Under the pieces are notes generated by a model. The model saw only the letters and a list, made by a program, of their open reading frames with translations. It was not told where the DNA came from and ran no database searches. This document shows, piece after piece, positions 1 to 64,000 of a stretch of 64,000 nucleotides of DNA. Both the position numbers and the translations under genes were made by a program. The stretch is from the NCBI RefSeq assembly GCF_022846255.1, contig NZ_AP025682.1; one strand, written 5' to 3'. This DNA is from Escherichia coli (lineage in GTDB: Bacteria > Pseudomonadota > Gammaproteobacteria > Enterobacterales > Enterobacteriaceae). Each line of letters begins with the position of its first letter. Position 1 is the stretch's first letter.

Positions 1-1145
1 TCGGATTTAACGCTCTCGATAAATTCAAACGAGCTACCGGCACTCTGTTGCAGCTCCAGCAGGCTTTGCATCCAGCGCTGGGCGCGGATTTGCGCGGTGG
101 TGCTGGTTTCGCCGTGCTCTTTATAAGCCCAGTGCGCGGCAACACCCATCTCTGCCATCTGATCCATATCTTCGGTACGGATCTGGACCTCAACCGGCAC
201 GCCGTGCGGGCCAATCATCGAGGTGTGCAAAGACTGATAGCCGTTCGCTTTTGGAATGGCGATATAGTCTTTCACGCGGCCCGGACGCGGCTTGTACAGG
301 CTGTGCATCTGGCCCAGCACGCGATAACAGGTGTCAGAATCATTGACGATCACGCGGAAAGCGTAGATGTCCATGATTGAGTGAAAACGCTGCTCTTTGA
401 GCACCATTTTGCAGTAAATCGAATAAAGATGCTTTTCGCGACCACTGACGCGGCACGGTATTCCCGCTTCCTGCAAACGCCCTTCGATTTCAGAAAGAAT
501 CTTCTGGATCATCTCTTTACGGTTGCCGCGCGCGGCTTTCACCACTTCTTTGATTACGCGATAACGGTTGGGATACAGCGCCTCAAAACCCAGCTCTTCG
601 AGTTCGGTTTTAATGTGGTGGATACCTAAACGGTGTGCCAGCGGGCTGTAAATTTCGAGGGTTTCACGGGCGATGCGGCGACGTTTGTCCGGGCGAAGTG
701 CGCCCAGCGTGCGCATGTTGTGGGTACGGTCGGCAAGTTTGATGAGAATGACGCGGATATCCTGCACCATCGCCATAATCATCTTGCGAAAGTTTTCGGC
801 CTGCGCCTCTTTCTTATCGCGGAACTTGAGCTTATCAAGTTTCGACACCCCCTCTACCAGCTCGGCGACGCTTTTACCAAAAAGCTGTTCCATGTCCTGG
901 TAGGTGGCGGGAGTATCTTCAATCACGTCATGCAGCAGCGCCGCCATCAGCGTTTCATAGTCGAGTTTCATCTCGGCCAGAATGCAGGCAACCGCCACCG
1001 GGTGCGTGATATAGGGTTCACCGCTTGAACGTGTTTGCCCCTCGTGAGCATCACGTGCAACGAGATACGCCTGCCGCAGACGCTTGATTTGGTCTTCCGG
1101 CAGGTAGTTTTGAATCAGCTGATTCAGGCTTTCAAACAGATACAA
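1..1145 (-). CDS. spoT: Bifunctional (p)ppGpp synthetase/hydrolase SpoT, N-terminal part; 3' end lies beyond window start
   Basis: Reverse translation from 1145 reads (TTG)YLFESLNQLIQ..., matching the SpoT N-terminus; TTG start at 1143-1145; sits downstream of rpoZ as in the gmk-rpoZ-spoT operon. Confidence 0.9.
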   Translation of the reverse strand, partial: MYLFESLNQLIQNYLPEDQIKRLRQAYLVARDAHEGQTRSSGEPYITHPVAVACILAEMKLDYETLMAALLHDVIEDTPATYQDMEQLFGKSVAELVEGVSKLDKLKFRDKKEAQAENFRKMIMAMVQDIRVILIKLADRTHNMRTLGALRPDKRRRIARETLEIYSPLAHRLGIHHIKTELEELGFEALYPNRYRVIKEVVKAARGNRKEMIQKILSEIEGRLQEAGIPCRVSGREKHLYSIYCKMVLKEQRFHSIMDIYAFRVIVNDSDTCYRVLGQMHSLYKPRPGRVKDYIAIPKANGYQSLHTSMIGPHGVPVEVQIRTEDMDQMAEMGVAAHWAYKEHGETSTTAQIRAQRWMQSLLELQQSAGSSFEFIESVKS

Positions 1146-1163
1146 GGGCGACCCGCTTTGTGA

Positions 1164-1439
1164 TTAACGACGACCTTCAGCAATAGCGGTAACGGCTTGT
1201 AATTCAGCGGCTTCCTGCTCTTGCTGTTCCTGACGTTCGCGAACGTCGAGGATCTGGTTGTTGATCAGACCTTCTTCAATTTCGCGCAGCGCGATTACAG
1301 TGGTTTTATCGTTTTCTTCCGGTACCAGCGGATCCTTTCCGCCTACCTGCATCTGACGAGCGCGACGCGCGGCGACCAGTACCAGGTCAAAACGGTTACC
1401 AATTTTCTCTACAGCGTCCTGAACAGTTACGCGTGCCAT
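1164..1439 (-). CDS. rpoZ: RNA polymerase omega subunit
   Basis: 91-aa [32 protein letters not shown]... recognised as RpoZ. Confidence 0.95.
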
Positions 1440-1493
1440 ACTTAAAAAGCTCCACAGGTGAAGAAATGACTGGGCATGATACTGAAATCAGGT

Positions 1494-2227
<734 letters not shown>

Positions 2228-2282
2228 ATTTTGCGTAGCTGCTTCCGCATTTGCCTGTGATTCACTGCAATAAAGACGATTC

Positions 2283-2326
<44 letters not shown>

Positions 2327-2333
2327 TCTTCAC

Positions 2334-4671
<2,338 letters not shown>

Positions 4672-4981
4672 GGTTCTCTCCCTAAAAATCTGTCTGGCAG
4701 GGTAGCGATTTGTGCGTATTGTCACGATTGAGATTTTTTAAGGTGAGAGGAAATTGATAACTTTTAGTTATGTGAAATCGCTATTTTCTGTAGCGTAGAT
4801 GTATTCTTCTGACTTCTTGTCTGAGAAAATGCATAAGAAAAAATAGGTTAAAATTGAGGGTGGAAAAGAAAGGTGCAATGTTTAGCCATTGTGTTCACCG
4901 CACCTGGACTTTGGCTTACGCATCGGGTATCTCAATCAACAAAAAGAGTTTTTAGTTTCTGCTATTTCTTCTCTGTAATTT

Positions 4982-5239
4982 TTACACTGTTTTCCAACTG
5001 CTTGATGCTGACCTGCGGGGTCGGCAACTTAATACAACCATTTTGGTGGTTTCAACGAAATGGTCAGATGCAGCTTGATTGCTGGCTTCGCACGCTTGAG
5101 TCGCGCGGGCCAGTACCTTTTGAAAATTGCGCGAGTCCCGATAATCCAGTAACGGTGCCAATTCTCTCGCTGACCAAAATTCTTGCCCTTCAGTGCCATA
5201 ATGCCGTATTTCTTCAAAAGGTTGATGATGTTCGTTCAT
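4982..5239 (-). pseudogene. dinD: Truncated DNA-damage-inducible protein DinD (about 85 aa left of a ~274-aa protein)
   Basis: ORF MNEHHQPFEEIRHYGTEGQEFWSARELAPLLDYRDSRNFQKVLARA... matches the DinD N-terminus, then diverges and stops; no long in-frame continuation on the minus strand between 4726 and 4982; LexA box just upstream; position between yicC and yicG matches dinD. Confidence 0.55.
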
Positions 5240-5282
5240 TGCCCACTCCATGTGATATCGATTGCAAGGAAAGTAAGTTTAC

Positions 5283-5302
5283 AACTGTGTTTATATACAG
5301 TT
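5283..5302. promoter_or_regulatory. LexA (SOS) box AACTGTGTTTATATACAGTT upstream of the dinD remnant
   Basis: Perfect CTGT-N8-ACAG palindrome with AT-rich centre, about 45 bp upstream of the dinD start. Confidence 0.65.
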
Positions 5303-5460
5303 GTGAGCATCTCACGTTCTCACTGCGCTGGGCAAAAAAACATCGCAAAATCTGGAGCAGGCACGCAAAACAGAATTGAATGTTGCGGGGAGGAAAAATG
5401 CCGCTCTGTTTGAGTGGGCGGCATTTGTGAAGGCTGAAAAGGAAGAATTGGCGTTACGAG

Positions 5461-6324
5461 TTATTCAATGTTCTGGATCTGCTCGCGCATCTGCTCAATC
5501 AACACTTTCAGCTCGATGGCAGAATTCGTCACTTCGGCATTGATAGATTTCGACGCAAGAGTGTTCGACTCGCGGTTGAACTCCTGCATCATAAAGTCCA
5601 GACGACGGCCAACCGCTTCTTTTTTCTTCAGAATGTTGTAGGTCTCTTTGACATGCGCTTCGAGGCGGTCCAGTTCTTCGGCAACGTCAATTCGTTGTGC
5701 CAGCAGAACCAACTCCTGCTCCAGACGGTTGTTTTCCAGTTGCACCTGAGCATCTTCCAGCTTCGCGACCAGACGCTCACGCTGCCATTGCAGGATTTCC
5801 GGCATATGGGCGCGGACTTTGACCACTTCGGCGCTGACGCCTTCCAGACGCTGCTCGATCAATGCTTTCAGCGCCTGACCTTCGGTTTCGCGCGCGACGA
5901 TAAAGTCGTCCAGCGTACCATCCAACGCCGCGAGAATTTCAGCGGCAATCGCGTCGAGATCCTGCTCCTGGGCTGCCATTACGCCCGGCCAGCGCAGAAT
6001 ATCAACCGGGTTGATTTCCCCTTCGTCACTCTGCATTTTTACCCAGTTCGCGGCAGTTACCAGCTGTTTAGCCAGTTTTTCGTTGAGGATCAGCTCACCT
6101 TGCGCGCTAACATCTGGCTCATAGCGCAGGGTACATTCCACTTTACCGCGCGTCAGGCGAGAACGAATACGCTCACGAACGACAGGTTCAAGGCTACGGA
6201 ACTGCTCCGGCAGACGAAAGTAAGTTTCCAGATAACGCTGGTTTACCGAGCGCATTTCCCAGGTTGCGCTCCCCCATTCACCCTTGATTTCACGCCGGGC
6301 GTAGGCGGTCATACTGCGGATCAT
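5461..6324 (-). CDS. yicC: UPF0701 protein YicC
   Basis: 287-aa ORF MIRSMTAYARREIKGEWGSATWEMRSVNQRYLE... recognised as YicC. Confidence 0.9.
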   Translation of the reverse strand: MIRSMTAYARREIKGEWGSATWEMRSVNQRYLETYFRLPEQFRSLEPVVRERIRSRLTRGKVECTLRYEPDVSAQGELILNEKLAKQLVTAANWVKMQSDEGEINPVDILRWPGVMAAQEQDLDAIAAEILAALDGTLDDFIVARETEGQALKALIEQRLEGVSAEVVKVRAHMPEILQWQRERLVAKLEDAQVQLENNRLEQELVLLAQRIDVAEELDRLEAHVKETYNILKKKEAVGRRLDFMMQEFNRESNTLASKSINAEVTNSAIELKVLIEQMREQIQNIE

Positions 6325-6450
6325 AGACGTTCCTGTTTATAAAAGGAGAGGTGGAAGGATTATAGCCATCGATGCCTTGTCAGGATAGGAATAACCGCCG
6401 GAAGTCCGTATAATGCGCAGCCACATTTGTTTCAAGCCGGAGATTTCAAT

Positions 6451-7167
6451 ATGCGTCCAGCAGGCCGTAGCAATAATCAGGTGCGTCCCGTTACCCTGAC
6501 TCGTAACTATACAAAACATGCAGAAGGCTCGGTGCTGGTCGAATTTGGCGATACCAAAGTATTGTGTACCGCCTCTATTGAAGAAGGCGTGCCGCGCTTC
6601 CTGAAAGGTCAGGGCCAGGGCTGGATCACCGCAGAGTACGGCATGCTGCCACGTTCTACCCACACCCGTAACGCGCGTGAAGCGGCGAAAGGTAAGCAGG
6701 GTGGACGCACCATGGAAATCCAGCGTCTGATCGCCCGTGCTCTTCGCGCGGCAGTAGATTTGAAAGCGCTGGGTGAGTTCACCATTACGCTGGACTGCGA
6801 CGTGCTTCAGGCTGATGGTGGCACGCGTACCGCGTCGATTACGGGTGCCTGCGTGGCGCTGGCAGATGCGCTACAGAAGCTGGTGGAAAACGGTAAGCTG
6901 AAAACCAATCCGATGAAAGGGATGGTAGCCGCGGTTTCTGTCGGGATTGTGAACGGCGAAGCGGTTTGCGATCTGGAATACGTTGAAGACTCTGCCGCAG
7001 AGACCGACATGAACGTAGTGATGACCGAAGACGGGCGCATCATTGAAGTGCAGGGGACGGCAGAAGGCGAGCCGTTCACCCATGAAGAGTTACTCACCTT
7101 GTTGGCGCTGGCCCGAGGGGGAATCGAATCCATTGTAGCGACGCAGAAGGCGGCGCTGGCAAACTGA
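6451..7167 (+). CDS. rph: Ribonuclease PH, full-length 238 aa (no rph-1 frameshift)
   Basis: [45 protein letters not shown]... reads through to ...[11 protein letters not shown]. Confidence 0.95.
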
Positions 7168-7174
7168 TTTTTAA

Positions 7175-7201
7175 GGCGACTGATGAGTCGCCTTTTTTTT
7201 G
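7175..7201 (+). terminator. pyrE attenuator: GC hairpin GGCGACTGATGAGTCGCC followed by T8
   Basis: Inverted repeat plus T-run starting 8 nt after the rph stop (7165-7167) and about 30 nt before the pyrE start. Confidence 0.7.
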
Positions 7202-7232
7202 TCTGTAGAAAAGTAAGATGAGGAGCGAAGGC

Positions 7233-7874
7233 ATGAAACCATATCAGCGCCAGTTTATTGAATTTGCGCTTAGCAAGCAGGTGTTAAAGTTTGGCGAGTT
7301 TACGCTGAAGTCCGGGCGCAAAAGCCCCTATTTCTTCAACGCCGGGCTGTTTAATACCGGGCGCGATCTGGCACTGTTAGGCCGTTTTTACGCTGAAGCA
7401 TTGGTGGATTCCGGCATTGAGTTCGATCTGCTGTTTGGCCCTGCTTACAAAGGGATCCCGATTGCCACCACAACTGCCGTGGCGCTGGCGGAGCATCATG
7501 ACCTGGACCTGCCGTACTGCTTTAACCGCAAAGAAGCAAAAGACCATGGTGAAGGTGGCAATCTGGTCGGTAGCGCGTTACAAGGACGCGTAATGCTGGT
7601 GGATGATGTGATCACCGCCGGAACGGCGATCCGCGAGTCGATGGAAATTATTCAGGCCAATGGCGCGACGCTGGCTGGCGTATTGATTTCGCTTGATCGT
7701 CAGGAACGCGGGCGCGGCGAGATTTCGGCGATTCAGGAAGTTGAGCGTGATTACAACTGCAAGGTGATCTCTATCATCACCCTGAAAGACCTGATTGCTT
7801 ACCTGGAAGAGAAGCCAGAAATGGCGGAACATCTGGCGGCGGTTAAGGCCTATCGCGAAGAGTTTGGCGTTTAA
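7233..7874 (+). CDS. pyrE: Orotate phosphoribosyltransferase
   Basis: [41 protein letters not shown]..., 213 aa from ATG 7233. Confidence 0.95.
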
Positions 7875-7910
7875 AGAAACTCGCCGGATGAAAAGTCATC
7901 CGGCGTCATA

Positions 7911-8507
7911 TTACTGCAACTGTGCGGCAATTAGCGGCCAGCGGGCGTCAAAATCATCCGTCGGGCGGTATTTAAACTCGCTGCGGACAAAGCGTGACAG
8001 CATACCTTCACAGAAGGCCAGCAACTGGCTTGCCAGCAGGGTTTCATCGGTGGTGTAACCTTCACCCTCACGCATTCTCTTTTCACGCAATACCTGACGC
8101 AACTGCGCTTCAATACGCTCGAACAGCTGGTTGATGCGCCCTTGCAGACGATCCTGTTCGAACATTAGCGCATGACCAGTGAGGATGCGAGTCAGGCCAG
8201 GATTACGCTCACCAAAACCGAGAAGCAGCAACACAATCAGACGCAGGCGCGCTGTGGTGTCCTTCTCATCTTTCAGAATCAGATTGATGCGAGTAATCAG
8301 GCTATCTTCGATAAACTCAATCAGGCTATCGAACATGCGGGTCTTACTGGGGAAGTGGCGATACAGTGCCGCTTCGGAAACGCCGACAGAGGCGGCCAGT
8401 TTTGCCGTCGTGATACGTTGGCTTCCATCGCTGGATTCCAGCATCAGCGCCAGAGACTGAAGTATTTCCTCGCGACGGTTCCTTTTCGCAGTTTGTTTTT
8501 CTGCCAT
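7911..8507 (-). CDS. slmA: Nucleoid occlusion factor SlmA (TetR family)
   Basis: ORF contains [52 protein letters not shown]...; 198 aa. Confidence 0.9.
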
Positions 8508-8613
8508 GTTACAAAATACCCCTGAAAATAAGCACTTGCCAGGCGGCACCCACGCTATGACCGCAAACGAAATGTTTGCGGCTATGTTATGACGTTATTC
8601 GGATGCGTATGTG

Positions 8614-9072
8614 TTACTGACGACCAGAGTGACCAAAGCCGCCTTCACCGCGGTCGGTGGCGTCGAAATCTTCCACCAGATTAAATTCAGCCTGTACTAC
8701 CGGAACAAAAATCATCTGGGCGATGCGTTCGCCAGGTTGAATGGTGAAGCTGTCCTGACCACGGTTCCACACGGAAATCATCAACTGGCCCTGATAGTCA
8801 GAATCGATCAATCCTACCAGGTTACCAAGCACGATACCGTGCTTATGTCCCAATCCGGAGCGCGGCAGCATCATTGCCGCCAGTGAAGGATCGGCAATAT
8901 GAATCGCCAGCCCGGTCGGAACCAGCGTAGTGTCACCCGGAGCCAGTTCTACGGCGTCGTCGAGACAGGCACGCAGGTCAAGTCCGGCAGAGCCAGAGGT
9001 GGCATAAGTCGGGAGCGGAAATTCCTTCCCAACGCGCGGGTCCAGAATCTTAACGTCGATTTTTTTCATCAT
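8614..9072 (-). CDS. dut: dUTP diphosphatase
   Basis: [39 protein letters not shown]... recognised as Dut. Confidence 0.95.
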
Positions 9073-10270
9073 AACGGGTCACGATCTCGTCGAGTAATAA
9101 TTGGCCAAGGAGCTCTTTGCGCTCAAGCGGTAAGACTTTATCTCCGTCCTGCCAGAAAAGGTGTAATGCGTTGTTGTCGCTGTTAAATCCTTGAGTTGGC
9201 TGGGAAACATCGTTCGCGCAGATCAGATCAAGGTTTTTACGGATACGTTTTTGCCGGGCGTATTCTTCCACATTATTTGTTTCGGCGGCAAATCCAACGA
9301 CGTAGGGGCGATGGTCTTTTAGTGCGGCAACGCCTGCGACGATATCGGGGTTTTTAACCATTTTTATTGTTAATTCATCACCCTGCGTGGCCTGCTTTTT
9401 GATTTTTTCTGGGGCCACGGTAGCTGCGCGATAATCCGCCACGGCGGCGCAACCGATAAAAATATTTTGCTGCTGTACAGAAGCATTCACGGCGGCTTCC
9501 ATTTCCAGCGCGGTCATCACATCAACACGGTTAACAAACGGTGGCGTCGGTAGTGAAACCGGACCTGATACCAGCGTGACGTTCGCGCCACGACGGGCTG
9601 CGGCGGCGGCGATAGCAAAACCCATCTTGCCGGAGCTGTGATTAGAGATATAACGCACGGGATCGAGCGGTTCACGCGTCGGACCGGCGGTAATCATAAT
9701 GTTCAGATGTTTCAGGTCGTTGACGGGCGAAAAATGCGCTACCGCCATATCCACAATGGTTAACGGATCGAGCATTCGTCCTGGGCCGATATCACCACAA
9801 GCCTGACTGCCGCTGTCTGGCCCCCAGATGAGCAAACCACGTGAGGCAAGCACCTCTAAATTATGCTGCGTGGCAGCGGCACGGTACATCTGCTGGTTCA
9901 TGGCGGGGAGCACGGCTACAGGCGCAGGTGTAGCCAGACAAATCGTCGATACCAGGTCATTCGCCATTCCGGCAGCAACACGGGCAATTAAATCTGCCGT
10001 GGCAGGGGCGAGAATCACTAAATCAGCCCATTTACCCAGCTCAATATGGCCCATAGCGGCTTCGGCTGCCGGGTCCAGCAGACTGTCGGAAACGGGATAA
10101 CCAGAAACCGCCTGCAAGCTAAGTGGGGTGATAAAGGCTTTTGCCGCTTCGGTCATGGCTACGCGGACATCGGCCCCGCGATCGCGCAAACGACGCACCA
10201 GTTCAGGGGTTTTATAGGCAGCAATACCGCCGCTAACGCCGAGAACGATTTTTTTACCGGCCAGGCTCAT
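9050..10270 (-). CDS. coaBC: Phosphopantothenoylcysteine decarboxylase / phosphopantothenate-cysteine ligase (CoaBC, Dfp)
   Basis: ORF contains [37 protein letters not shown]...; 406 aa from ATG at 10268-10270; 3' end overlaps the dut start by 23 nt. Confidence 0.95.
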
Positions 10271-10441
10271 GATGATTTTTCCTGTTGGGTGACACCAGAA
10301 GTTGGCGATTTTATCACAATACTTTTGTTGTCGTGCCTTCACCTGAGATTCACTTTGCGAGGCGCTTTCCAGGATTGAAAACTGGCCGTCGATTTAAAGG
10401 AACGGCTATGACAGGATGCGAGCACCACAAAGGAGGTGAAG

Positions 10442-11110
10442 GTGAAAAACAATTCACAGCTGTTGATGCCGCGCGAAAAAATGCTGAAGTTTGGTATTAG
10501 CGCCTTAACGGATGTCGAGCTGCTGGCGCTATTTCTGCGTACCGGAACGCGCGGTAAAGATGTATTAACCCTGGCAAAAGAGATGCTGGAGAATTTCGGC
10601 TCTCTTTATGGCTTGTTAACCTCTGAATATGAACAATTTAGTGGTGTTCATGGAATTGGCGTGGCGAAATTTGCCCAGTTAAAGGGGATTGCCGAACTGG
10701 CGCGGCGTTACTACAACGTGCGGATGCGTGAAGAAAGCCCTTTACTCAGCCCGGAGATGACGCGGGAATTTTTACAAAGCCAGCTCACGGGTGAGGAGCG
10801 GGAGATCTTTATGGTGATCTTTCTCGACTCACAACACCGGGTTATAACGCATAGCCGTCTTTTTTCCGGCACGCTAAACCATGTTGAAGTCCATCCTCGG
10901 GAAATTATCCGCGAAGCGATAAAAATAAATGCCTCGGCGCTGATCCTTGCACATAATCACCCTTCGGGTTGTGCTGAACCCAGTAAAGCGGATAAACTCA
11001 TTACTGAACGGATAATAAAGAGTTGTCAGTTCATGGATTTACGCGTGCTCGACCATATCGTAATTGGGCGTGGAGAGTATGTTTCTTTTGCCGAACGCGG
11101 CTGGATTTAA
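10442..11110 (+). CDS. yicR: UPF0758 protein YicR (RadC-like JAB domain)
   Basis: ORF ...[37 protein letters not shown]... with HNHPSG motif; GTG start at 10442 preferred (GGAGG 6 nt upstream), alternative GTG at 10436. Confidence 0.85.
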
Positions 11111-11152
11111 CCCGCTATGCGCGATCCTTCGGGATCTTTGTCTGTTCGGGAC

Positions 11153-11181
11153 TTGAGCACATCGCTGAGTCAGCGTATACT
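11153..11181 (+). promoter_or_regulatory. Putative sigma70 promoter of rpmB-rpmG (TTGAGC-17 bp-TATACT)
   Basis: Near-consensus -35/-10 hexamers with 17-bp spacer about 150 bp upstream of rpmB; inferred from sequence only. Confidence 0.4.
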
Positions 11182-11305
11182 ACGCCACCTTTGAGAATCT
11201 CGGGTTTGGCATTTGGGCCTGGCAATCGAGAGTTCACATAGAACTGCGATGACCGGGCTGTAAAGCCTGACGAGGCGCCAATACCCCATACGAAGCTCGA
11301 GCTAA

Positions 11306-11563
<258 letters not shown>

Positions 11564-11580
11564 GTACTTAGAGGAAATAA

Positions 11581-11751
<171 letters not shown>

Positions 11752-11771
11752 TTCTCGCTTTGATGTAACAA

Positions 11772-11800
11772 AAAACCTCGCTCCGGCGGGGTTTTTTGTT
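11772..11800 (+). terminator. Putative rho-independent terminator after rpmG
   Basis: Imperfect GC-rich hairpin (CCTCGC..GCGGGG) followed by TTTTTT about 20 nt after the rpmG stop. Confidence 0.45.
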
Positions 11801-11848
11801 ATCTGCTTGCCCCCATATTGACTGCATCTGTTCATTCCTGGAGATGCT

Positions 11849-12658
11849 ATGCCTGAATTACCCGAAGTTGAAACCAGCCGTCGCGGCATAGAACCGCATC
11901 TCGTTGGTGCAACCATTCTTCATGCGGTGGTGCGCAACGGACGCCTGCGCTGGCCGGTTTCAGAAGAGATCTACCGATTAAGCGATCAACCAGTGCTTAG
12001 CGTGCAGCGGCGGGCTAAATATCTGCTGCTGGAGCTGCCTGAGGGCTGGATTATCATTCATTTGGGGATGTCTGGCAGCCTGCGCATCCTTCCAGAAGAA
12101 CTTCCCCCTGAAAAGCATGACCATGTGGATTTGGTGATGAGCAACGGTAAAGTGCTGCGCTACACCGATCCGCGCCGCTTTGGTGCCTGGCTGTGGACCA
12201 AAGAGCTGGAAGGGCATAATGTGCTGGCCCATCTTGGACCGGAGCCGCTTAGCGACGATTTCAACGGTGAGTACCTGCATCAGAAGTGCGCGAAGAAAAA
12301 AACGGCGATTAAACCATGGCTGATGGATAACAAGCTGGTGGTAGGCGTAGGGAATATCTATGCCAGCGAATCTCTGTTTGCGGCGGGGATCCATCCGGAT
12401 CGGCTGGCGTCATCACTGTCGCTGGCGGAGTGTGAATTGTTAGCTCGGGTGATTAAAGCGGTGTTGCTGCGTTCGATTGAGCAGGGCGGTACAACGCTGA
12501 AAGATTTTCTGCAAAGTGATGGTAAACCGGGCTATTTCGCGCAGGAATTGCAGGTTTACGGGCGAAAAGGCGAGCCGTGTCGGGTGTGCGGTACGCCGAT
12601 TGTGGCGACTAAACATGCGCAGCGGGCAACGTTTTATTGTCGGCAGTGCCAGAAGTAA
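11849..12658 (+). CDS. mutM: Formamidopyrimidine-DNA glycosylase (MutM/Fpg)
   Basis: 269-aa [39 protein letters not shown]... with C-terminal zinc finger [24 protein letters not shown]. Confidence 0.95.
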
Positions 12659-12667
12659 TTGATGCGA

Positions 12668-12689
12668 GCCGGATGGCATACCATCCGGC
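12668..12689. terminator. Hairpin GCCGGATGG-N4-CCATCCGGC between convergent mutM and coaD
   Basis: Perfect 9-bp inverted repeat in the 38-bp gap between convergent stops; no strong T-run, so function is inferred. Confidence 0.45.
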
Positions 12690-12696
12690 ATAAACG

Positions 12697-14461
<1,765 letters not shown>

Positions 14462-14775
14462 AGTAAATAGCTGACTTATGGATGTGCTGGGGATTCTATG
14501 TATTTAGCTGTGGCTTTACCATTACTTTTCCCGTTTTTGACTTAAATAGCAATTTACCCGCCAATTCTTGCTGAACATCTATACTTTTTTTGTATTTTTA
14601 TGCGATTCATTGATTTCTGCAGTACGTGCAGGAAGGAATCGCAGAGCAACAGTAAAAGAATATGGTTGCTAATGATTTTATTTGATTGATTTCTTTATTG
14701 AAAATCAACAATGTGCTTAAAAATCATTCGGGTCGGATTGCCGCGAAAGAAGTGATACACTAGCGCGTCAATATC

Positions 14776-14825
14776 AGTGCGGTATCAGTATTCAGGTAGC
14801 TGTTGAGCCTGGGGCGGTAGCGTGC
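14776..14825 (+). promoter_or_regulatory. JUMPstart region with ops element GGCGGTAGCGTG (14813-14824) in the waaQ operon leader
   Basis: Exact 12-nt ops sequence about 50-100 nt upstream of the waaQ start on the coding strand; RfaH-dependent antitermination is established for waaQ operons. Confidence 0.7.
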
Positions 14826-14873
14826 TTTTTCTGCTTCACCTTAATCGGATAATCTCAACAAAAAGAGTTACTT

Positions 14874-15932
14874 GTGGATAAGCCATTTCGAAGAATTTTG
14901 CTCATTAAGATGCGTTTTCATGGGGATATGTTATTAACTACTCCCGTCATTAGTTCGCTGAAAAAAAATTACCCTGACGCAAAAATCGATGTGCTGCTTT
15001 ATCAGGACACCATCCCGATCCTGTCTGAAAATCCAGAGATTAACGCGCTCTACGGCATAAAAAATAAAAAAGCAAAAGCTTCAGAAAAAATTGCCAACTT
15101 TTTTCATCTCATCAAGGTATTACGTGCCAATAAGTATGACCTTATCGTTAATCTTACCGATCAATGGATGGTTGCTATACTGGTTCGCTTATTAAATGCC
15201 CGTGTGAAAATTTCCCAGGATTATCATCATCGGCAGTCTGCTTTTTGGCGTAATAGTTTCACTCATTTGGTGCCGTTGCAGGGTGGAAATGTGGTGGAAA
15301 GTAACTTATCCGTGCTGACGCCATTGGGACTTGAATCGTTGGTGAAGCAGACAACCATGAGTTACCCGCCTGCAAGCTGGAAACGTATGCGTCGCGAACT
15401 TGATCACGCTGGTGTTGGACAAAATTATGTGGTTATCCAACCTACGGCGCGGCAAATCTTCAAATGCTGGGACAACGCCAAGTTTTCCGCTGTGATTGAT
15501 GCCTTACATGCTCGTGGTTATGAAGTCGTTCTGACGTCCGGCCCAGATAAAGACGATCTGGCCTGCGTCAATGAAATTGCGCAGGGATGCCAGACGCCAC
15601 CAGTAACGGCGCTGGCCGGAAAGGTGACCTTCCCGGAACTTGGTGCGTTAATCGATCATGCGCAGCTGTTTATTGGCGTTGATTCCGCACCGGCGCATAT
15701 TGCCGCTGCAGTTAATACGCCGCTGATATCGCTGTTTGGTGCGACAGACCATATTTTCTGGCGTCCCTGGTCAAATAACATGATTCAATTCTGGGCGGGA
15801 GATTACCGGGAAATGCCAACGCGCGATCAGCGTGACCGAAATGAGATGTATCTTTCGGTTATTCCGGCGGCAGATGTCATTGCTGCTGTCGATAAATTAC
15901 TGCCCTCCTTCACGACAGGTACGTCGTTATGA
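14874..15932 (+). CDS. waaQ: LPS heptosyltransferase III WaaQ
   Basis: ORF ...MRFHGDMLLTTPVISSLKKNYPDAKIDVLLYQD...; start ambiguous: GTG 14874, TTG 14898 or ATG 14910. Confidence 0.9.
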   Translation: MDKPFRRILLIKMRFHGDMLLTTPVISSLKKNYPDAKIDVLLYQDTIPILSENPEINALYGIKNKKAKASEKIANFFHLIKVLRANKYDLIVNLTDQWMVAILVRLLNARVKISQDYHHRQSAFWRNSFTHLVPLQGGNVVESNLSVLTPLGLESLVKQTTMSYPPASWKRMRRELDHAGVGQNYVVIQPTARQIFKCWDNAKFSAVIDALHARGYEVVLTSGPDKDDLACVNEIAQGCQTPPVTALAGKVTFPELGALIDHAQLFIGVDSAPAHIAAAVNTPLISLFGATDHIFWRPWSNNMIQFWAGDYREMPTRDQRDRNEMYLSVIPAADVIAAVDKLLPSFTTGTSL

Positions 15933-17053
15933 TCGTTGCTTTTTGTTTATATAAATATTTTCCCTTTGGCGGTTTGCAGCGCGATTTTATGCGCATTGCT
16001 CAGACAGTCGCCGCCCGAGGTCATCATGTTCGGGTTTATGCCCAGTCGTGGGAAGGCGAATGCCCTGATGTATTTGAACTGATCAAAGTGCCGGTTAAAT
16101 CGCATACCAATCACGGGCGCAATGCGGAGTATTTTGCCTGGGTGCAAAAACATTTACGTGAACATCCCGTCGATAGAGTCGTTGGATTCAACAAAATGCC
16201 GGGGCTGGACGTTTATTATGCCGCTGATGTTTGTTATGCCGAGAAAGTAGCGCAGGAGAAAGGCTTTTTCTATCGCCTGACGTCACGTTATCGCCATTAT
16301 GCCGCCTTTGAGCGGGCAACCTTCGAACAGGGCAAGCCGACACAGCTGCTGATGCTGACAGATAAGCAAATCGCCGATTTCCAGAAACATTATCAGACTG
16401 AAGCGGAGCGTTTTCATATTCTGCCACCGGGGATTTACCCTGATCGTAAATATAGCCAGCAGCCAGCCAATAGCCGTGAAATCTTCCGTAAGAAGAATGG
16501 AATAACCGAACAACAATATTTATTGTTGCAGGTCGGTTCAGACTTCACGCGTAAAGGTGTTGATCGTTCCATTGAAGCACTTGCTTCATTACCGGATTCG
16601 CTGCGCCACAACACATTGCTATATGTTGTTGGGCAGGATAAACCGCGAAAATTTGAGGCGCTGGCAGAAAAACGCGGCGTGCGCAGTAATGTTCACTTCT
16701 TCTCGGGGCGCAACGATGTCTCGGAATTAATGGCGGCGGCGGATTTATTACTGCATCCTGCCTACCAGGAAGCGGCGGGAATTGTGCTGCTGGAAGCGAT
16801 TACTGCAGGATTACCGGTACTAACAACAGCCGTTTGTGGCTATGCGCATTATATTGTTGACGCCAATTGCGGCGAGGCTATTGCTGAGCCATTCCGCCAG
16901 GAAACATTGAATGAGATTTTACGCAAAGCGTTAACGCAATCTTCATTGCGCCAGGCCTGGGCAGAAAATGCGCGACATTATGCTGATACACAAGATTTAT
17001 ACAGTCTGCCAGAGAAAGCAGCGGACATCATAACGGGTGGTCTGGATGGTTGA
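15929..17053 (+). CDS. waaG: LPS core glucosyltransferase I WaaG
   Basis: 374-aa [49 protein letters not shown]...; start overlaps the waaQ stop. Confidence 0.95.
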
Positions 17054-17843
17054 ACTTAAAGAGCCGTTTGCCACGTTATGGCGCGGTAAAGATCCTTTTG
17101 AGGAAGTTAAAACCTTGCAGGGTGAGGTATTTCGTGAACTGGAAACTCGCCGCACTCTGCGCTTTGAAATGGCGGGCAAAAGCTATTTTCTCAAATGGCA
17201 TCGCGGCACGACCCTGAAAGAGATAATCAAAAATTTACTCTCATTGCGGATGCCAGTATTAGGCGCAGACCGCGAATGGAATGCGATTCATCGACTGCGG
17301 GATGTCGGCGTTGATACTATGTATGGGGTGGCATTCGGCGAAAAAGGCATTAATCCGCTGACCAGAACCTCGTTTATTATTACCGAAGATCTGACACCAA
17401 CCATCAGTCTGGAAGATTACTGTGCTGACTGGGTGACCAACCCACCAGATGTTTGCGTAAAGCGTATGCTTATTAAGCGTGTCGCGACGATGGTGCGCGA
17501 TATGCATGCTGCGGGCATTAACCACCGTGACTGTTATATCTGTCATTTCCTGCTGCACTTGCCTTTTTCCAGTAAGGAAGAGGAGTTAAAAATTTCAGTA
17601 ATTGACCTGCACCGGGCGCAGCTTCGCACGCGCGTTCCACGTCGTTGGCGCGATAAAGATCTTATTGGGCTTTATTTTTCTTCGATGAATATCGGCCTGA
17701 CTCAGCGGGATATCTGGCGGTTTATGAAAGTGTATTTTGTCGCCCCGCTTAAAGACATTCTCAAGCAGGAACAAGGGCTGCTGTCGCAAGCAGAAGCAAA
17801 AGCCACAAAAATCAGGGAAAGAACGATTCGAAAATCGTTGTAA
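17046..17843 (+). CDS. waaP: LPS core heptose(I) kinase WaaP
   Basis: [57 protein letters not shown]...; overlaps the waaG stop. Confidence 0.95.
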
Positions 17844-17858
17844 TTTCCGGAGAGAAAT

Positions 17859-18875
17859 ATGAGTGCCCACTATTTTAATCCACAAGAGATGATCAATAAG
17901 ACAATCATCTTCGATGAAAGGCCAGCGGCGTCAGTGGCATCATCATTCCATGTTGCTTATGGCATTGATAAAAACTTTCTTTTTGGTTGTGGTGTTTCAA
18001 TCACGTCAGTTTTGTTACATAACAACGACGTGAGTTTTGTTTTCCACGTTTTTATTGATGATATCCCTGAAGCTGATATCCAGCGTTTAGCCCAATTGGC
18101 GAAAAGCTATCGTACCTGTATCCAGATCCATCTGGTAAATTGTGAACGGCTTAAGGCATTACCGACGACCAAAAATTGGTCTATTGCCATGTATTTCCGT
18201 TTTGTAATTGCAGATTACTTTATTGATCAACAAGATAAGATCCTTTACCTGGATGCTGATATCGCCTGTCAGGGAAACTTAAAGCCGCTGATAACAATGG
18301 ATCTTGCCAATAACGTTGCTGCTGTTGTTACTGAACGCGATGCTAACTGGTGGTCGTTACGGGGTCAAAGTCTGCAGTGTAATGAACTTGAAAAGGGTTA
18401 CTTTAATTCAGGTGTCCTGTTAATTAATACACTAGCGTGGGCGCAGGAGTCCGTTTCTGCTAAAGCGATGTCGATGCTTGCTGATAAAGCCATCGTTTCC
18501 CGTTTAACCTATATGGATCAAGATATCCTTAATCTTATCCTGTTAGGGAAAGTTAAATTCATTGATGCTAAATACAATACGCAATTTAGTTTAAATTATG
18601 AATTAAAAAAATCATTTGTTTGTCCAATTAATGATGAAACCGTATTAATTCATTATGTCGGCCCGACAAAACCCTGGCATTACTGGGCCGGTTATCCAAG
18701 TGCGCAACCTTTTATCAAAGCCAAAGAAGCATCGCCCTGGAAAAATGAACCGTTAATGCGGCCAGTTAACTCAAACTATGCTCGTTATTGCGCCAAGCAT
18801 AATTTTAAACAAAATAAACCAATTAACGGGATAATGAATTATATTTATTATTTTTATTTAAAGATAATAAAATGA
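17859..18875 (+). CDS. waaO: Outer-core family-8 glycosyltransferase, by position WaaO (alpha-1,3-glucosyltransferase)
   Basis: 338-aa ORF with GT8 hallmarks (YGIDKNFLFG..., YLDADI..., NSGVLLIN); first gene after waaP as in R1/R4 core loci; assignment rests on family plus gene order. Confidence 0.7.
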   Translation: MSAHYFNPQEMINKTIIFDERPAASVASSFHVAYGIDKNFLFGCGVSITSVLLHNNDVSFVFHVFIDDIPEADIQRLAQLAKSYRTCIQIHLVNCERLKALPTTKNWSIAMYFRFVIADYFIDQQDKILYLDADIACQGNLKPLITMDLANNVAAVVTERDANWWSLRGQSLQCNELEKGYFNSGVLLINTLAWAQESVSAKAMSMLADKAIVSRLTYMDQDILNLILLGKVKFIDAKYNTQFSLNYELKKSFVCPINDETVLIHYVGPTKPWHYWAGYPSAQPFIKAKEASPWKNEPLMRPVNSNYARYCAKHNFKQNKPINGIMNYIYYFYLKIIK

Positions 18876-18891
18876 AATTGAGAAAAGTTAA

Positions 18892-19887
18892 ATGAATGAA
18901 TTTATAAAAGAACGGTTTTCGTATTTAGCAGATAATAAAAAAGAAAACGCCCCAGAGCTAAATGTTTCCTACGGTATCGATAAGAATTTTTTGTATGGTG
19001 CTGGCGTTTCAATTTCTTCCGTTTTGATTAATAATTCAGATATTAATTTTGTCTTTCATGTTTTCACTGATTATGTGGATGATGATTATTTAAAGTCATT
19101 TAATGAAACAGCAAAACAATTTAATACCTCAATTATTGTATATTTAATTGACCCCAAATACTTTGCTGATCTGCCGACGTCACAGTTTTGGTCGTACGCG
19201 ACATACTTCAGGGTATTGTCTTTTGAATATCTGAGTGAAAGTATTTCCACACTGCTGTATCTGGATGCCGATGTTGTTTGTAAAGGAAGCCTGAAACCTC
19301 TCACAGAAATTATATTTAAAGATGAGTTTGCTGCGGTCATTCCTGACAATGATAGTACTCAGGCGGCATGTGCAAAACGCCTCAACATTCCCGAAATGAA
19401 TGGACGTTATTTCAATGCAGGCGTTATCTATGTCAATCTTAAAAAATGGCATGAAGCAAATTTGACACCGTATTTACTCACGCTTTTACGAGGGGAAACT
19501 AAATATGGCTCTCTTAAATATTTAGATCAGGATGCGTTGAATATCGCATTTAATATGAATAATATCTACCTCGCGAAGGATTTTGATACTATTTATACCC
19601 TGAAAAACGAACTTCATGATCGTAGTCATCGAAAGTATCAGCAAACCATTACCGATAAAACAGTATTGATTCACTATACAGGGATAACTAAACCATGGCA
19701 TAGCTGGGCTGGATATCCGTCTGCATCATACTTTAATATCGCGCGTGAACAATCTCCCTGGAAGAAATATCCTCTTAAAGAGGCGCGGACTGTTGCAGAA
19801 ATGCAGAAACAATATAAGCATCTGTTTGCCCATGGTGAGTATATAAAAGGCATAACTTCATTAATTAAGTACAAGCTTAAGAAATAA
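18892..19887 (+). CDS. waaT: Outer-core family-8 glycosyltransferase, by position WaaT (alpha-1,2-galactosyltransferase)
   Basis: 331-aa GT8-like ORF (YGIDKNFLYGAGVSISS..., YLDADVVCKG, NAGVIYVN); second GT8 gene in the operon. Confidence 0.6.
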   Translation: MNEFIKERFSYLADNKKENAPELNVSYGIDKNFLYGAGVSISSVLINNSDINFVFHVFTDYVDDDYLKSFNETAKQFNTSIIVYLIDPKYFADLPTSQFWSYATYFRVLSFEYLSESISTLLYLDADVVCKGSLKPLTEIIFKDEFAAVIPDNDSTQAACAKRLNIPEMNGRYFNAGVIYVNLKKWHEANLTPYLLTLLRGETKYGSLKYLDQDALNIAFNMNNIYLAKDFDTIYTLKNELHDRSHRKYQQTITDKTVLIHYTGITKPWHSWAGYPSASYFNIAREQSPWKKYPLKEARTVAEMQKQYKHLFAHGEYIKGITSLIKYKLKK

Positions 19888-19896
19888 ATTACTCTT

Positions 19897-20589
19897 ATGA
19901 TTACAAGTATACGTTATCGCGGCTTCTCATTTTATTACAAAGATAATGATAATAAATATAAAAAAATCTTTGATGAAATACTGGCCTATAATTTTAAAAC
20001 AGTAAAAGTATTACGTAATATTGATGATACCAAAGTATCGTTGATTGATACGAAATATGGTCGCTATGTTTTTAAAGTCTTTGCTCCGAAAACGAAAAGG
20101 AATGAACGTTTTTTAAAATCTTTTGTAAAAGGTGACTACTATCAGAATTTGATCGTTGAAACCGATCGTGTCAGAAGTGCAGGTCTTACTTTTCCTAATG
20201 ATTTTTATTTTCTGGCTGAGCGTAAAATTTTCAACTATGCCAGTGTTTTTATCATGCTTATCGAGTATGTCGAGGGCGTAGAGCTCAATGATATGCCGAT
20301 TATTCCAGAAAATGTTAAAGCAGAAATTAAGGCTTCAATGGAAAAATTGCATGCCTTAAATATGCTATCGGGCGACCCACACCGGGGTAACTTTATCGTT
20401 AGTAAAGATGGTGTCAGGATAATTGACCTATCCGGTAAAAGCTGTACGGCAGAGCGTAAAGCTCGTGATCGTCTGGCCATGGAACGTCACCTGGGTATTG
20501 CCAACGAAATAAAAGATTATGGCTACTATTCAGTAATCTACAGAACCAAACTACGCAAATTTATTAAAAAATTAAAAGGCAAAGCGTAA
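19897..20589 (+). CDS. waaY: LPS core heptose(II) kinase WaaY
   Basis: 230-aa ORF MITSIRYRGFSFYYKDNDNKYKKIFDEILAY... with kinase-like motifs (HGDPHRGNF); right size and position for WaaY. Confidence 0.8.
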   Translation: MITSIRYRGFSFYYKDNDNKYKKIFDEILAYNFKTVKVLRNIDDTKVSLIDTKYGRYVFKVFAPKTKRNERFLKSFVKGDYYQNLIVETDRVRSAGLTFPNDFYFLAERKIFNYASVFIMLIEYVEGVELNDMPIIPENVKAEIKASMEKLHALNMLSGDPHRGNFIVSKDGVRIIDLSGKSCTAERKARDRLAMERHLGIANEIKDYGYYSVIYRTKLRKFIKKLKGKA

Positions 20590-20614
20590 ACCACACAGTC
20601 AAAACGGAACCAAC

Positions 20615-21643
20615 ATGGATTTATTAGCTGAGAGTATTACTGAAGTCGCTGTCTCTGGGGAAATTGCTAACACCGATCGTGTGTTAAATATCGCTTACGG
20701 TATTGACCGCAACTTTTTATTTGGTGCGGCAGTATCTATGCAATCAGTTGTTATGCATAACCCGGACCTTGCGGTTAAGTTTCATCTCTTTACTGACTAC
20801 ATTGATGAAGATTATCTACAACGTGTTAATGCTTTTACCAGCAAAAATGCTAACGTTGAAGTAAGAATTTATAAAGTATCCAGTGCCTTTATTGATATCT
20901 TCCCCAGCCTGAAACAGTGGTCTTATGCAACATTCTTCCGTTTAGTTGCGTTCCAGTATCTGAGTGAAACTATTGAAAATCTGTTATATATCGATGCTGA
21001 TGTCATCTGTAAAGGCTCATTAGCTGGATTGCTTGATATTAATTTTGATGGCGATAAGTTCGCAGCTGTTATTAAAGATGTGCCTTTTATGCAGGAAAAA
21101 CCAGCGAAGCGTCTGGCTATAGAGGGGCTTCCAGGGAATTATTTCAACGCCGGTGTAGTATATCTGCAGCTTGAAGCATGGGCGAAAAATGATTTTATGA
21201 ATAAAGCCATTGCTATGCTGGCAAGTGACCCGCAGCACACGAAATATAAATGCCTTGACCAGGATATTTTAAATATTCTGTTCTTTGGTCATTGTATTTT
21301 TATTAGCGGCGATTATGATTGCTTTTATGGCATTGACTATGAGTTAAAAAATAAAAGCGATGAAGATTATAAAAAGACCATTACCGATGATACTAAGCTG
21401 ATTCATTATGTTGGCGTAACGAAGCCCTGGAACGACTGGACGAATTATCCCTGCCAGAAGTATTTTAATGAGGCTTATCAGGCTTCTTGCTGGAATGATG
21501 TGGCGTTTATTCCAGCAACGAATGAAAAGCAGTATCAAGTGAAATCCAGACATTTGAAAAGAAATGGTAAAATTGCATCTTCATTTTACTATTTCATGCT
21601 CTATTATAGTAAGAAAATAGCGCGTAAGCATTTTTCCAAATAA
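20615..21643 (+). CDS. waaW: Outer-core family-8 glycosyltransferase, by position WaaW (alpha-1,2-galactosyltransferase)
   Basis: 342-aa GT8-like ORF (YGIDRNFLFGAAVSMQS..., YIDADVICKG, NAGVVYLQ); third GT8 gene, following waaY. Confidence 0.6.
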   Translation: MDLLAESITEVAVSGEIANTDRVLNIAYGIDRNFLFGAAVSMQSVVMHNPDLAVKFHLFTDYIDEDYLQRVNAFTSKNANVEVRIYKVSSAFIDIFPSLKQWSYATFFRLVAFQYLSETIENLLYIDADVICKGSLAGLLDINFDGDKFAAVIKDVPFMQEKPAKRLAIEGLPGNYFNAGVVYLQLEAWAKNDFMNKAIAMLASDPQHTKYKCLDQDILNILFFGHCIFISGDYDCFYGIDYELKNKSDEDYKKTITDDTKLIHYVGVTKPWNDWTNYPCQKYFNEAYQASCWNDVAFIPATNEKQYQVKSRHLKRNGKIASSFYYFMLYYSKKIARKHFSK

Positions 21644-21674
21644 TTATTAAGATTAATCATCCAGAGATTTTTTA

Positions 21675-22448
21675 ATGAACTTGCCCATTTATATTGTCTC
21701 ACTTAAAAGAGATATTGAGCGAAGAAATAAAATAAATGATGTTTTTCATCGATTAAATATTAATTTTGATTTTTTTGATGCCATAGATGCTAAAGACCCT
21801 CAAAATAAAGAAATTATTGATAAAATGAGATTAAGTGGTGTCGGCGCAGAAATGACTGATGGAGAAATTGCTTGTACATTAAGTCATCAGCTTATATATC
21901 AGGATATGATAGATAAAAATATAGAATGGGCAGTCATTCTCGAGGATGATGTTATCGTCAATGAGAGATTTAAAAAATTTCTGCAATATTTTAATCTTTC
22001 TGAAAAAGACAAGTTAAAACATAATAATTTGTATTTGCTTGGAGGACAGAAAGGATTACATGATTATCCGGTATTGGGGCAAAGCCTTTTTAGTAAAGTT
22101 AAGGTAAGTACTTGTACTTTTCGGCGTGTTAATTTCAATAAAAATAAAATTCGGCGTACATGTTCATATTTGATGAATAAAGATATGGCACAAAAGTTGC
22201 TCAAATTGACAATGGATTGTGGCACCTATCGAGCTGATAGCTGGAAGTTAATGCATCAACATAATATTATAAAAGATTTTTATTTAGACGAAATAATATT
22301 ACATCCTATTTTAAATGAGTTTAATAGTCACCTTGAAAGTGAAAGGCTTTTAATATCGGAAAAAAAACAACCCAGGACAAGGCTTCAGAAAAAAATGAAG
22401 TTTATACGTTCCTGGATAAAGGTGGCTTTTTTTTCTCTTTTGAAATGA
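21675..22448 (+). CDS. Family-25-like beta-glycosyltransferase (LgtB/Lic2A-like): WaaV (R1) or WaaX (R4)
   Basis: 257-aa ORF MNLPIYIVSLKRDIERRNKINDVF...FDFFDAIDAKD...ACTLSHQLIYQDMIDKN...AVILEDDVIV resembles LgtB-type transferases; I cannot tell WaaV from WaaX without a reference alignment. Confidence 0.7.
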   Translation: MNLPIYIVSLKRDIERRNKINDVFHRLNINFDFFDAIDAKDPQNKEIIDKMRLSGVGAEMTDGEIACTLSHQLIYQDMIDKNIEWAVILEDDVIVNERFKKFLQYFNLSEKDKLKHNNLYLLGGQKGLHDYPVLGQSLFSKVKVSTCTFRRVNFNKNKIRRTCSYLMNKDMAQKLLKLTMDCGTYRADSWKLMHQHNIIKDFYLDEIILHPILNEFNSHLESERLLISEKKQPRTRLQKKMKFIRSWIKVAFFSLLK

Positions 22449-22482
22449 GATTGTTAATTTAAATTTATTGTGAGATATTAAC

Positions 22483-23736
22483 GTGGAAGTAAAAATTGAG
22501 CAATTTCGAAATAACAGCTGTAATTTTATTTTTTTATTATATTTAATCGGTTTATTGTTTGTGCCAATTGATCTAAATATTACCACTAAAATAATTAATG
22601 CTACAGGTGCATTTTCTCTTTTTTTATTAATTGTAAATAACAAGCATAATTATAATAAAAATATCATTATATTAATTCTTGGCTTACTTCTTTTGGGTGC
22701 AATGAACCTGATATGGTATGAGTTTTATAAAACAGAAGATGTAGTATATAGAAATGCTTATCGAGGCTATCTTGAGTCTGGAAAACTATTAGTATTTAGC
22801 TCGTTGACATTTTTATTACTAAGTAAAAATAAATTCAGGCAAAATGAAAAGCTACATTTTATTTCAGCTATCTTAGTTCAAATAATCATGCTATGTAGAG
22901 CATATTATCAAGGGATATATTTGCATGCAGACCGCATTCCCCTCTCCGCCATGAATGGGAATATTGGTCAGATGGGGGCAGCGACTATTGCGGCTTATGT
23001 GATTACATTCACTACTTTATATTCTTCAATTGTATTCATCAAAATGCAATCGAAATATAAATGGTTTCTATTTTATGCTAACTTTGCTTTAAGCTTTGCA
23101 GCAGTAATGATGACAGGAACACGTGCGGCAATTTTCACATTCCCACTTATGATTATGGTCATATTATTTCTTCAGCATCGTGATCAAAAAGTGTTTTTAT
23201 TTAAAGGATTGAGTGGTGTTTTTATATTGCTACTTGCTTGTGGTTTGATATTTAATAAGGAAATTGAGAGGCGAATTAATTCATTAAAAGCTGATGTTAT
23301 TTCATATGCTACAAAAAATAACAGTCAATCCTCGGTCGGAGCACGTTTTGCAATGGTTAATGCAGGAATTAAAGGAAGTCCTGATGGTTTTAATTGGCAA
23401 TCTCTTGAGCAGCGTGCTGAAAAGATAAAAGCATTAAGTGCAGAAAATAATATTTATAGTGGAGCTTTATTATTCCTTGATGTACATATGCATAATGAAA
23501 TTGTTGAATCTCTTTCCACGAAAGGAAAAATTGGTCTTCTTGTTCTTATTATGTTCTATGTTGCAATGATCTATTACTGTATCCGGGAGAAAAAATATAT
23601 ACTCTTGGTTTTCCCTGCTTCTATTATGTTATTTGGCATTAGTGATGTCATTACACATGCTAAACCAATACCGGCATCGTGGATTGTGTGCCTCTTCCTG
23701 TCTATATCGTTTTTGAGTAAAAAAGAACCACAATAA
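22483..23736 (+). CDS. waaL: O-antigen ligase WaaL (polytopic membrane protein)
   Basis: 417-aa, highly hydrophobic, AT-rich ORF at the end of the central waa operon; the track start is a GTG at 22483 and the true start is uncertain; called from position and topology rather than sequence identity. Confidence 0.7.
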   Translation: MEVKIEQFRNNSCNFIFLLYLIGLLFVPIDLNITTKIINATGAFSLFLLIVNNKHNYNKNIIILILGLLLLGAMNLIWYEFYKTEDVVYRNAYRGYLESGKLLVFSSLTFLLLSKNKFRQNEKLHFISAILVQIIMLCRAYYQGIYLHADRIPLSAMNGNIGQMGAATIAAYVITFTTLYSSIVFIKMQSKYKWFLFYANFALSFAAVMMTGTRAAIFTFPLMIMVILFLQHRDQKVFLFKGLSGVFILLLACGLIFNKEIERRINSLKADVISYATKNNSQSSVGARFAMVNAGIKGSPDGFNWQSLEQRAEKIKALSAENNIYSGALLFLDVHMHNEIVESLSTKGKIGLLVLIMFYVAMIYYCIREKKYILLVFPASIMLFGISDVITHAKPIPASWIVCLFLSISFLSKKEPQ

Positions 23737-23751
23737 TAAAAGCGTTGACTA

Positions 23752-23778
23752 AGTAAGTGGGTATAATGCCCACTTACT
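23752..23778. terminator. Hairpin AGTAAGTGGG-N7-CCCACTTACT between convergent waaL and waaC
   Basis: Perfect 10-bp inverted repeat in the 47-bp gap between the two stops; possible bidirectional terminator, inferred. Confidence 0.4.
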
Positions 23779-23783
23779 ATTTA

Positions 23784-24743
23784 TTAAATCAATGTGATTT
23801 TTTTATAAACAGCCGCTGCTTCTAAATTATTTAAATTCATTAGCGGAGCCCTACAAACCATCTGATTCTTCCCATACCCACCAATTAATCCCGGATCGGT
23901 AGGTCCATAAACCGTGATATTGGGTCTATCCAGTGCCGCCGTTAAATGGCTTAACCCCGTATCCACCGACACTACAAATTTAGCCCCGGCCAGTACGCGG
24001 GCAACGCCTTCCAGACTCATCTTCGGCAATACTTCAACATAAGCAAATCCTTCCGCCAGTCGTTTCGCCCGTTCTTCCTCATGCGGCGCGCCCCACGGAA
24101 GTTTAATCCGTATTCCTGAATCAGCCAGTAAACCAATCAATTCTCGCCAGTGTTCTTCCGGCCAGTGTTTATCATCTCGGGTTGTTGCATGAAGAAATAC
24201 GGCATATTCGCCAGCATCTGTAGGCAGGTTCGTCAGGAAATGCTGTGCGATAGCATAATCGCCCTGGGTTTGTGGTTTGCTATAGCCCAGACTTTTGGCA
24301 AACAGTTCGCGGGTGCGTTCTACGGCGTGCTGCTGTTTTGCAATATGATGTTTACGATTGTAAAACAGGCTGGCTAACGGTTCGCGAGCGGTTTGCCAGT
24401 CCATTCCATGCTTTACGCCATGCGCCAGACGCGTCACCAGCGCCGCGCTTTTTACCAGCCCCTGGGCGTCGATAACTGCGTCATAGTTCTTTGCTTGTAG
24501 CGCTTCACGAAACGCTTTGCGTTCAGCTTTTATGGGAGCCGAGAACCAGGCTTTACGCCAGCGACGTATTGCCACAGGAATAACTCGCTCAACGGCAGCG
24601 TGCCAGGAAGGAATCTGTGCGAACCCTTCTTCCACCACCCAGTCAAACTTAATCCCTGGGATTGCCTGCTGGGCATCAGTGAGTGCGGGCAGCGTGTGGA
24701 GAACATCGCCCATCGACGATGTTTTAACGATCAGAACCCGCAT
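23784..24743 (-). CDS. waaC: LPS heptosyltransferase I WaaC
   Basis: 319-aa ORF MRVLIVKTSSMGDVLHTLPALTDAQQAIPGIKFDWVVEEGFAQIPSWH... Confidence 0.9.
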   Translation of the reverse strand: MRVLIVKTSSMGDVLHTLPALTDAQQAIPGIKFDWVVEEGFAQIPSWHAAVERVIPVAIRRWRKAWFSAPIKAERKAFREALQAKNYDAVIDAQGLVKSAALVTRLAHGVKHGMDWQTAREPLASLFYNRKHHIAKQQHAVERTRELFAKSLGYSKPQTQGDYAIAQHFLTNLPTDAGEYAVFLHATTRDDKHWPEEHWRELIGLLADSGIRIKLPWGAPHEEERAKRLAEGFAYVEVLPKMSLEGVARVLAGAKFVVSVDTGLSHLTAALDRPNITVYGPTDPGLIGGYGKNQMVCRAPLMNLNNLEAAAVYKKITLI

Positions 24744-24746
24744 CCG

Positions 24747-25793
24747 TCAGGCTTCCTCTTGTAACAATAGCGCGTTGAGTTCTTCCAGTACGCGCTGGGG
24801 AGTAATGTCGATCAAGCTCTGGTGATAACCCTCCGCAGCGTCACCTTTACGCACTTTGTGATAGCCGGTAATCAGGCGGATCACGCGCGCTTTATGGGAT
24901 AGCGGTGGTGTGAAGTCCGGGCTGCTTGGTCCATACAGGGCAACCAGCGGACGATTGAGCGCCGCCGCAACGTGCATCAGACCAGAATCGTTAGTGACAA
25001 TGGCCTTACAGGCTGCAATCAGGATAACCGCTTGATCAAGCTGTGTTTCTCCCGCCAGATTCCGACACCATGCCTGCTGCTCGGTATTCAAAGCGGCAAG
25101 AATCTCATTGCCCGCCTCATGATCTTTCGCCGAGCCAAACAGAACTACCTGATAACCTTCATCAATCAGCTGCTTTGCCAGCTCCGCATAGTGGTAGTGT
25201 GGCCAGCGTTTTGCCGGACCAAACTCCGCACCCGGGCAAAAACCAATCATCGGACGTTCTGATGAGAGCGAAAATTGATTACAGGTATATGATTTTTCAC
25301 CTTCGCTCACCTGCAACTGCGGCCATAACAATGGTTGCGGCAGATCTTGTGCGGTACGCATAACGCCTTTGTCATAGGCCAGCGCGATATAGCGTTCCAC
25401 CATTAGCGGCCAGGCTTCTTTATCGAGCACGCGTACATCGTTGAGTAAACCGTAGCGCATCTCGCCGCGCCAGCCGGTGCGATGAGGAATACCTGCGAAG
25501 AAAGGCACTAATGCGGATTTGAAGGAGTTAGGTAAGACGTAGGCGCGGTCGTAGCGCTTTTCACGCAGACTATGACCCAGTTTGCGGCGTTCGCCGATTT
25601 CCAGCGCTCCGTGACCGAGAGGCATAGGGATCGCTTCGTTAACTTCCGGCATCCGCGATAATAATGGACGGCACCATGCCGGTGCCATCACGTCGATTAT
25701 CGCCTGGGGATAGCGCGCCTGGAGCGTGCGATAGAGACTTTGCGACATCATCATGTCGCCAACCCAAGACGGGCCGATCACCAGTATTTTCAT
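24747..25793 (-). CDS. waaF: LPS heptosyltransferase II WaaF
   Basis: 348-aa ORF MKILVIGPSWVGDMMMSQSLYRTLQARYPQAIIDVMAPAWCRPLLSRMPEVNEAIP... Confidence 0.95.
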   Translation of the reverse strand: MKILVIGPSWVGDMMMSQSLYRTLQARYPQAIIDVMAPAWCRPLLSRMPEVNEAIPMPLGHGALEIGERRKLGHSLREKRYDRAYVLPNSFKSALVPFFAGIPHRTGWRGEMRYGLLNDVRVLDKEAWPLMVERYIALAYDKGVMRTAQDLPQPLLWPQLQVSEGEKSYTCNQFSLSSERPMIGFCPGAEFGPAKRWPHYHYAELAKQLIDEGYQVVLFGSAKDHEAGNEILAALNTEQQAWCRNLAGETQLDQAVILIAACKAIVTNDSGLMHVAAALNRPLVALYGPSSPDFTPPLSHKARVIRLITGYHKVRKGDAAEGYHQSLIDITPQRVLEELNALLLQEEA

Positions 25794-25802
25794 GCAGAGC
25801 TC

Positions 25803-26735
25803 TTATGCGTCACGATTCAGCCAGGCCATGTATTCCGTTACGCCTTCGGCAACGGTTTTGAACGGTTTATCGTAACCCGCCGCGCGCAGATTCGTCAGAT
25901 CTGCCTGAGTGAACGCCTGGTAGCGGCCTTTCAGTTTATCCGGGAACGGAATGTATTCGATTTGGCCTTTCTTGTGATAAGCAAGCGTAGCATCTGCTAC
26001 TGCCTGGAAGGATTCCGCACGACCGGTGCCGAGGTTGAAGATGCCGGAAACGCCATTTTCCAGGAACCACAGGTTTACATCTGCCACGTCGCCCACATAG
26101 ACGAAGTCACGTTTAAAGTTCTCGCTACCTTCGAACAGCTTCGGTGATTCACCGTTATTAAGCTGGGTGTTGAGATGGAAAGCGACGCTCGCCATACTGC
26201 CTTTATGGCCTTCACGCGGTCCATAAACGTTGAAATAACGGAAGCCAACAATCTGCGAGTTCGCTTCAGGCAGGATTTGGCGAACATATTCATCAAACAG
26301 GAATTTTGAGTAACCGTAGACATTCAACGGTTTTTCATATTCGCGGGATTCAATAAAGTCGGAGGTGCGTCCACCGTAAGTGGCTGCGGAAGAGGCATAC
26401 AGGAACGGGATTTCGCGCTCCAGACAGTAGTGCAGCAGCTCTTTGGAGTATTGATAGTTGTTATCCATCATATACTTGCCGTCCCACTCGGTGGTGGAAG
26501 AGCACGCGCCTTCGTGGAAAATCGCTTCGACATCGCCGAACTCTTCGCCAGCCATAATCTGGATCAGGAAGTCTTCCTTATCCATATAGTCCGCGATATC
26601 CAGATCCACCAGGTTCACAAACTTGGTGCCGTCTTTCAGGTTGTCCACCACCAGAATATCGGTGATGCCTTTATCATTCAGGGCTTTAACGATGTTGCTT
26701 CCGATAAAGCCCGCGCCGCCGGTAACGATGATCAT
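25803..26735 (-). CDS. hldD: ADP-L-glycero-D-manno-heptose 6-epimerase
   Basis: 310-aa [45 protein letters not shown]... (Rossmann GGAGFIG). Confidence 0.95.
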
Positions 26736-26948
26736 AACTGTAACCTTCGAATTATGGAGTCAGAGACAATCTCAGACACGAATACTTCTATCATATCACT
26801 ACATGACGTTGGCTTCAGCCATTCACCAAAAGTGAGGGGGCTGGACGTTATTTATCCTGAATTTTGCAGAAGTGTTAACGCGTCATCTCGTCGCGACCTA
26901 TAAGTTTGGGTAATATGTGCTGGAATTTGCCCTGTCTGGAGAATCGCA

Positions 26949-28145
26949 ATGCGTGGAGAATTTTATCAGCAGTTAACCAACGATCTGGAAACCGCACGGG
27001 CGGAAGGGTTGTTTAAAGAAGAGCGCATTATTACGTCTGCGCAGCAAGCAGATATCACTGTGGCTGATGGAAGCCACGTCATTAACTTTTGTGCCAACAA
27101 CTATCTCGGACTGGCGAATCATCCGGATCTGATTGCGGCGGCAAAGGCGGGAATGGATTCTCACGGTTTCGGCATGGCTTCGGTGCGTTTTATTTGCGGT
27201 ACCCAGGACAGCCATAAAGAGCTTGAACAAAAACTGGCGGCATTCCTGGGGATGGAAGATGCGATTCTCTACTCTTCCTGCTTTGATGCTAACGGTGGCC
27301 TGTTTGAAACGCTGCTGAGCGCGGAGGACGCCATTATCTCCGACGCACTGAACCACGCGTCTATTATTGATGGTGTGCGTCTGTGTAAAGCCAAACGCTA
27401 TCGTTATGCCAACAACGATATGCAGGAGCTGGAAGCACGTCTGAAAGAAGCGCGTGAAGCCGGTGCGCGTCATGTGCTGATTGCCACCGATGGTGTGTTC
27501 TCGATGGACGGCGTGATTGCCAACCTGAAGGGCGTTTGCGATCTGGCAGATAAATACGATGCCTTGGTGATGGTAGACGACTCCCACGCGGTCGGTTTTG
27601 TCGGTGAAAATGGTCGTGGTTCCCATGAATACTGCGATGTGATGGGGCGTGTAGACATCATTACCGGTACGTTGGGTAAAGCGTTGGGCGGGGCTTCTGG
27701 TGGTTATACCGCGGGGCGCAAAGAAGTGGTTGAGTGGCTGCGCCAGCGTTCTCGTCCGTACCTGTTCTCCAACTCGCTGGCACCAGCGATTGTCGCCGCA
27801 TCCATCAAAGTACTGGAGATGGTCGAAGCGGGTAGCGAGCTGCGTGACCGTCTGTGGGCGAACGCGCGTCAGTTCCGTGAGCAAATGTCGGCGGCGGGCT
27901 TTACCCTGGCGGGAGCCGATCACGCCATTATTCCCGTCATGCTTGGCGATGCGGTAGTGGCGCAGAAATTTGCCCGTGAGCTGCAAAAAGAGGGCATTTA
28001 CGTCACCGGTTTCTTCTATCCGGTCGTTCCTAAAGGTCAGGCGCGTATTCGTACCCAGATGTCTGCGGCGCATACCCCTGAGCAAATTACGCGTGCAGTA
28101 GAAGCATTCACGCGTATTGGTAAACAACTGGGCGTTATCGCCTGA
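26949..28145 (+). CDS. kbl: 2-amino-3-ketobutyrate CoA ligase
   Basis: 398-aa [62 protein letters not shown]... Confidence 0.95.
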
Positions 28146-28154
28146 GGGTGTGAG

Positions 28155-29180
28155 ATGAAAGCGTTATCCAAACTGAAAGCGGAAGAGGGCATCTGGATGA
28201 CCGACGTTCCTGTACCGGAACTCGGGCATAACGATCTGCTGATTAAAATCCGTAAAACAGCCATCTGCGGGACTGACGTTCACATCTATAACTGGGATGA
28301 GTGGTCGCAAAAAACCATCCCGGTGCCGATGGTCGTGGGCCATGAATATGTCGGTGAAGTGGTAGGTATTGGTCAGGAAGTGAAAGGCTTCAAGATTGGC
28401 GATCGCGTTTCTGGCGAAGGCCATATCACCTGCGGTCACTGTCGCAACTGTCGTGGCGGTCGTACCCATCTGTGCCGCAACACGATCGGCGTCGGTGTTA
28501 ACCGTCCGGGCTGCTTCGCCGAGTATCTGGTGATTCCGGCGTTCAACGCCTTCAAAATCCCGGACAATATCTCCGACGACCTGGCTTCCATTTTTGATCC
28601 CTTCGGTAACGCTGTGCATACCGCGCTGTCGTTCGATCTGGTTGGCGAGGATGTGCTGGTCTCTGGTGCAGGTCCGATAGGTATTATGGCTGCGGCGGTG
28701 GCGAAACACGTTGGTGCACGCAATGTGGTGATCACTGATGTTAACGAATACCGCCTTGAGCTGGCACGCAAAATGGGTATCACCCGTGCGGTTAACGTCG
28801 CTAAAGAAAACCTTAATGATGTGATGACAGAACTGGGCATGACCGAAGGCTTTGATGTCGGTCTGGAAATGTCCGGTGCGCCGCCAGCGTTTCGTACCAT
28901 GCTCGACACCATGAACCACGGCGGTCGTATTGCGATGCTGGGTATTCCACCGTCCGATATGTCTATCGACTGGACCAAAGTAATCTTTAAAGGCTTGTTC
29001 ATTAAAGGTATTTACGGTCGTGAGATGTTTGAAACCTGGTACAAGATGGCGGCGCTGATTCAGTCTGGCCTCGATCTCTCGCCGATCATTACCCATCGTT
29101 TCTCTATCGATGATTTCCAGAAGGGCTTTGACGCTATGCGTTCGGGCCAGTCCGGGAAAGTTATTCTGAGCTGGGATTAA
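28155..29180 (+). CDS. tdh: L-threonine 3-dehydrogenase
   Basis: 341-aa [59 protein letters not shown]... Confidence 0.95.
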
Positions 29181-29187
29181 CACGAAC

Positions 29188-29212
29188 AAGGGCTGGTATT
29201 CCAGCCCTTTTG
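29188..29212 (+). terminator. Rho-independent terminator of kbl-tdh (AAGGGCTGG-TATT-CCAGCCCTT then TT)
   Basis: Perfect 9-bp GC-rich stem starting 8 nt after the tdh stop, followed by a T-run. Confidence 0.6.
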
Positions 29213-29418
29213 CCTGAGGATAATCCGTTAAATATGTAAAATCCTGTCAGTGTAATCAAGATATCGTAATTGCGCTGATCTCTTATATAGCTGCTCTCAT
29301 TATCTCTCTACCCTGACGTGACTCTCTCACCGGTAAAAATAATATCTCACAGGCTTAATAGTTTCTTAATACAAAGCCTGTAAAACGTCAGGATAACTTC
29401 AGAGGTCGTCGGTAATTT

Positions 29419-30453
29419 ATGATGAACAGCACCAATAAACTTAGTGTTATTATTCCGTTATATAATGCGGGCGATGATTTCCGCACTTGTATGGAATCTT
29501 TAATTGCGCAAACATGGACTGCTCTGGAAATCATTATTATTAACGATGGTTCAACGGATAATTCTGTTGAAATAGCAAAGCATTACGCAGAAAACTATCC
29601 GCACGTTCGTTTGTTGCATCAGGCGAATTCTGGCGCATCGGTGGCGCGTAATCGTGGGATTGAAGTGGCAACGGGAAAATATGTCGCTTTTGTCGATGCT
29701 GACGATGAGGTCTATCCCACCATGTACGAAACGCTGATGACCATGGCGTTAGAGGACGACCTCGACGTGGCGCAGTGCAACGCTGATTGGTGTTTTCGTG
29801 AAACGGGTGAAACCTGGCAATCCATCCCTACCGATCGCCTTCGCTCAACCGGTGTATTAACTGGTCCGGACTGGCTGCGGATGGGACTTTCTTCCCGCCG
29901 TTGGACACACGTGGTCTGGATGGGGGTTTATCGCCGCGATGTTATTGTTAAAAATAACATTAAATTTATTGCCGGATTACATCATCAGGATATTGTCTGG
30001 ACAACAGAATTTATGTTTAACGCGCTGCGTGCGCGATATACCGAGCAATCATTATATAAATATTATCTGCATAATACGTCAGTGAGTCGGTTGCATAGAC
30101 AAGGGAATAAAAACCTTAATTATCAACGTCACTATATTAAGATTACCCGCCTGCTGGAGAAATTAAATCGAAATTATGCCGACAAAATTACGATTTATCC
30201 GGAATTTCATCAGCAAATAACTTACGAAGCATTGCGTGTTTGCCATGCGGTGCGCAAAGAGCCGGATATTATTACCCGCCAACGGATGATTGCTGAGATA
30301 TTTACTTCCGGTATGTATAAGCGCCTGATTACCAATGTGCGCAGCGTGAAGGTGGGTTACCAGGCGTTACTGTGGTCTTTCCGCTTATGGCAATGGCGCG
30401 ACAAAACGCGGTCGCACCATCGCATTACGCGTAGCGCCTTTAATTTGCGCTAG
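29419..30453 (+). CDS. waaH: LPS inner-core family-2 glycosyltransferase WaaH (YibD)
   Basis: 344-aa ORF MMNSTNKLSVIIPLYNAGDDFRTCMESLIAQTWTALEIIIINDGSTDNS...VAFVDADD (GT2 DxD). Confidence 0.85.
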   Translation: MMNSTNKLSVIIPLYNAGDDFRTCMESLIAQTWTALEIIIINDGSTDNSVEIAKHYAENYPHVRLLHQANSGASVARNRGIEVATGKYVAFVDADDEVYPTMYETLMTMALEDDLDVAQCNADWCFRETGETWQSIPTDRLRSTGVLTGPDWLRMGLSSRRWTHVVWMGVYRRDVIVKNNIKFIAGLHHQDIVWTTEFMFNALRARYTEQSLYKYYLHNTSVSRLHRQGNKNLNYQRHYIKITRLLEKLNRNYADKITIYPEFHQQITYEALRVCHAVRKEPDIITRQRMIAEIFTSGMYKRLITNVRSVKVGYQALLWSFRLWQWRDKTRSHHRITRSAFNLR

Positions 30454-31399
30454 CGTTAAGTTTTGCCGATTCGGGCTGTTTGCCCCAGCCTTGCCACTGA
30501 TGCTGGAAGTAAACGATCAGCGTGCTCTGGCTGATGCTTTCGCTTAATACTTCAAAGAAGCGATTAGCATAAACAGGTTCTATCGGCTTCTTCGGTTTGC
30601 ACAGCTTCACGCCACGGAATGGATTACGCGGTGTGTCGGGCACAGTGTTTTTCGGCGGTGTAGACGTATCAACCTGCGGTTCATTCAACAAGCTGCTGGC
30701 TTTCACCAGCGTAATGTCTGGCGGCAGGTTATAAACCATCTGTTGTAGCACGCGTACCGTTGAAGGGTGAGGATGTCCAATGGCAATGGTTGAACCGTTG
30801 CGACGTGCCAGGTCAATTGCGCGATTAAATTGCATACGGATGTCCGCTTCATTTTGCGAATCGTCGAGGAACACCTTCCGTTTGATCACCTTCACGCCAG
30901 TGCCTTGCGCGGCGCGCATCGCCTGGGTATTACCGATGGTTACGCTGTCGAGGAAGTAAAGATTGTAACGCTCCAGCGCCTGCATCACTTTCTGCATACC
31001 AAACAGGTTAGAGGTCATCTTGCTGCCCATGTGGTTGTTGATCCCCACGGCATAGGGCACGTTATTGACCGCACTACGAATAATGCGCTCAATTTCGTCG
31101 CTGCTCATCTCCGGGCGTAGCGTATTTTTCTCCAGCGGCTGTTTACTCAGTGGTGCCATCGGTAGATGAATCAACACTTCGTGACCGCTGTTATGTGCTT
31201 TGGTCGCCATCTCTCTGGCGTGCGGTGAATCGGGTAATACAGCGACGGAGATAGCGGAAGGCATCGCCAGCACCTGGTTTTCGTTGTGCGGGCGATACCC
31301 AAAATCATCAATGACGATGGCAAGTTTGCCAGCAATTACGGGGGAGGAGAGCGCCAACAGAGCGGCAAATGCAAGAACGTTACGACGAAATGGAAACAA
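30440..31399 (-). CDS. yibQ: Divergent polysaccharide deacetylase family protein YibQ
   Basis: 319-aa ORF with signal peptide MFPFRRNVLAFAALLALSSPVIAG...; lies immediately downstream of envC as in K-12. Confidence 0.85.
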   Translation of the reverse strand: MFPFRRNVLAFAALLALSSPVIAGKLAIVIDDFGYRPHNENQVLAMPSAISVAVLPDSPHAREMATKAHNSGHEVLIHLPMAPLSKQPLEKNTLRPEMSSDEIERIIRSAVNNVPYAVGINNHMGSKMTSNLFGMQKVMQALERYNLYFLDSVTIGNTQAMRAAQGTGVKVIKRKVFLDDSQNEADIRMQFNRAIDLARRNGSTIAIGHPHPSTVRVLQQMVYNLPPDITLVKASSLLNEPQVDTSTPPKNTVPDTPRNPFRGVKLCKPKKPIEPVYANRFFEVLSESISQSTLIVYFQHQWQGWGKQPESAKLNASAN

Positions 31400-31402
31400 A
31401 AC

Positions 31403-32662
31403 TTATCTTCCCAACCACGGCTGTGGATTGACCGCCTGACCCTGGCGGCGAATTTCGAAATAGAGTGAAGGCCGACCCTGACCGCCACTGCTGCCCACCA
31501 GTGCAATTGGCTGGCCCGCGCGAACCTGCGAACCAACGCTCACCAGTGCGCTCTGATTATAGCCGTAAAGACTCATGTCGCCTTTACCATGCTCAACCAC
31601 CACCACCAGACCGTAGCCTTGCAGCCAGTCAGCCAGAATCACCCGGCCGTCGGCAATCGCTTTAACTTCAGTACCTTCAGAGGCACCAATCACCATCCCT
31701 TTCCAGCGTAATTCACCCTGTAGCTGTTCGCCATAGCGATGCAGCGTCGGCCCGCGAACTGGCCAGAATGCCTGACCGCGCGGTGCGCCCAGACCACCGG
31801 TACGGGACATCAGCGATTTTTCGCTTTCGGTCGGCTTGTAGGTGGTGCCTTTGCGCGTCGCTTCTTTCTGGCGGTCGCGAACCGCCTGGGCTTCGCGCGC
31901 TTCACGTTCAGCACGCGCTTTCGCCGCGGCTTCCGCACGGGCAATGCTGTTACGCAGACGGGATTCGTTGGCGCGCAGCTCGCTCAACTGTTGCTGACCT
32001 TGCTGGATGGAAGACTCCAGCCCTGCCAGTGTTTTCTTACGCTCGCTCAACGCCTGGGTCAGCTTCGCCTGTTGGGCGCGCTGCTCATATAAAAGCGTTT
32101 GTTGCTCGCTCTGTTTCTCTTCCAGTTCGGCACGCTGCATAGCGACTTCTTCACGCGTTTGTTTCAACTGAGCAATGGTTTCTTGTCGCGCCTGGTTGAG
32201 ATAGCCGAAATAAGCCTGTAACCGCTGCCCACGCTGGCTTTCTTCACCGCTGAGAATCAGCTGAATACCGGTATGTTCACCCTGACGAAACGCGGCATCC
32301 AGTTGCGCGGCGAGGCTGCGCTCCTGGGCGGCTTTTTGCTGCTCTAGTTTGGCAATCGACGCGTTCATCTCATCAATCTGTTTATTCAGTTGATTAAGCG
32401 TGTTTTGCGTTTCGCGCAGTTTACGGGTGGCTTCAGAGATCGCTTCTTCCTGCTTTTTCAATTGTGCGAGCAGGCTTGCGCGTTGTTGTTGCTTTTGGCG
32501 TACCGCGCGCTCTTTCGCGGCGATGTCAGCCTGAATGGATTTGAGTTGGTCACGCTCATCCGCGTGGGCGGAAAAGGCGCACAACAATACGCCAGCGCTC
32601 AGAACGCTGGCGTAGATGATGGGCCTGATTGCAAACCTGCGCGGTTTCACGGCCCGTGTCAT
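31403..32662 (-). CDS. envC: Murein hydrolase activator EnvC (coiled coil plus LytM domain)
   Basis: ORF contains MTRAVKPRRFAIRPIIYASVLSAGVLLCAFSAHADERDQLKSIQ..., Q/A/E-rich coiled coil and C-terminal LytM-like region; 419 aa from ATG at 32660-32662. Confidence 0.9.
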   Translation of the reverse strand: MTRAVKPRRFAIRPIIYASVLSAGVLLCAFSAHADERDQLKSIQADIAAKERAVRQKQQQRASLLAQLKKQEEAISEATRKLRETQNTLNQLNKQIDEMNASIAKLEQQKAAQERSLAAQLDAAFRQGEHTGIQLILSGEESQRGQRLQAYFGYLNQARQETIAQLKQTREEVAMQRAELEEKQSEQQTLLYEQRAQQAKLTQALSERKKTLAGLESSIQQGQQQLSELRANESRLRNSIARAEAAAKARAEREAREAQAVRDRQKEATRKGTTYKPTESEKSLMSRTGGLGAPRGQAFWPVRGPTLHRYGEQLQGELRWKGMVIGASEGTEVKAIADGRVILADWLQGYGLVVVVEHGKGDMSLYGYNQSALVSVGSQVRAGQPIALVGSSGGQGRPSLYFEIRRQGQAVNPQPWLGR

Positions 32663-32695
32663 GGTATTAATCGCCTTTCCCCTCATGGGGAGGGA

Positions 32696-34240
32696 TTATT
32701 CCACGATGAACAGCGGCTTACCAGTCATCTCTTGCGGGATTTCCATACCCATCAGCGACAACATGGTCGGCGCGATGTCAGAAAGTTTGCCGCCTTCAAC
32801 CGCTTTCACGTTCTTATCACCAACGTAAATCAGCGGAACTGGCAGGTTGGTGTGTGCTGTGTGTGCCTGACCCGTTGCCGGATCGCGCATCTGTTCAGCG
32901 TTACCGTGGTCAGCGGTGATCAGCAGTTGTCCACCCACGGACTCAACCGCTTTCGCGACTTCTTCCACGCAGTGATCCAGCGCTTCAACCGCTTTAACCG
33001 CCGCTTCCATCACCCCGGTGTGACCTACCATGTCGCCGTTCGGATAGTTACAGATAATGGTGTCGTATTTGCCGCTCTTGATTGCCGCAACCAGTTTTTC
33101 GGTCAGCTCTGCGGAGCTCATTTCCGGTTGCAGATCGTAGGTAGCCACTTTCGGTGAGTTGATCAGAATGCGATCTTCGCCTTTGAACGACTCTTCTACG
33201 CCACCGTTGAAGAAGAAAGTAACGTGGGCATATTTTTCGGTTTCGGAAATACGCAGCTGAGTTTTGTCGTTTTTCGCCATCCACTCGCCGAAGGTGTTAA
33301 CCAGGGAAGCGGGTGGGTAAGCCACTGCGGTTTTGATGTCGGCAGCGTATTCGGTCAGCATCACGAAATCGACGTTAACCACTTTCTTACGCGCGAAGCC
33401 ATCGAAATCAGCGTTCACGAAAGCACGAGTGATTTCACGCGCGCGGTCAGCACGGAAGTTCATGAAAATCAGCGCATCGCCGTCTTCCATTGCCGCATCT
33501 GGCTGACCTTCTGCACGAATAACGGTCGCTTTCACGAACTCGTCGTTTTCGTCGCGAGCATAAGCAGCCTGCAAACCGGCAACGGCGGTATCGGCCTGGA
33601 ACTCACCTTGCGCCAGAGTCAGCAGGTCATAAGCTTTTTCAACGCGATCCCAACGGTTATCGCGGTCCATCGCGTAGTAACGACCAATGATGGACGCTAC
33701 GCGGCCTTTACCCAGCGCGGCAAATTTCTCTTCGAATTTTTTCAGCGAGGATTCAGCACTGCGCGGCGGAGTGTCGCGACCGTCAAGGAATGCGTGTAGG
33801 TAGATTTTTTCTGCGCCGCGTTCAGCTGCCAGTTCTACCATCGCCATGATGTGATCTTCGTGGCTGTGTACACCACCTGCGGAGAGCAGACCCATAATGT
33901 GTACTGCTTTGCCTGCGTTTTTCGCTTTATCTACTGCACCAGTCAACACCGGATTAGCAAAGAAAGCGCGATCTTTGATTTCAACGTCCAGACGAGTCAG
34001 GTCCTGATACACGATGCGGCCGGCACCCAGGTTAACGTGGCCTACTTCGGAGTTGCCCATCTGACGGTCAGGCAGACCGACTTCCAGACCGGAAGCGTCG
34101 ATCAGGGTATGCGGACGATTGGCCCACAGTGCATCCATTACCGGGGTTTTAGCACTAAAAATGGCGTTATCCTGCTGTTCTTCGCGATAGCCATAGCCAT
34201 CCAGAATCACCAGTACCATAGGTTTTTTAGAAACCGACAT
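32696..34240 (-). CDS. gpmM: 2,3-bisphosphoglycerate-independent phosphoglycerate mutase
   Basis: ORF contains [44 protein letters not shown]...; 514 aa from ATG at 34238-34240. Confidence 0.95.
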
Positions 34241-34484
34241 TGCGACAACCTCATACTCAAGAGTCAAAATTTGCGTAATTTTACTACAGCTGAATCGATA
34301 AAATAGCCTCTGAAGATCAAAATATACGACCGCTCGCGGCAAGCAGATGCCAGATTTACGCTTTTTTTTCGTAGCGCCCCGCAAAATTGCATTCCAGTTA
34401 ACGCGCTGGCTGTATTTGCCGCAACGCGCAGGTATACTCCTTTCCTGGTTTTTTTAATCACTACGTCGGGAGTTGTTACCCCCC

Positions 34485-34916
34485 ATGCAAGAAATTATGC
34501 AATTTGTTGGCCGTCATCCCATACTGAGTATCGCCTGGATCGCGTTACTGGTGGCGGTTCTTGTGACTACGTTTAAGAGCCTGACCTCGAAAGTGAAGGT
34601 GATTACTCGTGGTGAAGCTACGCGTCTGATCAACAAAGAAGACGCTGTGGTTGTGGATTTACGTCAGCGTGATGACTTCCGTAAAGGCCATATCGCAGGT
34701 TCTATCAACCTGTTGCCGAGCGAAATCAAAGCCAACAATGTTGGTGAGCTTGAGAAGCACAAAGACAAACCGGTTATCGTGGTAGATGGTTCTGGCATGC
34801 AGTGCCAGGAGCCTGCAAACGCGCTGACGAAAGCTGGTTTTGCGCAAGTATTCGTACTGAAAGAAGGCGTCGCTGGCTGGGCTGGCGAAAACTTGCCTTT
34901 GGTGCGCGGCAAATAA
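34485..34916 (+). CDS. yibN: Rhodanese-domain inner membrane protein YibN
   Basis: [35 protein letters not shown]...; 143 aa. Confidence 0.85.
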
Positions 34917-35056
34917 TTTACCTGTCGTCTTTCATGATGCAGGCCGTTAGCTGCAATTAGGCCCCCAGCGACTTATTGATATAAGCTTCTGGGGACACTC
35001 CATTTTGCTGCCGCCCTGCAACATGAAATTTCAGGGTAAAAAACAGGAGCTAATTT

Positions 35057-35308
35057 ATGGCCAATGTTGAAATCTATACCAAAGAAACCTGCCCGTATTG
35101 CCATCGTGCAAAAGCACTGCTGAGCAGCAAGGGCGTGAGTTTTCAGGAGTTGCCGATCGATGGCAATGCCGCTAAGCGTGAAGAGATGATCAAACGCAGT
35201 GGTCGCACCACGGTTCCACAGATTTTTATTGACGCACAGCACATTGGTGGCTGTGATGACTTGTATGCATTGGATGCACGTGGTGGACTGGATCCCCTGC
35301 TGAAATAA
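35057..35308 (+). CDS. grxC: Glutaredoxin 3
   Basis: 83-aa ORF MANVEIYTKETCPYCHRAKALLSSKGVSFQELPIDGNAAKREEM... (CPYC active site). Confidence 0.95.
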   Translation: MANVEIYTKETCPYCHRAKALLSSKGVSFQELPIDGNAAKREEMIKRSGRTTVPQIFIDAQHIGGCDDLYALDARGGLDPLLK

Positions 35309-35371
35309 CGTGTGAACGTTGGCATTACATTGCGCAGTATTTTAAGGACAACACTTAAGGGTTTTCTACAC

Positions 35372-35839
35372 ATGTCAGAACAAAACAACACCGAAATGAC
35401 TTTCCAGATCCAACGTATTTATACCAAGGATATTTCTTTCGAAGCGCCGAACGCGCCGCACGTTTTCCAGAAAGATTGGCAACCAGAAGTTAAACTTGAT
35501 CTGGATACGGCATCTACTCAACTGGCAGATGACGTTTACGAAGTGGTACTGCGTGTTACCGTAACGGCCTCCCTGGGCGAAGAAACCGCGTTCCTGTGTG
35601 AAGTTCAGCAGGGCGGTATTTTCTCCATCGCGGGTATCGAAGGCACCCAGATGGCACATTGCCTGGGCGCATACTGCCCGAACATTCTGTTCCCGTATGC
35701 TCGTGAGTGCATCACCAGCATGGTATCCCGCGGTACATTCCCGCAACTGAACCTTGCGCCGGTTAACTTCGATGCGCTGTTCATGAACTATTTGCAGCAG
35801 CAGGCTGGCGAAGGTACTGAAGAACATCAGGATGCCTGA
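35372..35839 (+). CDS. secB: Protein-export chaperone SecB
   Basis: [49 protein letters not shown]...; 155 aa. Confidence 0.95.
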
Positions 35840-36858
35840 TGAACCAACGTAATGCTTCAATGACTGTGATCGGTGCCGGCTCGTACGGCACCGCTCTTGC
35901 CATCACCCTGGCAAGAAATGGCCACGAGGTTGTCCTCTGGGGCCATGACCCTGAACATATCGCAACGCTTGAACGCGACCGCTGTAACGCCGCGTTTCTC
36001 CCCGATGTGCCTTTTCCCGATACGCTCCATCTTGAAAGCGATCTCGCCACTGCGCTGGCAGCCAGCCGTAATATTCTCGTCGTCGTACCCAGCCATGTCT
36101 TTGGTGAAGTGCTGCGCCAGATTAAACCGCTGATGCGTCCTGATGCGCGTCTGGTGTGGGCGACCAAAGGGCTGGAAGCAGAAACCGGACGTCTGTTACA
36201 GGACGTGGCGCGTGAGGCCTTAGGCGATCAAATTCCGCTGGCGGTTATCTCTGGCCCAACGTTTGCGAAAGAACTGGCGGCAGGTTTACCGACGGCCATT
36301 TCGCTGGCCTCGACGGACCAGACCTTTGCCGATGACCTCCAGCAATTGCTGCACTGCGGCAAAAGTTTCCGCGTTTACAGCAACCCGGATTTCATTGGCG
36401 TGCAGCTTGGCGGCGCGGTGAAAAACGTCATTGCCATTGGCGCGGGGATGTCTGACGGTATCGGTTTTGGCGCGAATGCGCGTACGGCGCTGATCACCCG
36501 TGGACTGGCTGAAATGTCGCGTCTTGGCGCGGCGCTGGGTGCCGATCCTGCCACCTTTATGGGCATGGCGGGGCTGGGCGATCTGGTGCTTACCTGTACC
36601 GACAACCAGTCGCGTAACCGCCGTTTTGGCATGATGCTCGGTCAGGGCATGGATGTACAAAGCGCGCAGGAAAAGATAGGTCAGGTGGTGGAAGGCTACC
36701 GCAATACGAAAGAAGTCCGCGAACTGGCGCATCGCTTCGGCGTTGAAATGCCAATAACCGAGGAAATTTATCAAGTATTATATTGCGGAAAAAACGCGCG
36801 CGAGGCAGCATTGACTTTACTAGGTCGTGCACGCAAGGACGAGCGCAGCAGCCACTAA
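35839..36858 (+). CDS. gpsA: NAD(P)H-dependent glycerol-3-phosphate dehydrogenase
   Basis: 339-aa [51 protein letters not shown]...; start overlaps the secB stop. Confidence 0.95.
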
Positions 36859-36937
36859 ACCCAGGGAACCTTTGTTACCACTATGACCCGGCCCGCGCAG
36901 AACGGGCCGGTCATTATCTCATCGTGTGGAGTAAGCA

Positions 36938-37759
36938 ATGTCGTGTGAAGAACTGGAAATTGTCTGGAACAATATTAAAGCTGAAGCCAGAACGCTGGCG
37001 GACTGTGAGCCAATGCTGGCCAGTTTTTACCACGCGACGCTACTCAAGCACGAAAACCTTGGCAGTGCACTGAGCTACATGCTGGCGAACAAGCTGTCAT
37101 CGCCCATTATGCCGGCTATTGCTATCCGTGAAGTGGTGGAAGAAGCCTACGCCGCCGACCCGGAAATGATCGCCTCTGCGGCCTGTGATATTCAGGCGGT
37201 GCGTACCCGTGACCCGGCGGTGGATAAATACTCAACCCCGTTGCTATACCTGAAGGGTTTTCATGCTTTGCAGGCGTATCGCATCGGTCACTGGTTGTGG
37301 AATCAGGGCCGTCGCGCGCTGGCTATTTTTCTACAAAACCAGGTCTCTGTAACGTTCCAGGTTGATATTCACCCGGCAGCAAAAATTGGTCGCGGTATCA
37401 TGCTCGACCACGCGACAGGCATCGTCGTTGGTGAAACGGCGGTGATTGAAAACGACGTGTCGATTCTGCAATCCGTTACCCTTGGCGGTACGGGTAAATC
37501 TGGCGGAGACCGTCACCCGAAAATTCGTGAAGGCGTGATGATTGGCGCAGGCGCGAAAATTCTCGGTAATATTGAAGTTGGGCGCGGCGCGAAGATTGGC
37601 GCAGGTTCCGTGGTGCTGCAACCGGTGCCGCCGCACACTACTGCCGCTGGCGTTCCGGCACGCATTGTCGGCAAGCCGGATAGCGATAAACCGTCAATGG
37701 ATATGGATCAGCATTTCAACGGCATTAACCATACGTTTGAGTATGGTGATGGGATCTGA
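36938..37759 (+). CDS. cysE: Serine O-acetyltransferase
   Basis: 273-aa ORF MSCEELEIVWNNIKAEARTLADCEPMLASFYHATLLKHENLGSALSYMLANKL... Confidence 0.95.
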   Translation: MSCEELEIVWNNIKAEARTLADCEPMLASFYHATLLKHENLGSALSYMLANKLSSPIMPAIAIREVVEEAYAADPEMIASAACDIQAVRTRDPAVDKYSTPLLYLKGFHALQAYRIGHWLWNQGRRALAIFLQNQVSVTFQVDIHPAAKIGRGIMLDHATGIVVGETAVIENDVSILQSVTLGGTGKSGGDRHPKIREGVMIGAGAKILGNIEVGRGAKIGAGSVVLQPVPPHTTAAGVPARIVGKPDSDKPSMDMDQHFNGINHTFEYGDGI

Positions 37760-37773
37760 CATTCTGTGATCGT

Positions 37774-37807
37774 GCCGGATGCGGCGTGAACGCCTTATCC
37801 GGCCTAC
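37774..37807. repeat. REP element (GCCGGATGCGGCGTGAACGCCTTATCCGGCCTAC) between cysE and trmL
   Basis: Canonical REP palindrome in the convergent intergenic gap. Confidence 0.75.
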
Positions 37808-37813
37808 CGCATC

Positions 37814-38287
37814 TTAATCTCTCAACACCGCTCCCGGATATCCCAGCTGCCGCCAGGCTTCATACACCACGACCGACACCGCATTGGACAGGTTCATGCT
37901 GCGGCTGTCCGGCACCATTGGAATGCGAATTTTTTGTTCAGCGGGCAGGGCATCAAGAATGCTCGCTGGCAGGCCGCGTGTTTCCGGGCCGAACATCAGA
38001 TAATCGCCATCCTGATAGCTTACGGCGCTGTGAGCAGGCGTACCTTTCGTGGTGAGGGCAAACAGACGCTGGGGATTTTCTGCTTCGAGAAACGCGCGAT
38101 AGTCATGATGACGCGTAACGGCGGTAAACTCGTGATAGTCCAGCCCCGCGCGGCGCAGGCGCTTATCGTCCCAGGCAAATCCCATCGGTTCGATGATATG
38201 CAGACGAAAGCCGGTATTAGCGCAAAGACGGATGATGTTGCCAGTATTTGGCGGAATTTCTGGTTCGTAAAGTACGATGTTTAGCAT
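37814..38287 (-). CDS. trmL: tRNA (cytidine/uridine-2'-O)-methyltransferase TrmL
   Basis: 157-aa [57 protein letters not shown]... Confidence 0.9.
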
Positions 38288-38359
38288 ACTGCCCCCTTAG
38301 TGCGGGGGCAGGATAGCAGAAAATTGGTGATTGGTACGGCCTTTTCCCCTCACCCCCAA

Positions 38360-39550
38360 CTATGCCGCATTCCCTTTCGCCATCGGAGCTAGTGCCGCAG
38401 GCAATTCTTTATCCAGCCCTTGCACCAGCGAATCTTGCGTAATTTCGCTAATCGATTTCGCGCCAGTCAGCGTCATCGCCACTTTCATCTCTTTTTCGAT
38501 CAGATTTAGCAGGTTAGCTACACCCGCCTGGCCCGCTGTTGCCAGCGCATACAGGAAAGCACGACCCAGCAGTACGGTGTCGGCACCGAGCGCAATCATA
38601 CGCACGACATCAAGCCCGTTACGTATTCCGCTATCCGCCAGAATGGCGATATCACCTTTCACCGCATCTGCAATAGCGGGCAACGCACGAGCGGAAGAGA
38701 GTACACCGTCCAGCTGGCGGCCACCGTGGTTAGAAACCACAATCCCATCAGCACCAAAACGTACTGCATCGCGCGCATCTTCCGGATCGAGGATCCCTTT
38801 GATCACCATCGGGCCATCCCAGAAATCGCGGATCCACTCAAGGTCTTTCCATGAGATGGACGGATCGAAGTTATTCCCCAGCCAGCCGATGTAATCTTCC
38901 AGTCCGGTCGGTTTGCCGAGATAAGCTGAGATATTACCTAAATCATGCGGACGACCGTTCAGGCCCACATCCCACGCCCATTGCGGATGCGTCACCGCCT
39001 GCAAATAGCGGCGCATTGCCGCGTTCGGGCCGCTCATCCCAGAATGCGCATCACGATAACGCGCTCCCGGTGTTGGCATATCCACGGTGAAAACCAGTGT
39101 CGAACAACCCGCTGCTTTTGCTCGCTCCAGTGCGTTACGCATAAAGCCGCGATCGCGCAGCACATAAAGCTGGAACCACATCGGACGTTTGATAGCCGGA
39201 GCCACTTCTTCAATCGGGCAAACGGAAACCGTCGAGAGAGTAAACGGAATGCCATGCGCATCCGCTGCTTTGGCAGCCTGAACTTCGCCGCGTCGCGCAT
39301 ACATGCCACACAAACCTACCGGACCTAGCGCCACCGGCATCGACAATTTCTCATTAAACAGCGTCGTTTCCAGGCTTAAGTCAGACATGTTTTTCAGAAT
39401 ACGCTGGCGCAGCGCCACTTCTGACAAATCTTCCACGTTGCGGCGCAGCGTGTATTCAGAATATGCACCCCCATCCATATAGTGGAACAGGAACGGCGGC
39501 AGAATGCGTTGCGCTGCGGCGCGATAATCGCTGGCTGCGGAAATAATCAT
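38360..39550 (-). CDS. lldD: L-lactate dehydrogenase (FMN-dependent)
   Basis: 396-aa [56 protein letters not shown]... Confidence 0.95.
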
Positions 39551-40323
39551 GCGTTTTTCTCCCTCGAATGCTCATTATGGTCACCAGGCAGGCGGGTAAT
39601 GCGTGCATGGCGAGCCTGATCTTCATCGAATCGTTTCATGGTGGTGTGAACAAAGCTAAGGTGCGCCATCATTGCTTTACGCGCCCCGTCAGCATCACCG
39701 GCAAAAATGGCGTCAATGACTGCCTGATGTTGTTCGGTCAGCTGTGAAAAAACCGGGGGTACCAGATACATCCGCTGGCGGCTATGCTTCACGGAGGATT
39801 GCAGGACATCGAAGAAACCGCGCATGGTTTGCAGCAGCACGATGTTATGTGAGGCTTCGGCAATCGCCAGATGAAAACGAACGTCCGCTTGTGAGGCGAG
39901 ATCCGGGTCTTCACTTAGCGTTGCTTCAAAGCAAAGCTGAATCTTTTCTTTTTCGCCAGGTGTGGCGCGCATTGCCGCATGCCACGCGGTGCTGGCTTCA
40001 ATGGCGTAGCGGGCTTCCAGAATATCGAAACTGTAATCCGGATCATCGGCCATCAGCGTTTTCAGCGGCTGGACGATGTTTTGCTCCGACCATGTGTCAT
40101 GACGCCAGCGAATAAACGTCCCGCCGCCACGTCGACTGAGCAGCACACCTTCGCTTACCAGTTTCGCCAGCGCCTCGCGCAGTGAATTTCTCGACACGCC
40201 GAGTTGCATCGCCAGTTGACGTTCAGCGGGCAACTTCATGCCCGCTTCCAGGTTTTTTTCATCAATCAGCGCCCGCACACGATCGGCAACCTCGTCTGAC
40301 AGGCGTCTGGGTAAAACAATCAT
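39547..40323 (-). CDS. lldR: GntR-family regulator LldR
   Basis: ORF contains [52 protein letters not shown]...; 258 aa; overlaps the lldD start and lldP stop. Confidence 0.9.
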
Positions 40324-41978
40324 TAAGGAATCATCCACGTTAAGACATAGGCCTGAAGCGTGGTGATCACGCCCACCATACAGGTGAAGATCAGGCTGTG
40401 TTTGACAGTAAAGCGGAACAAATCAGACTCTTTGCCCACCAGGCCTACCGCCGCACAGGCGATAGCGATAGATTGCGGAGAGATCATTTTGCCGGTGACA
40501 CCACCGGTGGTGTTGGCAGCAACCAGCAACAGGTCAGAAACGCCAATTTGTTGTGCGGCGGTAGCCTGCAAAGCGGCAAACAAAGCATTAGATGACGTAT
40601 CCGACCCGGTCAGGAATACCCCAAGCCAGCCGAGGAACGGCGAGAAGAAGGTGAATGCATGACCGGTGTGCGCCAGTGCCAGCGCCAGTGTTGATGACAA
40701 ACCGGAATAGTTCGAGATAAAGGCGAACGCCAGCACCATACCGATGGAGTAGATAGGCAGAGCCAGTTCTTTCAGCGTGCTGCCGAAGGTGCTGATAGCG
40801 TCAGATGGTTTCATCTTCAGCCAGACAATCGAGAGCAGGGCAGCAAAAAGAATGGCGGTACCGGTGGCAGAGAACCAGTCAAACTTAAACACGGCGGCAT
40901 ACGCTGTCGCTTCGCTGACCACTGGCGGCATACGGGCAACCAGTTTATCGAGGTACGGCACCGGAATGTTGATCACCCACTCATACAGCGCACCGCCTGA
41001 AGCGAACAGGGCTTTAAACGGCGGGATACTCCACAGCGTTACGGTGGCGGTCAGGAACAGAAACGGTGTCCAGGCGCGCAGCACCTGACCTGCCGTGTAA
41101 CCTGTGTGAGCCAGCGTCATATCAACCTGTGACGCCCCCAAGTCACCGAAGCGGAATACGCGCACTGGTTGCCAGCGTTTGAGGAACAGCGTCAGGCAGA
41201 GCAGTGATACCAGCGAAGAGATAATGTCTGGCAGTTCCGGCCCAATGAAGTTAGAGCTGAGGTATTGAGCAATGGCAAACGAACCACCTGCAACCACGAC
41301 CGCAGGCCACGTCTCTTTGATACCGCGCCAACCGTCCATAATCGCCATGATCCAGAACAGCACGATAATGGTCATAAACGGCAGCTGACGCCCCACCATC
41401 TGACCAATCTCAAAGCTGTCGATGCCTGTTACCTGCCCGGCGACCAGAATCGGAATACCCATCGCGCCAAATGCCACTGGTGCGGTGTTAACAATCAGGC
41501 ACAGTCCGGCGGCGTAGAGTGGTTTAAAGCCCAGACCGACCAGCAATGCGGCGGTAATTGCTACCGGTGCGCCAAAGCCTGCGGCTCCTTCAAGGAAAGC
41601 GCCGAAACAGAAACCGACGATCAGCATTTGCAGGCGCTGGTCAGGGGTTATCGAAAGAATAGACGAGCGAATGATGTCAAACTGCCCGGTTTTCACCGAG
41701 ATCTTATAGACGAACACCGCTGCAATAATGATCCACGCGATGGGCCACAACCCGTAGAAGAAGCCATAAACCACCGAGGCCAGCGCGTTAGCGACCGGCA
41801 TTTTATAGAACAGCAAAGCCACGGCAAGGGCGATTGCCACCGTCCATGAGGCGGCGACGTATCCTTTCAGTTTGAGCTTAATCAGCGCAAAGAAGAAAAA
41901 CAGGATGGGAAGCGATGCTATCAGGCTGGAAAGCCAGATATTCCCGGCGGGATCGTAGTTTTGTTGCCAGAGATTCAT
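40323..41978 (-). CDS. lldP: L-lactate permease
   Basis: ORF contains [44 protein letters not shown]...; 551 aa, polytopic. Confidence 0.95.
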
Positions 41979-42052
41979 TGCAGGTCTCCTGCAGTCCACA
42001 CACGCCGTGTAATGAGTCTGTTGCTCATCTCCTTGTCACACGTTGTGTAAAA

Positions 42053-42068
42053 GTGGCACTGCCAATTG
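42053..42068. promoter_or_regulatory. Putative LldR operator (palindromic TGGCACTGCCA core) upstream of lldP
   Basis: Palindrome about 80 bp upstream of the lldP start; LldR is known to use two operators flanking the lldP promoter; assignment from position and symmetry. Confidence 0.35.
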
Positions 42069-42175
42069 TGTTGTGTAGGGATAATGACAATGGATAGTTA
42101 ACTAAATGTTATGCATTAGCAACATTGATGTGAGTTTTAATTGGGGAATTGTGAACCAGAGGTCAGATAAGCGAA

Positions 42176-42194
42176 GAATTGGTAGGGCCAATTC
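42176..42194. promoter_or_regulatory. Putative LldR operator GAATTGGTAGGGCCAATTC (perfect 7-bp arms)
   Basis: Palindrome about 200 bp upstream of the lldP start and about 120 bp from the other site; matches my recollection of the LldR O1 palindrome AATTGGCCCTACCAATT (reverse strand). Confidence 0.5.
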
Positions 42195-42273
42195 TGGGAG
42201 AGGGGTAATGAAGAAAAGGGCAATTCCCATCAGAGAATTGCCCTCAGATTGTTGATCTGGTGCGCCTTATCTT

Positions 42274-42357
42274 GCCGGATGCGGCGTGAACGCCTTATCC
42301 GGCCTACAGGGTAGTGCTGAATCACCCCGTAGGCCTGATAAGCGTAGCGCATCAGGC
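42274..42357. repeat. BIME: two inverted REP elements between the adhesin gene 3' end and the lldP promoter
   Basis: GCCGGATGCGGCGTGAACGCCTTATCCGGCCTAC followed by inverted REP GTAGGCCTGATAAGCGTAGCGCATCAGGC. Confidence 0.75.
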
Positions 42358-42389
42358 AATGTGGCGTTTACCCATTTGTTAATGGATCA

Positions 42390-45300
42390 TTACCACTGAA
42401 TACCAGCACCGAGTGCGGCGGAGTATTCACCCTGGCTATTGGTACTACCTTGTAATTTGTAGACCCAACGACCATTGGCGCTCACCATCGACACACCTAA
42501 AGCAACAGCCGATTCACCGTTGTAAGTACCGCCACCAATAGACGCCATGCTGGCACCCGGCGTGTAAGCCTGCGGCAGACCGGTCATTGCCATTGCAGAA
42601 GCGATACCACCACTCAGCTTGCTTTCAGTTTTGGACAGTTTGTTATCCATCTCAACCATGCGCTGATCGGTGTATTGCTTCGTTTCCTGCACACTTTGCT
42701 TCAACTGCGCATAGTTCACTGCGTCGTTGTTGTTCACGCCAGCAGAAACGTTGCTGATGCGAGTCGTACCGCTATTGCCGCCACCGAGAGTGATGTTGCT
42801 GTAGTCGATAGAGCCATCAGCTTTGGTGTCGTAGCGCACGCCGCCTGCTTCAGAAGACTTCAGTTGCGAAACGTTAACCGCATCGGTGGCATTAACACCG
42901 GCAGCAACGTTGGTGATACGGCGCTGGTTGGTAGAAGAACCCACAGAGATCGTATTTTCTTCGTCTGCTACGGAACCCGTGCCCAGTGCGACGCTGTTGT
43001 CAGCGGCAGCAATGGAACCAGAACCAATCGCAACACTGTCTTTACCCTGCGCGTTGGCGTCTGCGCCATCGGTGTTGGTCTTGAAGTACTTAGTGCTACC
43101 GGTGGTTACGATATCGCCAATGCCGTTTTCGATATTGGTCACGCGAGTATCCAGATTAGTGACCTGAGTGTTCAGGTTAGTAATGCTCTGGGTATTCTGG
43201 GAAACCTGCGCGTCCGTTACTTTCAACTGACCCACGTTAACCGCATCGGTATCCGCCGAACCTGCTGCGACGTTGGTGATCTGACGTTGACCGTCTTCAC
43301 TGCCGACAGAGAACTCACCCACAGAGTTCTGCGGTGCGTCCATGTTGTAGGCAGTGTAGTTGGTCTGCGCGCCACGGGTAGTCTGAGAACCATTACCCAT
43401 TGCAATGCTGTCGGCATGATTTGCGCGTGCGTTAGAACCGATAGCAATACCGTTGATCGCATCAGCCAGAACTAAAGTGTTCAGGCCGATACCAATACCC
43501 GCATTACCATTAACGATGGTTTTCGCGCCCATTGCCAGCGAGTCTTCACCGACTGCCAGTGAGTCTTCAGCCGTTGAGTTGGCGTGATAGTATTTGGTTG
43601 GTGTGGTTGCGACTGCACCAATGGCGTTCTGCAACTGGCGAACAGTAACAGCGTCATGGGCTTCAGAACCATCCGCGACGTTGATGATTTGACGATATTT
43701 ACCATCATCACCGATCGACAATGCACCAAGCAGTTCGCCGTCAGTTGTGTCATAACCAATAACCACTCCATCTTCTGTTACGCTGGTAGAGCGTGAACCT
43801 TTCAAAATGACCCGGTTAGAGACCGAATTGCTGCCTAATGCGATGCCGGAATCGATAGTGCTACTGCTGTTCTGACCAATCGCGACACTGCTTTCCCCGG
43901 AAGCGACAGAGTTATAACCCACAGCCGTTGAGCCAACGCCCGCGGCGCTTGCGTCGACAAAGGTTAAGCCCGTGTCGTTGGTGCGAACATAGTTAATACC
44001 CGCCCCATTTTCTTCGATATAGGTACTGTTAGTATTACCGGCGAGTTGGTTGATGATCTCACTATTCTGATTGATCAACATATTCGCGGCATACAACTGA
44101 GAACCGTTAACGGCATCGGTACTGGCGGCAGAAAGTTCACCTGCGGCAACATTCGTGATTTTGCTGGTGGTGTTAGTGCCGTGCGCCGCAGAGAATGAGC
44201 CGGATACGGAATCCCACGTCATCGCATCTTCACCGAGACTGTCGATAGCATCAGTCAGATTGGTGATGTTGGTAGTGTTAGTGGCAACGTCAGTGGTCAG
44301 ATTACTGATATTGGTGGTGTTGGCTGCCACATTCTCGTTGGTAGTATTCAACTGAGAGCCATTAATCGCATCAGTACTGGTGGCACTGATCTCACCCGCA
44401 GCAACATAAGCGATTTTGCTGGCACTACCACCGTGACTGGCACTGAAACTGCCTGAAGCGTTGTCCCAGAGCAGGGCATCGCCGAGTGAGGTTCCGACCG
44501 AAGTGTTAATGGCTGCCAGGGCATCGCCTACGCTGTTGTAGTCAGTTCCATTAATACTATAGGTTGGGCCAGTAAATACACCTGTATCACTTACAGTGGC
44601 ACCGCCACCAAAATAATCCGCTACCGTACTGCTAAGACCGTAGAGTTGTCCACCGTTCACGGCATCGGTACTGGTGGCAGAAATAGCACCTGCGGTGACA
44701 TTGGTGATTTTGCTGGTGGCGTCAGTGCCGTGCGCAGCGCTGAATGCTGTGCCCTTCCACAACAGAGAATCGTCACCGAGACTGTCAACAGCGTCAGTCA
44801 GGTTAGTGATACTGGTGGTATTGCCAGCGACGTCGTTGGTCAGATTAGTGATATTGGTAGTGTTGGCAGCAACATCGTCTTTGGTGGCTTTCAACTGCGA
44901 ACCGTTAACGGCGTCAGTGCTGCCAGCTGTCAGGTCACCGGCTTTGACATTGGTGATTTTGCTGGTGGCGTCAGTGCCGTGCGCAGCGCTGAATGCTGTG
45001 CCCTTCCACAACAGAGAATCGTCACCGAGACTGTCAACAGCGTCAGTCAGGTTAGTGATACTGGTGGTATTGCCAGCGACGTCGTTGGTCAGATTAGTGA
45101 TATTGGTAGTGTTGGCAGCAACATCGTCTTTGGTGGCTTTCAACTGCGAACCGTTAACGGCGTCAGTGCTGCCAGCTGTCAGGTCACCGGCTTTGACATT
45201 GGTGATTTTGCTGGTGGCGTCAGTGCCGTGCGCAGCGCTGAATGCTGTGCCCTTCCACAACAGAGAATCGTCACCGAGACTGTCAACAGCGTCAGTCAGG

Positions 45301-47021
45301 TTAGTGATACTGGTGGTATTGCCAGCGACGTCGTTGGTCAGATTAGTGATATTGGTAGTGTTGGCAGCAACGTCGTCTTTGGTGGCTTTCAACTGCGAAC
45401 CGTTAACAGCGTCAGTGCTGCCAGCAGTCAGGCTGCCAGCACTGACGTTGGTGATTTTGCTGGTGGCTTCGGTGCCGTGTGCGGCACTGAATGCTGTGCC
45501 GTTCCACAACAGAGCATCCTGCTGCAGGTCGTACAATTGAGAGCCGTTTACTACATCGGTGCTGGTTGCAGAAACCGTACCTTTAGCAACATTAGTGATT
45601 TTGTTGGTGGCATTTGCACCGTGATTGGCGCTGAACGCCCCCGCGGTTTTATTCCATTGTAGGGTATTATTGTCGATTCCTGACAGAGCATCACCCACGT
45701 TATTATAGGTTCCGCTTCTCAACGCGTAGCTTACTGCGGTTACGGTGCCATCGCTGCCTACAGTAGCGCCTCCTCCGAGTCGCTTGGCGACTGAATCACT
45801 GATCGTATAAAGCTGTGAGCCGTTGATGGCATCGGTACTGGTGTTGCTTATGGCACCAGCAGCCATATTAACAATTTTGCGTTTTGTTGCGCTGTTGCCA
45901 ACTGAAACCGTATTGCTTGCATCTGTGGTCGATCCTGCGCCGATAGCGACAGAATTGTCGGTCGCTGCTGCAGCCCCTACACCGAGGGCGACAGAATCAT
46001 TGCCGTTTGCCCTGGACTGGCTACCGAAAGCAAGGCTGTTGCTGCCACCAGCGGCACTACCCTCTCCCAATGCGATGGCATTCTCTCCCGAGGACAAACT
46101 GTTACTTCCCAACGCGATTGAGTTCACTTTGCTTGCAATGCTACCTTGCCCCAGCGCAATCGCATTTTGTTCGCTGGCTTCACTGGTGTTACCTAATGCA
46201 ATACTGGATTCGCCAGATGCCTGACTTGCATTACCCAGGGCCATCGAATTCACTCCCAGGGCTTGCGTTTTGTTCCCAATCGCGATGGCGTTATCGTTCG
46301 AACTGATACTGTCAGCACCTATTGCCAGTGAGCCAGTGCTATTAGCTGTAGATTGTCTGCCGAATGCGAGGCTATCAGCACCGGCAGCATTGCTACTTGC
46401 TCCCAGCGCCATTGCATAATCTTTTGACGCATTGGCATTATCACCGAGGGCGATGCTCATAATTTCGTAAGCTTTAGCCGAATTTCCTAACGCAATAGTT
46501 TTTTCACCATCGGCAAGGGAGGAGTCCCCAATAGCAAGAGATGTATAACCATTCGTCTTTGCGTAACGACCAAAAGCCATCGAACGATCGCCATTTGCTA
46601 CTGACGATGCACCCAGCGCGACACTTCTGTCACCCATTGATTTTGCACTAACCCCGAACGCCATGGATGCTCCACCAGTTGCAAGGGTTTTTGACCCGAT
46701 GGCAGAACTGTACTCACCTTCGGCTATCGCGTCATATCCTAAAGCTGTACTCGCGCCACTAGTGTTCATAAAGGTATTTGCTTTTGCCCCTTTACCGATA
46801 GCAACCCAGCCGTCACCTGCTGAGCCATCGCCATAATCAGTTGGCTGCCCGTCGTAGTTATTAGCTAACGCTCCAAACGACGACAACAACCCACCCGCAA
46901 CCAACGCAGAAATTAACAGCTTACTGCGCCCGCTTTTTTTACCACGGCTCTTCGCCGTTTCGCTGGCAACGCTGTAACTGCCCGTCGCCGGGTTCCAGAT
47001 AACTTTAAATATTTTATTCAT
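42390..47021 (-). CDS. upaG: Trimeric autotransporter adhesin, UpaG/EhaG/SadA family (1543 aa)
   Basis: N-terminal extended signal peptide [21 protein letters not shown]...; long low-complexity stalk with tandem repeats; C-terminal YadA-like anchor ending ...[13 protein letters not shown]; located between yibL and lldP, where UpaG/EhaG sit. Confidence 0.85.
44640..45620. repeat. Tandem 249-bp (83-codon) direct repeats inside the adhesin gene, about 3 near-identical copies plus diverged flanking copies
   Basis: Segment ttggtgattttgctggtggcgtcagtgccgtgcgcagcgctgaatgctgtgccc... recurs near 44701, 44950 and 45199; the protein shows the unit [25 protein letters not shown]...[11 protein letters not shown] three times. 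Confidence 0.85.
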
Positions 47022-47064
47022 TATTGATGCTCTCTATTCCTTGATATAAGCGCAGAGGCTGCAT

Positions 47065-47748
47065 TTATTTTTTGTTTTTCCGCTGTGGAGATTCAGCAGT
47101 TTGAAGACGGTCGAACTGAATATTTGCCATGTTGATGGCTAATTTCAGATATTTGAGGTTGTTGGGCGAGACACCTTTTAGCGTCAAATTAATGTCTTGC
47201 CATTGACCTGGTAATAATTTCAGGGAGGAGTTCATTGAGGTACTAAATAGCAATTGCTGCCATTTTGCTAATGCGTTGATGTCGGTGGGTTTTTCTCCCC
47301 CCCATGTCGCGTAGAAACCCATATTTGATACAGGAACACTTAATAAGTTAACCAGTGAAATACGAATAACGCTGCCGTTTTCTACTGCGTCAATAGACAG
47401 TATTTTCCCTGCCAAACCAACAGAACCGTTATTTAAAATGAAGTATTGGGTTTGTGCCGGGTTAAATTCTGTAAAGACAAATTCGTCCTGTTTGTCTTTA
47501 ACTGCCTTCACCACGCCAGCGAGCGTTTTGGTACTGTTTATGATGGTAGTTTGTTGTTTTTCAAAGTGTTCTATCTTGCGCTTGTCGAGTTCTTGTTGTT
47601 TTTCAAGCGCCTCAATTTTGCTTTTTTGTAACTCTTGCTGTGTAACGAGATCGTCGACCTTACTCGCTTTTTCAATATAGTCACACCCTACCAATAAGCA
47701 AAGTTGCAATATCATTAACACGCTTAACAGTGTTTTCTTTAGGTTCAT
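47065..47748 (-). CDS. SadB-like lipoprotein encoded just upstream of the adhesin gene
   Basis: 227-aa ORF with lipoprotein signal peptide and lipobox (LLVGC), then a coiled-coil-like stretch (ELQKSKIEALEKQQELDKRKIEHFEKQQ) and a C-terminal domain; 43 bp upstream of and co-oriented with the adhesin gene, like Salmonella sadB-sadA. Confidence 0.65.
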   Translation of the reverse strand: MNLKKTLLSVLMILQLCLLVGCDYIEKASKVDDLVTQQELQKSKIEALEKQQELDKRKIEHFEKQQTTIINSTKTLAGVVKAVKDKQDEFVFTEFNPAQTQYFILNNGSVGLAGKILSIDAVENGSVIRISLVNLLSVPVSNMGFYATWGGEKPTDINALAKWQQLLFSTSMNSSLKLLPGQWQDINLTLKGVSPNNLKYLKLAINMANIQFDRLQTAESPQRKNKK

Positions 47749-48306
47749 AGGATGAATTCCTTTTCATAATCCCGATACAGTTGATAATTACGGCACAATC
47801 ATTTTTTTTATGAATAATTGGAGTGGGGCATATCCGCAAAATAAATTTGTTAGAGAATTTTTGTATTAATTGGTTGTGCGAATATGTTATTAAATGTCAA
47901 ACGATTTCAGTTTGTAGCCAATAATATTAATCGCGCGGATTTTAATGATCGGTGTCAATCGATGTCAAATGTTTCACCGGATAAAGGCACAGGGCATGGA
48001 AAGGTAAATATTCAGTTGAGTGATGTTTTATTGTGGAATTTGCGAAGATGATTGAAAAATTTAAATAATTAATTATGTTTCAAGCATTGATATGCGGCAA
48101 TTCATTGTTAATATTGATACATCGTTCTTTAATTTGTATCTGATTTTCAGAATTTAGCCTGGCATGTGCGCTAAAAAGAATAGAGGAGATTGAATATATA
48201 ATGTTAAGAACGTTATAAATATTCGATCTCTGAAACAGGCTCCTGCATGTGCCAGCAGGAGCGAGTAAATGGTGAGAGGCTGTGATTACAGCGACGAGAA
48301 AGGAAC

Positions 48307-48669
48307 TTAAAACGCAGTCTTTGAGAACCCTGTCATCTCTTGCAGGCCCATTTCACGGCCCAGCGCGGTCATTGGGTGCACAACCACCAGTCCGCGAACA
48401 CTTTTTTTCAGTTTGCCCATATCAGCCTGCTCTTTTTTGGTGATTGCACGCTGGAACGGCATCTTCATCAGTTTCTGCGCTTCTTTGCTGAGTTTCTGGC
48501 TGTGAACTTCGCGCAGGCGAGCAATTTCTGCTTCCAGCGTGGCTTTCTCTTTTTCCAGTTCGGCATATTTGTCTGCGGCTTCAACCAGCGATAGATCGGC
48601 CTGCTGGTGACGGATGGCGTCCAGACGATCGCTGAGACGTTTGATTTCGTTTTTTTCGACTTCTTTCAT
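48307..48669 (-). CDS. yibL: YibL (ribosome-associated protein, 120 aa)
   Basis: 120-aa [59 protein letters not shown]... Confidence 0.85.
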
Positions 48670-48952
48670 GTGATGACTTCTGATAGAGATAAATTTATAG
48701 CCTCTAGTATGCGCGACCAGGTGCTTTGTTCACAACTAATGGCATTGTAATAGTTCCAGATTGTAACCATTAATGCGTTAAAAAATCACCCAATACATTG
48801 ATTAGTTAAGAAATTTAAAGAAAAAAGATAGTCAACAGAAGCAGGTGATTATTGAGGATTGAGCACGTTTTCCTTAATGTCATTTATACCGGGATCTAAA
48901 CTAAAATTGGCGGCCGCGCATTCCCGGCGCGGGGTAATACGGAGATATCATC

Positions 48953-49162
48953 ATGGGCAAATTAGGTGAAAACGTTCCGCTTCTTATCGATAAAGCCGTA
49001 GATTTCATGGCATCCAGCCAGGCGTTCCGGGAGTATCTGAAAAAACTACCTCCCCGTAACGCGATTCCGTCCGGAATACCTGATGAAAGCGTGCCGTTAT
49101 ATCTACAACGTCTGGAGTATTATCGTCAGCTTTATCGTCCGAAACAGGTAGAGGAGAAGTAA
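48953..49162 (+). CDS. yibT: Small protein YibT (69 aa)
   Basis: 69-aa [72 protein letters not shown]. Confidence 0.8.
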
Positions 49163-49172
49163 GCGAAAGTAC

Positions 49173-49760
49173 TTACTTTTGAAAGGCTTTTTTTAAGCTG
49201 ATTTTGGAAATCAGCTCTGTCAGTGAAAGGACCATTGTTGATCGCACAGCCTGTTGGTAACGCTGAATTTGCATTGCATACAAACTGGAGTCTGCAGGTT
49301 CAAACTGTGGCGGCGGTGGTAACGCCGCCACGCAATGCAGTTCACCAAAGGGTCCAAGTATTTCGTCGTCGGTAAAAGCGTACTCGTTGCCGTCGTGATT
49401 TAGCTCTTCACGCAATGCCATCAGCAGTTCCGCATCTTCGTATTCCTGGCGGTTAATGACGCCCAACCCGTAAATGAGTTTTAAACGCACAGAAAGATCG
49501 CCCAGCGGACCATCGCCGTCGAGTAACGGTTCTACAGCATACTTCACCGCGTAATCGTCTTTGCGGAATACCTGAAGCACCAGAAGATTTACCGCCTCGG
49601 TCAAAAGCTCGACGGCGGTGATCAGAAAGCTTCGCACGGTTTTGCCAGCATTCAGACGCTCAAGCACACGGTTTTCAAAGGCCTGGGTTTGTTCCATTGT
49701 TGCCTGCATATCTGACAATCTGTTATTCGGGCGCAGGGTATCCTGCGCCTGGTCCACCAT
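49173..49760 (-). CDS. mtlR: Mannitol operon repressor MtlR
   Basis: 195-aa [56 protein letters not shown]... Confidence 0.9.
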   Translation of the reverse strand: MVDQAQDTLRPNNRLSDMQATMEQTQAFENRVLERLNAGKTVRSFLITAVELLTEAVNLLVLQVFRKDDYAVKYAVEPLLDGDGPLGDLSVRLKLIYGLGVINRQEYEDAELLMALREELNHDGNEYAFTDDEILGPFGELHCVAALPPPPQFEPADSSLYAMQIQRYQQAVRSTMVLSLTELISKISLKKAFQK

Positions 49761-50908
49761 TATTGCATTGCTTTATAAGCGGTTACCGCCTCGGATACAA
49801 CCTCGCTGTTGGCATCAAGACCGGAAATCTGTGCCAGCGCGGCTTGTGGGCCTTTGTCGGCAATCAGCGCTGCCAGTTCCTGAGCCTGCGGATCATCTTC
49901 ACTGCGGAAGTGCATTGCAGCGGCAATACCTTCAATCAGGTTTTTATGTGGCAGACCATATTCCAGGGTTCCGAGCAGTGGCTTGATCAGACGGTCGCCA
50001 GCACTCAGTTTACGCAGCGGCTGACGGCCTACGCGTTCTACATCATCTTTCAGGTACGGGTTCTCGAAACGACCGAGGATTTTCTGGATGTATGCCGCAT
50101 GTTTGTCAGCATCAAAGCCGTAGCGCTTGATCAATACCGCGCCGCTTTCTTCCATTGCCCCTTTTACCACCGCGCGGATTTTCTCGTCGAGAATTGCGTC
50201 ACGAATGGTCTGATGACCGGCCAGTTTTCCGAGGTACGCGGTTATAGCATGACCTGTATTCAGGGTGAAGAGTTTACGTTCGACAAATGCCATCAGATTG
50301 TCGGTTAATTCCATGCCAGGGATGTTTGGCAGCGTGCCTTTGAACTGCGTTTTATCGACAATCCATTCGCTGAAGGTTTCTACCGTCACTTCCAGCGGAT
50401 CGTTAGTTGCCGAAGCCGAAGGCGGTACGATGCGGTCAACGGCGGAATCAACAAAGCCAACGTGTTCTTCTACCCACGCTTTGGCATCTTCCGGCAGGGC
50501 GTTCATCACATGGCCTTTCAGCTGCGTGGTGCCGCGGACCATGTTTTCACAGGCGATGATGTTCAGCGGAGATTCATTACCTTGTTCTTTACGTTTCACC
50601 AGCCCTTTGGCGATGGCCGGAGCAATACGTTCCAGCACGACAGGGCCAACGGCGGTAGTGACTAAATCGACCTGAGCAATCAGATCAACGACATCATCGC
50701 CAATGCTGCTGACGGCATTGACGCCGGAAACGGTATCTACCTGCTCGGTTTCACCAACCACATGAACCTGATAGCTATGACGGGCATTCAGGGCATCAAG
50801 TACCACCTGATTTACATCGGCAAACGTCAGTTGGATACCCGCGTCCGCCAGCAGTTTACCGATAAAGCCACGACCGATATTACCTGCGCCAAAATGTAAT
50901 GCTTTCAT
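49760..50908 (-). CDS. mtlD: Mannitol-1-phosphate 5-dehydrogenase
   Basis: ORF contains [53 protein letters not shown]...; 382 aa from ATG at 50906-50908. Confidence 0.95.
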
Positions 50909-50934
50909 AGTATTAACCTTCATCAATGTTTTTA

Positions 50935-51000
50935 CCCGAGAGGGCTGGGGTGAGGCTTTTCCCTCACCCAAACCCTCTCCATGTGGAGAGGGAGGGATTG
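50935..51000. repeat. Intergenic palindromic element between mtlA and mtlD (paired stem-loops)
   Basis: GGGGTGAGG-CTTTT-CCCTCACCC followed by CCCTCTCC-ATGTGG-AGAGGGAGG; REP-like structure within the operon. Confidence 0.5.
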
Positions 51001-51002
51001 TA

Positions 51003-52916
51003 TTACTTACGACCAGCCAGCAGTTCCAGTACTTCATCCACGCTGGTGGTGTGTGCCAGACGCTCGATGACAGTCTCATCATCCAGTGCATTGGTCAGGC
51101 TGGTGATAACCTGAATGTGCTCGTTGTTACGGGCAGCAATACCAATCACCAGACGGGCAATGTCATCTTCTTCTTCACCGAAGCGCACGCCTTCCGGGTA
51201 CTGGCAGAACACCACGCCCGTTTTCAGTACGCGATCTTTTGCTTCAACCGTACCGTGTGGCACCGCGATAGACTCACCCAGATAAGTCGGGGTCAGTTTT
51301 TCACGATCCAGCATCGCCTGAACATATTCCGGCTCAACGTAACCGCCTTTCACCAGCTGCTCGCCAGCAAAACGAATCGCTTCTTCTTTGGTGGCCGCTT
51401 TGCGACCGAGGAAGATGTTCTCCGCGCCCAGTTTGAACAGATTAGCACTGGAATCGTCAAAGCTGTCTTTCAGACTGTCTTTCACTTTCACTTCGTTTTC
51501 AGTATGGCGCTGGGCAGCAACCAGACGTTCGGTCAGGCTGGTGTACAGGCCGCTGTCGAGGAAGTTGGTCAGCGAAATATGCTGTGCCTGCGGAACCTGG
51601 CGCATAGCGCGTTCGGTCAGGTCACGGTGAGTGATGACCAGGTCCACATCTGGCGGCAGGTTGTTGATCGCGCTGTTAGTAACAGAAATCTGCGACAGAC
51701 CTGCATCCTGAATTTTCTTACGCAGCACACCTGCGCCCATCGCACTGGAACCCATACCGGCATCACAGGCAACGATGATTTTACGTACGTGGCTCAGGTC
51801 GTTAGTCACATCGCCCGCAGACAGCGGAGATGCACCTTTAGACTCAGCTTTCATGTCCTGCATACGACGCGTTGCTGCTTCAATATCATCTTCTTCTTTC
51901 ACTTTGCTGGTTTTCAGCAGAATGGCAGAGACAACGAAGGAGACAGCCATCGCCGCACACACACCCGCGATGTTAGCGAAATAAGCACCTTTTGGTGTCA
52001 TCGCCAGTACAGCAAGGATAGAACCCGGAGATGCCGGAGAAACCAGACCACCGCCCAGGATAGTCAGCGTGAACACGCCAGTCATACCACCGAGGATAAC
52101 GGCCAGAATCAGACGCGGATTCATCAGCACATACGGGAAGTAGATTTCGTGGATACCCCCCAGGAAGTGGATGATTGCCGCACCGCCCGCAGACTGTTTA
52201 GCGCTACCACGACCAAAGAACATGTACGCCAGCAGCACGCCCATACCTGGACCTGGGTTAGCTTCAATCAGGAAGAAGATGGATTTACCCAGTTCATGGG
52301 ACTGCTGAATACCCAGCGGCGAGAAGATACCGTGGTTAATAGCGTTGTTGAGGAACAGGATTTTCGCCGGTTCAACAAAGATAGACGCCAGCGGCAGCAT
52401 GTCATGGACAACCATGAAGTTAACGCCCGCCGCCAGCATTTTAGACAGGGCTTCAACAACCGGGCCAATGCCGAGAAATGCCAGAATAGCGAGGATCATC
52501 CCGATGATGCCTGCGGAGAAGTTATTCACCAGCATTTCAAAACCGGATTTGATCTTACCGTCTACCCAGCGGTCGAAGTGCTTAATGCACCAGCCGCCCA
52601 GCGGACCTGCAATCATAGAGCCGAGGAACATCGGCATATCTGCGCCGACGATAACGCCCATGGTGGTGATGGCACCGACTACGCCGCCACGTTCGCCGCC
52701 TACCAGCTTACCACCGGTATAACCGATCAGCAGCGGCAGGAGATAAGTGATCATCGGCCCGACCAGCTTCGCCAGCGTTTCGTTCGGTAACCACCCTGTT
52801 GGAATAAATAACGCGGTGATGATACCCCACGCGATAAACGCGCCGATATTTGGCATCACCATGTTGCTGAGGAAACGACCAAAGCTTTGCACTTTGATCT
52901 TAATATCGGATGACAT
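51003..52916 (-). CDS. mtlA: PTS mannitol-specific EIICBA component
   Basis: 637-aa [59 protein letters not shown]... Confidence 0.95.
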
Positions 52917-53059
52917 AAAAACACCCCTTCTTATGTTTGCTGTCGCGCAGGCTGGAAGCCCGAGGTTTTTTGTTAATGTGGCGGCAGAGGTAGCCGGACC
53001 TTGTAGATACTGCGAAATCTGGCACTGAATCGGTTAACTGTCCAGTCGACGGCCTTTTG

Positions 53060-53236
53060 TGTGATATCAGTCACATAAATGTAGGGGGTAGAGAGGTAAT
53101 TGACGTGATGCTCATCACAAAATGCTTGTGTAAAAAAGCAACAAGGCGGCGATTTTCGCTAAAAATGGCATTTAAATGTGAGTGATGTCACATTTTTATT
53201 TTGATGGTTTGTTGAATCTTTGTGATCTGAATCACA
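53060..53236. promoter_or_regulatory. Cluster of CRP-binding sites in the mtlA promoter region
   Basis: Three perfect TGTGA-N6-TCACA sites at 53060-53075, 53177-53192 and 53221-53236, plus weaker half-site matches near 53104 and 53263; the mtl promoter is known to carry multiple CRP sites. Confidence 0.65.
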
Positions 53237-53452
53237 AGATATTTTCTTACGGCGTTCACCTGATGTGATCTACAGCATGTTATGCCTTCGTCATGAAATC
53301 GTTATGTAACTAAGCAACTCATCACCTCTTAAAATTATTCTTTGGTGTTATGGCGAGAATCGCGAACCCGGATTATTGTCAAAATATCAGCCTGACTCCC
53401 TTCTGGCTGCCAGCCAAAAAACAACACTGATAAACGTGAATCCGAGGCAGAT

Positions 53453-53815
53453 ATGTTTCTAAACTATTTCGCGTTGGGAGTGCTGATCTTCGTCTTTCTG
53501 GTGATTTTTTATGGAATCATCGCGATACATGACATCCCTTATCTGATTGCCAAAAAGCGCAACCATCCCCATGCTGACGCTATTCATACGGCGGGCTGGG
53601 TGAGCCTGTTTACTCTGCATGTTATCTGGCCGTTCCTGTGGATCTGGGCGACGCTCTATCAACCGGAGCGCGGCTGGGGTATGCAGTCACATGTTGCGTC
53701 GCAGGAGAAAACGACTGACGCGGAAATCGCCGCACTTTCTGACCGGATTTCCCGGCTGGAGCACCAACTCGCCGCCGAGAAAAAGACTGACTATTCCACG
53801 TTCCCGGAGATCTAA
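53453..53815 (+). CDS. yibI: Small inner membrane protein YibI
   Basis: 120-aa [72 protein letters not shown]... Confidence 0.8.
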
Positions 53816-53817
53816 TA

Positions 53818-54954
53818 ATGGATCTATTGATTGTTTTAACTTACGTGGCGCTGGCGTGGGCGGTCTTTAAAATCTTCCGCATTCCGGTGAATCAGTGGAC
53901 GCTGGCGACGGCGGCGCTGGGAGGCGTGTTTCTGGTGAGTGGTTTGATTTTGTTGATGAACTACAACCACCCTTACACTTTTACCGCGCAAAAGGCAGTG
54001 ATAGCGATCCCCATCACGCCACAGGTGACGGGAATTGTTACTGAAGTCACCGACAAAAATAATCAGCTTATTCAGAAGGGCGAGGTGCTTTTTAAGCTCG
54101 ACCCGGTTCGTTACCAGGCGCGAGTTGACAGGCTTCAGGCTGACCTGATGACGGCGACGCATAATATAAAGACGCTGCGCGCGCAGCTCACTGAAGCGCA
54201 GGCCAACACCACCCAGGTTTCAGCGGAGCGCGACCGTCTGTTTAAAAATTATCAACGTTATCTGAAAGGCAGCCAGGCGGCGGTGAATCCGTTCTCGGAA
54301 CGTGATATCGACGATGCGCGGCAAAATTTCCTCGCGCAGGATGCGCTGGTGAAAGGCTCGGTGGCGGAGCAGGCGCAGATCCAGAGCCAGCTCGACAGTA
54401 TGGTTAACGGCGAGCAATCGCAGATTGTGAGCTTAAGAGCGCAACTTACTGAAGCAAAATATAACCTTGAGCAGACCGTCATTCGCGCACCGAGCAATGG
54501 CTACGTCACTCAGGTACTGATCCGCCCAGGTACATACGCCGCTGCCTTGCCGCTGCGTCCGGTGATGGTCTTCATCCCCGAGCAAAAACGGCAAATTGTC
54601 GCCCAATTTCGGCAAAACTCGCTGTTACGTCTGAAACCCGGCGATGATGCGGAAGTGGTGTTTAACGCGCTACCTGGGCAGGTGTTTCACGGCAAACTGA
54701 CCAGTATTTTACCTGTCGTGCCAGGCGGTTCTTATCAGGCGCAGGGGGTATTGCAATCATTAACGGTCGTGCCCGGCACGGACGGTGTGCTGGGAACCAT
54801 TGAACTGGACCCTAACGATGATATCGATGCCTTACCCGACGGCATTTACGCCCAGGTAGCAGTTTACTCCGACCATTTCAGCCATGTTTCGGTGATGCGG
54901 AAGGTGCTGCTGAGAATGACCAGTTGGATGCATTATCTTTATTTGGATCATTGA
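53818..54954 (+). CDS. yibH: HlyD-family inner membrane protein YibH
   Basis: 378-aa ORF with N-terminal TM segment, coiled-coil region and HlyD-like C-terminus; follows yibI by 2 nt. Confidence 0.85.
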
Positions 54955-55024
54955 GACTTGTATCACCTGTGTTTTGCGCGAGCCTGAGCCATACTGATAT
55001 TTTTCCTCGCACAAAGGACTCGGC

Positions 55025-55633
55025 ATGAAACTCGTCGGTAGCTACACCAGCCCGTTTGTACGCAAACTTTCTATTCTGTTGTTAGAAAAGGGCATAACGT
55101 TCGAATTTATTAATGAACTGCCCTATAACGCGGATAACGGCGTGGCGCAATTTAACCCGTTAGGAAAAGTACCGGTACTGGTGACCGAAGAGGGCGAATG
55201 CTGGTTTGATTCACCGATCATCGCTGAATATATTGAATTAATGAATGTTGCTCCGGCGATGTTGCCGCGCGATCCGCTGGAGTCGTTGCGGGTGCGCAAA
55301 ATTGAGGCACTGGCGGATGGCATTATGGATGCCGGGCTGGTATCGGTGCGTGAACAGGCGCGTCCGGCGGCGCAGCAGTCTGAAGATGAATTGTTACGTC
55401 AGCGTGAGAAAATCAACCGCAGTCTGGATGTGCTGGAAGGATATCTGGTCGATGGCACACTCAAAACCGATACGGTCAATCTGGCGACTATCGCCATTGC
55501 CTGTGCCGTCGGATATCTCAATTTCCGCCGCGTTGCGCCAGGCTGGTGTGTCGACCGCCCACACTTAGTCAAACTGGTCGAAAACCTGTTTAGCCGCGAA
55601 AGTTTTGCTCGCACCGAACCGCCAAAGGCTTGA
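55025..55633 (+). CDS. yibF: Glutathione S-transferase-like protein YibF
   Basis: 202-aa [75 protein letters not shown]... Confidence 0.85.
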
Positions 55634-55730
55634 TGCGCGATATGTCCTCCTGACCCATCTCACGTTACAATCCGTGGTTATGTTAAACGCCCTTCTCCGT
55701 GTGAGAGGGCCTTGATCAGCCAGGTTTCCT

Positions 55731-57122
55731 ATGACAACCGAAACGCGTTCCCTCTATAGTCAACTTCCGGCTATTGATCGCTTATTGCGCGATAGCTCCT
55801 TCCTTTCTTTGCGTGATACTTATGGTCACACCCGCGTGGTGGAATTGCTGCGTCAGATGCTTGACGAAGCGCGAGAAGTGATTCGTGACAGCCAGACGCT
55901 GCCCGCGTGGTGTGAAAACTGGGCGCAAGAAGTCGATGCCCGGTTGACGAAAGAGGCGCAAAGCGCGCTGCGTCCGGTAATCAACCTGACAGGAACCGTG
56001 CTGCATACCAACCTTGGGCGAGCTTTACAGGCGGAAGCCGCGGTGGAAGCCGTTACGAAGGCTATGCGTTCGCCAGTGACCCTCGAGTACGATCTGGACG
56101 ACGCCGGACGCGGACATCGCGATCGGGCGCTGGCGCAGCTGCTGTGCCGTATTACGGGGGCGGAAGATGCCTGTATCGTTAATAACAATGCGGCGGCGGT
56201 GTTATTGATGTTGGCGGCCACTGCCAGCGGGAAAGAGGTGGTGGTTTCTCGCGGCGAACTGGTGGAGATTGGCGGCGCGTTTCGTATTCCCGATGTTATG
56301 CGTCAGGCAGGATGCACCCTACACGAAGTAGGGACCACCAACCGCACGCACGCGAATGATTATCGTCAGGCGGTGAATGAAAATACCGCACTGTTGATGA
56401 AAGTACATACCAGTAACTACAGCATTCAGGGGTTCACCAAAGCGATAGATGAAGCGGAACTGGTGGCGCTCGGCAAAGAACTGGATGTTCCAGTGGTGAC
56501 TGATTTAGGCAGTGGCTCGCTGGTCGATCTTAGCCAGTACGGTTTGCCGAAAGAGCCAATGCCGCAGGAGTTGATTGCGGCGGGCGTCAGTCTGGTGAGC
56601 TTCTCCGGCGACAAGCTGTTAGGCGGGCCGCAGGCAGGAATTATTGTTGGTAAAAAAGAAATGATCGCCCGCCTGCAAAGCCACCCGCTGAAGCGTGCAT
56701 TACGCGCGGATAAAATGACCCTCGCGGCGCTGGAAGCCACGTTGCGTCTTTATTTACACCCTGAAGCTCTGAGTGAAAAATTACCGACCCTGCGCCTGCT
56801 TACCCGCAGCGCAGAGGTCATTCAAATCCAGGCACAACGTTTACAGGCTCCCCTTGCCGCACATTACGGCGCGGAGTTTGCGGTACAGGTTATGCCATGT
56901 CTTTCGCAGATCGGCAGTGGTTCGCTGCCGGTTGATCGCCTGCCGAGCGCGGCATTAACGTTTACCCCCCATGATGGACGCGGTAGCCACCTTGAGTCAT
57001 TAGCCGCCCGCTGGCGTGAATTGCCAGTGCCGGTGATTGGTCGTATTTATGACGGACGATTGTGGCTGGATTTACGCTGCCTTGAAGATGAGCAACGTTT
57101 TTTGGAGATGTTGTTGAAATGA
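55731..57122 (+). CDS. selA: L-seryl-tRNA(Sec) selenium transferase
   Basis: 463-aa [52 protein letters not shown]... Confidence 0.95.
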
Positions 57123-58963
57123 TTATTGCGACTGCCGGACACGTTGACCACGGCAAAACAACCTTGTTGCAGGCGATTACGGGCGTAAATGCCGACCGTC
57201 TGCCGGAAGAAAAAAAGCGCGGCATGACCATCGATCTCGGCTATGCCTACTGGCCGCAGCCGGATGGTCGCGTGCCTGGTTTTATCGACGTACCCGGTCA
57301 TGAAAAGTTTCTTTCCAACATGCTGGCGGGCGTTGGTGGTATCGATCACGCGCTGTTGGTGGTGGCGTGCGATGACGGTGTGATGGCACAGACCCGTGAG
57401 CATCTGGCGATTTTGCAGCTGACCGGTAACCCGATGCTGACAGTGGCGCTGACCAAAGCCGATCGCGTGGACGAAGCGCGTGTTGATGAGGTTGAACGCC
57501 AGGTAAAGGAGGTGCTGCGGGAATACGGTTTTGCTGAGGCAAAACTGTTTATCACCGCAGCAACCGAAGGTCGGGGAATTGATGCCCTGCGCGAGCATCT
57601 GCTTCAGTTACCAGAACGTGAACACGCCAGCCAACATAGTTTCCGCCTCGCGATCGACCGCGCATTTACCGTAAAAGGTGCCGGGCTGGTCGTCACCGGT
57701 ACGGCGTTAAGCGGGGAAGTGAAAGTAGGCGATTCACTCTGGCTGACTGGTGTGAATAAACCGATGCGCGTGCGTGCGCTGCATGCGCAAAATCAGCCAA
57801 CAGAAACTGCCCATGCCGGGCAGCGTATCGCGCTTAACATCGCGGGTGATGCGGAAAAAGAGCAGATTAACCGTGGCGACTGGCTGCTTGCCGATGTGCC
57901 GCCGGAGCCGTTCACACGGGTGATTGTCGAGCTTCAAACCCATACACCGCTGACCCAGTGGCAGCCGCTGCATATTCACCACGCCGCCAGCCACGTTACG
58001 GGACGCGTTTCGCTGCTGGAAGATAACCTTGCCGAGCTGGTGTTCGACACGCCGCTGTGGCTGGCGGATAACGATCGCATAGTGCTGCGCGATATCTCGG
58101 CCCGCAACACGCTGGCGGGGGCGCGTGTGGTGATGCTTAACCCGCCGCGTCGCGGTAAGCGTAAGCCGGAATATCTGCAATGGCTGGCGTCTCTTGCACG
58201 GGCGCAGAGCGATGCCGATGCGTTATCTGTTCATCTGGAACGCGGCGCGGTTAACCTTGCGGATTTCGCCTGGGCACGGCAGCTCAACGGCGAAGGGATG
58301 CGCGAACTGCTGCAACAGCCTGGCTATATTCAGGCTGGTTACAGCTTGTTGAATGCGCCAGTTGCCGCCCGCTGGCAGCGGAAAATTCTCGACACATTAG
58401 CGACTTATCATGAGCAACATCGCGATGAACCTGGTCCTGGGCGCGAACGTCTGCGACGTATGGCGTTGCCAATGGAAGATGAAGCGCTGGTACTGTTGCT
58501 GATTGAAAAGATGCGCGAAAGCGGCGACATCCACAGTCATCACGGCTGGCTGCATCTGCCGGATCATAAAGCGGGCTTCAGTGCAGAGCAGCAGGCCATC
58601 TGGCAAAAAGCAGAGCCGCTGTTTGGTGACGAGCCATGGTGGGTGCGTGACCTGGCAAAAGAGACGGGAACCGACGAGCAGGCAATGCGCCTGACGCTAC
58701 GCCAGGCGGCGCAACAGGGGATAATTACTGCGATCGTCAAAGATCGTTATTACCGTAACGATCGGATTGTCGAATTTGCCAATATGATCCGAGATCTCGA
58801 TCAGGAATGCGGTTCAACCTGCGCGGCGGATTTCCGCGATCGCTTAGGCGTAGGCCGCAAGCTGGCAATTCAGATTCTGGAATATTTTGACCGTATTGGC
58901 TTTACGCGTCGTCGTGGAAATGATCATTTATTGCGCGACGCATTATTATTTCCGGAAAAATAA
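57119..58963 (+). CDS. selB: Selenocysteine-specific elongation factor SelB
   Basis: 614-aa [54 protein letters not shown]... (GTPase G1 motif); start overlaps the selA stop. Confidence 0.95.
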
Positions 58964-59023
58964 GGAAATGATTAATTCATAATAAATATGAATTAATACA
59001 AAATTTCTTATTAATGTTAAGAA

Positions 59024-59056
59024 GGCACGTTATTTGATGAATGTAACGTGCTTTTT
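59024..59056 (+). terminator. Putative rho-independent terminator after selB (GCACGTTA-N11-TAACGTGC then TTTTT)
   Basis: Perfect 8-bp inverted repeat followed by a T-run, about 60 nt after the selB stop. Confidence 0.5.
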
Positions 59057-59153
59057 ATTAAAAATATTTTAATAAACGGTAATGTTGATCATATTTTCAA
59101 ATGAAAATCCTCAGTAAGCTGCCCGCCCTTTTTTACACTTTCAGGAGTGTGTT

Positions 59154-60305
59154 ATGGCAGCTTCAACCTTTTTTATTCCTTCCGTGAATGTTATTGGTGC
59201 TGATTCATTGAATGATGCAATGAATATGATGGCAGATTATGGATTTACCCGTACCTTAATTGTCACCGACAACATGTTAACGAAATTGGGTATGGCGGGT
59301 GATGTGCAAAAAGCACTGGAAGAACGCAATATTTTTAGCGTTATTTATGATGGCACCCAACCTAACCCCACCACGGAAAACGTCGCTGCAGGTTTGAAAT
59401 TACTTAAAGAAAATAATTGCGATAGCGTGATTTCCTTAGGCGGTGGTTCTCCACACGACTGCGCAAAAGGTATTGCGCTGGTTGCAGCCAACGGCGGTGA
59501 CATCCGCGATTATGAAGGCGTTGACCGCTCTGCAAAACCGCAGCTGCCGATGATCGCCATCAACACCACGGCGGGTACGGCCTCTGAAATGACTCGTTTC
59601 TGCATCATCACTGACGAAGCGCGTCACATCAAAATGGCGATTGTGGATAAACATGTAACTCCGCTGCTTTCTGTCAATGACTCCTCTCTGATGATCGGTA
59701 TGCCGAAGTCACTGACCGCCGCAACGGGTATGGATGCCTTAACGTACGCTATCGAAGCGTATGTTTCTATTGCCGCCACGCCGATCACTGACGCTTGTGC
59801 ACTGAAAGCCGTGACCATGATTGCCGAAAACCTGCCGTTAGCCGTTGAAGATGGCAGCAATGCTAAAGCGCGTGAAGCAATGGCTTATGCCCAGTTCCTC
59901 GCCGGTATGGCGTTCAATAATGCTTCTCTGGGTTATGTTCATGCGATGGCGCACCAGCTGGGCGGTTTCTACAACCTGCCACACGGTGTATGTAACGCCG
60001 TTTTGCTGCCGCATGTTCAGGTATTCAACAGCAAAGTCGCCGCTGCACGTCTGCGTGATTGTGCCGCTGCAATGGGCGTGAACGTGACAGGTAAAAACGA
60101 CGCGGAAGGTGCTGAAGCCTGCATTAACGCCATCCGTGAACTGGCGAAGAAAGTGGATATCCCGGCAGGCCTACGCGACCTGAACGTGAAAGAAGAAGAT
60201 TTCGCGGTTCTGGCGACTAATGCCCTGAAAGATGCCTGCGGCTTTACTAACCCGATCCAGGCAACTCACGAAGAAATTGTGGCGATTTATCGCGCAGCGA
60301 TGTAA
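59154..60305 (+). CDS. yiaY: Iron-containing alcohol dehydrogenase YiaY
   Basis: 383-aa [54 protein letters not shown]... Confidence 0.9.
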
Positions 60306-60320
60306 TCATCATTTCCACAA

Positions 60321-60347
60321 CGGCTGGCGAGTTGTCAGCCGCTTTTT
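60321..60347 (+). terminator. Putative rho-independent terminator after yiaY (CGGCTG-N10-CAGCCG then CTTTTT)
   Basis: GC-rich inverted repeat plus T-run starting 16 nt after the yiaY stop. Confidence 0.5.
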
Positions 60348-60350
60348 CAA

Positions 60351-60429
60351 CTATCTCAAAACTTGCTTTTTTTGAGATAGTTTCTCTTTCCTGCTATACA
60401 CTATCTCAATATTGCGCTTTTTTGAGATA
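60351..60429. promoter_or_regulatory. Two related palindromes (CTATCTCAAAA-N7-TTTTGAGATAG and TATCTCAA-N12-TTGAGATA) 50 bp apart, immediately upstream of the Fic gene
   Basis: Palindromes at 60351-60379 (11-bp perfect arms) and 60402-60429 (8-bp perfect arms); the second ends 5 nt before the Fic ATG; operator role is inferred. Confidence 0.4.
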
Positions 60430-60434
60430 AGCAC

Positions 60435-61730
60435 ATGGCTATCAAATCACCTCCCGGACTTATTCCTTTATCACACTTATCGGGTGAGGAACTCCTGGCC
60501 CACCTGCGCTTTAACCGGGTTACCGATGAAAAAGGACGTTATCTGCCTTTTGATGAGTTGCAGTACCGCATCAAAAAAGGAGAAAACGTCGATGTGGCGT
60601 GGACGCTTACCCGTCTGGCGCGCAACGCGGCGATCCAACGAATTAATTATTGCAATGAAGCGGGTGAACAGGCCGGATTCAACATTACCCCGGTGATTGC
60701 AGAAGCGTGCGAGCTTGTCGACAAACGTGCTACCGCGCTGGCGCTGAAAGATCAGACTGAACGGTTACGCGGGGCCGGAGCCGAGTTAAGCCAGTTACGC
60801 CTGGAAGAGCCGATCACCAGCTCCCAGCTGGAAGGTGCGAATACTACAACGCTGGTGGCGAGAAAAATGCTGGAAACAGGGCGGTCGCCACGCACTGAAG
60901 ACGAGCATATGATTGCGGGAAATGCCCGGCTGATGGCGGAAATTCCGCACTTACTCGCAGAACCGCTGACACCTGCGCTTATTCGCCAGTTACATGCCAT
61001 TGGTATGGGTGGAATCAATGACGCGAAATATCGTCCGGGAGAATTTCGTGAAACAGATGATGTTGTGATCGCCGACTATGATGGCAATATAGTGCATCAA
61101 CCGCCCGCTGCGGCATTGTTACCGGAACGGCTGGAAAAAGTTTGCCAGTGGTTAAACAGCCATGAAGGGTATATTCATCCGTTGGTCCGTGCCTGCATTC
61201 TGCATTTTATGCTGGCCCATGAACATCCGTTTCGGGATGGCAACGGGCGCACCAGTCGGGCGCTGTTTTACTGGTATATGCTGAAATCGGGCTACGATGT
61301 CTTTAAATATATTTCCATCAGCCGTTTGCTTCATGCTGCACCGGTCAAATATGCCGCCAGCTACCAGTACACTGAATCAGATGGTATGGATCTGACTTAT
61401 TTCCTTGAATATCAGGCGGGTGTCATTAAACGTGCTCTGCAAAACTGGCAGCAGCATATCGATGAAATTACACAACGAAGCGCAAAACTCGATAGTGTGC
61501 TGTTTAGCTCTGGTGTGCTTAAACGCCTGAATCCGCGCCAGGTAACGCTCCTGAATGTGATGCTCGCCAATCCGGGGAAAGAGTACACAGTTGCTGAAAT
61601 TAGCGCGAGCCTGGGCGTCTCTGATAATACGGCTCGAGCTGATTTACGGACAATTGTTAAAGAAGGATTCGCGCAAGAGAAAAGAATTAATAACCAGCAA
61701 GCAGTGTACGTCGCACACTACCCGCTGTAG
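60435..61730 (+). CDS. Fic-domain protein (Fic core [14 protein letters not shown], upstream inhibitory-type motif SSQLEG, C-terminal winged-HTH-like region)
   Basis: 431-aa ORF; canonical HxFx(D/E)GNGRxxR Fic motif; a [S/T]xxxE[G/N] segment (TSSQLEGAN) N-terminal to it; C-terminal [36 protein letters not shown] looks like a wHTH. Confidence 0.8.
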
Positions 61731-61837
61731 CTTTTGCCCGTAAATTCGTGATAGCCGTCGTAAAGCTGTTACCGGCTGGCGAAGATTTCGCCAGTCACGT
61801 CTACCCTTGTTATACCTCACACCGCAAGGAGACGATC

Positions 61838-63376
61838 ATGACCAATAATCCCCCTTCAGCACAGATTAAGCCCGGCGAGTATGGTTTCCCCCTCAAATTA
61901 AAAGCCCGCTACGACAACTTTATCGGTGGCGAATGGGTAGCGCCTGCCGATGGCGAGTATTACCAGAACCTGACGCCGGTGACCGGGCAGCTACTGTGCG
62001 AAGTGGCGTCTTCGGGCAAACGAGACATCGATCTGGCGCTGGATGCTGCGCATAAAGTGAAAGATAAATGGGCGCACACCTCGGTGCAGGATCGCGCGGC
62101 GATTCTGTTTAAGATTGCCGATCGAATGGAACAAAACCTTGAACTTTTAGCGACGGCAGAAACCTGGGATAACGGCAAACCCATTCGCGAAACCAGTGCT
62201 GCCGACGTGCCGCTGGCGATTGATCATTTTCGCTATTTCGCCTCGTGTATTCGGGCGCAGGAAGGTGGGATCAGTGAAGTGGATAGCGAAACCGTGGCCT
62301 ATCATTTCCATGAACCGTTAGGCGTGGTGGGGCAGATTATCCCGTGGAACTTCCCGCTGCTGATGGCGAGCTGGAAAATGGCCCCCGCGCTGGCGGCGGG
62401 CAACTGTGTGGTGCTGAAACCCGCACGTCTTACTCCGCTTTCTGTACTGCTGCTAATGGAAATCGTCGGTGATTTACTGCCGCCAGGGGTGGTGAACGTG
62501 GTCAATGGCGCAGGTGGGGAAATTGGCGAATATCTGGCGACCTCGAAACGCATCTCCAAAGTGGCGTTTACTGGCTCAACGGAAGTGGGCCAACAAATTA
62601 TGCAATACGCCACGCAAAACATTATTCCGGTGACGCTGGAGCTGGGCGGCAAATCGCCAAATATCTTCTTTGCTGATGTGATGGATGAAGAAGATGCCTT
62701 TTTCGATAAAGCGCTGGAAGGCTTTGCACTGTTTGCCTTTAACCAGGGCGAAGTTTGCACCTGTCCAAGCCGTGCTTTAGTGCAGGAGTCTATCTACGAA
62801 CGCTTTATGGAACGCGCTATCCGCCGTGTCGAAAGCATTCGCAGCGGTAACCCGCTCGACAGCGTGACGCAAATGGGCGCGCAGGTTTCTCACGGGCAAC
62901 TGGAAACCATCCTCAACTACATTGATATCGGTAAAAAAGAGGGCGCTGATGTGCTCACCGGCGGGCGACGCAAGCTGCTGGAAGGCGAACTGAAAGACGG
63001 CTACTACCTCGAACCGACGATTCTGTTTGGTCAGAACAATATGCGCGTGTTCCAGGAGGAGATTTTTGGCCCGGTGCTGGCGGTAACCACCTTCAAAACG
63101 ATAGAAGAAGCGCTGGAGCTGGCGAACGATACGCAATATGGCCTGGGCGCGGGCGTCTGGAGCCGCAACGGTAATCTGGCCTATAAGATGGGGCGCGGCA
63201 TTCAGGCTGGGCGCGTGTGGACCAACTGTTATCACGCTTACCCGGCACATGCGGCGTTTGGCGGCTACAAACAATCAGGCATTGGCCGCGAAACCCACAA
63301 AATGATGCTTGAGCATTACCAGCAAACCAAGTGCCTGCTGGTGAGCTACTCGGATAAACCGTTGGGGCTGTTCTGA
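61838..63376 (+). CDS. aldB: Aldehyde dehydrogenase B
   Basis: ORF contains [51 protein letters not shown]...; 512 aa from ATG 61838. Confidence 0.95.
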
Positions 63377-63387
63377 TGTGAAAGGCT

Positions 63388-63407
63388 GCCCGGCGTGTAT
63401 TGCCGGG
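63388..63407. terminator. Hairpin GCCCGGC-N6-GCCGGGC between convergent aldB and the epimerase gene
   Basis: GC-rich inverted repeat in the 46-bp convergent gap; possible bidirectional terminator, inferred. Confidence 0.4.
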
Positions 63408-63422
63408 CACTATCAGGTATGG

Positions 63423-64000
63423 CTACTGCCCGTAATAGGCATTGGCCCCATGCTTACGCAGGTAGTGCTTATCCAGCAGTTCGTTTTGCATCGCAGGGAG
63501 CTGTGGCGCAAGCTGGCGCGAGAACAGACCCATATAGGCGCACTCTTCCAGTACCACGGCGTTATGCACCGCATCGGCGGCATTTTTTCCCCAGGCGAAC
63601 GGGCCGTGAGAATGCACCAGTACCGCCGGGATTTGTGCCGGGTTCAACCCACGCTCTTCGAAGGTTTTAATGATCACTTTGCCGGTCTGGTATTCATACT
63701 CGCCGTTGATCTCTTCTGCGGTCATCAGGCGCGTGCAGGGGATGGCTCCGTAAAAATAATCGGCGTGAGTAGTGCCCCAGGCGGGGAGATCAAGTCCGGC
63801 CTGCGACCAGATGGTGGCGTGGCGCGAGTGGGTATGCACTATGCCGCCAATCTCCGCAAAGCGACGGTAAAGCGCCAGATGCGTTGGCGTGTCGGAAGAG
63901 GGCTTTTTGCTGCCTTCCACCACCTTGCCGCTGGCTATCTCAACCACCACCATATCGTCGGCGGTCATTACCTCATACTCAACGCCGGAAGGCTTAATCA
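63423..64000 (-). CDS. L-ribulose-5-phosphate 4-epimerase (class II aldolase family; SgbE-like), C-terminal part; 5' end beyond window
   Basis: Partial [77 protein letters not shown]...[14 protein letters not shown]; SgbE, AraD and UlaF paralogues cannot be separated without alignment. Confidence 0.7.

Follow-up and report, generated by a model that had tools for sequence, protein, structure and literature searches.

The window, the whole 64,000-nucleotide stretch of Escherichia coli contig NZ_AP025682.1 that was analysed, opens at coordinate 1 with spoT, rpoZ and gmk on the minus strand, followed by ligB, yicG, a dinD remnant, yicC, rph and pyrE. Beyond pyrE lie slmA, dut, coaBC, yicR, rpmBG, mutM, coaD and waaA, then a nine-gene waaQ operon whose last gene is waaL, then rfaCFD and kbl-tdh, and on to aldB; waaL itself sits between a GT25 gene and rfaC. 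A megablast comparison with 5,426 complete genomes of the species placed the window on the E. coli chromosome and showed the waa block to be 99% identical to that of E. coli LR-28 (NZ_AP027512.1) and common to 690 genomes at ≥80% coverage. The RefSeq/PGAP CDS starts of LR-28 were transferred onto the whole window as start annotation. Starts of open reading frames (ORFs) were judged among the canonical codons (ATG, GTG and TTG), Shine-Dalgarno (SD) strength was taken as the duplex energy with the anti-SD, and orthologues were sampled from 80 Enterobacteriaceae loci around slmA, only some of which reach each gene.

A preliminary description of this DNA had assigned a TTG start to spoT and GTG starts to yicR, waaQ and waaL, and each call coincides exactly with the PGAP start (4/4 agreement; Table 1). 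For spoT and yicR the MG1655 starts are identical too, as is the surrounding sequence. In-frame stops lie 7 (spoT), 11 (yicR), 8 (waaQ) and 4 (waaL) codons upstream, and the codons of spoT, waaQ and waaL are the first canonical starts past those stops. The next in-frame ATG is codon 59 in spoT, 9 in yicR, 13 in waaQ and 74 in waaL; a better SD was sought at these ATGs and found at none of them, nor did a search of the four genes for a conserved in-frame ATG behind a better ribosome-binding site yield one. Across the 80 Enterobacteriaceae loci, spoT, waaQ and yicR share their start position and display 3-periodic, coding-type conservation from the start codon on. The four codons are thus very probably genuine, ordinary non-AUG initiation sites in conserved genes. 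They are already annotated and belong to known bacterial biology, with no departure from it.

Table 1 Coordinates of the start codons, coding sequences and initiation signals discussed in the text
Feature	Position	Strand	Remark
spoT TTG (UUG) initiation codon	1143..1145	-	Direct read; PGAP and MG1655 start
spoT CDS, N-terminal 381 codons	1..1145	-	Gene continues past left window end
Weak SD-like GCGGGU	1151..1156	-	5 nt upstream of spoT TTG, within motif GCGGGTCGCCC; -4.3 kcal/mol
rpoZ stop TAA	1164..1166	-	In frame with spoT, 18 nt upstream of TTG
Strong Shine-Dalgarno AAGGAGGT	10430..10437	+	Serves yicR GTG; -13.2 kcal/mol
yicR (radC-like) GTG initiation codon	10442..10444	+	PGAP and MG1655 start
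yicR CDS, 222 aa	10442..11110	+	TIGR00608 RadC family, E = 2e-96
JUMPstart RNA element	14786..14824	+	Rfam RF01707, 55.2 bits (gathering score 35)
ops site GGCGGTAGCGTG	14813..14824	+	Within JUMPstart; ends 49 nt upstream of waaQ GTG
Weak SD-like AAGAG	14863..14867	+	6 nt upstream of waaQ GTG; -2.4 kcal/mol
waaQ (rfaQ) GTG initiation codon	14874..14876	+	PGAP start
waaQ CDS, 352 aa	14874..15932	+	NF007742 RfaQ equivalog, 711 bits
Internal waaQ Met13 ATG	14910..14912	+	Start annotated in MG1655 (344 aa); SD +0.2 kcal/mol
In-frame TGA	22471..22473	+	Four codons upstream of waaL GTG; ORF boundary
waaL (O-antigen ligase) GTG initiation codon	22483..22485	+	PGAP start
waaL CDS, 417 aa	22483..23736	+	99% identical to a 3647-member cluster with PF04932 Wzy_C
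yibQ TTG initiation codon	31397..31399	-	PGAP start; fifth non-ATG start, absent from the earlier list

We searched the literature for published start-site mapping of spoT, yicR and this type of waaL and found none; only waaQ, in K-12, has one. The supplements of Giess et al. 2017 contain no entries for spoT, yicR, waaQ or waaL, and these genes are likewise absent from the main text of the Ribo-RET study of Meydan et al. (bioRxiv 10.1101/520783).

It is highly unlikely, in our assessment, that the true starts are instead the downstream in-frame ATGs (waaQ 14910, yicR Met9 or Met14, spoT Met59 or waaL Met74), and the case for such a start is best followed gene by gene. waaQ is the only one of the four where the MG1655 and PGAP starts disagree: MG1655 RefSeq begins the gene at the ATG, and some RfaQ orthologue entries are also called from that methionine (339–344 aa). 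In K-12, however, tetracycline-inhibited ribosome profiling (TetRP) identified a new rfaQ start at a GTG at -36 relative to the annotated ATG (class ‘1. new site’), and in lacZ fusions activity fell further when this GTG was mutated than when the ATG was (Nakahigashi et al. 2016, PMC4909307), both of which favour the GTG. That start mapping was done in K-12, a strain other than the window's and one with another waa core-type allele; WaaQ of the window is ~72–77% identical to the K-12 protein and, counted from the GTG, 352 aa long as against 356 aa in the K-12 type. The two start regions nevertheless align codon for codon, and the window GTG is the homologue of the K-12 -36 GTG, sharing its AAGAG motif and its V(E/D)KPFR(K/R)IL N-terminal pattern.

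Conservation points the same way. Among 30 orthologous waaQ loci, GTG occupies the homologous position in the 25 where an ungapped alignment extends that far; in three more, which differ in their leader, the start is again GTG and the translation reads MKKILVIK. An apparent TGT at the start in one locus (L014) was a 1-nt offset artefact of ungapped extrapolation, GTG being present there as well. The one remaining locus (L054), distant and paralogue-like, has ATG one codon in. Across 22 distinct orthologous sequences neither the GTG nor the AAGAG upstream of it varies, and the flanking bases do. In the 12 codons before Met13, variable sites number 8, 3 and 11 at first, second and third positions, a coding pattern that speaks against a start at the ATG, as does the replacement of Met13 by Leu (TTG) in L054.

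Protein models add to this picture. WaaQ residues 1–351 match positions 1–351 of the 352 in NF007742 (RfaQ, LPS heptosyltransferase III), with a score far above the cut-off of 467 bits, and position 1 of TIGR02201 (611 bits) aligns with WaaQ residue 7. Residue 2 of the solved WaaC and WaaF structures (WaaC: PDB 2GT1, 6DFE) aligns with that same residue, and an AlphaFold2 model (pLDDT 92.5, pTM 0.90) places β1 of WaaQ at residues 7–11. As modelled, initiation at the ATG would delete this first β-strand of the GT9 fold, together with the first six profile positions. The evidence favours the GTG and rejects the ATG at 14910 as the primary start, which leaves waaQ 12 codons too short in the MG1655 record. 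The preliminary description had offered this GTG only as possible, and it has become the best-documented of the four through TetRP and lacZ fusions in K-12 (PMC4909307).

Initiation at both sites, giving two isoforms, would be most plausible for waaQ (GTG and ATG-13) and for yicR (GTG and ATG-9), and we regard it as unlikely. Nakahigashi et al. counted 22 genes in which both sites gave signals and described removal of the new rfaQ site as having the greater effect, which is not stated to be the only effect (PMC4909307); YicR from Met9 would, for its part, still span the whole RadC profile. Set against this, rfaQ was classed as ‘1. new site’ and not with the both-sites genes (PMC4909307), a WaaQ lacking β1 would be unlikely to fold according to the structural model, and an SD is absent before both waaQ ATG-13 and yicR ATG-9.

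The preliminary description held that non-ATG starts matter for correct annotation, and among the four genes this proved to be so for waaQ, the gene with discordant records, and not for spoT, yicR or waaL. Cloning or tagging WaaQ by K-12 coordinates would lead to a truncated protein. The value is mainly one of annotation hygiene, the window call for waaQ being more accurate than the MG1655 reference record.

At yicR, the RadC-family match is strong (TIGR00608 and NF000642; 321.9 bits versus a cut-off of 133.85), and the profiles begin at YicR residues 9–11. This would accommodate a downstream start, since the profiles do not discriminate between the GTG and Met9. Initiation signals do: the GTG is preceded by AAGGAGGTGAAG, leaving a gap of 4 nt after AAGGAGGT and of 5 nt after the AGGAGG core, and is the sole candidate with a strong SD, whereas SD energies before the in-frame ATGs of codons 9 and 14 are roughly 0 to +1 kcal/mol. 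Many genera, moreover, do not keep Met at the positions of Met9 and Met14. We also rejected the GTG at 10436, where the longest ORF starts; it lies inside the SD, and so cannot be served by it, and its own SD amounts to only -2.2 kcal/mol.

The SD and start codon of yicR are conserved at the same place in >70 loci. E. coli, E. whittamii and E. albertii keep GTG in the same arrangement; Salmonella, Klebsiella, Citrobacter, Enterobacter and other genera have a strong SD and then an ATG one codon downstream of the yicR GTG position. Scattered start codons obtained by naive codon extrapolation across genera were due to this one-codon length difference. The start position is thus retained, with GTG in some genera and ATG in others, which speaks against selection for a weak start at yicR. 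Given the AUG of sister genera, the GUG of yicR is probably a variant particular to its lineage and neutral or nearly so, for which the near-consensus SD would compensate.

The waaL start had been rated the least certain of the four. The GTG call stood and the rating did not, for the start is tightly constrained by the TGA just upstream and by the codons of its homologues. WaaL homologues of 59–68% identity have their N-termini at the same aligned column, and four waaL homologues have GTG (three) or ATG (one) there, with an in-frame stop 2–11 codons upstream in every case. Within the gene, the in-frame starts that follow are a TTG at codon 25 and a GTG at codon 27, both inside a hydrophobic N-terminal segment, FIFLLYLIGLLFVPI, that we read as the putative first membrane helix. 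The first ATG, Met74, would remove the first 73 residues, which are aligned across homologues. To judge from these features, the GUG, with its weak SD and AT-rich leader, appears to be the only usable start of this membrane protein. An NCBIfam model match was sought for WaaL and none was obtained, and a literature search on the start of this waaL type yielded nothing relevant.

For spoT, the interval between the rpoZ stop and the TTG contains zero start codons, and the canonical in-frame starts after the TTG are a GTG at codon 50 and the ATG at codon 59. SpoT residues 1–381 match positions 1–381 of the 702 in NCBIfam NF008303 (SpoT equivalog, bifunctional (p)ppGpp synthase/hydrolase; E = 3.7e-260), with a score of 865 bits; the 947-bit cut-off is missed solely through truncation of the gene by the window end. 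Met59 lies 58 codons into the region that the profile covers from position 1, and the N-terminal YLF(E/D)xL motif is kept across gammaproteobacteria, both of which count against a start there. In K-12, where spoT belongs to the gmk-rpoZ-spoT-trmH-recG operon, the codon, the 18-nt rpoZ-spoT spacer and 80 nt upstream are identical in MG1655 and the window; the proteins have few amino-acid differences, such as N13 in the window for T13 in K-12, and none that is substantive. A UUG start was reportedly proposed already at the sequencing of spoT, by Sarubbi et al. in the Journal of Biological Chemistry in 1989. The native start is named as TTG in the literature (PMC7593582), and the spoT start is secure and known.

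The spoT codon is also deeply conserved. TTG was found in 52/52 Enterobacteriaceae loci reaching the gene, of the 80 fetched, and an apparent CTT in L014 was again a 1-nt offset artefact of ungapped extrapolation, with TTG present. The upstream GCGGGTCGCCC is kept across Enterobacteriaceae and the 7–9 nt after the rpoZ stop are variable; directly after the TTG, variation is 3-periodic, and in 20 codons the first, second and third positions vary at 3, 2 and 12 sites. At the DNA level, six distant gammaproteobacterial sequences, among them the 3.6-Mb chromosome CP118534.1 and a contig of Aeromonas veronii, gave TTG in five, GTG in one and ATG in none, behind an unrelated upstream spacer. Labelled relatives in the SpoT protein search include Vibrio, Aeromonas and Shewanella, and several database entries begin with a literal L or V, which fits TTG and GTG starts. 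A non-AUG spoT start thus occurred in 58/58 sequences examined, from several gammaproteobacterial lineages.

GUG and UUG are standard alternative start codons and are usually less efficient than AUG in the same context. Initiator fMet-tRNA would be expected to read the UUG of spoT and the GUG of yicR, waaQ and waaL by first-position mismatch or wobble, so that all four proteins would still start with fMet. Reporter output from GUG and UUG is 10–100% of that from AUG (Hecht et al., bioRxiv 10.1101/063800), and newly found non-ATG codons are said to ‘function efficiently’ (Nakahigashi et al., PMC4909307). The GTG start of lacI is adaptive in gut E. coli, with a measured fitness effect (Cherrak et al. 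2024, PMC11445065). Likeness to lacI lies in a weak start on a low-abundance protein, kept in evolution, where one base can tune dosage; lacI differs in encoding a sugar-utilisation regulator with a measured fitness effect, which spoT, yicR, waaQ and waaL do not. A quantitative effect on expression at the four non-AUG starts is one that we infer.

The preliminary description read translational down-tuning into all these starts, and this functional gloss is partly borne out, the start-site calls themselves being supported. It is plausible for spoT, given a non-AUG start kept across Gammaproteobacteria and a weak SD; it fits yicR poorly, with a near-perfect SD and ATG in sister genera; and at waaQ RfaH-dependent recruitment of ribosomes is a confounder. 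RfaH-controlled leaders are described as having no canonical SD and as recruiting the 30S subunit by RfaH through S10 (PMC5995543, summarising Burmann et al. 2012). The waaQ leader resembles them: waaQ is the first gene after JUMPstart/ops and has a vestigial SD, and a weak SD is expected of an RfaH-dependent leader. The lacZ constructs of Nakahigashi et al. differ in that the rfaQ GTG was active from lacUV5 with 15 nt of native 5' flank and without ops. Initiation at the waaQ GUG probably relies on RfaH-mediated 30S recruitment and not on SD strength, and the weak initiation signals of waaQ may, by analogy, reflect the RfaH mechanism rather than simple down-tuning.

At spoT, a UUG 18 nt past the in-frame rpoZ stop, combined with a weak SD, would most likely hold the synthesis of SpoT well under the level of co-transcribed ω, a proposal drawn from this arrangement and from the deep conservation of the non-AUG start; spoT may also be translationally coupled to rpoZ. 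Retention of UUG (rarely GUG, never AUG) despite unrelated spacers among the distant sequences and a one-base route to AUG would imply selection. On this comparative evidence we put at an even chance the proposal that the non-AUG start is a long-maintained dosage limiter, with selection holding SpoT far below ω. If so, replacing TTG by ATG should disturb both basal ppGpp and fitness. Deep conservation of the non-AUG start would make spoT a small but clear case of a stringent-response gene whose start-codon strength is under selection.

The starts could also be real while their non-AUG identity reflects selectively neutral drift and not a device for lowering expression, a serious possibility that we nonetheless lean against. 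It accords with yicR, where GTG is confined to Escherichia, other genera have ATG and the SD is strong everywhere, with the ATG at the same place in one waaL homologue and in one waaQ-like gene, with the wide range of GUG and UUG output relative to AUG, and with the absence of enrichment of non-ATG starts in the window. Drift sits less well with spoT, where the start stayed non-AUG in every sequence while synonymous sites and the upstream spacer turned over and a one-step ATG was always available, or with waaQ, where GTG is present in all 25 reachable loci, in L014 and in three more with a different leader.

Start codons of the 60 window genes comprise 55 ATG, 3 GTG and 2 TTG, that is, 5/60 (8%) non-ATG. 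Genome-wide proportions of ATG, GTG and TTG in E. coli are 83, 14 and 3%, with ~17% non-ATG (Hecht et al., bioRxiv 10.1101/063800). No enrichment of non-ATG starts was found in the window (5 seen versus ~10 expected; binomial P(X>=5)=0.98), and they are in fact fewer than average (P(X<=5)=0.045). With about 1 in 6 E. coli genes starting with GTG or TTG, nothing here is unexpected apart from the waaQ annotation and the conservation at spoT. SD energies of the four starts listed earlier are -13.2 (yicR), -4.3 (spoT), -2.7 (waaL) and -2.4 (waaQ) kcal/mol. The last three are weak, a point against those starts; SDs of low strength are common. Messenger RNA secondary structure was rejected as a tuning device, the folds at the four starts being no stabler than shuffled sequences (z = 0.31, -1.48, +1.82 and 0.29). 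The earlier list of non-ATG starts, correct in its four entries, had missed a fifth, the TTG of yibQ, which has an in-frame TAA 2 codons upstream and opens a protein whose N-terminus, (M)FPFRRNVLAFAALLALSSPVIAG, resembles a signal peptide.

The start of waaQ differs between annotations. In the RefSeq record of MG1655 (L002 at 14099, NC_000913.3), the gene still begins at an internal ATG, corresponding to 14910-14912 in the window, and encodes 344 amino acids, whereas PGAP assigns 356 amino acids to K-12-type WaaQ. The GTG listed in the preliminary description lies 36 nt upstream of the MG1655 ATG and is backed by tetracycline ribosome profiling (TetRP) and lacZ fusion data from K-12 (Nakahigashi et al. 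2016, PMC4909307). A JUMPstart RNA including the ops element GGCGGTAGCGTG precedes waaQ. A second ops-like 12-mer, GGCGGTAGCCTG, near the lldR/lldP genes is likely a chance match, because at least two ops matches were obtained in 2 of 100 shuffles.

Features in the window and the basis on which each was located
Feature	Position	Strand	Basis or remark
11-nt motif GCGGGTCGCCC	1146-1156	-	directly upstream of spoT TTG
dinD	~4700-5239; deletion junction near 5026-5029	-	comparison with LR-28 and K-12
JUMPstart RNA	14786-14824	+	upstream of waaQ; Rfam RF01707, 55 bits; includes ops
GT25-family glycosyltransferase gene	21675-22448	+	just upstream of waaL
yibQ TTG start codon	31397-31399	-	PGAP annotation
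Second ops-like 12-mer	40557-40568	+	near lldR/lldP
Large YadA-like adhesin gene	~42300-47021	-	divergent from LR-28
Site of missing yibH-yibF block	~54950-55025 (LR-28 side, L087, 17145-26821)		comparison with LR-28

The waa cluster itself is not of the K-12 core type, as judged from the order of its genes, waaQ-G-P-O-(GT8)-Y-(GT8)-(GT25)-L, with a GT25 gene directly before waaL, and it is common to only 690 of 5,426 genomes at ≥80% coverage.

Upstream of the spoT TTG, GCGGGTCGCCC is kept across Enterobacteriaceae genera, and the 7-9 nt following the rpoZ stop are variable. The motif is missing from the more distant homologues read (L090-L094). It may represent a weak ribosome-binding site of spoT, or a coupling element.

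Beyond the non-ATG starts previously listed for spoT, yicR, waaQ and waaL, yibQ provides a fifth in the window. A TAA lies in the same frame two codons upstream of its TTG, and the encoded N-terminus resembles a signal peptide.

Comparison with strain LR-28 (NZ_AP027512.1) revealed further differences. Between yibH and yibF, LR-28 carries a block comprising Imm57, ISEc1, RHS fragments, yibA, yhhH and rhsB, which is missing from the window. The stretch comprising the YadA-like adhesin gene (only ~90% identity at its 5' end) and the adjoining DUF3251 and yibL genes (~94%) is far more divergent from LR-28 than the flanking genes (98-100%). Relative to both LR-28 and K-12, dinD has an internal deletion of 543 bp that breaks the frame and spares only ~210 nt at the 5' end and ~70 nt at the 3' end; dinD is probably a pseudogene remnant.

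What the first reader, a model, noticed from the sequence alone, without database searches (positions are those of the whole stretch)
4726..5302. dinD reduced to an ~85-codon remnant that still carries its LexA box
The ORF begins with the DinD N-terminus (MNEHHQPFEEIRHYGTEGQEFWSARELAPLLDYRDSRNFQKVLARA...) but ends after about 85 codons, and the yicG-yicC interval is too short to hold a full ~274-aa dinD. The SOS operator AACTGTGTTTATATACAGTT and promoter region are intact. An SOS-induced transcript would therefore still be made and would encode only a short N-terminal peptide or act as non-coding RNA. The ~250 bp between the stop and yicG is unassigned.
Basis: partly seen in the sequence, partly recalled or inferred. 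Interest (0 to 1): 0.45.

Follow-up and report, generated by a model that had tools for sequence, protein, structure and literature searches.

The report
dinD pseudogene from 547-bp deletion
The DNA-damage-inducible gene dinD has lost 547 internal bases in this E. coli strain, leaving a dead stub behind its intact LexA operator; the same ordinary pseudogene is already annotated in 41 other complete E. coli genomes.

Summary
On the minus strand between yicC and yicG, an ORF (ATG 5239, stop 4982-4984) encodes 70 native DinD codons plus 15 out-of-frame codons. A perfect CTGT-N8-ACAG LexA box (5283-5302) sits 63 nt upstream, exactly as in intact dinD.

Alignment with full-length alleles shows one clean 547-bp deletion (CDS nt 211-757) with zero microhomology, junction at 5030|5029. 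The "unassigned" ~250 bp is the last 68 nt of dinD plus the normal 290-bp dinD-yicG spacer.

It is not a sequencing error. The identical junction occurs in 41 of 5,426 complete E. coli genomes on several flanking haplotypes. An SRA-derived contig is 100% identical to the window over 6.4 kb. RefSeq already annotates these as two pseudogene fragments.

dinD is a dispensable accessory gene: about 12% of genomes, including ST131, lack it entirely, and other lesions exist.

The most likely state is a decaying pseudogene. Its SOS-regulated promoter probably still fires, giving a short transcript and a truncated BRO-N peptide with no expected function. A retained function, as a peptide or as an RNA that pairs with tisAB, is not excluded but is unlikely. 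Interest is low.

The parts
5461..6324 (-). yicC (intact upstream neighbour; flank, not part of the lesion)
   Evidence: 287-aa ORF. Annotated as yicC in all related loci.
5240..5460 (-). yicC-dinD spacer containing the dinD promoter region and 5' UTR
   Evidence: Collinear with the spacer upstream of intact dinD, differing only by scattered SNPs. The simple sigma-70 consensus scan found no site that passed its threshold.
5283..5302 (-). LexA (SOS) box, AACTGTATATAAACACAGTT on the gene strand
   Evidence: Read directly. It is one of only 2 CTGT-N8-ACAG matches in the window. It has the same sequence and the same 63-nt distance to the ATG as in intact alleles, and differs by 1 nt from the K-12 box. 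LexA dependence of K-12 dinD was shown by RT-qPCR in PMC3009722.
5030..5239 (-). dinD codons 1-70 (N-terminal 59 of 96 positions of the BRO-N domain), with a private W36S change
   Evidence: Pfam Bro-N scores 28 bits and covers profile positions 1-59/96. NCBIfam DinD equivalog NF008573 scores 101.6 bits, below its 242-bit cut-off.
5029..5030 (-). Deletion junction: 547 bp (dinD CDS nt 211-757) are missing between these two bases
   Evidence: Alignment A1. The breakpoint placement is unique and has zero microhomology. The gap is identical in all 9 carriers examined. The 70-mer spanning the junction is found as one piece in 41 genomes.
4982..5029 (-). Frameshifted tail of the remnant ORF (SCRPRRSASSSWKTV plus stop TAA at 4984-4982)
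4962..5029 (-). Retained last 68 nt of the native dinD CDS (..LPTPQVSIKQLENSVKITEKK, native stop TAG at 4964-4962), now out of frame
   Evidence: PGAP labels the same piece as a pseudogene fragment named 'DNA replication protein DnaD'.
4995..5010 (+). 16-nt sequence identical to a stretch of tisAB RNA, so the dinD transcript is complementary to tisAB here
   Evidence: Exact match to CAACTGCTTGATGCTG reported in PMC2577331. It carries a SNP in one group of carriers.
4672..4961 (-). Native dinD-yicG spacer, including a 10-bp hairpin (4871-4905) followed by a U-rich run (4861-4870) as a candidate dinD terminator
   Evidence: Conserved in all strains with dinD. The yicG-proximal ~150 bp is also conserved in dinD-less strains. 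The hairpin comes from the fold; the z-score of the whole 126-nt fold (-0.9) is not significant. The terminator scan found none, because the loop exceeds its limit.
4054..4671 (-). yicG (intact downstream neighbour; flank)

Best explanation
This is an ordinary, naturally segregating pseudogene allele of the accessory SOS gene dinD.

Shown:
- A single illegitimate (non-homologous) deletion removed 547 bp (CDS nt 211-757). This cut the BRO-N domain after codon 70, removed the whole central and C-terminal part of the protein, and shifted the frame, so translation stops 15 codons later.
- The LexA operator, the upstream spacer, the ribosome-binding region, the last 68 nt of the gene and the downstream spacer were left untouched.

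Inferred:
- LexA still represses this promoter and DNA damage still induces it.
- Induction would give a transcript about 550 nt shorter than normal, probably ending at the native hairpin and U-tract near 4861-4905.
- That transcript would encode an 85-residue peptide lacking 37 of the 96 BRO-N profile positions and everything downstream.
- The peptide is therefore expected to be non-functional, and DinD activity (reported inhibition of postsynaptic RecA filaments) is expected to be lost.

The allele arose once. It has persisted on several flanking haplotypes through descent and homologous recombination, and it is tolerated because dinD is dispensable.
For: - Deletion defined: alignment against two intact alleles and another short allele shows one 547-bp gap and otherwise collinear sequence. 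The breakpoint is unique with no microhomology, and 547 = 3x182+1.
- Intact alleles match the DinD equivalog NF008573 end to end at 488-504 bits. The remnant scores 101.6 bits over profile positions 6-81 only, below the 242-bit cut-off. Bro-N is covered only over positions 1-59 of 96.
- Not an artefact: the junction 70-mer is contiguous in 41 of 5,426 complete genomes. All 9 carriers examined have the identical gap. A Logan SRA contig is 100% identical to window 606-7057.
- Already annotated: RefSeq/PGAP marks these as pseudogene fragments.
- Dispensability: about 674 genomes have no match to this interval, and those sampled (ST131 and others) lack dinD and its operator entirely. There is also a 222-bp in-frame deletion allele and ISKox3-associated alleles. 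[quoted passage not shown]
- Relaxed constraint (suggestive only): the 70 retained codons show 3 nonsynonymous and 1 synonymous change among carriers, against 0 and 3 among intact alleles. Extra 1-bp indels occur in the remnant or spacer of two carriers.
- Operator: it is identical to that of intact alleles. K-12 dinD is LexA-dependent (PMC3009722).
Against: - No expression data were available, so continued SOS induction, the transcript end and translation of the 85-aa ORF are all inferred.
- The consensus scan found no sigma-70 promoter-like site, so the promoter is located only by homology to intact dinD.
- The nonsynonymous/synonymous contrast is not significant (Fisher p = 0.14).
- SNP density in the remnant (1.5-1.9 per 100 bp) is no higher than in the neighbouring spacer or yicG, so decay is not demonstrable.
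- The ORF start, the operator and the tisAB-complementary 16-mer are all still intact in this strain, which leaves room for a residual role.
Confidence: 0.9

Rival explanations
1. The remnant has been kept because it still works. It could act as an SOS-induced small protein (a partial BRO-N domain). It could also act as a short SOS-induced RNA that pairs with the tisAB toxin mRNA through the retained 16-nt complementary site.
For: The operator, start codon and 70 native codons are intact in all carriers examined. The 16-mer complementary to tisAB lies just 3' of the junction and is intact in the window. PMC2577331 reports that tisAB overexpression sensitises a uxaA dinD double mutant to UV less than it does wild type. 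The allele has persisted long enough to sit on several flanking haplotypes.
Against: The 16-mer carries a G-to-A SNP in the 1190/O166:H15/UID2309 group, which corresponds to the 27 of 41 carriers with one mismatch. PMC2577331 could not show any tisAB-mediated effect on dinD mRNA. The BRO-N domain is cut at profile position 59 of 96. Three of the four substitutions in the retained codons are nonsynonymous, including Trp36 to Ser in this window. About 12% of E. coli genomes have no dinD sequence at all.
Confidence: 0.05
2. The truncation is a sequencing or assembly artefact of this genome, either a collapsed region or an indel error.
For: None was found.
Against: The lesion is a 547-bp gap, not a single-base indel. 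The identical junction is present in 41 complete genomes from different laboratories, hosts and countries. It is also in an assembly of a public read set that is 100% identical to the window over 6,452 bp, although whether that read set is independent of the window's own assembly is unknown.
Confidence: 0.01
3. The short form is ancestral, and the 547 bp in other strains are an insertion.
For: dinD as a whole is an indel polymorphism relative to dinD-less strains.
Against: With the 547 bp present, the ORF is uninterrupted for 274 codons and matches the DinD family profile end to end. Without them, the two halves are in different frames. The 547 bp are about 98% conserved between otherwise divergent alleles. 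They have no repeats or mobile-element features at their ends.
Confidence: 0.01

Closest known systems
E. coli K-12 dinD (pcsA, b3645; NP_418102.2), a LexA-regulated gene encoding a 274-aa BRO-N-domain protein reported to inhibit postsynaptic RecA filaments (Uranga et al. 2011, cited in PMC4849656)
   Same: Same locus between yicC and yicG, on the same strand. Same LexA box position (63 nt upstream of the ATG), with a 1-nt difference. The first 11 codons are identical. The last 68 nt of the CDS and the downstream spacer are identical in the aligned region.
   Different: CDS nt 211-757 are missing and the frame is broken. Residues 12-70 belong to the alternative, non-K-12 N-terminal allele, which is the commoner one in E. 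coli.
RefSeq pseudogene pair 'BRO family protein' and 'DNA replication protein DnaD' (for example PPECC33_RS19910 and RS29690 in E. coli PCN033), present in 41 complete genomes
   Same: Identical deletion junction, and the same 85-codon ORF apart from point substitutions.
   Different: The window carries private SNPs: W36S in the remnant, and an A-to-G change 9 nt upstream of the LexA box. Its flanks differ from these carriers (about 1.3% from the WP4-S18 carrier over 24 kb; SNP table). The 'DnaD' product name is a naming artefact applied to a 23-codon fragment.
dinD-less allele (for example ST131 strain 4433; about 12% of complete E. coli genomes)
   Same: Both alleles lack DinD function. Both show that the gene is dispensable in nature.
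   Different: The dinD-less allele has no operator, promoter or coding remnant, only a 251-bp yicC-yicG spacer. The window keeps the operator and both ends of the gene.

Membership tests
DinD (NCBIfam NF008573 / PRK11525 equivalog) | Whole-protein score at or above the curated cut-off (242 bits) with an end-to-end match to the 288-position profile | tested here: not met
   The remnant scores 101.6 bits over profile positions 6-81. Intact alleles score 488-504 bits over positions 6-279. The remnant is a fragment of a DinD gene, not a DinD protein.
DinD (orthologous locus) | Location between yicC and yicG on the same strand, with collinear nucleotide homology to intact dinD | tested here: met
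BRO-N domain (Pfam PF02498) | Score above the gathering threshold (25.6 bits) and coverage of the domain | tested here: inconclusive
   The score of 28 bits just passes the threshold. However, only profile positions 1-59 of 96 are present, against 1-88 in intact DinD.
LexA regulon (SOS box) | CTGT-N8-ACAG palindrome with an AT-rich centre in the promoter region | tested here: met
   The box lies at 5283-5302. It is identical to the box of intact alleles and 1 nt from the K-12 box.
LexA regulon (SOS box) | LexA binding and damage-inducible transcription | not testable with these tools
   These are known for K-12 dinD (PMC3009722). They have not been measured for this allele.
Pseudogene | Disruption of the reading frame relative to intact orthologues, with loss of most of the protein | tested here: met
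   The 547-bp out-of-frame deletion removes 182 of 274 codons. PGAP flags the same allele as a pseudogene.
PADLOC candidate defence family PDC-S13 (considered for full-length DinD only) | Full-length match to the PDC-S13 profile | tested here: met
   Intact DinD alleles match PDLC04919 at E = 1e-121 to 1e-125 over the whole length. The family is only a candidate with no experimental support that I know of. The remnant itself was not scanned.

The most novel reading that the evidence does not exclude
The stub is not dead. Under this reading, the SOS-induced short transcript, which keeps the 16-nt site complementary to the tisAB toxin mRNA, or its 85-residue partial BRO-N peptide, has a regulatory role in the SOS response of this lineage. 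Carriers would then have converted a protein gene into a small SOS-inducible RNA or micro-protein.
Probability: 0.04. Interest if true: 0.45.

Novelty: already known. Interest (0 to 1): 0.1.

Why it matters
It matters little. It is one more example of loss of a dispensable accessory SOS gene.

Its practical value is for annotation:
- The locus should be marked as a single dinD pseudogene, not as 'BRO family protein' plus 'DnaD'.
- The 168-aa antisense ORF that gene callers pick up here (4873-5379) is spurious.

There is also a natural experiment on offer. Carriers such as PCN033 provide a dinD-null background with a preserved LexA-controlled promoter. These could be compared with strains carrying intact dinD and strains lacking it entirely, to ask what DinD does in vivo.

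The more interesting background fact is that dinD behaves like a variable accessory gene. It shows presence/absence polymorphism, two very divergent BRO-N alleles, and a match to a candidate defence family.

Tried and rejected
- Sequencing error or single-base frameshift: rejected.
- Deletion through a direct repeat or microhomology: none exists; the breakpoint placement is unique.
- Known RNA family in or around the remnant: Rfam found no match in 4000-6500 at E <= 1.
- Consensus promoter and terminator scan of 4600-5500: nothing passed the thresholds. A hairpin plus U-run in the native spacer was seen only by folding, and the fold is not statistically distinctive.
- Carriers as one tight clade: not supported. 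Flanking SNP patterns are mosaic and some intact-dinD strains are as close to the window as other carriers are. With an identical junction lacking microhomology, the reading is a single origin followed by recombination in the flanks.
- Selection test on the retained codons: the direction fits relaxed constraint, but the test is underpowered (p = 0.14).
- Exact look-up of the 85-aa and 89-aa products: neither is in the protein collection. The window's LigB is present as an E. coli protein, WP_137501911.1.
- Primary dinD papers (Ohmori 1995; Uranga 2011): not held in the library.
- Literature search for a described dinD pseudogene: nothing relevant found.

Full report
**What is there**

The window around the finding is the E. 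coli ligB / yicG / dinD / yicC / rph / pyrE region. On the minus strand, yicC ends at 5461 and yicG begins at the ATG at 4671.

Between them lies an ORF starting at the ATG at 5239 (MNEHHQPFEEIRHYGTEGQEFW...). It ends at TAA 4984-4982 and is 85 codons long. The ORF lister extends it to 89 codons from an upstream in-frame ATG.

Sixty-three nucleotides upstream of the ATG is AACTGTATATAAACACAGTT on the gene strand (window 5283-5302). CTGT-N8-ACAG occurs only twice in the 64-kb window, against 0.66 expected.

**What happened to the gene**

megablast of the 789-bp yicC-yicG interval against 5,426 complete E. coli genomes shows that most genomes hold about 1,335 bp here, annotated as dinD. The match in those genomes is split into two pieces.

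I aligned the window with a closely related intact allele (ECCNB12-2), with K-12, and with another short allele. The result is one gap of 547 bp and otherwise collinear sequence.

- The deletion removes CDS nt 211-757, which is codons 71-252 plus one base.
- The breakpoint placement is unique, so there is no microhomology.
- 547 = 3x182+1, so the frame shifts.
- The junction lies between window 5030 and 5029.

The remnant ORF is therefore 70 native codons plus 15 frameshifted codons (SCRPRRSASSSWKTV). The last 68 nt of the native CDS (5029-4962, native stop TAG 4964-4962) are retained but out of frame. They are followed by the ordinary 290-bp dinD-yicG spacer (4961-4672).

**Family tests**

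- Intact alleles match the NCBIfam DinD equivalog NF008573 end to end at 488-504 bits against a 242-bit cut-off.
- The remnant scores 101.6 bits over profile positions 6-81 only.
- Pfam Bro-N is covered over positions 1-59 of 96, against 1-88 in intact DinD.
- The stub is a fragment of a dinD gene, not a short DinD.

**Not an artefact**

- A 70-mer centred on the junction is contiguous in 41 of 5,426 complete genomes. Another 12 of the 53 high-coverage hits are two-piece joins across intact dinD.
- The carriers come from humans, dogs, chickens, mink, gulls, soil and water, in many countries.
- All nine carriers I fetched have exactly the same gap.
- RefSeq/PGAP annotates each as two pseudogene fragments, "BRO family protein" (missing C-terminus) and "DNA replication protein DnaD" (missing N-terminus). 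The second name is an artefact of naming a 23-codon piece.
- The window's LigB protein exists in NCBI as an E. coli protein (WP_137501911.1).
- A Logan assembly of SRA run SRR33442678 is 100% identical to window 606-7057. That includes the deletion and the private W36S change. I do not know whether this read set is independent of the window's own assembly.

**History of the allele**

Over 24 kb, the window is only about 98.7-98.9% identical to its best matches in the collection, whether they are carriers or non-carriers. The differences are spread evenly.

In the 2.8 kb around dinD, carriers fall into several flanking haplotypes. Some strains with intact dinD (ECCNB12-2, E7-1N7, LR-28) are as close to the window as other carriers are. 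The closest carrier is an O158:H23 strain.

The junction is identical and has no microhomology. The economical reading is a single deletion event whose flanks have since been reshuffled by homologous recombination. This is inferred, not shown.

**Constraint**

- Among carriers, the 70 retained codons show 3 nonsynonymous changes (E3D, A24V, W36S) and 1 synonymous change.
- Six intact alleles of the same type show 0 nonsynonymous and 3 synonymous changes.
- The direction fits relaxed constraint, but Fisher p = 0.14.
- Two carriers have additional 1-bp indels in the remnant or spacer.
- SNP density in the remnant is no different from that in the neighbouring spacer and yicG.

**Dispensability of dinD**

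- About 674 genomes give no match to the interval.
- Those sampled, ST131 and Z1323HEC0355, have only a 251-bp yicC-yicG spacer, with no dinD, no promoter and no LexA box.
- Other alleles include a 222-bp in-frame deletion still annotated as dinD (200 aa), ISKox3-associated alleles, and an island carrying PerC and ImmA/IrrE genes inserted upstream of dinD.
- PMC2577331 states that dinD is dispensable for growth. [quoted passage not shown]
- DinD is cited as a factor that helps remove RecA filaments (Uranga et al. 2011, cited in PMC4849656).

**How the stub most likely behaves**

The operator is identical to that of intact alleles. K-12 dinD is LexA-dependent by RT-qPCR (PMC3009722).

From this I infer that the promoter is still repressed by LexA and induced by damage. 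I also infer that the transcript probably ends at the native hairpin (4871-4905) and U-rich run (4861-4870) in the spacer. That fold is not statistically distinctive, and the consensus scans found neither a promoter nor a terminator. The encoded peptide lacks more than a third of the BRO-N domain and everything after it, so I expect it to be non-functional.

**Residual-function rival**

The dinD transcript still contains the 16-nt site complementary to tisAB RNA (window 4995-5010; PMC2577331). The site lies just 3' of the junction.

Three points argue against a role for it:
- That paper could not show any effect of tisAB on dinD mRNA.
- The site carries a G-to-A SNP in one carrier group. That group corresponds to the 27 of 41 carriers with one mismatch in the junction 70-mer.
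- About 12% of E. coli genomes lack the whole locus.

I give this rival about 5%.

**Comparison with what is known, and verdict**

This is a dinD pseudogene that is already annotated as such in RefSeq genomes carrying the identical allele. I found no paper describing it, but nothing about it is unexpected. Novelty: already known. Interest: low.

Noticed in passing
window 5030-5205 (dinD codons 12-70); L001:2294-2510 versus L003:1755-1970: DinD has two very divergent allelic forms of the BRO-N core. 39 of the 43 amino-acid differences between the K-12 type and the window type fall in residues 12-83, while the rest of the protein is about 98% identical. Roughly 2,700 complete genomes carry the window type and about 2,000 carry the K-12 type or another type. 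This looks like a recombination-delimited, possibly diversifying segment.
   Followed up: partly
L017:2365-2615 (ST131); L004:3924-4173: About 12% of complete E. coli genomes (about 674 of 5,426, including ST131) have no dinD, no promoter and no LexA box, only a 251-bp yicC-yicG spacer. Only the ~150 bp nearest yicG is homologous (about 84%) to the dinD-yicG spacer. dinD is therefore an accessory cassette rather than a core SOS gene.
   Followed up: partly
L003:1722-2546; L001:2261-3085 (intact DinD): Full-length DinD matches the PADLOC candidate phage-defence family PDC-S13 (E about 1e-125, full length). It also matches the N-terminal 260 positions of a 717-position 'Type I specificity subunit' profile. 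A paper on programmed inversions lists a dinD-domain gene inside a type I R-M locus (PMC9881135). Together these hint that DinD may be defence-related.
   Followed up: partly
window 4995-5010 (+): The 16-nt tisAB/dinD antisense motif described by Weel-Sneve et al. 2008 (PMC2577331) survives just downstream of the deletion junction. It carries a G-to-A SNP in the 1190/O166:H15/UID2309 group of carriers.
   Followed up: yes
window 4873-5379 (+): A 168-aa ORF antisense to the dinD remnant and its operator spans the deletion junction. It is called as a gene with no Pfam hit in the Logan assembly of the identical sequence (L019:4268-4774). It is almost certainly a spurious call made because the real gene is broken.
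   Followed up: partly
L009:1-2300 (GF43); L013:1-2200 (SCU-123): In two strains, yicC is not immediately upstream of dinD. Instead there are genes for a PerC-family regulator, an ImmA/IrrE metallopeptidase and hypothetical proteins, indicating an island or prophage inserted between yicC and dinD. One of these strains carries the deleted allele and the other carries intact dinD.
   Followed up: no
L018:1585-2187 (strain E94 and others with a 2,595-bp span): Another dinD allele has an in-frame 222-bp deletion, giving 200 aa. RefSeq annotates it as an intact 'DNA damage-inducible protein D'.
   Followed up: no
hits H55-H66: Twelve genomes with annotated intact dinD have the two halves of the junction 70-mer spanning 599-607 bp instead of the expected 617 bp. 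That suggests a further dinD length variant, 10-18 bp shorter.
   Followed up: no
window 1-24000: The window is only about 98.7-98.9% identical to its best matches among 5,426 complete RefSeq E. coli genomes, with the differences spread evenly. An exact LigB match (WP_137501911.1 / GDA56889.1) and an identical SRA contig do exist. The source is therefore an E. coli lineage without a close relative in that collection.
   Followed up: partly
window 5308 and 5133: There are two private substitutions relative to all 14 other alleles compared: an A-to-G change 9 nt upstream of the LexA box, and TGG-to-TCG (Trp36Ser) in the remnant. Both are also present in the identical Logan contig.
   Followed up: partly

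What the first reader, a model, noticed from the sequence alone, without database searches (positions are those of the whole stretch)
6451..7201. Intact rph reading frame upstream of the pyrE attenuator
RNase PH is full length (238 aa) and its stop codon lies 8 nt before the attenuator hairpin GGCGACTGATGAGTCGCC-T8. This is the wild-type arrangement that gives normal translation-coupled pyrE attenuation, unlike the rph-1 frameshift of K-12 MG1655 and W3110. The source is therefore not one of those laboratory strains.
Basis: partly seen in the sequence, partly recalled or inferred. Interest (0 to 1): 0.2.

Follow-up and report, generated by a model that had tools for sequence, protein, structure and literature searches.

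The report
Ordinary wild-type rph-pyrE attenuator region
This is the normal, unbroken form of the E. coli RNase PH gene sitting just in front of the terminator hairpin that controls the pyrimidine gene pyrE; about 97% of sequenced E. coli look the same, so it is ordinary and only shows that the DNA is not from the MG1655/W3110 laboratory lineage.

Summary
The rph gene runs from 6451 to 7167 on the + strand and encodes a full-length 238-aa RNase PH. It scores 380.8 bits against TIGR01966 and matches the profile end to end. Its TGA stop (7165-7167) is followed by 7 bases, then the hairpin GGCGAC-TGATGA-GTCGCC (7175-7192; extended stem 7173-7194), then T8 (7193-7200). pyrE starts at 7233.

Direct alignment shows that MG1655 and W3110 lack one G of the run GGGGG at 7117-7121. 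Removing one G in silico reproduces the 228-aa MG1655 product, with a TAG at 7136-7138, 29 nt further upstream.

The intact allele is the norm. It is found in 5249 of 5426 complete E. coli genomes. The rph-1 allele is found in 169, and every one of the 60 listed is named as, or has the genome size of, a K-12 laboratory derivative.

Some K-12 laboratory strains are rph+ (JM83, JM109, XL1-Blue, TUM24567), so the intact frame alone excludes only rph-1 carriers. What excludes K-12 altogether is the window's haplotype: 27 mismatches in the 1550-nt operon and 92-98% identity elsewhere.

The mechanism, UTP-sensitive and translation-coupled attenuation, is textbook and was not tested here. The feature is already known and of low interest.

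The parts
6451..7167 (+). rph coding sequence: RNase PH, 238 aa plus a TGA stop
   Evidence: ORF list and translation. TIGR01966 scores 380.8 bits and covers profile positions 1-235 of 236. PDB 1r6l, E 3.7e-104. Identical to WP_001247093.1.
7117..7121 (+). GGGGG run, the site of the rph-1 single-G deletion in MG1655 and W3110. It is intact here.
   Evidence: Alignments A1 and A2. The 34-mer with G5 occurs in 5249 of 5426 genomes and the 33-mer with G4 in 169.
7136..7138 (+). Out-of-frame TAG that becomes the premature rph stop in rph-1 strains. It is not used here.
   Evidence: Deleting one G in silico gives 228 aa ending ARGESNPL* with the TAG at these coordinates. This matches the MG1655 product.
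7165..7167 (+). Wild-type rph stop codon TGA, 7 bases before the core stem and 5 before the extended stem
   Evidence: Sequence read.
7168..7174 (+). U-rich spacer TTTTTAA between the stop codon and the core stem. Its last two A residues pair with the first two T of the T-run.
   Evidence: Sequence read and fold.
7173..7194 (+). pyrE attenuator hairpin: a 9-bp stem AAGGCGACT/AGTCGCCTT with a 4-nt loop (core GGCGAC...GTCGCC at 7175-7192)
   Evidence: Terminator scan. Fold at -14.7 kcal/mol, z -5.7. Identical to MG1655. The 83-nt stretch from the stop to the pyrE start is an exact match in 4556 of 5426 genomes.
7193..7200 (+). T8 run of the intrinsic terminator/attenuator
   Evidence: Sequence read and terminator scan.
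7220..7225 (+). pyrE Shine-Dalgarno sequence GAGGAG, 7 nt before the ATG
   Evidence: Sequence read. The assignment rests on consensus only.
7233..7874 (+). pyrE coding sequence: orotate phosphoribosyltransferase, 213 aa
   Evidence: TIGR00336 scores 240.6 bits against a cut-off of 106.8. The product is identical to that of MG1655.

Best explanation
This is the wild-type rph-pyrE operon of a non-K-12 Escherichia coli. rph and pyrE are transcribed together, and 65 nt separate them. That spacer holds an intrinsic terminator: a G+C-rich hairpin followed by U8.

The established K-12 model (literature, not tested here) works as follows. When UTP is plentiful, RNA polymerase runs ahead of the ribosome translating the end of rph. 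The hairpin then forms and most transcripts stop before pyrE. When UTP is scarce, polymerase lingers at U-rich stretches and the lead ribosome catches up.

The rph stop codon lies only 5-7 nt before the stem. My inference, from a ribosome covering about 12-15 nt 3' of the A site, is that a ribosome at the stop covers the first bases of the 5' arm. That would prevent hairpin formation and allow read-through into pyrE.

In rph-1 strains, loss of one G at the position equivalent to 7117-7121 moves the stop to 7136-7138. That is 34-36 nt before the stem, too far for the ribosome to mask it. Termination then stays high and pyrE expression stays low. The window has the intact G5, so both RNase PH and normal pyrE control are expected.
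For: Shown here:
- The reading frame is full length and is RNase PH.
- The window has one more G than MG1655 and W3110.
- Removing one G in silico reproduces the MG1655 product and places the stop 29 nt upstream.
- The hairpin plus U8 is stable and non-random.
- Only 32 nt lie between the T-run and the pyrE ATG, and no promoter-like site was found there. pyrE therefore depends on read-through.
- The sequence from the stop to the pyrE start is base-for-base identical to K-12, where the mechanism was worked out. It is an exact match in 4556 of 5426 complete genomes.
- G5 occurs in 5249 genomes and G4 in 169. All 60 listed G4 genomes are named as K-12 derivatives or have K-12-sized genomes.
- In nine other Enterobacterales rph-pyrE loci the rph stop lies 6-12 nt before the same stem, although the spacer and loop sequences differ. 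The loci are E. albertii, two Citrobacter, two Enterobacter, Superficieibacter, a Klebsiella sp., Serratia oryzae and Morganella psychrotolerans.

From the literature:
- rph-1 is a 1-bp deletion that lowers PyrE, and moving the stop back towards the attenuator loop restores expression (PMC2784333, citing Jensen 1993 and Bonekamp 1984).
- pyrE is controlled by UTP-sensitive pausing and attenuation (PMC7818426).
Against: Nothing was measured in this strain, so UTP responsiveness and ribosome masking are carried over from K-12 work. The primary papers (Jensen 1993; Bonekamp 1984, 1985; Turnbough and Switzer 2008) were not available to read. The mechanism is therefore cited through secondary accounts and my own knowledge.

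The hairpin has a generic terminator shape. The pattern AAGGCGAC-N6-GTCGCCTTTTTT occurs at more than 120 places in unrelated genomes, so the sequence alone does not indicate regulation.

The cross-species set was selected by stem sequence. It cannot show covariation and is a biased sample for spacing. The wider 66-nt fold is not exceptional (z -1.65). No Rfam family covers this element.
Confidence: 0.93

Rival explanations
1. The hairpin is only the constitutive terminator of a monocistronic rph gene, and pyrE is expressed from its own promoter. The position of the rph stop would then be irrelevant.
For: The hairpin has a generic intrinsic-terminator shape that is found widely in unrelated genomes. 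The scan found 3 terminator-like sites against 1.8 expected in the region, so the scan alone is not significant.
Against: Only 32 nt separate the T-run from the pyrE ATG, and 6 of them are the Shine-Dalgarno sequence. No promoter-like site was found there. The sequence is identical to K-12, where the frameshift in rph lowers pyrE expression and deletions that bring the stop back to the loop restore growth (PMC2784333). The stop-to-stem spacing of 6-12 nt is kept across nine other Enterobacterales loci.
Confidence: 0.03
2. The window comes from a K-12 laboratory strain that happens to be rph+ (for example the JM83, JM109 or DH lineage, or a repaired MG1655). The 'not a laboratory strain' reading would then be wrong in spirit.
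For: rph+ K-12 laboratory strains exist (PMC11148124). TUM24567 has the K-12 SNP haplotype with G5.
Against: The window differs from MG1655 at 27 of 1550 positions in the operon, and its RNase PH has A138 and T216 where K-12 has V and I. It is 92-98% identical in blocks over 64 kb. The waa core region 17739-23845 does not align with K-12, there is an extra Fic gene and a YadA-like gene, and the rhsA island is absent. At the three SNP sites next to the G-run it carries the non-K-12 bases.
Confidence: 0.01
3. The fifth G is a homopolymer error of sequencing or assembly, and the real genotype is rph-1.
For: Single-base homopolymer errors are a common assembly artefact (general knowledge).
Against: G5 is the state in 5249 of 5426 complete genomes. 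G4 was seen only in genomes named as K-12 derivatives or of K-12 size, and the window's haplotype is not K-12. The resulting frame matches the RNase PH profile to its last positions and equals a RefSeq protein exactly.
Confidence: 0.01

Closest known systems
E. coli rph-pyrE operon with the intercistronic pyrE attenuator (wild-type rph+ form; Poulsen, Bonekamp and Jensen 1984; Jensen 1993)
   Same: The gene order, the 65-nt intercistronic region, the hairpin, the T8 run and the pyrE start are base-for-base identical to K-12 from 7122 to 7240. The G5 run is intact, as in rph+ strains.
   Different: Only lineage SNPs within rph: 27 mismatches per 1550 nt against MG1655, giving A138 and T216 in place of the V and I of K-12. 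Nothing differs in the regulatory part.
rph-1 allele of MG1655, W3110 and their derivatives (BW25113, J53, HMS174 and others)
   Same: The same locus and an identical attenuator.
   Different: rph-1 has GGGG. Its frame shifts at codon 224 and stops at TAG after 228 aa, 29 nt upstream of the normal stop. It is annotated as 'truncated RNase PH' or as a frameshifted pseudogene. The window does not carry this allele.
pyrBI leader attenuator of E. coli (UTP-sensitive, translation-coupled attenuation)
   Same: The same logic applies (literature: PMC7818426): UTP-dependent pausing sets the gap between polymerase and the lead ribosome, and a close ribosome suppresses an intrinsic terminator.
   Different: In pyrBI the translated frame is a dedicated short leader peptide. 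Here it is the 3' end of a full-size gene, rph. Reiterative transcription contributes at pyrBI but is not described for pyrE (PMC7818426).
RNase PH of Pseudomonas aeruginosa (PDB 1r6l) and the bacterial RNase PH family TIGR01966
   Same: The alignment runs over residues 2-237 with E 3.7e-104 and includes the conserved DGGTRTA segment. The equivalog model is matched end to end.
   Different: It is a different species. No structure of the E. coli enzyme itself appeared in the search.

Membership tests
RNase PH (NCBIfam TIGR01966, equivalog) | Whole-protein score above the curated cut-off | tested here: met
   380.8 bits against a cut-off of 141.5, E 1.9e-114.
RNase PH (NCBIfam TIGR01966, equivalog) | Full-length match that includes the C-terminal helix lost in rph-1 | tested here: met
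   Profile positions 1-235 of 236 are covered, against 1-221 for the MG1655 product. The alignment to 1r6l runs to residue 237.
RNase PH (NCBIfam TIGR01966, equivalog) | Phosphorolytic 3'-5' exoribonuclease activity | not testable with these tools
   This needs an enzyme assay. It is inferred from exact identity to WP_001247093.1 and the family match.
rph-pyrE intercistronic attenuator (E. coli type) | rph and pyrE lie on the same strand with a short intercistronic region | tested here: met
   rph is at 6451-7167 and pyrE at 7233-7874, both on the + strand, with 65 nt between them.
rph-pyrE intercistronic attenuator (E. coli type) | A G+C-rich hairpin followed by a U-run lies between the two genes | tested here: met
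   A 9-bp stem at 7173-7194 and T8 at 7193-7200. Fold -14.7 kcal/mol, z -5.7.
rph-pyrE intercistronic attenuator (E. coli type) | The upstream reading frame ends within a ribosome's reach of the hairpin | tested here: met
   The TGA ends at 7167 and the stem starts at 7173 (extended) or 7175 (core), so 5-7 bases intervene. The spacing is 6-12 nt in nine other Enterobacterales loci.
rph-pyrE intercistronic attenuator (E. coli type) | pyrE has no promoter of its own downstream of the hairpin | tested here: inconclusive
   No sigma-70-like site was found between 7200 and 7232, and only 32 nt are available. A consensus scan cannot prove absence.
rph-pyrE intercistronic attenuator (E. coli type) | Read-through responds to the UTP pool and to translation of the rph 3' end | not testable with these tools
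   Known for K-12 from the literature (PMC2784333, PMC11148124, PMC7818426). The sequence here is identical.
rph-1 allele (MG1655/W3110) | GGGG instead of GGGGG 43-47 bp before the rph stop, with a premature TAG and a 228-aa product | tested here: not met
   The window has GGGGG at 7117-7121 and a 238-aa product.
E. coli K-12 lineage | Near-identity to MG1655 across the region, including the K-12 waa core cluster | tested here: not met
   92-98% identity in blocks, with 17739-23845 unaligned and several insertions and deletions. The operon has 27 mismatches.

The most novel reading that the evidence does not exclude
The short distance between the rph stop codon and the attenuator stem may be a selected parameter across Enterobacterales. 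It is 6-8 nt in eight of the nine other genomes sampled here and 12 nt in a Klebsiella sp., and it is kept as far out as Morganella. If so, natural variants could serve to calibrate how far a terminating ribosome may sit from a terminator hairpin and still suppress it. The principle is already implied by the 1984-1993 K-12 work, so this would be a modest extension and not a new mechanism.
Probability: 0.5. Interest if true: 0.15.

Novelty: already known. Interest (0 to 1): 0.05.

Why it matters
It matters only as a housekeeping fact. The strain should have active RNase PH and normal pyrE expression, so it should not show the partial pyrimidine starvation that MG1655 and W3110 show in minimal medium. 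The locus is also a quick marker that separates rph-1 K-12 derivatives (169 of 5426 complete genomes) from everything else. It opens no question and resolves none.

Tried and rejected
- Reading the primary papers failed: Jensen 1993 (PMC204738), Bonekamp 1984 (PMC557777), Bonekamp 1985 (PMC341299) and Turnbough and Switzer 2008. None is held, so the mechanism is cited through PMC2784333, PMC11148124 and PMC7818426.
- The Rfam search of 6000-8200 gave only sub-threshold chance matches caused by the terminator: RyhB at 24.5 bits against 55, and MicX.
Only 9 were rph-pyrE loci, and the source genome was not among the loci returned. Because the stems were fixed by the pattern, no covariation test was possible.
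- Attempts to identify the source strain did not succeed. No complete E. coli genome exceeds 98.8% identity over 1-25000 or 98.4% over 40000-64000. The exact YadA-like protein and the truncated DinD product are not on record. The Fic protein is too common to be diagnostic.
- An IS element was suspected at 60357-61734, but the region turned out to be a Fic-domain gene.
- One row of alignment A2 (SMS-3-5 partial) was taken from the wrong part of rph and should be ignored.

Full report
**What is there.**
The + strand carries an open reading frame from ATG 6451 to TGA 7165-7167 (717 nt, 238 aa). It is RNase PH. It scores 380.8 bits against the NCBIfam equivalog TIGR01966 (cut-off 141.5) and covers profile positions 1-235 of 236. 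It aligns over residues 2-237 with the solved P. aeruginosa RNase PH 1r6l (E 3.7e-104). It is identical to WP_001247093.1, the RNase PH annotated in E. coli 2022H047 and SMS-3-5.

Downstream of the stop come these elements:
- TTTTTAA at 7168-7174
- GGCGAC at 7175-7180
- TGATGA at 7181-7186
- GTCGCC at 7187-7192
- T8 at 7193-7200
- 32 further bases that include GAGGAG at 7220-7225
- the pyrE ATG at 7233

pyrE (7233-7874, 213 aa) scores 240.6 bits against TIGR00336, and its product is identical to that of MG1655. The terminator scan reports the hairpin as a 9-pair stem at 7173-7194 with a 4-nt loop. The 33-nt core folds at -14.7 kcal/mol with z -5.7, and none of 200 shuffles folds as well. The one quibble is the spacing: 7 bases lie between the stop and GGCGAC (an offset of 8), and only 5 lie before the extended stem.

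The window was aligned with MG1655 (NC_000913.3, where rph is annotated 'truncated RNase PH') and with W3110 (NC_007779.1, where rph is annotated as a frameshifted pseudogene). The window has GGGGG at 7117-7121, and both laboratory strains have GGGG. The MG1655 product is 228 aa and ends ...ARGESNPL. Deleting one G from the window in silico gives exactly that ending and places the stop, a TAG, at window 7136-7138. That is 29 nt upstream of the normal stop and 34-36 nt before the stem. From 7122 to the pyrE start, the window, MG1655 and W3110 are identical.

**How common each state is.**
I used short queries that cannot seed a match unless they span the G-run. The G5 version was found in 5249 of 5426 complete E. 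coli genomes and the G4 version in 169. Sixty G4 genomes, sampled evenly down the ranking, were listed. They are either named as K-12 derivatives (MG1655, BW25113, J53, HMS174, MFDpir and others) or have K-12-sized genomes of 4.52-4.94 Mb. The 83 nt from the end of rph to the start of pyrE are an exact match in 4556 genomes. The window therefore shows the ordinary state of the species.

**Is the source a laboratory strain?**
The intact frame rules out unmodified MG1655, W3110 and their descendants. It does not by itself rule out K-12. JM83, JM109 and XL1-Blue are rph+ (PMC11148124). The laboratory strain TUM24567 has the three K-12 SNPs next to the G-run together with G5.

The rest of the sequence settles the question:
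- The window differs from MG1655 at 27 of 1550 positions in the operon, which gives A138 and T216 in RNase PH where K-12 has V and I.
- It aligns to MG1655 in blocks of 92-98% identity.
- The waa core region 17739-23845 does not align at all.
- The window has extra DNA at 42332-48306 and 60357-61734.
- The rhsA island is absent.

It is E. coli, since the 1-kb rph region matches 5424 of 5426 genomes at 90-99.9%. However, no complete genome exceeds 98.8% over the first 25 kb or 98.4% over the last 24 kb. I could not name the strain.

**How it most likely works.**
The steps shown here are geometric:
- rph and pyrE are 65 nt apart on one strand.
- A stable hairpin plus U8 sits between them.
- There is no room for, and no prediction of, a promoter between the U-run and pyrE.
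- The rph stop lies 5-7 nt before the stem.

The steps taken from the literature are these:
- pyrE expression is set by UTP-sensitive pausing and attenuation (PMC7818426).
- Passing the attenuator needs close coupling of transcription and translation (PMC11148124, citing Jensen 1993).
- The 1-bp deletion in MG1655 lowers PyrE.
- Deletions that bring the stop codon back to the attenuator loop are repeatedly selected and raise the growth rate (PMC2784333, citing Jensen 1993 and Bonekamp et al. 1984).

My inference is that a ribosome at the TGA shields roughly 12-15 nt 3' of the A site and so covers the first bases of the 5' arm (7173-7180). A ribosome released at 7136-7138 would not reach it. 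With the intact frame, both active RNase PH and normal pyrE control are expected.

**Comparative support.**
It returned mostly unrelated terminators. That result is itself a reminder that the hairpin has an ordinary terminator shape. Nine of the loci were rph-pyrE operons of other Enterobacterales. In them the rph stop lies before the same stem at these distances, while the spacer, the loop and the downstream leader differ:

| Genome | Bases between rph stop and stem |
|---|---|
| Superficieibacter electus | 6 |
| Enterobacter cloacae | 6 |
| Morganella psychrotolerans | 6 |
| E. albertii | 7 |
| Citrobacter werkmanii | 7 |
| Citrobacter sp. FP75 | 7 |
| Enterobacter sp. BIGb0383 | 7 |
| Serratia oryzae | 8 |
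| Klebsiella sp. BIGb0407 | 12 |

This fits a constraint on the distance. The sample was chosen by stem sequence, however, so it is biased and cannot show covariation.

**Rivals.**
- A plain rph terminator with an independent pyrE promoter is unlikely. There are only 32 nt of leader, no promoter-like site was found, and the K-12 genetics argue against it.
- An rph+ K-12 origin is excluded by the haplotype.
- A homopolymer assembly error is very unlikely. G5 is the species norm, and the resulting protein equals a RefSeq protein exactly.

**Verdict.**
The feature has been known since 1984-1993 and is present in about 97% of complete E. coli genomes. No Rfam family exists for it, but that reflects curation, not novelty. 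Interest is low.

Noticed in passing
window 4843-5460 (junction near 5026-5029; leftover ORF 4982..5251 on the - strand): dinD carries an internal deletion of about 543 bp relative to E. coli SMS-3-5, with 4 nt of microhomology at the junction. This leaves an 89-aa remnant ORF. None of the best-matching complete genomes shares the deletion, since all align in two pieces. The closest genome at rph (2022H047) has lost the whole dinD segment through a different, larger deletion. The exact remnant product is not on record in the gene-position collection.
   Followed up: partly
window 60357-61734 (ORF 60435..61730, + strand): A 431-aa Fic-domain protein (motif [12 protein letters not shown], Pfam PF02661) lies between yiaY and aldB. 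It is absent from MG1655 but very common in other E. coli, being listed in about 30,900 blocks of the collection.
   Followed up: partly
window 42332-48306 (ORF 42390..47021, - strand): A 1543-aa YadA-like trimeric autotransporter gene lies in about 6 kb that MG1655 lacks. The exact protein is not on record, and the best complete genomes match this part of the window at only 96.7-98.4%.
   Followed up: partly
window 17739-23845: The central part of the waa (LPS core) cluster does not align with MG1655, so the strain has a non-K-12 core type. The type was not determined.
   Followed up: no
window 54955-54988: The rhsA-yibA...yibU island of MG1655 (about 8 kb between yibF and yibH) is absent from the window.
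   Followed up: no
whole window: No complete E. coli RefSeq genome (5426) is more than 98.8% identical over 1-25000 or more than 98.4% over 40000-64000, although the rph region alone reaches 99.9%. The source looks like a poorly sampled or mosaic lineage. Identity to MG1655 is about 97%.
   Followed up: partly
E. coli GN25, NZ_CP139196.1 near 90003-90047 (not in the window): In this genome the 83-nt stretch from the stop through the attenuator to the pyrE start matches in two separate places. This suggests an insertion or rearrangement inside the rph-pyrE intercistronic region. Eight of the 5426 genomes matched neither the G5 nor the G4 probe.
   Followed up: no
window 7882-7905: A 10-bp G+C-rich palindromic hairpin (CGCCGGATGA...TCATCCGGCG) lies between the convergent pyrE and slmA genes. 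It was called as a terminator for the - strand (slmA). It may also end the rph-pyrE transcript, but it has no T-run on the + strand.
   Followed up: no

Follow-up and report, generated by a model that had tools for sequence, protein, structure and literature searches.

The divergent waaA-waaQ spacer of Escherichia coli as promoter and JUMPstart/ops leader of the RfaH-dependent LPS-core operon

Introduction

In Escherichia coli, a long divergent spacer separates waaA from waaQ, which raises the question of which parts of the spacer serve the waaQ operon, where transcription of this operon starts, and how much of the spacer is transcribed as its leader. RfaH control of the waaQ operon sets the completeness of the LPS core and, with it, outer-membrane integrity, resistance to serum and antimicrobial peptides, and virulence. 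We analyzed the spacer within a 64-kb stretch of E. coli DNA, referred to here as the window, to which all coordinates refer unless another genome is named. We conclude, with a probability of about 0.93, that the waaQ (rfaQ) LPS-core operon has its promoter and leader in this region, a classical RfaH target with a JUMPstart/ops element, and nothing was found against the core reading of the region as an RfaH-dependent waaQ promoter and leader. The leader element is a genuine, working one that has been described before, and the small RNA derived from it is already annotated in K-12. Confirming the element adds no new biology; it fixes the anatomy of this allele (promoter, start, JUMPstart, ops, RirA counterpart, and start codon) and corrects the idea of a 400-nt waaQ leader.

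Results

Gene calls and composition of the spacer

The spacer is bounded by the following features.

13184-14461, minus strand: waaA (kdtA), Kdo transferase, the divergent neighbor (full-length match to the NF004385 equivalog, 906 bits; RefSeq annotation of the matching strain)
14874-15932, plus strand: waaQ (rfaQ), heptosyltransferase III (NF007742, 711 bits; PF01075; annotation)
14863-14876, plus strand: weak Shine-Dalgarno-like AAGAG, 6-nt spacer, and the waaQ GTG (AAGAG and GTG invariant in 41/41 aligned sequences)

The waaQ open reading frame (ORF) encodes 352 amino acids from the GTG at 14874, and the alignment to the RfaQ profile begins at residue 1 of the called GTG ORF and covers positions 1 to 351 of 352 in NF007742. 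The divergent spacer spans 14462-14873 and is 412 bp by these gene calls; the initial annotation had rightly seen a long divergent waaA-waaQ region, although its size of 410 bp was slightly short. Its description of the region as AT-rich, with several A/T tracts, agrees with the composition: the G+C content is 38.1% in the spacer and 31.8% in its center (14551-14720) versus 50.1% in the whole window, and nine A/T-only runs of at least 6 nt lie within the spacer.

waaQ is the first gene of the RfaH-dependent core operon. The downstream order is waaQ-G-P-O, a GT8 gene, waaY, a galactosyltransferase gene, a GT25 gene, and a ligase gene, and the cluster is of the R1/R4 core type. A GT25-family glycosyltransferase gene (21675-22448, plus strand) occupies the place where CFT073 has a GT2-family gene, and collinearity with CFT073 is lost across the distal outer-core genes (21565-23843). 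We take the GT25 and GT2 genes to represent the difference between WaaX (R4) and WaaV (R1), which would assign the window to an R4-type core. At the other end, the first ∼8 kb of the window is not collinear with the best-matching strain, FDAARGOS_497, in which a reverse-transcriptase family gene lies between pyrE and slmA; this gene is absent from the window (7874-7911, versus 8445-9404 in locus L001). The window therefore equals neither the best-matching strain nor CFT073 throughout, since it differs from the former in the first ∼8 kb and from the latter in the distal waa genes.

A complete JUMPstart element ending in an exact ops

The following elements were located upstream of waaQ.

14786-14824, plus strand: JUMPstart element (RF01707; 55.2 bits against a gathering score of 35, E = 1.7e-11)
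14793-14797 / 14807-14811, plus strand: 5-bp JUMPstart stem (pairs kept in 41 sequences but for one unpaired cell)
14813-14824, plus strand (non-template strand): ops element GGCGGTAGCGTG, RfaH loading and pause site (exact 12-mer match; RfaH-bound in CFT073)
14826-14830, plus strand: T-run directly 3′ of ops, specific to waaQ leaders (comparison of waaQ leaders with the K-12 rfb leader)

The match to RF01707 covers model positions 1 to 38 of 38, and ops forms its 3′ end; no other Rfam family reaches its gathering score in the 64-kb window. Sub-threshold Rfam hits in the AT-rich center, to families of snoRNA and miRNA, were put down to chance. Across 41 sequences, the pairs of the JUMPstart stem change from A-U to G-U or G-C, the pair 14794-14810 occurring in all three forms. 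The conserved stem-loop was noted by Weinberg et al., who assigned no role to it (PMC2864571). The 12-nt ops consensus GGCGGTAGnnTG is satisfied by the exact 12-mer, which begins 45 nt downstream of the K-12-mapped start at 14768 (a start transferred by homology) and 61 nt upstream of the GTG; 49 nt lie between its end and the GTG, where the initial annotation had estimated ∼50 nt for an exact ops at this position. A T-rich tail directly after ops (5 or more T within 8 nt) occurs in the waaQ leaders of 36/39 species and is absent from the K-12 rfb JUMPstart/ops leader.

A 12-mer could match by accident, and ops-like strings without a role do occur. Besides the waaQ ops, the window holds five GGCGGTAG 8-mers and one 11/12 match, all intragenic, and 34 ops-like sites in the coding regions of CFT073 lack RfaH binding (PMC9765446). 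The 11/12 match, GGCGGTAGCCTG at 40557-40568 (plus strand), fits the consensus and lies within the minus-strand ORF 40323-42035, which is lldP, encoding L-lactate permease (NF007740); it was rejected as a functional site because it is inside lldP, on the template strand, and unbound by RfaH in CFT073. The remaining four 8-mers (4459, 9739, 40445, and 50651) also lie inside long ORFs, and none of these strings is a candidate RfaH loading site. The exact sequence of the waaQ ops is found once in the window, on the waaQ sense strand, against ∼0.008 copies expected by chance, and it is embedded in a full JUMPstart match with an E value of about 1e-11. It is part of a leader, sits on the non-template strand, and is conserved in at least 12 genera. 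The same site is bound by RfaH in CFT073, so that a chance occurrence without a role is already refuted by ChIP-seq and conservation, and we give it practically no weight.

Conservation of the spacer across genera and between two E. coli alleles

GTDB species representatives were scanned with WaaQ, yielding 72 loci, 43 of which have waaA divergent upstream. The spacer measures 384 to 412 bp in 40 of these 43 species. We aligned 41 enterobacterial waaA-waaQ spacers from at least 12 genera and calculated, for each block, the identity between the window and the genera other than Escherichia.

14462-14540: waaA-proximal block, identity 0.84
14541-14584 and 14614-14715: diverged center, identity 0.34 to 0.39
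14585-14613: island in the center, identity 0.71
14753-14761: extended −10 block, identity 0.91
14786-14824: JUMPstart and ops block, identity 0.87
14862-14876: block from the Shine-Dalgarno-like AAGAG to the GTG, identity 0.81

Three strings, TGnTACAnT, AAGAG, and GTG, show no variation among the 41 sequences; ops is retained in 39/41, with the exact 12-mer in 35. The presence of a JUMPstart/ops element, as first annotated, is thus borne out both by an Rfam match well above threshold and by this retention. The comparative data, drawn from at least 12 genera, show where in the spacer selection acts.

Departures from the common arrangement were seen in a few lineages. Two Siccibacter species (loci L018 and L035) keep the promoter as TGnTACAAT and lack JUMPstart/ops altogether, Kluyvera cryocrescens and K. 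intermedia (L071 and L008) have degenerate ops strings (GCAGTAGCGTAT and GAGCGGTAGCGTAC), and Leminorella (L029) carries two ops copies, 32 nt apart, upstream of waaQ.

Within E. coli, the spacer is at least 99% identical to that of the window in 4,433 of 5,425 complete records and 60 to 80% identical in 935 others, which include K-12 (79.9%). Relative to K-12, the window is identical up to about 14550, diverged in the center, and near-identical from about 14718 through ops. The species thus has two deep alleles (loci L002, L017, and L067), with WaaA proteins 99 to 100% identical, WaaQ proteins ∼73% identical, and the boundary of divergence at about 14550, inside the spacer. Since the stretch from the promoter to ops has been conserved between two old alleles, the comparison argues for purifying selection on this stretch. 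The CFT073 spacer is also 412 bp and differs from the window by two substitutions, at 14533 and 14731. In the comparison with published waaQ leaders that had been proposed as a check, CFT073 shows 2 SNPs over 412 bp, and ops and the JUMPstart stem-loop are identical in K-12.

The waaQ promoter and the length of the leader

14753-14761, plus strand: waaQ promoter, extended −10 TGaTACACT (TGnTACAnT in 41/41 aligned sequences)
14768-14873, plus strand: waaQ 5′ leader, 106 nt from the K-12-mapped start to the GTG (the rirA 5′ end, 3808238 in MG1655, maps to 14768)

Statements on the promoter and start site are based here on RefSeq annotation, reviews, and conservation; literature searches for papers on the waaQ start site, and for rirA together with Term-seq, returned none. 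The extended −10 ends 7 nt before 14768, the counterpart of the annotated 5′ end of K-12 rirA/waaQ, and by homology to that annotation we infer that waaQ transcription starts at about 14768. In CFT073, an RNA-seq-based prediction places the start of the transcription unit at 4239213 (PMC9765446), which corresponds to 14786 and a leader of 88 nt and is 18 nt downstream of the K-12-derived start. A sigma-70 ChIP peak coincides with the predicted waaQ transcription start in that strain (PMC9765446).

A consensus scan of the spacer for promoters and terminators gave two weak promoter sites, no more than in shuffled sequence, and no intrinsic terminator. The scan missed both conserved promoters, that of waaQ and the waaA candidate described below, because their −35 hexamers are poor. 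One of the weak sigma-70-like sites, at 14698-14727, could give a second, upstream waaQ start. At the −35 position of the conserved promoter, TCGGAT (14734-14739) stands 17 bp before TACACT; this hexamer is near-invariant across genera and matches TTGACA at 2/6 positions. Its conservation suggests a constraint other than −35 recognition by sigma-70, for example, an activator site.

Given a spacer length that is nearly constant in 40/43 species and a sigma-70-like site upstream of the conserved promoter, the whole ∼400-bp spacer might be read as one long waaQ 5′ leader transcribed from a promoter near waaA. Several observations oppose this reading and make it very improbable: the K-12 rirA/waaQ 5′ end maps to 14768, the CFT073 transcription unit is predicted to start at 14786, where sigma-70 also shows a ChIP peak, and an invariant extended −10 lies at the right distance from the start, whereas the spacer center is just 34 to 39% conserved and the conserved waaA-proximal block reads as a promoter on the opposite strand. 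The "long leader" of the initial annotation is accordingly reduced from ∼400 nt to 106 nt by the K-12 start or 88 nt by the CFT073 prediction. With the promoter placed at 14753-14761, ∼300 of the 412 bp of the spacer lie upstream of the waaQ start and consist of the putative waaA promoter block, the diverged AT-rich center, and the region upstream of the waaQ promoter.

RirA and the 3′ ends of the leader RNA

14768-14839, plus strand: counterpart of the K-12 small RNA RirA, 72 nt here versus 73 nt in K-12 owing to one T fewer in the T-run (homology to MG1655 b4760)

The initial annotation mentioned that a regulatory RNA derived from the 5′ UTR had been reported in E. coli. This RNA is RirA: MG1655 RefSeq lists the ncRNA rirA (b4760) at 3808166-3808238 on the waaQ strand, and b4760 maps to 14768-14839 with 67/73 aligned columns identical, the differences being five substitutions and one 1-nt deletion, all outside JUMPstart/ops. 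The ends of RirA were taken from the RefSeq annotation and from reviews. Reviews of Klein et al. 2016 describe RirA as a 73-nt RNA that shares its transcription start with the waaQ mRNA and whose overexpression mimics an rfaH deletion (PMC6358824, PMC5736990, PMC8745692); it includes both JUMPstart and ops (PMC5736990).

Term-seq of MG1655 by Adams et al. 2021 reports two 3′ ends on the minus strand of that genome, at 3808184 (86 nt upstream of the waaQ ATG, 62,669 reads) and 3808183 (85 nt upstream, 116,952 reads), the former scoring 1.04 for Rho, which classes it as not Rho-dependent, and 6.28 as an intrinsic terminator against a threshold of 3 (PMC7815308). These positions are G10 and U11 of ops, or 14822 and 14823 in the window, where 3′ ends are expected for the ops pause, and RNAs reaching them from the rirA 5′ end would be 55 to 56 nt long. 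The data suggest that the short leader RNA, in its abundant form, is 55 to 56 nt long and stops at the ops pause, short of the 73-nt end given in the annotation.

In its minimum-free-energy fold, the leader forms an extended hairpin (14776-14826), in which an upstream GUGCG box pairs with the RNA copy of ops, followed by U5. A leader that folds in this way might act as an attenuator, with the hairpin and the U-run at 14826-14830 serving as an intrinsic terminator that produces RirA and RfaH mainly promoting readthrough. The position of the long hairpin directly before U5 suits such a role, as do its pairing (94% in the 41 sequences, with one-sided strengthening of U-G to C-G in 8 and of G-U to A-U in 5), the T-run that 36/39 waaQ leaders have and the K-12 rfb JUMPstart/ops leader lacks, and the above-threshold intrinsic-terminator score of 6.28 at the 3′ end of the leader (Adams et al., PMC7815308). 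However, the K-12 3′ ends fall at ops G10/U11, inside the stem and 3 to 4 nt before the U-run, rather than 7 to 9 nt past the stem, and the annotated 73-nt end of RirA is likewise not where a terminator would release the RNA. No terminator was found by the scan, and the leader fold is no more stable than that of shuffled sequence (z = −0.46 and +1.02). Two-sided covariation is almost absent from the hairpin, because ops is invariant, and the fold itself came from a member of the same alignment. On this balance, attenuation as the main function of the leader is quite unlikely, and the reading of the region as an RfaH-loading promoter and leader is preferred.

The ops pause position, U11 at 14823, follows the 3′ base of the JUMPstart stem (14811) by 12 nt, which is the usual spacing between a pause hairpin and its pause. 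We found no evidence for an action of the JUMPstart hairpin on the ops pause. A combined proposal, speculative and on the whole rather unlikely, is that RirA in vivo is the 55- to 56-nt transcript ending at 14822/14823, that the JUMPstart hairpin could stabilize the pause and so keep the polymerase in place for RfaH, and that the waaQ-specific GUGCG box and the U-run could add an attenuator setting the ratio of short RNA to mRNA. If this were true, the same 60 nt would be the loading site, a pause or attenuator, and the source of an RNA that titrates RfaH.

RfaH recruitment and a proposed course of events

Recruitment of RfaH, expected in the initial annotation from the presence of ops, has been shown by ChIP-seq in CFT073, whose spacer is two substitutions from that of the window. 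A 19-fold RfaH peak extends there from 4229289 to 4239472, over rfaQ-c4448 (PMC9765446 Data set S2); it begins at about 14527 in window coordinates and spans the whole operon from the rfaQ leader. The waaQ ops was scored as RfaH-bound on the non-template strand of the UTR (PMC9765446 Data set S2). Upon deletion of rfaH, RNA polymerase occupancy drops toward the end of the operon, which is coated by H-NS/StpA (PMC9765446).

The behavior of ops and RfaH has been characterized in detail (PMC6391919). The ops pause is backtrack-stabilized (class II) and needs no hairpin. The non-template DNA of ops forms a small hairpin with C3:G8 and G4:A7 pairs and a flipped-out T6, which is read by the N-terminal domain of RfaH, relieving autoinhibition. 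The C-terminal domain then refolds and recruits S10 and the ribosome, and NusG and Rho are excluded (PMC6391919). For this element, the mechanism is established in published work, and RfaH occupancy has been demonstrated in a strain whose spacer is two SNPs away.

Applied to the window, transcription would start at about 14768 from the sigma-70 extended −10 promoter (14753-14761), and RNA polymerase would arrive at ops after ∼55 nt and pause at U11. The exposed non-template DNA would fold into the small hairpin, and RfaH would bind, open, and refold, remaining on the polymerase throughout the operon. Bound RfaH would suppress pausing and termination assisted by Rho and H-NS/StpA in this long, AT-rich, and poorly translated operon, and would aid ribosome recruitment to the weak AAGAG-N6-GTG start. 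The leader RNA, as the short species RirA, can bind and dampen RfaH when in excess, an effect shown in K-12. The gene rfaH itself lies outside the 64-kb window and, to our knowledge, is to be expected in all sequenced E. coli strains with this allele.

The waaA side and the AT-rich center

14493-14521, minus strand: candidate waaA sigma-70 promoter (−35 TGGTAA at 14521-14516, 17-bp spacer, −10 TAGAAT at 14498-14493)
14585-14613, no strand assigned: conserved island TTTTTTTGTATTTTTATGCGATTCATTGA in the diverged AT-rich center (71% identity to genera other than Escherichia versus 34 to 39% in its flanks)

The conserved strings ATTCTA and TTACCA in the waaA-proximal block read on the minus strand as TGGTAA-17 bp-TAGAAT, a plausible waaA promoter with a predicted start near 14486. 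In the 41 sequences from at least 12 genera, 5/6 bases of the −10 and 3/6 bases of the −35 are invariant, and most others are conserved in at least 90%; with 8/12 matches to the consensus, the candidate scores too low to be called in the consensus scan. MarA has been shown to bind the regulatory region of kdtA in vitro, with no effect on regulation (PMC12052159). Inspection of the conserved waaA-proximal block by eye yielded no convincing marbox.

The island in the center might bind a protein or serve as a second waaA promoter. A small protein starting at the ATG of the island was also considered and was rejected, as the ORF is not conserved (29 amino acids here, 8 to 52 in relatives).

Comparison with known systems

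The closest known systems are the rfaQ leaders of K-12 and CFT073. Both have waaA divergent from waaQ, as in the window, and share with it an identical ops 12-mer and JUMPstart stem-loop and the same extended −10; in CFT073, the distance from ops to the start codon is likewise 61 nt. K-12 differs in its diverged central ∼170 bp (79.9% identity overall), in a T-run that is one T longer than in the window, and in a WaaQ protein that is ∼73% identical. The window segment 14768-14839 resembles RirA in holding JUMPstart and ops behind the same promoter and is a homolog by sequence; RirA expression and RfaH binding are known from K-12.

The K-12 rfb (O-antigen) leader in the galF-rfbB spacer shares with the waaQ leader the 39-nt JUMPstart, the CAGTGC box, the 5-bp stem-loop, and GGCGGTAGCGTG. 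The two leaders differ in arrangement: in rfb, the stem comes directly after the CAGTGC box, with CATTAATACC behind ops, whereas the waaQ leader has its CAGTGCG box 11 nt further upstream and the conserved T-run behind ops. Finally, the distance from the JUMPstart stem to U11 is the same 12-nt stem-to-pause spacing as in his-type hairpin-stabilized pauses, from which ops differs as a class II backtrack pause that does not require a hairpin (PMC6391919).

Follow-up and report, generated by a model that had tools for sequence, protein, structure and literature searches.

Which of the Escherichia coli lipopolysaccharide core types does this waa locus specify? The preliminary description placed the genes at 17859-23736 in an R1/R4 organisation (waaO-T-Y-W-V/X-L), a choice that turns on a single slot: R4 is defined by waaX and R1 by waaV (PMC3526765, PMC13293308). 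The R4 locus, with type strain F2513, goes back to Heinrichs et al. 1998, a citation given by both PMC3526765 and PMC13293308. We analyzed the whole 64-kb stretch of DNA (the window) and narrowed the ambiguity to R4, since waaX is present and waaV absent. Judged by its sequence, the waa locus is an intact one of R4 type and the region forms its outer-core half, a reading to which we give a probability of about 95%. The features are as follows.

13184-14461, minus strand: waaA, Kdo transferase, transcribed away from the central operon; conserved flank with 96-100% DNA identity to K-12.
14786-14824, plus strand: JUMPstart element in the waaQ leader (Rfam RF01707, 55.2 bits versus a gathering score of 35).
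14813-14824, plus strand: ops sequence GGCGGTAGCGTG, inside JUMPstart (sequence match).
14874-15932, plus strand: waaQ, heptosyltransferase III (NF007742, 711 bits); same length as the PGAP rfaQ of an R4 genome.
15929-17053, plus strand: waaG, GT4 glucosyltransferase I for the first outer-core glucose; matches the annotated waaG in R4, K-12, and R1 genomes.
17046-17843, plus strand: waaP, heptose I kinase (NF011703, 478 bits); the longest ORF begins at a GTG at 17037, and the PGAP start of the homologous genome corresponds to 17046.
17859-18875, plus strand: waaO, GT8 alpha-1,3 transferase for the second outer-core hexose, 338 aa (PF01501, 272 bits; NF011718, 612 bits).
18892-19887, plus strand: waaT, GT8 alpha-1,2 transferase, 331 aa (PF01501, 244 bits).
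19897-20589, plus strand: waaY, heptose II kinase, 230 aa (PF06176, 429 bits; NF007684, 400 bits).
20615-21643, plus strand: waaW, GT8 alpha-1,2-galactosyltransferase, 342 aa; the last 32 residues (311-342) are R4 specific.
21547-23843, no strand: R4-specific cassette, roughly 2.3 kb, with no DNA homology to the R1 locus.
21675-22448, plus strand: waaX, GT25 beta-galactosyltransferase, the R4 determinant, 257 aa (PF01755 Glyco_transf_25, 171 bits).
22483-23736, plus strand: waaL, R4 allele, O-antigen (surface polymer:lipid A-core) ligase, 417 aa (homology and motifs).
23752-23778, no strand: hairpin with a 12-bp stem, within the 47 bp that separate waaL from the convergent waaC.
23784-24743, minus strand: waaC, heptosyltransferase I (NF008204, 631 bits); residues 301-319 form a core-type-specific tail.
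24747-25793, minus strand: waaF, heptosyltransferase II (ORF list and annotated R4 genome).
25803-26735, minus strand: hldD/rfaD, ADP-heptose 6-epimerase, heading the hldD-waaF-waaC operon.

Six intact plus-strand genes follow waaQ-waaG-waaP: three for GT8 transferases and one each for the WaaY kinase, a GT25 protein, and a WaaL-type ligase. Their positions and strand are exactly those first given, and Pfam agrees with the original reading of GT8 transferases interleaved with the kinase and followed by GT25 and a 417-aa ligase, the ligase domain scoring just under its cutoff. All nine genes from waaQ to waaL (waaQ-G-P-O-T-Y-W-X-L) lie intact on a single strand, led by JUMPstart/ops and convergent with hldD-waaF-waaC. 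The nine proteins are full length, with one to five substitutions each relative to R4 strain CFSAN061771, and over 11859-29000 the window and the annotated R4-type genome NZ_CP042896 are colinear, with no gaps. Pseudogenization or disruption by an insertion sequence (IS) was rejected because every ORF is full length. The marked AT richness of the block is borne out by the GC profile, 0.29 to 0.39 across 18500-23999 versus 0.50 to 0.55 (about 52%) in the flanks.

The first four outer-core genes point to R1 and R4 together. Glyco_transf_8 and Glyco_transf_8C domains were found in the 338-, 331-, and 342-aa proteins (243 to 272 bits, Pfam), and WaaW is related to LgtC (PDB 1g9r, E = 2.4e-17). Compared with their R1/R4 counterparts, the GT8 proteins and the kinase show 94-100% identity, versus 31-55% for those of K-12 and R3. 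WaaO, whose exact sequence bears the UniProt identifier Q9ZIS5_ECOLX, is 100% identical to WaaO of an R1 strain and 51% to K-12 WaaO; WaaT shares 99% identity with its R1/R4 equivalent and 43% with WaaJ of K-12. WaaG differs from its R4 and R1 homologs at two residues.

What assigns the locus to R4 is the next gene. A GT25 gene, waaX, occupies the slot that waaV fills in R1; its product covers positions 3 to 192 of the 199 in the PF01755 profile, is 99.6% identical to WaaX of an R4 genome, and matches the solved structure 8xc8, a member of the GT25 lipopolysaccharide/lipooligosaccharide beta-galactosyltransferases (E = 4.6e-13). It would differ from other members of that group in its acceptor, the enterobacterial outer core. 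The exact sequence has been deposited as "beta1,4-galactosyltransferase WaaX" (BDH31270.1), and reviews disagree on the linkage, given as beta-1,4 in PMC13293308 and as beta-1,3 in PMC3526765. No NCBIfam model hit WaaX or WaaL at E ≤ 0.001. The typing PCR proposed in the preliminary description gave the same answer when performed in silico with the primers of PMC13293308: R1R4-R matches perfectly at 21484-21503 (plus strand) and R4-F at 21845-21863 (minus strand), inside waaX, for a product of 380 bp, which is the published size of the R4 waaW-waaX product (PMC13293308). The R1, R2, R3, and K-12 primers of that set have no site at ≤2 mismatches. With provisional sequences for the typing primers of Amor et al. 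2000, only "R4K14" matched (21491-21510), "R4C4" having no match at ≤2 mismatches; this result was given no weight in either direction. The R4 label draws on co-occurrence, on the depositor's naming of the gene, and on a published primer scheme.

To see how common this arrangement is, we turned to complete E. coli genomes: all 5,878 bp are present in 690 of 5,426 (12.7%) at 98.3-99.3% identity, and a published R4 prevalence is 13.0% (PMC8715443). The 690 genomes annotate the locus as waaO, GT8, rfaY, GT8, GT25, and O-antigen ligase. In most of the other matching genomes the match is confined to query positions 1 to about 3,700, with a GT2 gene beyond. IS insertions are present in some R4 loci among the matching genomes. 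Plasmid-borne outer-core copies were rejected, as the six PLSDB matches are chromosome-sized records or 3- to 10-kb contigs labeled as plasmids.

The gene sets of K-12 and R3, which would have contradicted an R1/R4 organisation, were not found. K-12 shares hldD, waaF, waaC, waaA, waaQ, waaG, waaP, and waaY, together with the leader upstream of waaQ. It has waaS-B-O-J-Y-Z-U, however, with waaL placed after waaC in the hldD operon, whereas here waaL lies on the strand opposite to waaC. As first described, waaL closes the central operon and converges on waaC, unlike in K-12 and R3 (O157:H7), and the gene order is that of annotated R4 and R1 genomes. No homolog of K-12 WaaS, WaaB, WaaZ, or WaaU was found in the 64-kb window by tblastn. 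The K-12 and R2 core types, which carry waaS, waaB, and waaZ plus either waaU or waaK, were rejected on the absence of these four genes and of both primer sets, the case against R2 being made solely by its primers and the genes it shares with K-12. The R3 type, in which the order is waaI/O-Y-J-D and waaL follows waaC, was also rejected: R3 WaaL of the O157:H7 locus has no match in the window, the R3 primers have no site, and R3 WaaD gives a weak, 23% paralogous match inside waaG. DNA identity to K-12 drops to 63-86% from about 14500 through waaQ-G-P, with little or no alignment beyond. The left edge of the divergence from K-12 falls in the waaA-waaQ intergenic region near 14500, not at the waaP/waaO junction.

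One rival is an R1-type locus (waaO-T-Y-W-V-L, type strain F470), the commonest E. coli core type. Its organisation is the same, waaL is likewise last and convergent on waaC, and htrL is absent from both. WaaO, WaaT, and WaaY are 99-100% and WaaW is 94% identical to those of the R1 strain, and at the DNA level the match is 99% between 11000 and about 21546, with near-identity all the way from waaA to waaW codon 310. At about 21546, however, homology ends, to resume only at 23844. The eighth gene encodes a GT25 protein rather than WaaV (GT2, 327 aa), to which it shows no similarity in direct comparison; the R1-F primer site is absent, and WaaL is just 35% identical to R1 WaaL. We consider an R1 assignment vanishingly improbable. 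An R1/R4 hybrid or rearranged locus has a precedent in ECOR46, where waaV and waaX occur together, along with two waaL genes and an IS element (PMC13293308), and, as noted, IS elements do interrupt some R4 loci. Against this, the window holds a single waaL and, by tblastn, no waaV, the sole WaaV-like match being the paralog waaH at 29419; no transposase ORF lies in the locus, and the gap-free colinearity described above is with an ordinary R4 genome. A hybrid is therefore extremely unlikely.

The segment without R1 homology (21547-23843) opens in the 3' end of waaW, takes in waaX, waaL, and the intergenic hairpin, and closes with the final 60 nt of waaC. This waaX-waaL cassette and the R1 waaV-waaL cassette are interchangeable. 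Both breakpoints fall within 3' ends, those of waaW and waaC. The suspicion that the 3' end of waaC departs from K-12 at a breakpoint proved well founded: the last 19 residues differ, and residues 1-300 differ at one position only. These 19 residues are core-type specific and delimit the variable block on its right side. The WaaW tail (last 32 aa) and the WaaC tail (after "CRAP") are unlike those of R1, and each invariably accompanies the waaX-waaL or waaV-waaL cassette. A further reading accepts an R4-like locus and supposes that variant WaaX and WaaL alleles produce a noncanonical core or ligation specificity. The exact WaaX and WaaL sequences are indeed rare alleles, found on two contigs; WaaX differs at 7 to 9 residues from the cluster members compared, with M180 in none of six sequences compared, and 3 of the 19 residues in the WaaC tail are different in another R4 strain. 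Identity nevertheless remains at 96-99.6%, within the normal allelic range, the substitutions are mostly conservative, and WaaL retains the Arg and His positions aligned with ligase catalytic motifs, so that this reading is exceedingly improbable. It is also very unlikely that the WaaW and WaaC tails are functionally matched to the core type or that the rare alleles alter acceptor or ligation specificity. Tail matching might act, for example, via contacts in a membrane-associated assembly complex, the tails then being more than hitchhiking recombination scars. We retain the assignment to an R4-type locus. The region shares with the known R4 core-type locus gene content and order, waaX, the waaL allele, the terminal position of waaL, low GC content, and the right amplicon size. 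Differences are allelic only, the one to five substitutions per protein being those relative to CFSAN061771.

On homology and motifs, the ninth gene is a WaaL homolog, in the allele that accompanies waaX: WaaL is 99.0% identical to that of a waaX-carrying genome and 31% to K-12 WaaL. It shows full-length homology to K-12 WaaL (E = 2e-43, with 383 aa aligned), matches R1 WaaL at E = 7e-75, and matches the solved WaaL 7TPG across the catalytic loop (E = 6.8e-8). The Wzy_C/O-antigen ligase domain (PF04932) scores 30.7 bits (E = 3.1e-7), under the gathering cutoff of 31.7; this is a near miss typical of divergent ligases. Hydrophobicity analysis gave nine hydrophobic windows, in about eight distinct segments, and a hydrophilic stretch at roughly 262-348. 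The protein thus has the family's hallmarks, a polytopic membrane protein with a large predicted periplasmic loop carrying conserved Arg and His. Its motifs GTRA (212), VGAR (285), and HMHNE (335) align with TQTRA, LGAR, and HLHNE of K-12 WaaL, and 7TPG has HAHND; the aligned Arg and His residues are presumably catalytic.

How would this operon be expressed and its products act? The ops/JUMPstart element is the recruitment site for RfaH antitermination. By family knowledge, RfaH would be recruited at ops and would keep transcription going to the end of this long, AT-rich operon. Within it, promoter-like hexamers are no commoner than in shuffled sequence (27 found versus 30.4 expected), and we therefore claim no internal promoters. 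The waaL/waaC intergenic hairpin is likely a bidirectional terminator. At the cytoplasmic face, again by family knowledge, WaaG would put glucose I on heptose II, and the retaining GT8 enzymes WaaO, WaaT, and WaaW would lengthen the main chain, predicted to be R1-like, by Glc II, Gal I, and Gal II. The side branch that sets R4 apart from R1, a beta-galactose, would be added by the inverting GT25 enzyme WaaX, and WaaP, WaaQ, and WaaY would phosphorylate and heptosylate the inner core. MsbA would then flip the lipid A-core, and in the periplasm WaaL would join undecaprenyl-PP-linked O-antigen to the core. The core structure and the ligation site are likewise predicted ones.

The locus is an ordinary copy of an already-known system, with nothing unusual about it. 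R4 was genetically defined in 1998, accounts for about 13% of E. coli, and is routinely typed; thus, the window reveals nothing new about biology. Because the core type sets the acceptor for O-antigen ligation and influences recognition by phages, antibodies, and protists, R4 status is a useful typing fact for the strain.

The outer-core genes of the window form an R4-type locus. Six ORFs lie exactly where the preliminary description had placed them; the features discussed below are as follows.

Features of the waa region and its surroundings (positions in the window)
14786-14824, JUMPstart element (Rfam, 55.2 bits; gathering score, 35)
17859-23736, plus strand, six ORFs of 338, 331, 230, 342, 257, and 417 aa, in this order
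21547-21643, tail of WaaW (residues 311 to 342), differing between core types
23752-23778, hairpin with a 12-bp stem, within the 47 bp separating waaL from waaC, which converge
23784-23843, tail of WaaC, differing between core types
29001-54000, waaH, yibQ, envC, gpmM, secB, cysE, lldPRD, an ∼5-kb YadA-like trimeric autotransporter gene, and the mtl operon

Pfam searches bore out the proposed gene families. The 338-, 331-, and 342-aa proteins have GT8 and GT8 C-terminal domains, the 230-aa protein belongs to the WaaY family (429 bits), and the 257-aa protein is a GT25 (171 bits); the ligase-type protein fell just below threshold. NCBIfam equivalogs identified waaQ and waaP upstream, waaO as the first of the six, and waaC as the gene converging on them from downstream. 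None of the nine operon proteins is truncated, and each carries 1 to 5 substitutions relative to another R4 strain. The region is AT rich, as described: GC content is 0.29 to 0.39 over 18500-23999 versus 0.50 to 0.55 on both flanks.

A megablast search of 5,426 complete E. coli genomes found the entire 5,878-bp query in 690 (12.7%), at 98.3 to 99.3% identity, annotated as waaO, GT8, rfaY, GT8, GT25, and O-antigen ligase. Of the remaining matching genomes, most align only over the first 63% of the query, through the end of waaW. One representative of each class was fetched. The full match, NZ_CP042896, aligns colinearly with window positions 11859-29000 (98.7% identity). In the partial match, NZ_CP016628, homology ends at ∼21546 and resumes at 23844; between these breakpoints, a GT2 gene (327 aa) and a ligase other than that of the window form the waaV-waaL arrangement of R1. 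No similarity was detectable between the 257-aa protein and this GT2 protein; the exact 257-aa sequence is in GenBank under BDH31270.1, "beta1,4-galactosyltransferase WaaX." With published core-typing primers (PMC13293308), in silico PCR found perfect R1R4-R (21484-21503) and R4-F (21845-21863) sites yielding 380 bp, the size of the published R4 product (PMC13293308); the R1, R2, R3, and K-12 primers did not bind in the window, even with two mismatches allowed. Thus, the proposed R1/R4 organization can be narrowed to R4.

Comparison with translated reference loci (K-12, R1, R3 from O157:H7, and R4) by BLASTP gave the same picture. Each window protein is 98.5 to 99.7% identical to its R4 counterpart; WaaO, WaaT, and WaaY are 99 to 100% identical to those of R1 and WaaW is 94% identical, and the best K-12 or R3 matches are only 31 to 55% identical. 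By tblastn, the 64 kb lack WaaS, WaaB, WaaZ, and WaaU and also lack R3 WaaL, waaV, and a second ligase. R3 WaaD had a sole weak (23%), paralogous match inside waaG. Best matches to K-12 WaaS, WaaB, or WaaJ or to an R3 set were looked for and not found; R2 is excluded by its primers and by the genes that it shares with K-12. For this window, an ECOR46-like hybrid, with both waaV and waaX and two ligases, is excluded as well. Six PLSDB "plasmid" records with waa outer-core genes are chromosome sized (1.0 to 4.9 Mb) or 3- to 10-kb contigs; judged mislabeled by size, they were rejected as plasmid-borne core genes.

DNA identity to K-12 is 96 to 100% up to 14499, the end of waaA, and drops to 63 to 86% across the waaQ leader and waaQ-G-P (14500-17843), which are 97 to 100% identical to R1 and R4. 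Therefore, the K-12-divergent block begins in the waaA-waaQ intergenic region rather than at the waaP/waaO junction. Beyond waaP, the K-12 alignment vanishes save for weak waaO and waaY matches, returning at 94 to 98% from 23827. The right edge lies inside waaC: WaaC differs from K-12 at only one of residues 1 to 300 but differs in its last 19 residues, and in the four core types compared, the tail after the motif CRAP is type specific, with the window having the R4 tail. The suspected breakpoint at the 3' end of waaC is thus correct. The WaaC tails of R1 and R3 have the first 9 residues in common and differ thereafter. R1 and R4 differ by a 2.3-kb cassette (21547-23843) whose left edge is inside waaW, making the last 32 WaaW residues type specific as well; hence, recombination edges fall within coding sequence.

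Outside the locus, no htrL (yibB) gene lies between hldD and kbl, where the gap is only 213 bp (26736-26948). The examined reference genomes of types R4 and R1 lack it too, and it is present at this position in K-12 and the R3 O157:H7 genome; its distribution may track core type. The 25 kb downstream (29001-54000) are ordinary E. coli chromosome. Among the 5,426 genomes, the best match covers 95% of the query at only 97.8% identity, so either the set holds no very close relative of the strain or the alleles here are divergent. A second low-GC patch (0.38 to 0.42; 47001-49000), adjoining the YadA-like adhesin gene, corresponds by synteny with NZ_CP069945 to a DUF3251 gene plus the intergenic stretch that precedes yibL.

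The 417-aa protein scored 30.7 bits for the O-antigen ligase domain Wzy_C, narrowly under the 31.7-bit Pfam cutoff. Despite this near miss, several lines of sequence evidence support its assignment as WaaL. It aligns end to end with WaaL of K-12 (31%, E = 2e-43) and R1 (35%, E = 7e-75) and matches 7TPG, to our knowledge the only solved WaaL, over the catalytic loop (E = 6.8e-8). Nine hydrophobic windows (approximately eight distinct segments) were counted in it, and its hydrophilic loop contains VGAR (285) and HMHNE (335), which line up with their counterparts in K-12 WaaL and 7TPG. Among proteins of known structure, WaaX matches GT25 members (8xc8, E = 4.6e-13), and WaaW matches the GT8 enzyme LgtC (1g9r, E = 2.4e-17). 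The NCBI label of WaaO, "3-alpha-galactosyltransferase," comes from the equivalog model and is a predicted donor only; K-12 WaaO, unlike it, is annotated as a glucosyltransferase.

Within the JUMPstart element, 50 nt before the first codon of waaQ, is the ops sequence GGCGGTAGCGTG. The hairpin between waaL and waaC looks like a bidirectional terminator, and promoter-like hexamers inside the operon are in no excess over shuffled sequence. From established knowledge of these families, RfaH recruited at ops would prevent premature termination across the AT-rich operon. WaaG, WaaO, WaaT, and WaaW would assemble the main chain, Glc-Glc-Gal-Gal, on heptose II, and WaaP, WaaQ, and WaaY would decorate the heptose region. 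WaaX would add the beta-galactose branch setting R4 apart from R1, in which WaaV adds beta-glucose (PMC3526765); sources disagree on the WaaX linkage, which the depositor's name and PMC13293308 give as beta-1,4 and PMC3526765 gives as beta-1,3. In the periplasm, WaaL would ligate Und-PP-linked O antigen to the finished core.

In organization, gene set, low GC content, and conserved flanks, the locus fits the published account of the five E. coli core types (PMC8715443), and the R4 frequency found here agrees with the published 13.0%. We conclude that the system is a known one, present here as an ordinary allelic variant.

Follow-up and report, generated by a model that had tools for sequence, protein, structure and literature searches.

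The open reading frame at 21675-22448 (+ strand) of the window, a stretch of 64,000 nucleotides of Escherichia coli DNA from contig NZ_AP025682.1, is almost certainly waaX, the gene of the R4-core-specific glycosyltransferase of family GT25, and the source strain is, on the evidence of its genes, of R4 and not of R1 core genotype. An earlier note on this DNA had held that this frame decides between the R1 and R4 core types; four lines of evidence that are independent of each other, namely comparison with the R1 genome of strain CE10, the database entry Q9ZIS2, the sites of the typing primers and the distribution among complete genomes, settle that choice as WaaX and hence as an R4 genotype. 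The gene itself is ordinary and known: Heinrichs, Whitfield and co-workers reportedly described WaaX of the E. coli R4 core type in 1998, together with its gene, family and position and the part it plays in discriminating R1 from R4. The result on waaX thus brings no new biology, the discriminating role being part of current typing schemes (PMC13293308). Assigning the strain to R4 is useful for typing, for glycoconjugate work and for predicting susceptibility to core-recognising phages and antibodies.

The reading frame and its family

The waaX coding sequence, annotated here from its open reading frame and Pfam match as that of a GT25 beta-galactosyltransferase of the R4 outer core, begins with ATG and runs through 257 codons to a stop codon with its reading frame intact. 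The earlier note had recognized in the product of 257 residues the N-terminal pattern of LgtB/Lic2A-type transferases, and all three motifs it quoted are found, VSLKRDIERR at residues 8-17, FDFFDAID at 31-38 and ILEDDVIV at 88-95. The Pfam family Glyco_transf_25 (PF01755) matches residues 4-183 with an E value of 3.1e-50 and a score of 171.3 bits, which is far above chance, the curated gathering score being 24 bits, and profile positions 3-192 of 199 are covered. Membership in GT25, likewise proposed in the note, has been corroborated by this family match, by sequence similarity to the solved GT25 protein 8xc8, and by the fold matches in the PDB. The label 'glycosyltransferase family 25 protein' is attached to identical coordinates in a collinear complete E. 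coli genome (RefSeq), and to the same CDS in 691 of 5,426 complete E. coli genomes; NCBIfam models were found neither for the protein nor for its WaaL, and neither carries a curated equivalog name. The start codon and the length of 257 residues are shared with waaX orthologues of other genera. The protein cluster of WaaX also includes shorter members of 255 and 249 residues.

An AlphaFold2 model built with 46 homologues reached a mean pLDDT of 92.5 and a pTM of 0.88. Its best matches in the PDB belong to GT25 only, comprising the bacterial beta-1,4-galactosyltransferase 8xc8, 8xgx, 8xkd and 8xlz (Foldseek E 1e-11) and, also among the top matches, the mimivirus protein R655 and the human collagen galactosyltransferase COLGALT1; beyond this set follow more distant GT-A enzymes. 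At the level of sequence, 8xc8 aligns with residues 6-106 of WaaX (phmmer, E 5e-13), its EDD motif included; no publication on the 8xc8 structure came up in a search of the literature. The model has a GT-A fold with an acidic E-D-D motif after the fourth beta strand. From the alignment of homologues and the EDD of 8xc8, residues E90-D91-D92 (codons at 21942-21950, + strand) can be assigned as the DXD-type motif that binds metal and nucleotide sugar in GT-A enzymes. Invariant in the 46 homologues, which range from 97% to 24% identity, are A36, C67, H71, L89, E90, D91, D92 and Y165. Residues 236-254 are predicted to form a C-terminal helix, and the last 30 residues carry a net charge of +9; such a basic C-terminus would fit a peripheral association with the membrane, as is usual among transferases of the lipopolysaccharide core.

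Assignment to WaaX and the R4 cassette

The reference for the R1 type was the genome of E. coli O7:K1 CE10, in which the slot between waaW and waaL encodes a GT2 protein of 327 residues (Pfam PF00535, E 6e-40). Similarity between this protein and the window frame was not detectable by BLASTP, the best E value being 5.3, and WaaL of the window shares only 35% identity with its R1-type counterpart in CE10. The statement of the earlier note that the slot enzyme and WaaL distinguish R1 from R4 agrees well with these values. Its implication that both WaaV and WaaX are GT25-like stands for WaaX and falls for WaaV, as the R1-slot protein is a GT2 enzyme unlike the frame under study; since WaaV belongs to GT2, the assignment of the frame to GT25 by itself excludes WaaV. 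It is true that the frame occupies the same waaW-waaL position as waaV, and that the genes upstream are 99.3% identical to those of the R1 genome, as would be expected in an R1 strain if the frame encoded WaaV, the R1-core beta-glucosyltransferase. The probability of this reading is nevertheless practically nil in view of the unrelated GT2 protein in the CE10 slot and the strong divergence of the adjoining WaaL, to which is added that the R1 waaV primer has no site in the window at up to 3 mismatches.

The positive evidence for WaaX comes from the database entries. The commonest E. coli allele, WP_001052917.1 (locus L003), agrees at every residue with Q9ZIS2_ECOLX, the UniRef100 representative named 'Beta-1,4-galactosyltransferase', which, from its name and the era of its accession, we take to be the 1998 entry for F2513, the prototype strain of R4. 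In the pairwise alignment that had been proposed as a check, the window protein agrees with this allele over its full length at 249 of 257 positions, and the R1-slot protein yields no more than the E value of 5.3 given above. The exact protein of the window is public as BDH31270.1 / WP_244331630.1 and has been named 'beta1,4-galactosyltransferase WaaX' by one depositor.

The extent of the exchanged segment follows from a blastn comparison of the window with CE10, in which 15615-21568 is 99.3% identical and the sequence from 23844 onward 98.1% identical, with no blastn similarity between 21569 and 23843. As the flanks are 98-99% identical and nothing in between can be aligned, the R1 and R4 cluster types, as represented by CE10 and the window, are seen to differ by one exchanged cassette of 2,275 bp (21569-23843). 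This R4-specific cassette includes the 3' end of waaW, waaX, waaL, a terminator hairpin and the 3' end of waaC, its edges falling within ~30 codons of the end of waaW and within ~22 codons of the end of waaC; the WaaW protein is identical to R1 WaaW at 310 of 312 positions and then at just 12 of the last 30. The GC content drops to 27-34% in the four 600-bp bins covering 21600-23999 (about 30-32% for waaX and waaL), compared with 50-54% in the flanking waaC, waaF and hldD.

In the current typing scheme the R4 primers give a product of 380 bp (PMC13293308). Both sites of this pair are exact in the window, R1R4-R at 21484-21503 (+) and R4-F at 21845-21863 (-), such that the amplicon predicted in silico (21484-21863) has the published length of 380 bp; the R1 (waaV), R2, R3 and K-12 typing primers find no sites in the window at up to 3 mismatches.

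As for the population, waaX is present in 691 of 5,426 complete E. coli genomes (12.7%), and the whole waaW-waaX-waaL stretch in 690 of them, at 97-99.5% identity. In some 1,836 further genomes the match was confined to the initial 931-950 nt of waaW; CE10 behaves in the same way, and by this pattern these genomes are R1-like. The proportion of 690-691 in 5,426 is in agreement with published R4 frequencies of 5-26%, which vary by group. Strain ECOR46 has been reported to carry both waaV-waaL(R1) and waaX-waaL(R4) (PMC13293308). In a few genomes the waaX or waaW-waaX-waaL query matched at two or three places. The cassette was also encountered in the plasmid-labelled records NZ_CP070033.1, NZ_CP034391.1, NZ_CP059911.1 and NZ_CP134663.1; a plasmid-borne waaX, considered on account of three 'plasmid' matches, was rejected, the records being either 3-10 kb and non-mobilizable or 4.9 Mb in size, and evidently mislabelled pieces of chromosome. 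In the R4 genome NZ_CP104123.1 (locus L004, 7001-8010), waaW is a frameshifted pseudogene with an intact waaX directly downstream; the main outer-core chain of that strain would be truncated and the branch enzyme kept.

Operon context, proposed action and allele

The waaQ operon of the window (14874-23736, + strand) shows the gene order waaQ-G-P-O-T-Y-W-X-L of the R1/R4 types, as established from open reading frames, family matches and a collinear RefSeq locus. It consists of waaQ (14874-15932), waaG (15929-17053), waaP (start at 17037 or 17046, end at 17843), the GT8 genes waaO (17859-18875) and waaT (18892-19887), waaY (19897-20589), waaW (20615-21643; GT8 by Pfam, 342 residues, common to R1 and R4 save for the last ~30 codons), waaX and waaL (22483-23736), all on the + strand. 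The waaX gene is the eighth of these nine and is flanked by waaW directly upstream and by waaL. The latter encodes an R4-type O-antigen ligase of 417 residues, assigned from protein identities and from the Pfam family Wzy_C, for which the score of 30.7 bits lies slightly below the cut-off of 31.7 bits. After waaL, the genes waaC, waaF and hldD follow in convergent orientation on the - strand. WaaO matches the NCBIfam equivalog 'lipopolysaccharide 3-alpha-galactosyltransferase' with 612 bits against a cut-off of 461, and PGAP gives it the same name; in the R1/R4 literature WaaO is a glucosyltransferase, and the name of galactosyltransferase may be inaccurate in the R4 core type.

An ops element, GGCGGTAGCGTG, the loading site of RfaH, lies at 14813-14824 (+), 50 nt upstream of the start of waaQ, and matches GGCGGTAGNNTG exactly; the role of ops in RfaH-dependent operons is well established. 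A consensus scan for terminator-like sites on the + strand, from waaQ through the end of waaL, yielded none before a hairpin with a stem of 12 bp at 23752-23778, located between the convergent waaL and waaC and likely to act as a bidirectional terminator. With the ops element upstream of waaQ and no + strand terminator before 23752, waaX is most likely expressed within the RfaH-dependent waaQ operon. The ops pattern is matched once more by GGCGGTAGCCTG at 40557-40568 (+), within lldP, a gene of the opposite (-) strand; this site was set aside as probably due to chance, 0.12 matches being expected per window.

Near-identity to the reference protein, taken together with the literature, allows a reaction scheme to be proposed. 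WaaX would be a peripheral enzyme at the cytoplasmic face, which would use UDP-galactose as donor together with a divalent cation bound by E90-D91-D92, and would transfer the sugar by an inverting mechanism to give a beta linkage. The acceptor chain of the outer core would be built by WaaG, WaaO, WaaT and WaaW, and WaaX would place a beta-linked galactose as a side branch on GlcII, the second glucose of the outer core; the R4-type WaaL would then ligate O antigen onto the completed core. In this scheme it is waaX and the downstream R4-type waaL that would make the strain R4 rather than R1. The donor sugar within GT25 is not readable from sequence, and galactose is assigned to the window protein from its near-identity to the reference WaaX and from the literature; the family also holds glucosyltransferases, such as LpsA and Lex2B. 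LgtB can be promiscuous and accept UDP-glucose (PMC8243248). The linkage formed by WaaX is given as beta-1,4 in PMC13293308, in agreement with the database names, but as beta-1,3 in a review (PMC3526765).

Relative to the common allele, the WaaX of the window bears eight substitutions, Q76K, R98K, S109P, M180K, C182Y, D201E, I227T and K240R (window residue first), and with just 21 of 693 matching records at least 99% identical to the window gene it represents a minority allele. These eight differences, and the small number of close records, are what could favour a homologue of altered donor or acceptor specificity, defined by Q76, R98, S109, M180, C182, D201, I227 and K240 and leading to a core other than the canonical R4 one, the more so as in LpsA, a Haemophilus enzyme of GT25, single residues can switch between glucose and galactose. 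Such a change of specificity is very unlikely, however, for none of the eight positions falls in an invariant or nearly invariant column among the 46 homologues, and R98 and D201 are the majority states among orthologues from other genera. Furthermore, the dN/dS of the window allele against common alleles amounts to 0.2-0.3, evidently reflecting ordinary purifying selection on waaX, and the partner waaL, within the waaW-waaX-waaL stretch, is 98-99% identical to that of other R4 genomes.

The same selection bears on another alternative, according to which waaX would be present yet silent or inactivated and the core devoid of the branch. The gene has a GC content of ~30%, with homopolymer tracts near its 3' end (A8 at 22360-22367 and T8 at 22427-22434) that could slip, and its Shine-Dalgarno sequence is weak; phase variation by way of the two tracts was considered, but there is no sign of it. 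A loss of function is exceedingly unlikely all the same, given the full-length frame of the same length as in the orthologues, the intact catalytic motif E90-D91-D92, the lack of a + strand terminator upstream of waaX in the operon, and the evident purifying selection.

The only residue by which the window protein differs from that of the closest complete genome is M180, which is K180 there. Two further loci vary between the window and this genome, NZ_CP042896.1. Between pyrE and slmA it carries a gene for a 'reverse transcriptase family protein' of 319 residues (locus L009, 6610-7909); in the window this insertion is absent and pyrE (7218-7874) abuts slmA (7911-8549), the stretch compared being 7875-7910. 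The inserted gene could belong to a retron or defence island, present in some and absent from other strains that are otherwise nearly identical. The segment 42245-46860 of the window, the counterpart of a 4.6-kb gene for a YadA-like trimeric autotransporter, is 85-91% identical to the closest genome with many gaps, between flanks of about 98% identity, and looks like a hypervariable adhesin.

Relatives and comparison with known systems

Homologues of WaaX with 257-258 residues and 49-72% identity occur in several genera, among them Cedecea, Pluralibacter gergoviae, Citrobacter amalonaticus, Buttiauxella, Leclercia, Leminorella and Shimwellia. At all four loci examined (Cedecea, Pluralibacter, Citrobacter and Shimwellia), the waaX orthologue lies inside the waa cluster, directly upstream of waaL. 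The identities of WaaX and WaaL to the window proteins are 72/64% in Cedecea, 68/61% in Pluralibacter, 67/63% in Citrobacter and 49/48% in Shimwellia, values which co-vary across the four genera. A Serratia GT25 protein of 41% identity was not accepted as an orthologue; its gene belongs to a polysaccharide cluster with wzx, wza and wzc.

That WaaX and WaaL diverge in parallel from genus to genus, that the identity to R1 WaaL is only 35% and that the cassette is low in GC suggest that waaX-waaL could be a co-inherited module of two genes. We would give about even chances to the fuller proposal that the module has passed between genera of enterobacteria and entered an R1-like cluster of E. coli by recombination, the breakpoints lying inside waaW and waaC at their 3' ends, and that the window carries a minority allele of it which keeps the residues R98 and D201 of the other genera. 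Were it so, the branch transferase and the ligase able to accept its product core would travel together. A lateral origin of outer-core genes is a long-standing suggestion, and the module would be a modest refinement of this view and no new kind of system.

The closest known counterpart is the reference WaaX itself (Q9ZIS2), which has the same length of 257 residues, the same waaW-waaL position, the same R4-type waaL flank and the same PCR type as the window gene, and from which the latter departs at eight residues only, by conservative substitutions or at variable sites. The orthologues of Cedecea, Pluralibacter gergoviae, Citrobacter amalonaticus and Shimwellia blattae resemble it in their 257-258 residues and in having waaL next downstream; unlike in the window, however, the waa cluster of Cedecea has GT4 plus GT8 genes upstream and is without waaY, that of Pluralibacter has just two GT8 genes upstream, and in Shimwellia waaZ precedes the GT25 gene. 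Because the upstream sets of glycosyltransferases differ, the acceptor structure of these orthologues is probably not identical to that in E. coli.

Within the family at large, LgtB/LgtE of Neisseria, Lic2A/LpsA of Haemophilus and 8xc8 share with WaaX the Pfam family, the N-terminal pattern with its EDD and the GT-A fold. Their acceptors are unlike that of WaaX, and the enterobacterial WaaX group has, in contrast to them, a conserved basic C-terminal helix of its own; 8xc8 matches WaaX with a Foldseek probability of 1.0, yet at only about 20% identity across the fold. On the other hand, WaaV of the R1 type occupies the same operon slot as WaaX and plays an analogous role, the addition of a single beta-linked hexose to GlcII (PMC13293308, PMC3526765). 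It is, however, a GT2 protein of 327 residues with a sequence unrelated to that of WaaX, and the sugar it adds is glucose and not galactose; it is an analogue of WaaX and not a homologue.

Follow-up and report, generated by a model that had tools for sequence, protein, structure and literature searches.

A genuine 14-bp convergent overlap between waaH and yibQ (sddA) at a variable chromosomal slot of Escherichia coli

Short convergent overlaps between neighbouring genes are a well-described class. In a survey of 338 genomes, 3,035 of the 42,055 well-characterised overlaps (~ 7%) were convergent, and an overlap was considered suspicious only when it exceeded 60 bp (PMC2478687). The members of this class are pairs of real genes on opposite strands that have a few 3' codons in common, such that each stop lies within the codons of the other gene; they are kept among related species and misannotation of start codons has no effect on them. 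At the RNA level, 276 of the 370 convergent operons of E. coli (~ 75%) overlap, by 286 nt on average, and most of these overlaps stem from read-through of an inefficient terminator between the genes (Conway et al. 2014, PMC4161252). Rho-dependent 3' ends associated with a stem-loop can be located within the coding region of the downstream gene (Dar & Sorek 2018, PMC6061677). Two additional arrangements serve as points of reference: excludons, in which opposite-strand neighbours are expressed in a mutually exclusive manner, and bidirectional intrinsic terminators, which are common to two convergent genes.

The pair described here lies in a 64,000-nucleotide stretch of E. coli DNA (assembly GCF_022846255.1, contig NZ_AP025682.1), termed the window, whose positions are used throughout. 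The coding sequences, as given by both the open reading frame listing and RefSeq, are:

29419..30453, plus strand: waaH (yibD), 344 amino acids, stop codon TAG
30440..31399, minus strand: yibQ (now sddA), 319 amino acids, stop codon TAA

The waaH product is the UDP-glucuronate:LPS(HepIII) glycosyltransferase, inducible through PhoB/R (PMC6358824), and its GT2 domain comprises residues 9–137 (Pfam PF00535, E = 1e-39). Induction by phosphate limitation is PhoB-dependent, direct by EMSA in O157:H7 and indirect by ChIP-seq in K-12. The yibQ gene is the last of the gpmM-envC-yibQ operon, and its product, renamed SddA, is a deacetylase that acts on denuded septal glycan strands (10.1101/2025.02.18.638797). 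The deacetylase domain spans residues 28–238 (Pfam PF04748, Polysacc_deac_2, E = 3e-76) and is followed by a disordered tail, residues ~ 239–319, the last 80 residues being outside any Pfam domain. The C-terminal region has been described as disordered and dispensable for activity (10.1101/2025.02.18.638797). Taken together, the overlap is genuine and probably incidental, waaH and yibQ being unrelated genes under independent regulation that meet tail to tail, with no regulatory role demonstrated for the overlap as such.

The overlap and its two stop codons

An earlier note, prepared from the letters of this DNA and its open reading frames, had claimed that the 3' ends of waaH and yibQ overlap by 14 bp and that the waaH stop (30453) lies within the 3' end of yibQ. 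Both statements are borne out by the open reading frame listing and by the RefSeq annotation of ATCC 11775, MG1655 and other strains. The common stretch comprises the following elements:

30440..30453, both strands: the 14-bp overlap, TTAATTTGCGCTAG, read on the plus strand as (F)NLR and stop of WaaH, and on the minus strand as ASAN and stop of YibQ
30440..30442, minus strand: the yibQ stop TAA, which is TTA on the plus strand and is formed by positions 2–3 of a WaaH Phe/Leu/Ile codon and position 1 of the following Asn codon (xTT-Axx)
30451..30453, plus strand: the waaH stop TAG, which spans the yibQ codons GCT-AGC (Ala-Ser)

Thus the waaH 3' end reads ...GCC TTT AAT TTG CGC TAG and the yibQ 3' end on the opposite strand reads ...GCT AGC GCA AAT TAA. 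The 2.2 kb surrounding the junction match E. coli ATCC 11775 (NZ_CP033092.2) at 100% identity, RefSeq placing waaH and yibQ there at the same coordinates as the open reading frame listing; of 5426 complete E. coli genomes, 5424 contain this segment. In MG1655 (NC_000913.3) yibQ occupies 3788101..3789060 and waaH 3789047..3790081, which again gives a 14-bp overlap, and RefSeq annotation of a second MG1655 assembly and of a baboon isolate gives the same value. In strain G5, IS1 has taken all of waaH but the last 114 nt, and the overlap with yibQ is kept. A 60-nt probe centred on the junction matched 5363 of the 5426 complete E. coli genomes, with both waaH and yibQ annotated beneath the match in every sampled row, and the 14 overlap bases are identical among the strains compared. 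The overlap is therefore already known, in that it is present in the RefSeq annotation of E. coli.

The geometry is ordinary. Among the eight convergent gene pairs of the window two overlap, the other being ligB/yicG (4 bp), and the remaining six pairs are 10–69 bp apart. The two genes have the properties of the class outlined above: both are real coding genes, located on opposite strands with common 3' bases, and the stops of both are supported by orthologues, much as ligB/yicG shares only a few codons. At 14 bp the overlap is longer than the commonest 4-bp form but far below the 60-bp range, and nothing essential differs; an overlap of this length is not unusual, and short convergent overlaps need no special explanation.

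Orthologous junctions were collected by a YibQ scan of one genome per species, which yielded 80 loci; YibQ and WaaH orthologues were then located by tblastn and their frames extended to the stops. Loci L019, L030 and L054 were left out of the junction counts because in-frame extension produced nonsense C-termini. A waaH orthologue adjoins yibQ in convergent orientation at 33 of the 80 loci, and the junctions (negative values denote overlap) fall into these groups:

-14 bp, 13 of 33 loci: about seven genera, with Escherichia coli, E. albertii, Escherichia sp., several Citrobacter, Salmonella enterica subsp. diarizonae, a Leclercia MAG, Silvania, Cedecea colo and Enterobacter sp. ENT03
-4 bp, 5 of 33 loci: Kluyvera, Pseudescherichia vulneris and an Enterobacteriaceae MAG, in the CTAG/TTAG form in Kluyvera and Pseudescherichia
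0 bp, 10 of 33 loci: the C. freundii group and some Kluyvera
+6, +10 and +14 bp, one locus each: Kosakonia and Superficieibacter
+72 and +113 bp, one locus each: Pseudocitrobacter

The WaaH C-terminus is conserved as ...WRDK...A(L/F)NL(R/G/S) and stop, and more than 20 species end in ALNLR. YibQ carries a conserved QWQGW motif, beyond which the tail varies in length and sequence: 14 residues follow the motif in E. coli (GKQPESAKLNASAN) and only 1–2 in C. freundii and Kluyvera. The occurrence of the same register in 13 species, together with the conserved WaaH C-terminus and the in-frame QWQGW motif, establishes that both frames and both stops are sound. Alignment with orthologues, which the earlier note had named as the test that could refute the overlap by exposing a misplaced stop, hence supports both of them, and misannotation of a stop codon is ruled out by the orthologue C-termini and by the junction DNA.

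More broadly, the overlap might be an annotation artefact in which one stop or one frame is wrong and the genes do not truly overlap. Such a reading could draw on the absence of Pfam domains from the last 80 residues of YibQ, on the poor conservation of its last 14 residues, and on the fact that many of the long convergent overlaps in published surveys are 3'-extension errors (PMC2478687). However, the frames fix the stops, the YibQ motif lies in frame 14 residues from the end, the junction sequence occurs in 5363 independent assemblies, and the overlap measures 14 bp rather than more than 60 bp. In addition, N- and C-terminal FLAG fusions of SddA were both detected at full-length size (10.1101/2025.02.18.638797). 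An artefact is almost certainly not the explanation.

In all genomes with the -14 register, the yibQ stop is antisense to the boundary between the WaaH (L/F/I) and Asn codons (xTT-A yielding TAA); in Salmonella diarizonae waaH uses CTC for this Leu, which turns the yibQ stop into TGA. Where Leu occupies the critical WaaH position, nine of nine codons are CTT or CTC; no other Leu codon would yield an antisense stop. Judged from these sequences, it is not random that 13 species representatives keep exactly the -14 register. The Leu codon usage and the recurrence of the register across about seven genera hint that some selection may act on the junction, which would then not be a pure accident, the species being non-independent samples.

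The slot between yibQ and tdh

In E. coli, tdh is located on the far side of waaH, and the tdh terminator hairpin (29188–29209) lies upstream of waaH. The interval between yibQ and tdh is occupied differently in related genera. In Klebsiella and Raoultella it holds a different gene, encoding a 270-residue family-2 glycosyltransferase, at approximately -4 to +5 bp from yibQ, and a hairpin with a U-rich tail is embedded in this abutting convergent gene. In the E. cloacae group the slot holds a 405-residue open reading frame that runs in the same direction as yibQ. Where the slot is empty, yibQ and tdh converge and are separated by 43 nt in Cedecea neteri and by 119 nt in Citrobacter sp. R56 and Awk 4, and the gap contains a classic bidirectional terminator with an A-tract, a hairpin and a U-tract. 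Among relatives without waaH, such a terminator follows yibQ in Cedecea neteri, Citrobacter sp. R56 and Awk 4, Franconibacter and some Enterobacter, and it is common to tdh wherever tdh adjoins yibQ, whereas none is present at the E. coli waaH/yibQ junction. The two Citrobacter genomes without waaH retain the long, E. coli-like YibQ tail (...GINANAN and stop), and the tail is thus independent of waaH.

The variety of the junctions (-14, -4, 0 and +6 to +14 bp), the presence of other genes in the slot, and the direct yibQ/tdh terminator all argue for incidental compaction. The slot looks like a hotspot of gene gain and loss at which the junction has been compacted to differing degrees, rather than a conserved regulatory design, as far as gene order and sequence in these genomes can tell. 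On this reading, waaH, encoding a phosphate-starvation-induced LPS core glucuronosyltransferase, fills the variable slot from tdh to the end of gpmM-envC-yibQ and leaves no spacer, and the variable disordered tail of YibQ runs 11 nt plus the stop into the 3' end of waaH. The yibQ stop, TAA or TGA, exists because the conserved penultimate (L/F/I)-N of WaaH is coded xT(T/C)-AAx. We infer that the arrangement arose by gain or loss of a gene in the slot.

Transcript ends on the two strands

According to the earlier note, a convergent overlap leaves no room for terminators. As a general inference this is wrong. A consensus scan (GC-rich hairpin and U tract, with an A tract upstream) revealed no intrinsic terminator at the junction, but termination does not need intergenic space, as its signals can be located in the opposing gene, and here a Rho-dependent region maps within the antisense of waaH. 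Adams et al. defined such regions from the effect of bicyclomycin (BCM) on coverage (PMC7815308), and a BCM-sensitive region antisense to waaH peaks at MG1655 position 3789384 (+), with a Rho score of 5.55 and p = 1.8e-15 (PMC7815308 supplementary file 2). Conversion of coordinates via NC_000913.3 places the peak at window position 30116, so that 324 nt separate it from the yibQ stop upstream. The curated Term-seq 3' ends include none in MG1655 3788900–3789499 (PMC7815308), which low expression may explain. The elements considered on the yibQ strand are:

30116..30439, minus strand: putative untranslated 3' extension of the gpmM-envC-yibQ transcript, antisense to waaH, up to the Rho peak
30390..30423, minus strand: candidate 3'-end protective stem-loop with a 13-bp stem and an 8-nt loop, 17 nt past the yibQ stop, without a U tract
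30240..30399, minus strand: plausible Rho loading region, richer in C than in G (C/G 1.2–1.6 in 80-nt windows), downstream of the hairpin

The claim that the two transcripts are necessarily antisense to each other at their 3' ends stands in a trivial sense, as full-length mRNAs are complementary over at least 14 nt, but the complementarity is not confined to these bases. With the Rho region located ~ 324 nt inside antisense waaH, the RNA overlap would extend over hundreds of nucleotides, far beyond 14 nt. In this respect the yibQ transcript resembles those of the convergent operons of Conway et al. (PMC4161252), as it enters the convergent gene by a few hundred nt, compared with their average of 286 nt. 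It differs from most of them in having no intergenic space, and therefore no intergenic terminator to read through, and in being Rho-dependent. The transcript of the yibQ operon would continue as untranslated antisense RNA into waaH until stopped by Rho ~ 0.3 kb downstream, and its 3' end might be trimmed back to the strong stem-loop.

The stem-loop is encoded within the waaH codons for QWRDKTRSHHR. It folds with -22.2 kcal/mol on the minus strand and -15.4 kcal/mol on the plus strand, because two G.U pairs of the stem turn into A.C mismatches in the waaH-sense strand, and it ranks among the most stable 0.06% of all 40-nt segments from both strands of the window. In the next 40–160 nt beyond the stem-loop the yibQ-sense RNA has a C/G ratio of 1.4–1.6, and from its composition the C-rich stretch at 30240–30399 is a plausible rut site. 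These features are akin to the Rho-dependent 3' ends of Dar & Sorek (PMC6061677): a stem-loop that lacks a U tract follows soon after the stop, C exceeds G beyond it, and BCM-sensitive termination follows further downstream. In contrast to those ends, no steady-state 3' end is listed by Term-seq at the base of the yibQ hairpin, which is also limited to Escherichia and near relatives. An Rfam scan of 28000–33000 at E ≤ 1 gave no match, and the folding z-scores of the whole region are unremarkable (-1.25 and -1.05).

The strength of the hairpin suggests a second explanation, that the overlap is kept by selection for another function, with the stem-loop acting as a stabiliser or terminator of the yibQ operon, or the C-terminus of YibQ acting as a recognition tail for Prc. 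The stability of the fold (-22 vs -15 kcal/mol on the opposite strand) and its position 17 nt after the stop are consistent with the former, and the hairpin and U-rich tail that Klebsiella and Raoultella embed in the abutting gene constitute a parallel. As for the latter, the level of SddA is higher in a delta-prc strain, Prc being a tail-specific protease, and an AlphaFold3 model places the C-terminal KFNASAN of SddA in the Prc active site (10.1101/2025.02.18.638797). The survival of the antisense stop through the synonymous CTT-to-CTC change in Salmonella also agrees with selection of this kind. Nonetheless, the comparative evidence points the other way. The stem-loop was found in E. coli, E. 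albertii and Escherichia sp., and among 34 aligned orthologous segments it is not conserved outside Escherichia and the C. amalonaticus group. For the 13-bp stem, 59% of the cells of these 34 segments are paired, no better than in slid controls (58% for a slide of -3), the covariation score is below the shuffle mean, and RNAalifold predicts no pairs. A family-wide conserved RNA element is rejected on these three results. Furthermore, of the 22 hairpins of comparable strength in the window, more than half are located inside genes, far from any stop. With respect to the protein, the YibQ tail is highly variable and ends right after QWQGW in C. freundii and Kluyvera, and loss of the yibQ stop would, as read from the sequence, add only five residues. 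We regard selection for a second function as unlikely. A protective role of the stem-loop at the 3' end is a reasonable but unproven reading that applies to E. coli only.

On the opposite strand, G outnumbers C in the RNA that follows the waaH stop (C/G 0.65–0.9), and close to the waaH 3' end a single, weak site resembles a terminator:

30516..30535, plus strand: palindromic hairpin with a 6-bp stem and a T-poor tail, 63 nt past the waaH stop, inside yibQ

The region contains five such sites compared with 3.5 ± 2.5 in shuffled sequences, which is not a significant excess.

Expression of waaH and of the envC-yibQ operon

The earlier note further suggested that the overlap could couple the expression of the two genes. 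In its strongest form this is an excludon-like arrangement, in which waaH and envC-yibQ antagonise each other through collision of RNA polymerases or cleavage of RNA duplexes by RNase III, and phosphate starvation lowers the septal deacetylase. The pair resembles excludons in that its members are opposite-strand neighbours with complementary transcripts, one of which is condition-specific (waaH, at low phosphate). Full-length transcripts must be complementary, with the yibQ transcript reaching at least ~ 324 nt antisense into waaH, and the G-rich RNA past the waaH stop is a poor Rho substrate, which renders read-through into yibQ plausible.

The response to phosphate can be examined in RNA-seq data of K-12 wild type and delta-phoB at low phosphate (PMC10294691 Table S1). 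The waaH counts are ~ 12,700 and ~ 2,980, respectively, a 4.3-fold difference (log2 2.1); waaH is still substantially expressed in delta-phoB, and the comparison is of RNA only and was designed for another question (PMC10294691). The transcript of envC, which belongs to the same operon as yibQ, shows a slight downward trend when waaH is high (log2 -0.4), but the shift falls short of significance (p = 0.19), and the rows listed, sorted by p-value to an adjusted p ≤ 0.569, do not include yibQ. Reciprocal expression of waaH and envC/yibQ is thus not seen among the rows listed for this comparison.

RNase III duplexes captured with p19 provide a second line of evidence. Such duplexes occur in the 5' third of yibQ, at window positions 31212–31232, ~ 760 nt from the junction; a second site lies ~ 66 nt further into yibQ, its duplex sequence having no match in this strain at ≤ 2 mismatches. 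The yibQ mRNA consequently meets antisense RNA somewhere. However, none of the duplexes listed lies within ~ 400 nt of the junction, the cultures not having been phosphate-starved, and in the same study convergent 3' overlaps generally contained ~ 38-fold less dsRNA than divergent 5' overlaps. The geometry, with gaps from -14 to +113 bp, is not conserved, waaH is absent in many genera, and the functions of the two genes exhibit no obvious opposing logic. In these respects the pair differs from excludons, as it shows neither reciprocal expression nor listed RNase III duplexes at the junction. Coupling of waaH and yibQ expression is therefore unsupported by these data sets, which were made for other questions, and an excludon-like mechanism is very unlikely.

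A more elaborate scheme can be envisaged, in which, for want of a terminator between the genes, strong induction of waaH under phosphate starvation would send polymerases and antisense RNA through yibQ (sddA) and envC, damping this operon of a septal peptidoglycan deacetylase and an amidase activator and linking remodelling of the LPS core to daughter-cell separation. Conversely, constitutive read-through from envC-yibQ, limited by Rho, would set a basal silencing of waaH, and the Escherichia-specific stem-loop would be a dual-use element, both coding sequence and 3' end. We consider this scheme highly improbable.

An incidental overlap of two independently regulated genes, the preferred reading, matters little in itself given how well described its class is. 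It does have consequences for genetic manipulation, since altering the 3' end of waaH or yibQ by a deletion or a tag changes the partner gene. A clean waaH deletion takes the stop and the last four codons of yibQ/sddA, and tagging SddA at its C-terminus interrupts the last codons of WaaH. Terminators for this pair are to be sought inside the neighbouring coding sequence. Now that yibQ has been characterised as sddA, cell-separation phenotypes of waaH constructs should be read with possible polar or antisense effects in mind.

The waaH–yibQ junction and its flanks

The 14 bp at which the convergent genes waaH and yibQ overlap (30440-30453) are identical in the E. coli strains compared, unlike the adjoining codons of the yibQ tail (30454-30476), which fall immediately beyond the shared bases and are unusually polymorphic within the species. 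Relative to K-12, this segment carries 4 differences in 23 nt, resulting in S/A and L/F substitutions, and identity over the 60-nt junction is only 93% in 3527 of 5363 genomes. The overlap persists even in E. coli strain G5 (locus L004, 2248-3114), where an IS1A insertion deleted waaH except for its last 114 nt.

Past the yibQ stop lies a structure encoded within the waaH codons QWRDKTRSHHR:

30390-30423, - strand: very stable stem-loop with a 13-bp stem, 17 nt 3' of the yibQ stop

Its predicted energies are strand-asymmetric, -22 versus -15 kcal/mol. The stem-loop is kept within Escherichia and is not conserved across genera.

The whole window has eight convergent pairs, of which two overlap. 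The second is a 4-bp coding sequence overlap between ligB (+) and yicG (-) at 3192-3195. Elsewhere in the window, a 4.75 kb YadA-like adhesin gene (42363-47114) is directly followed downstream by a RefSeq pseudogene (47158-47841), annotated as a hypothetical protein and interrupted by an internal stop.

Gene content from yibQ to tdh

The yibQ-tdh interval is a variable slot, as seen by comparing loci L010, L011, L077 and L079 with L069, L036, L039 and L050 and with the window (29181-30439). It is occupied by waaH in the window, by a different GT2 gene of 270 aa in Klebsiella and Raoultella, and by a co-directional ORF of 405 aa in the E. cloacae group. In Cedecea neteri and Citrobacter sp. the slot is empty and a bidirectional terminator is shared. 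The C. freundii group and Kluyvera possess a divergent waaH lineage (L012, L014, L027, L029, L033-L035, L038, L043-L045, L051 and L055) with 63-71% protein identity to E. coli and a different C-terminus, ...LTLDLKD*. This waaH meets a short-tailed yibQ back-to-back, at 0 or -4 bp (negative values denoting overlap).

Transcription on the two strands

Perfect RNase III duplexes of 21-22 bp, captured with p19, are located in the 5' third of yibQ:

31212-31232: p19-captured duplex inside yibQ
~31146-31167: p19-captured duplex inside yibQ

Antisense RNA therefore pairs with yibQ mRNA at those sites; it could arise from waaH read-through or from an internal promoter. On the waaH strand, published bicyclomycin data (PMC7815308, supplementary file 2) place a Rho-dependent termination region with a Rho score of 5.8 at MG1655 position 3790042 (-), corresponding to window ~29458 (+), just 39 nt inside the waaH ORF. 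This region suggests that waaH-strand transcripts are terminated prematurely in rich medium.
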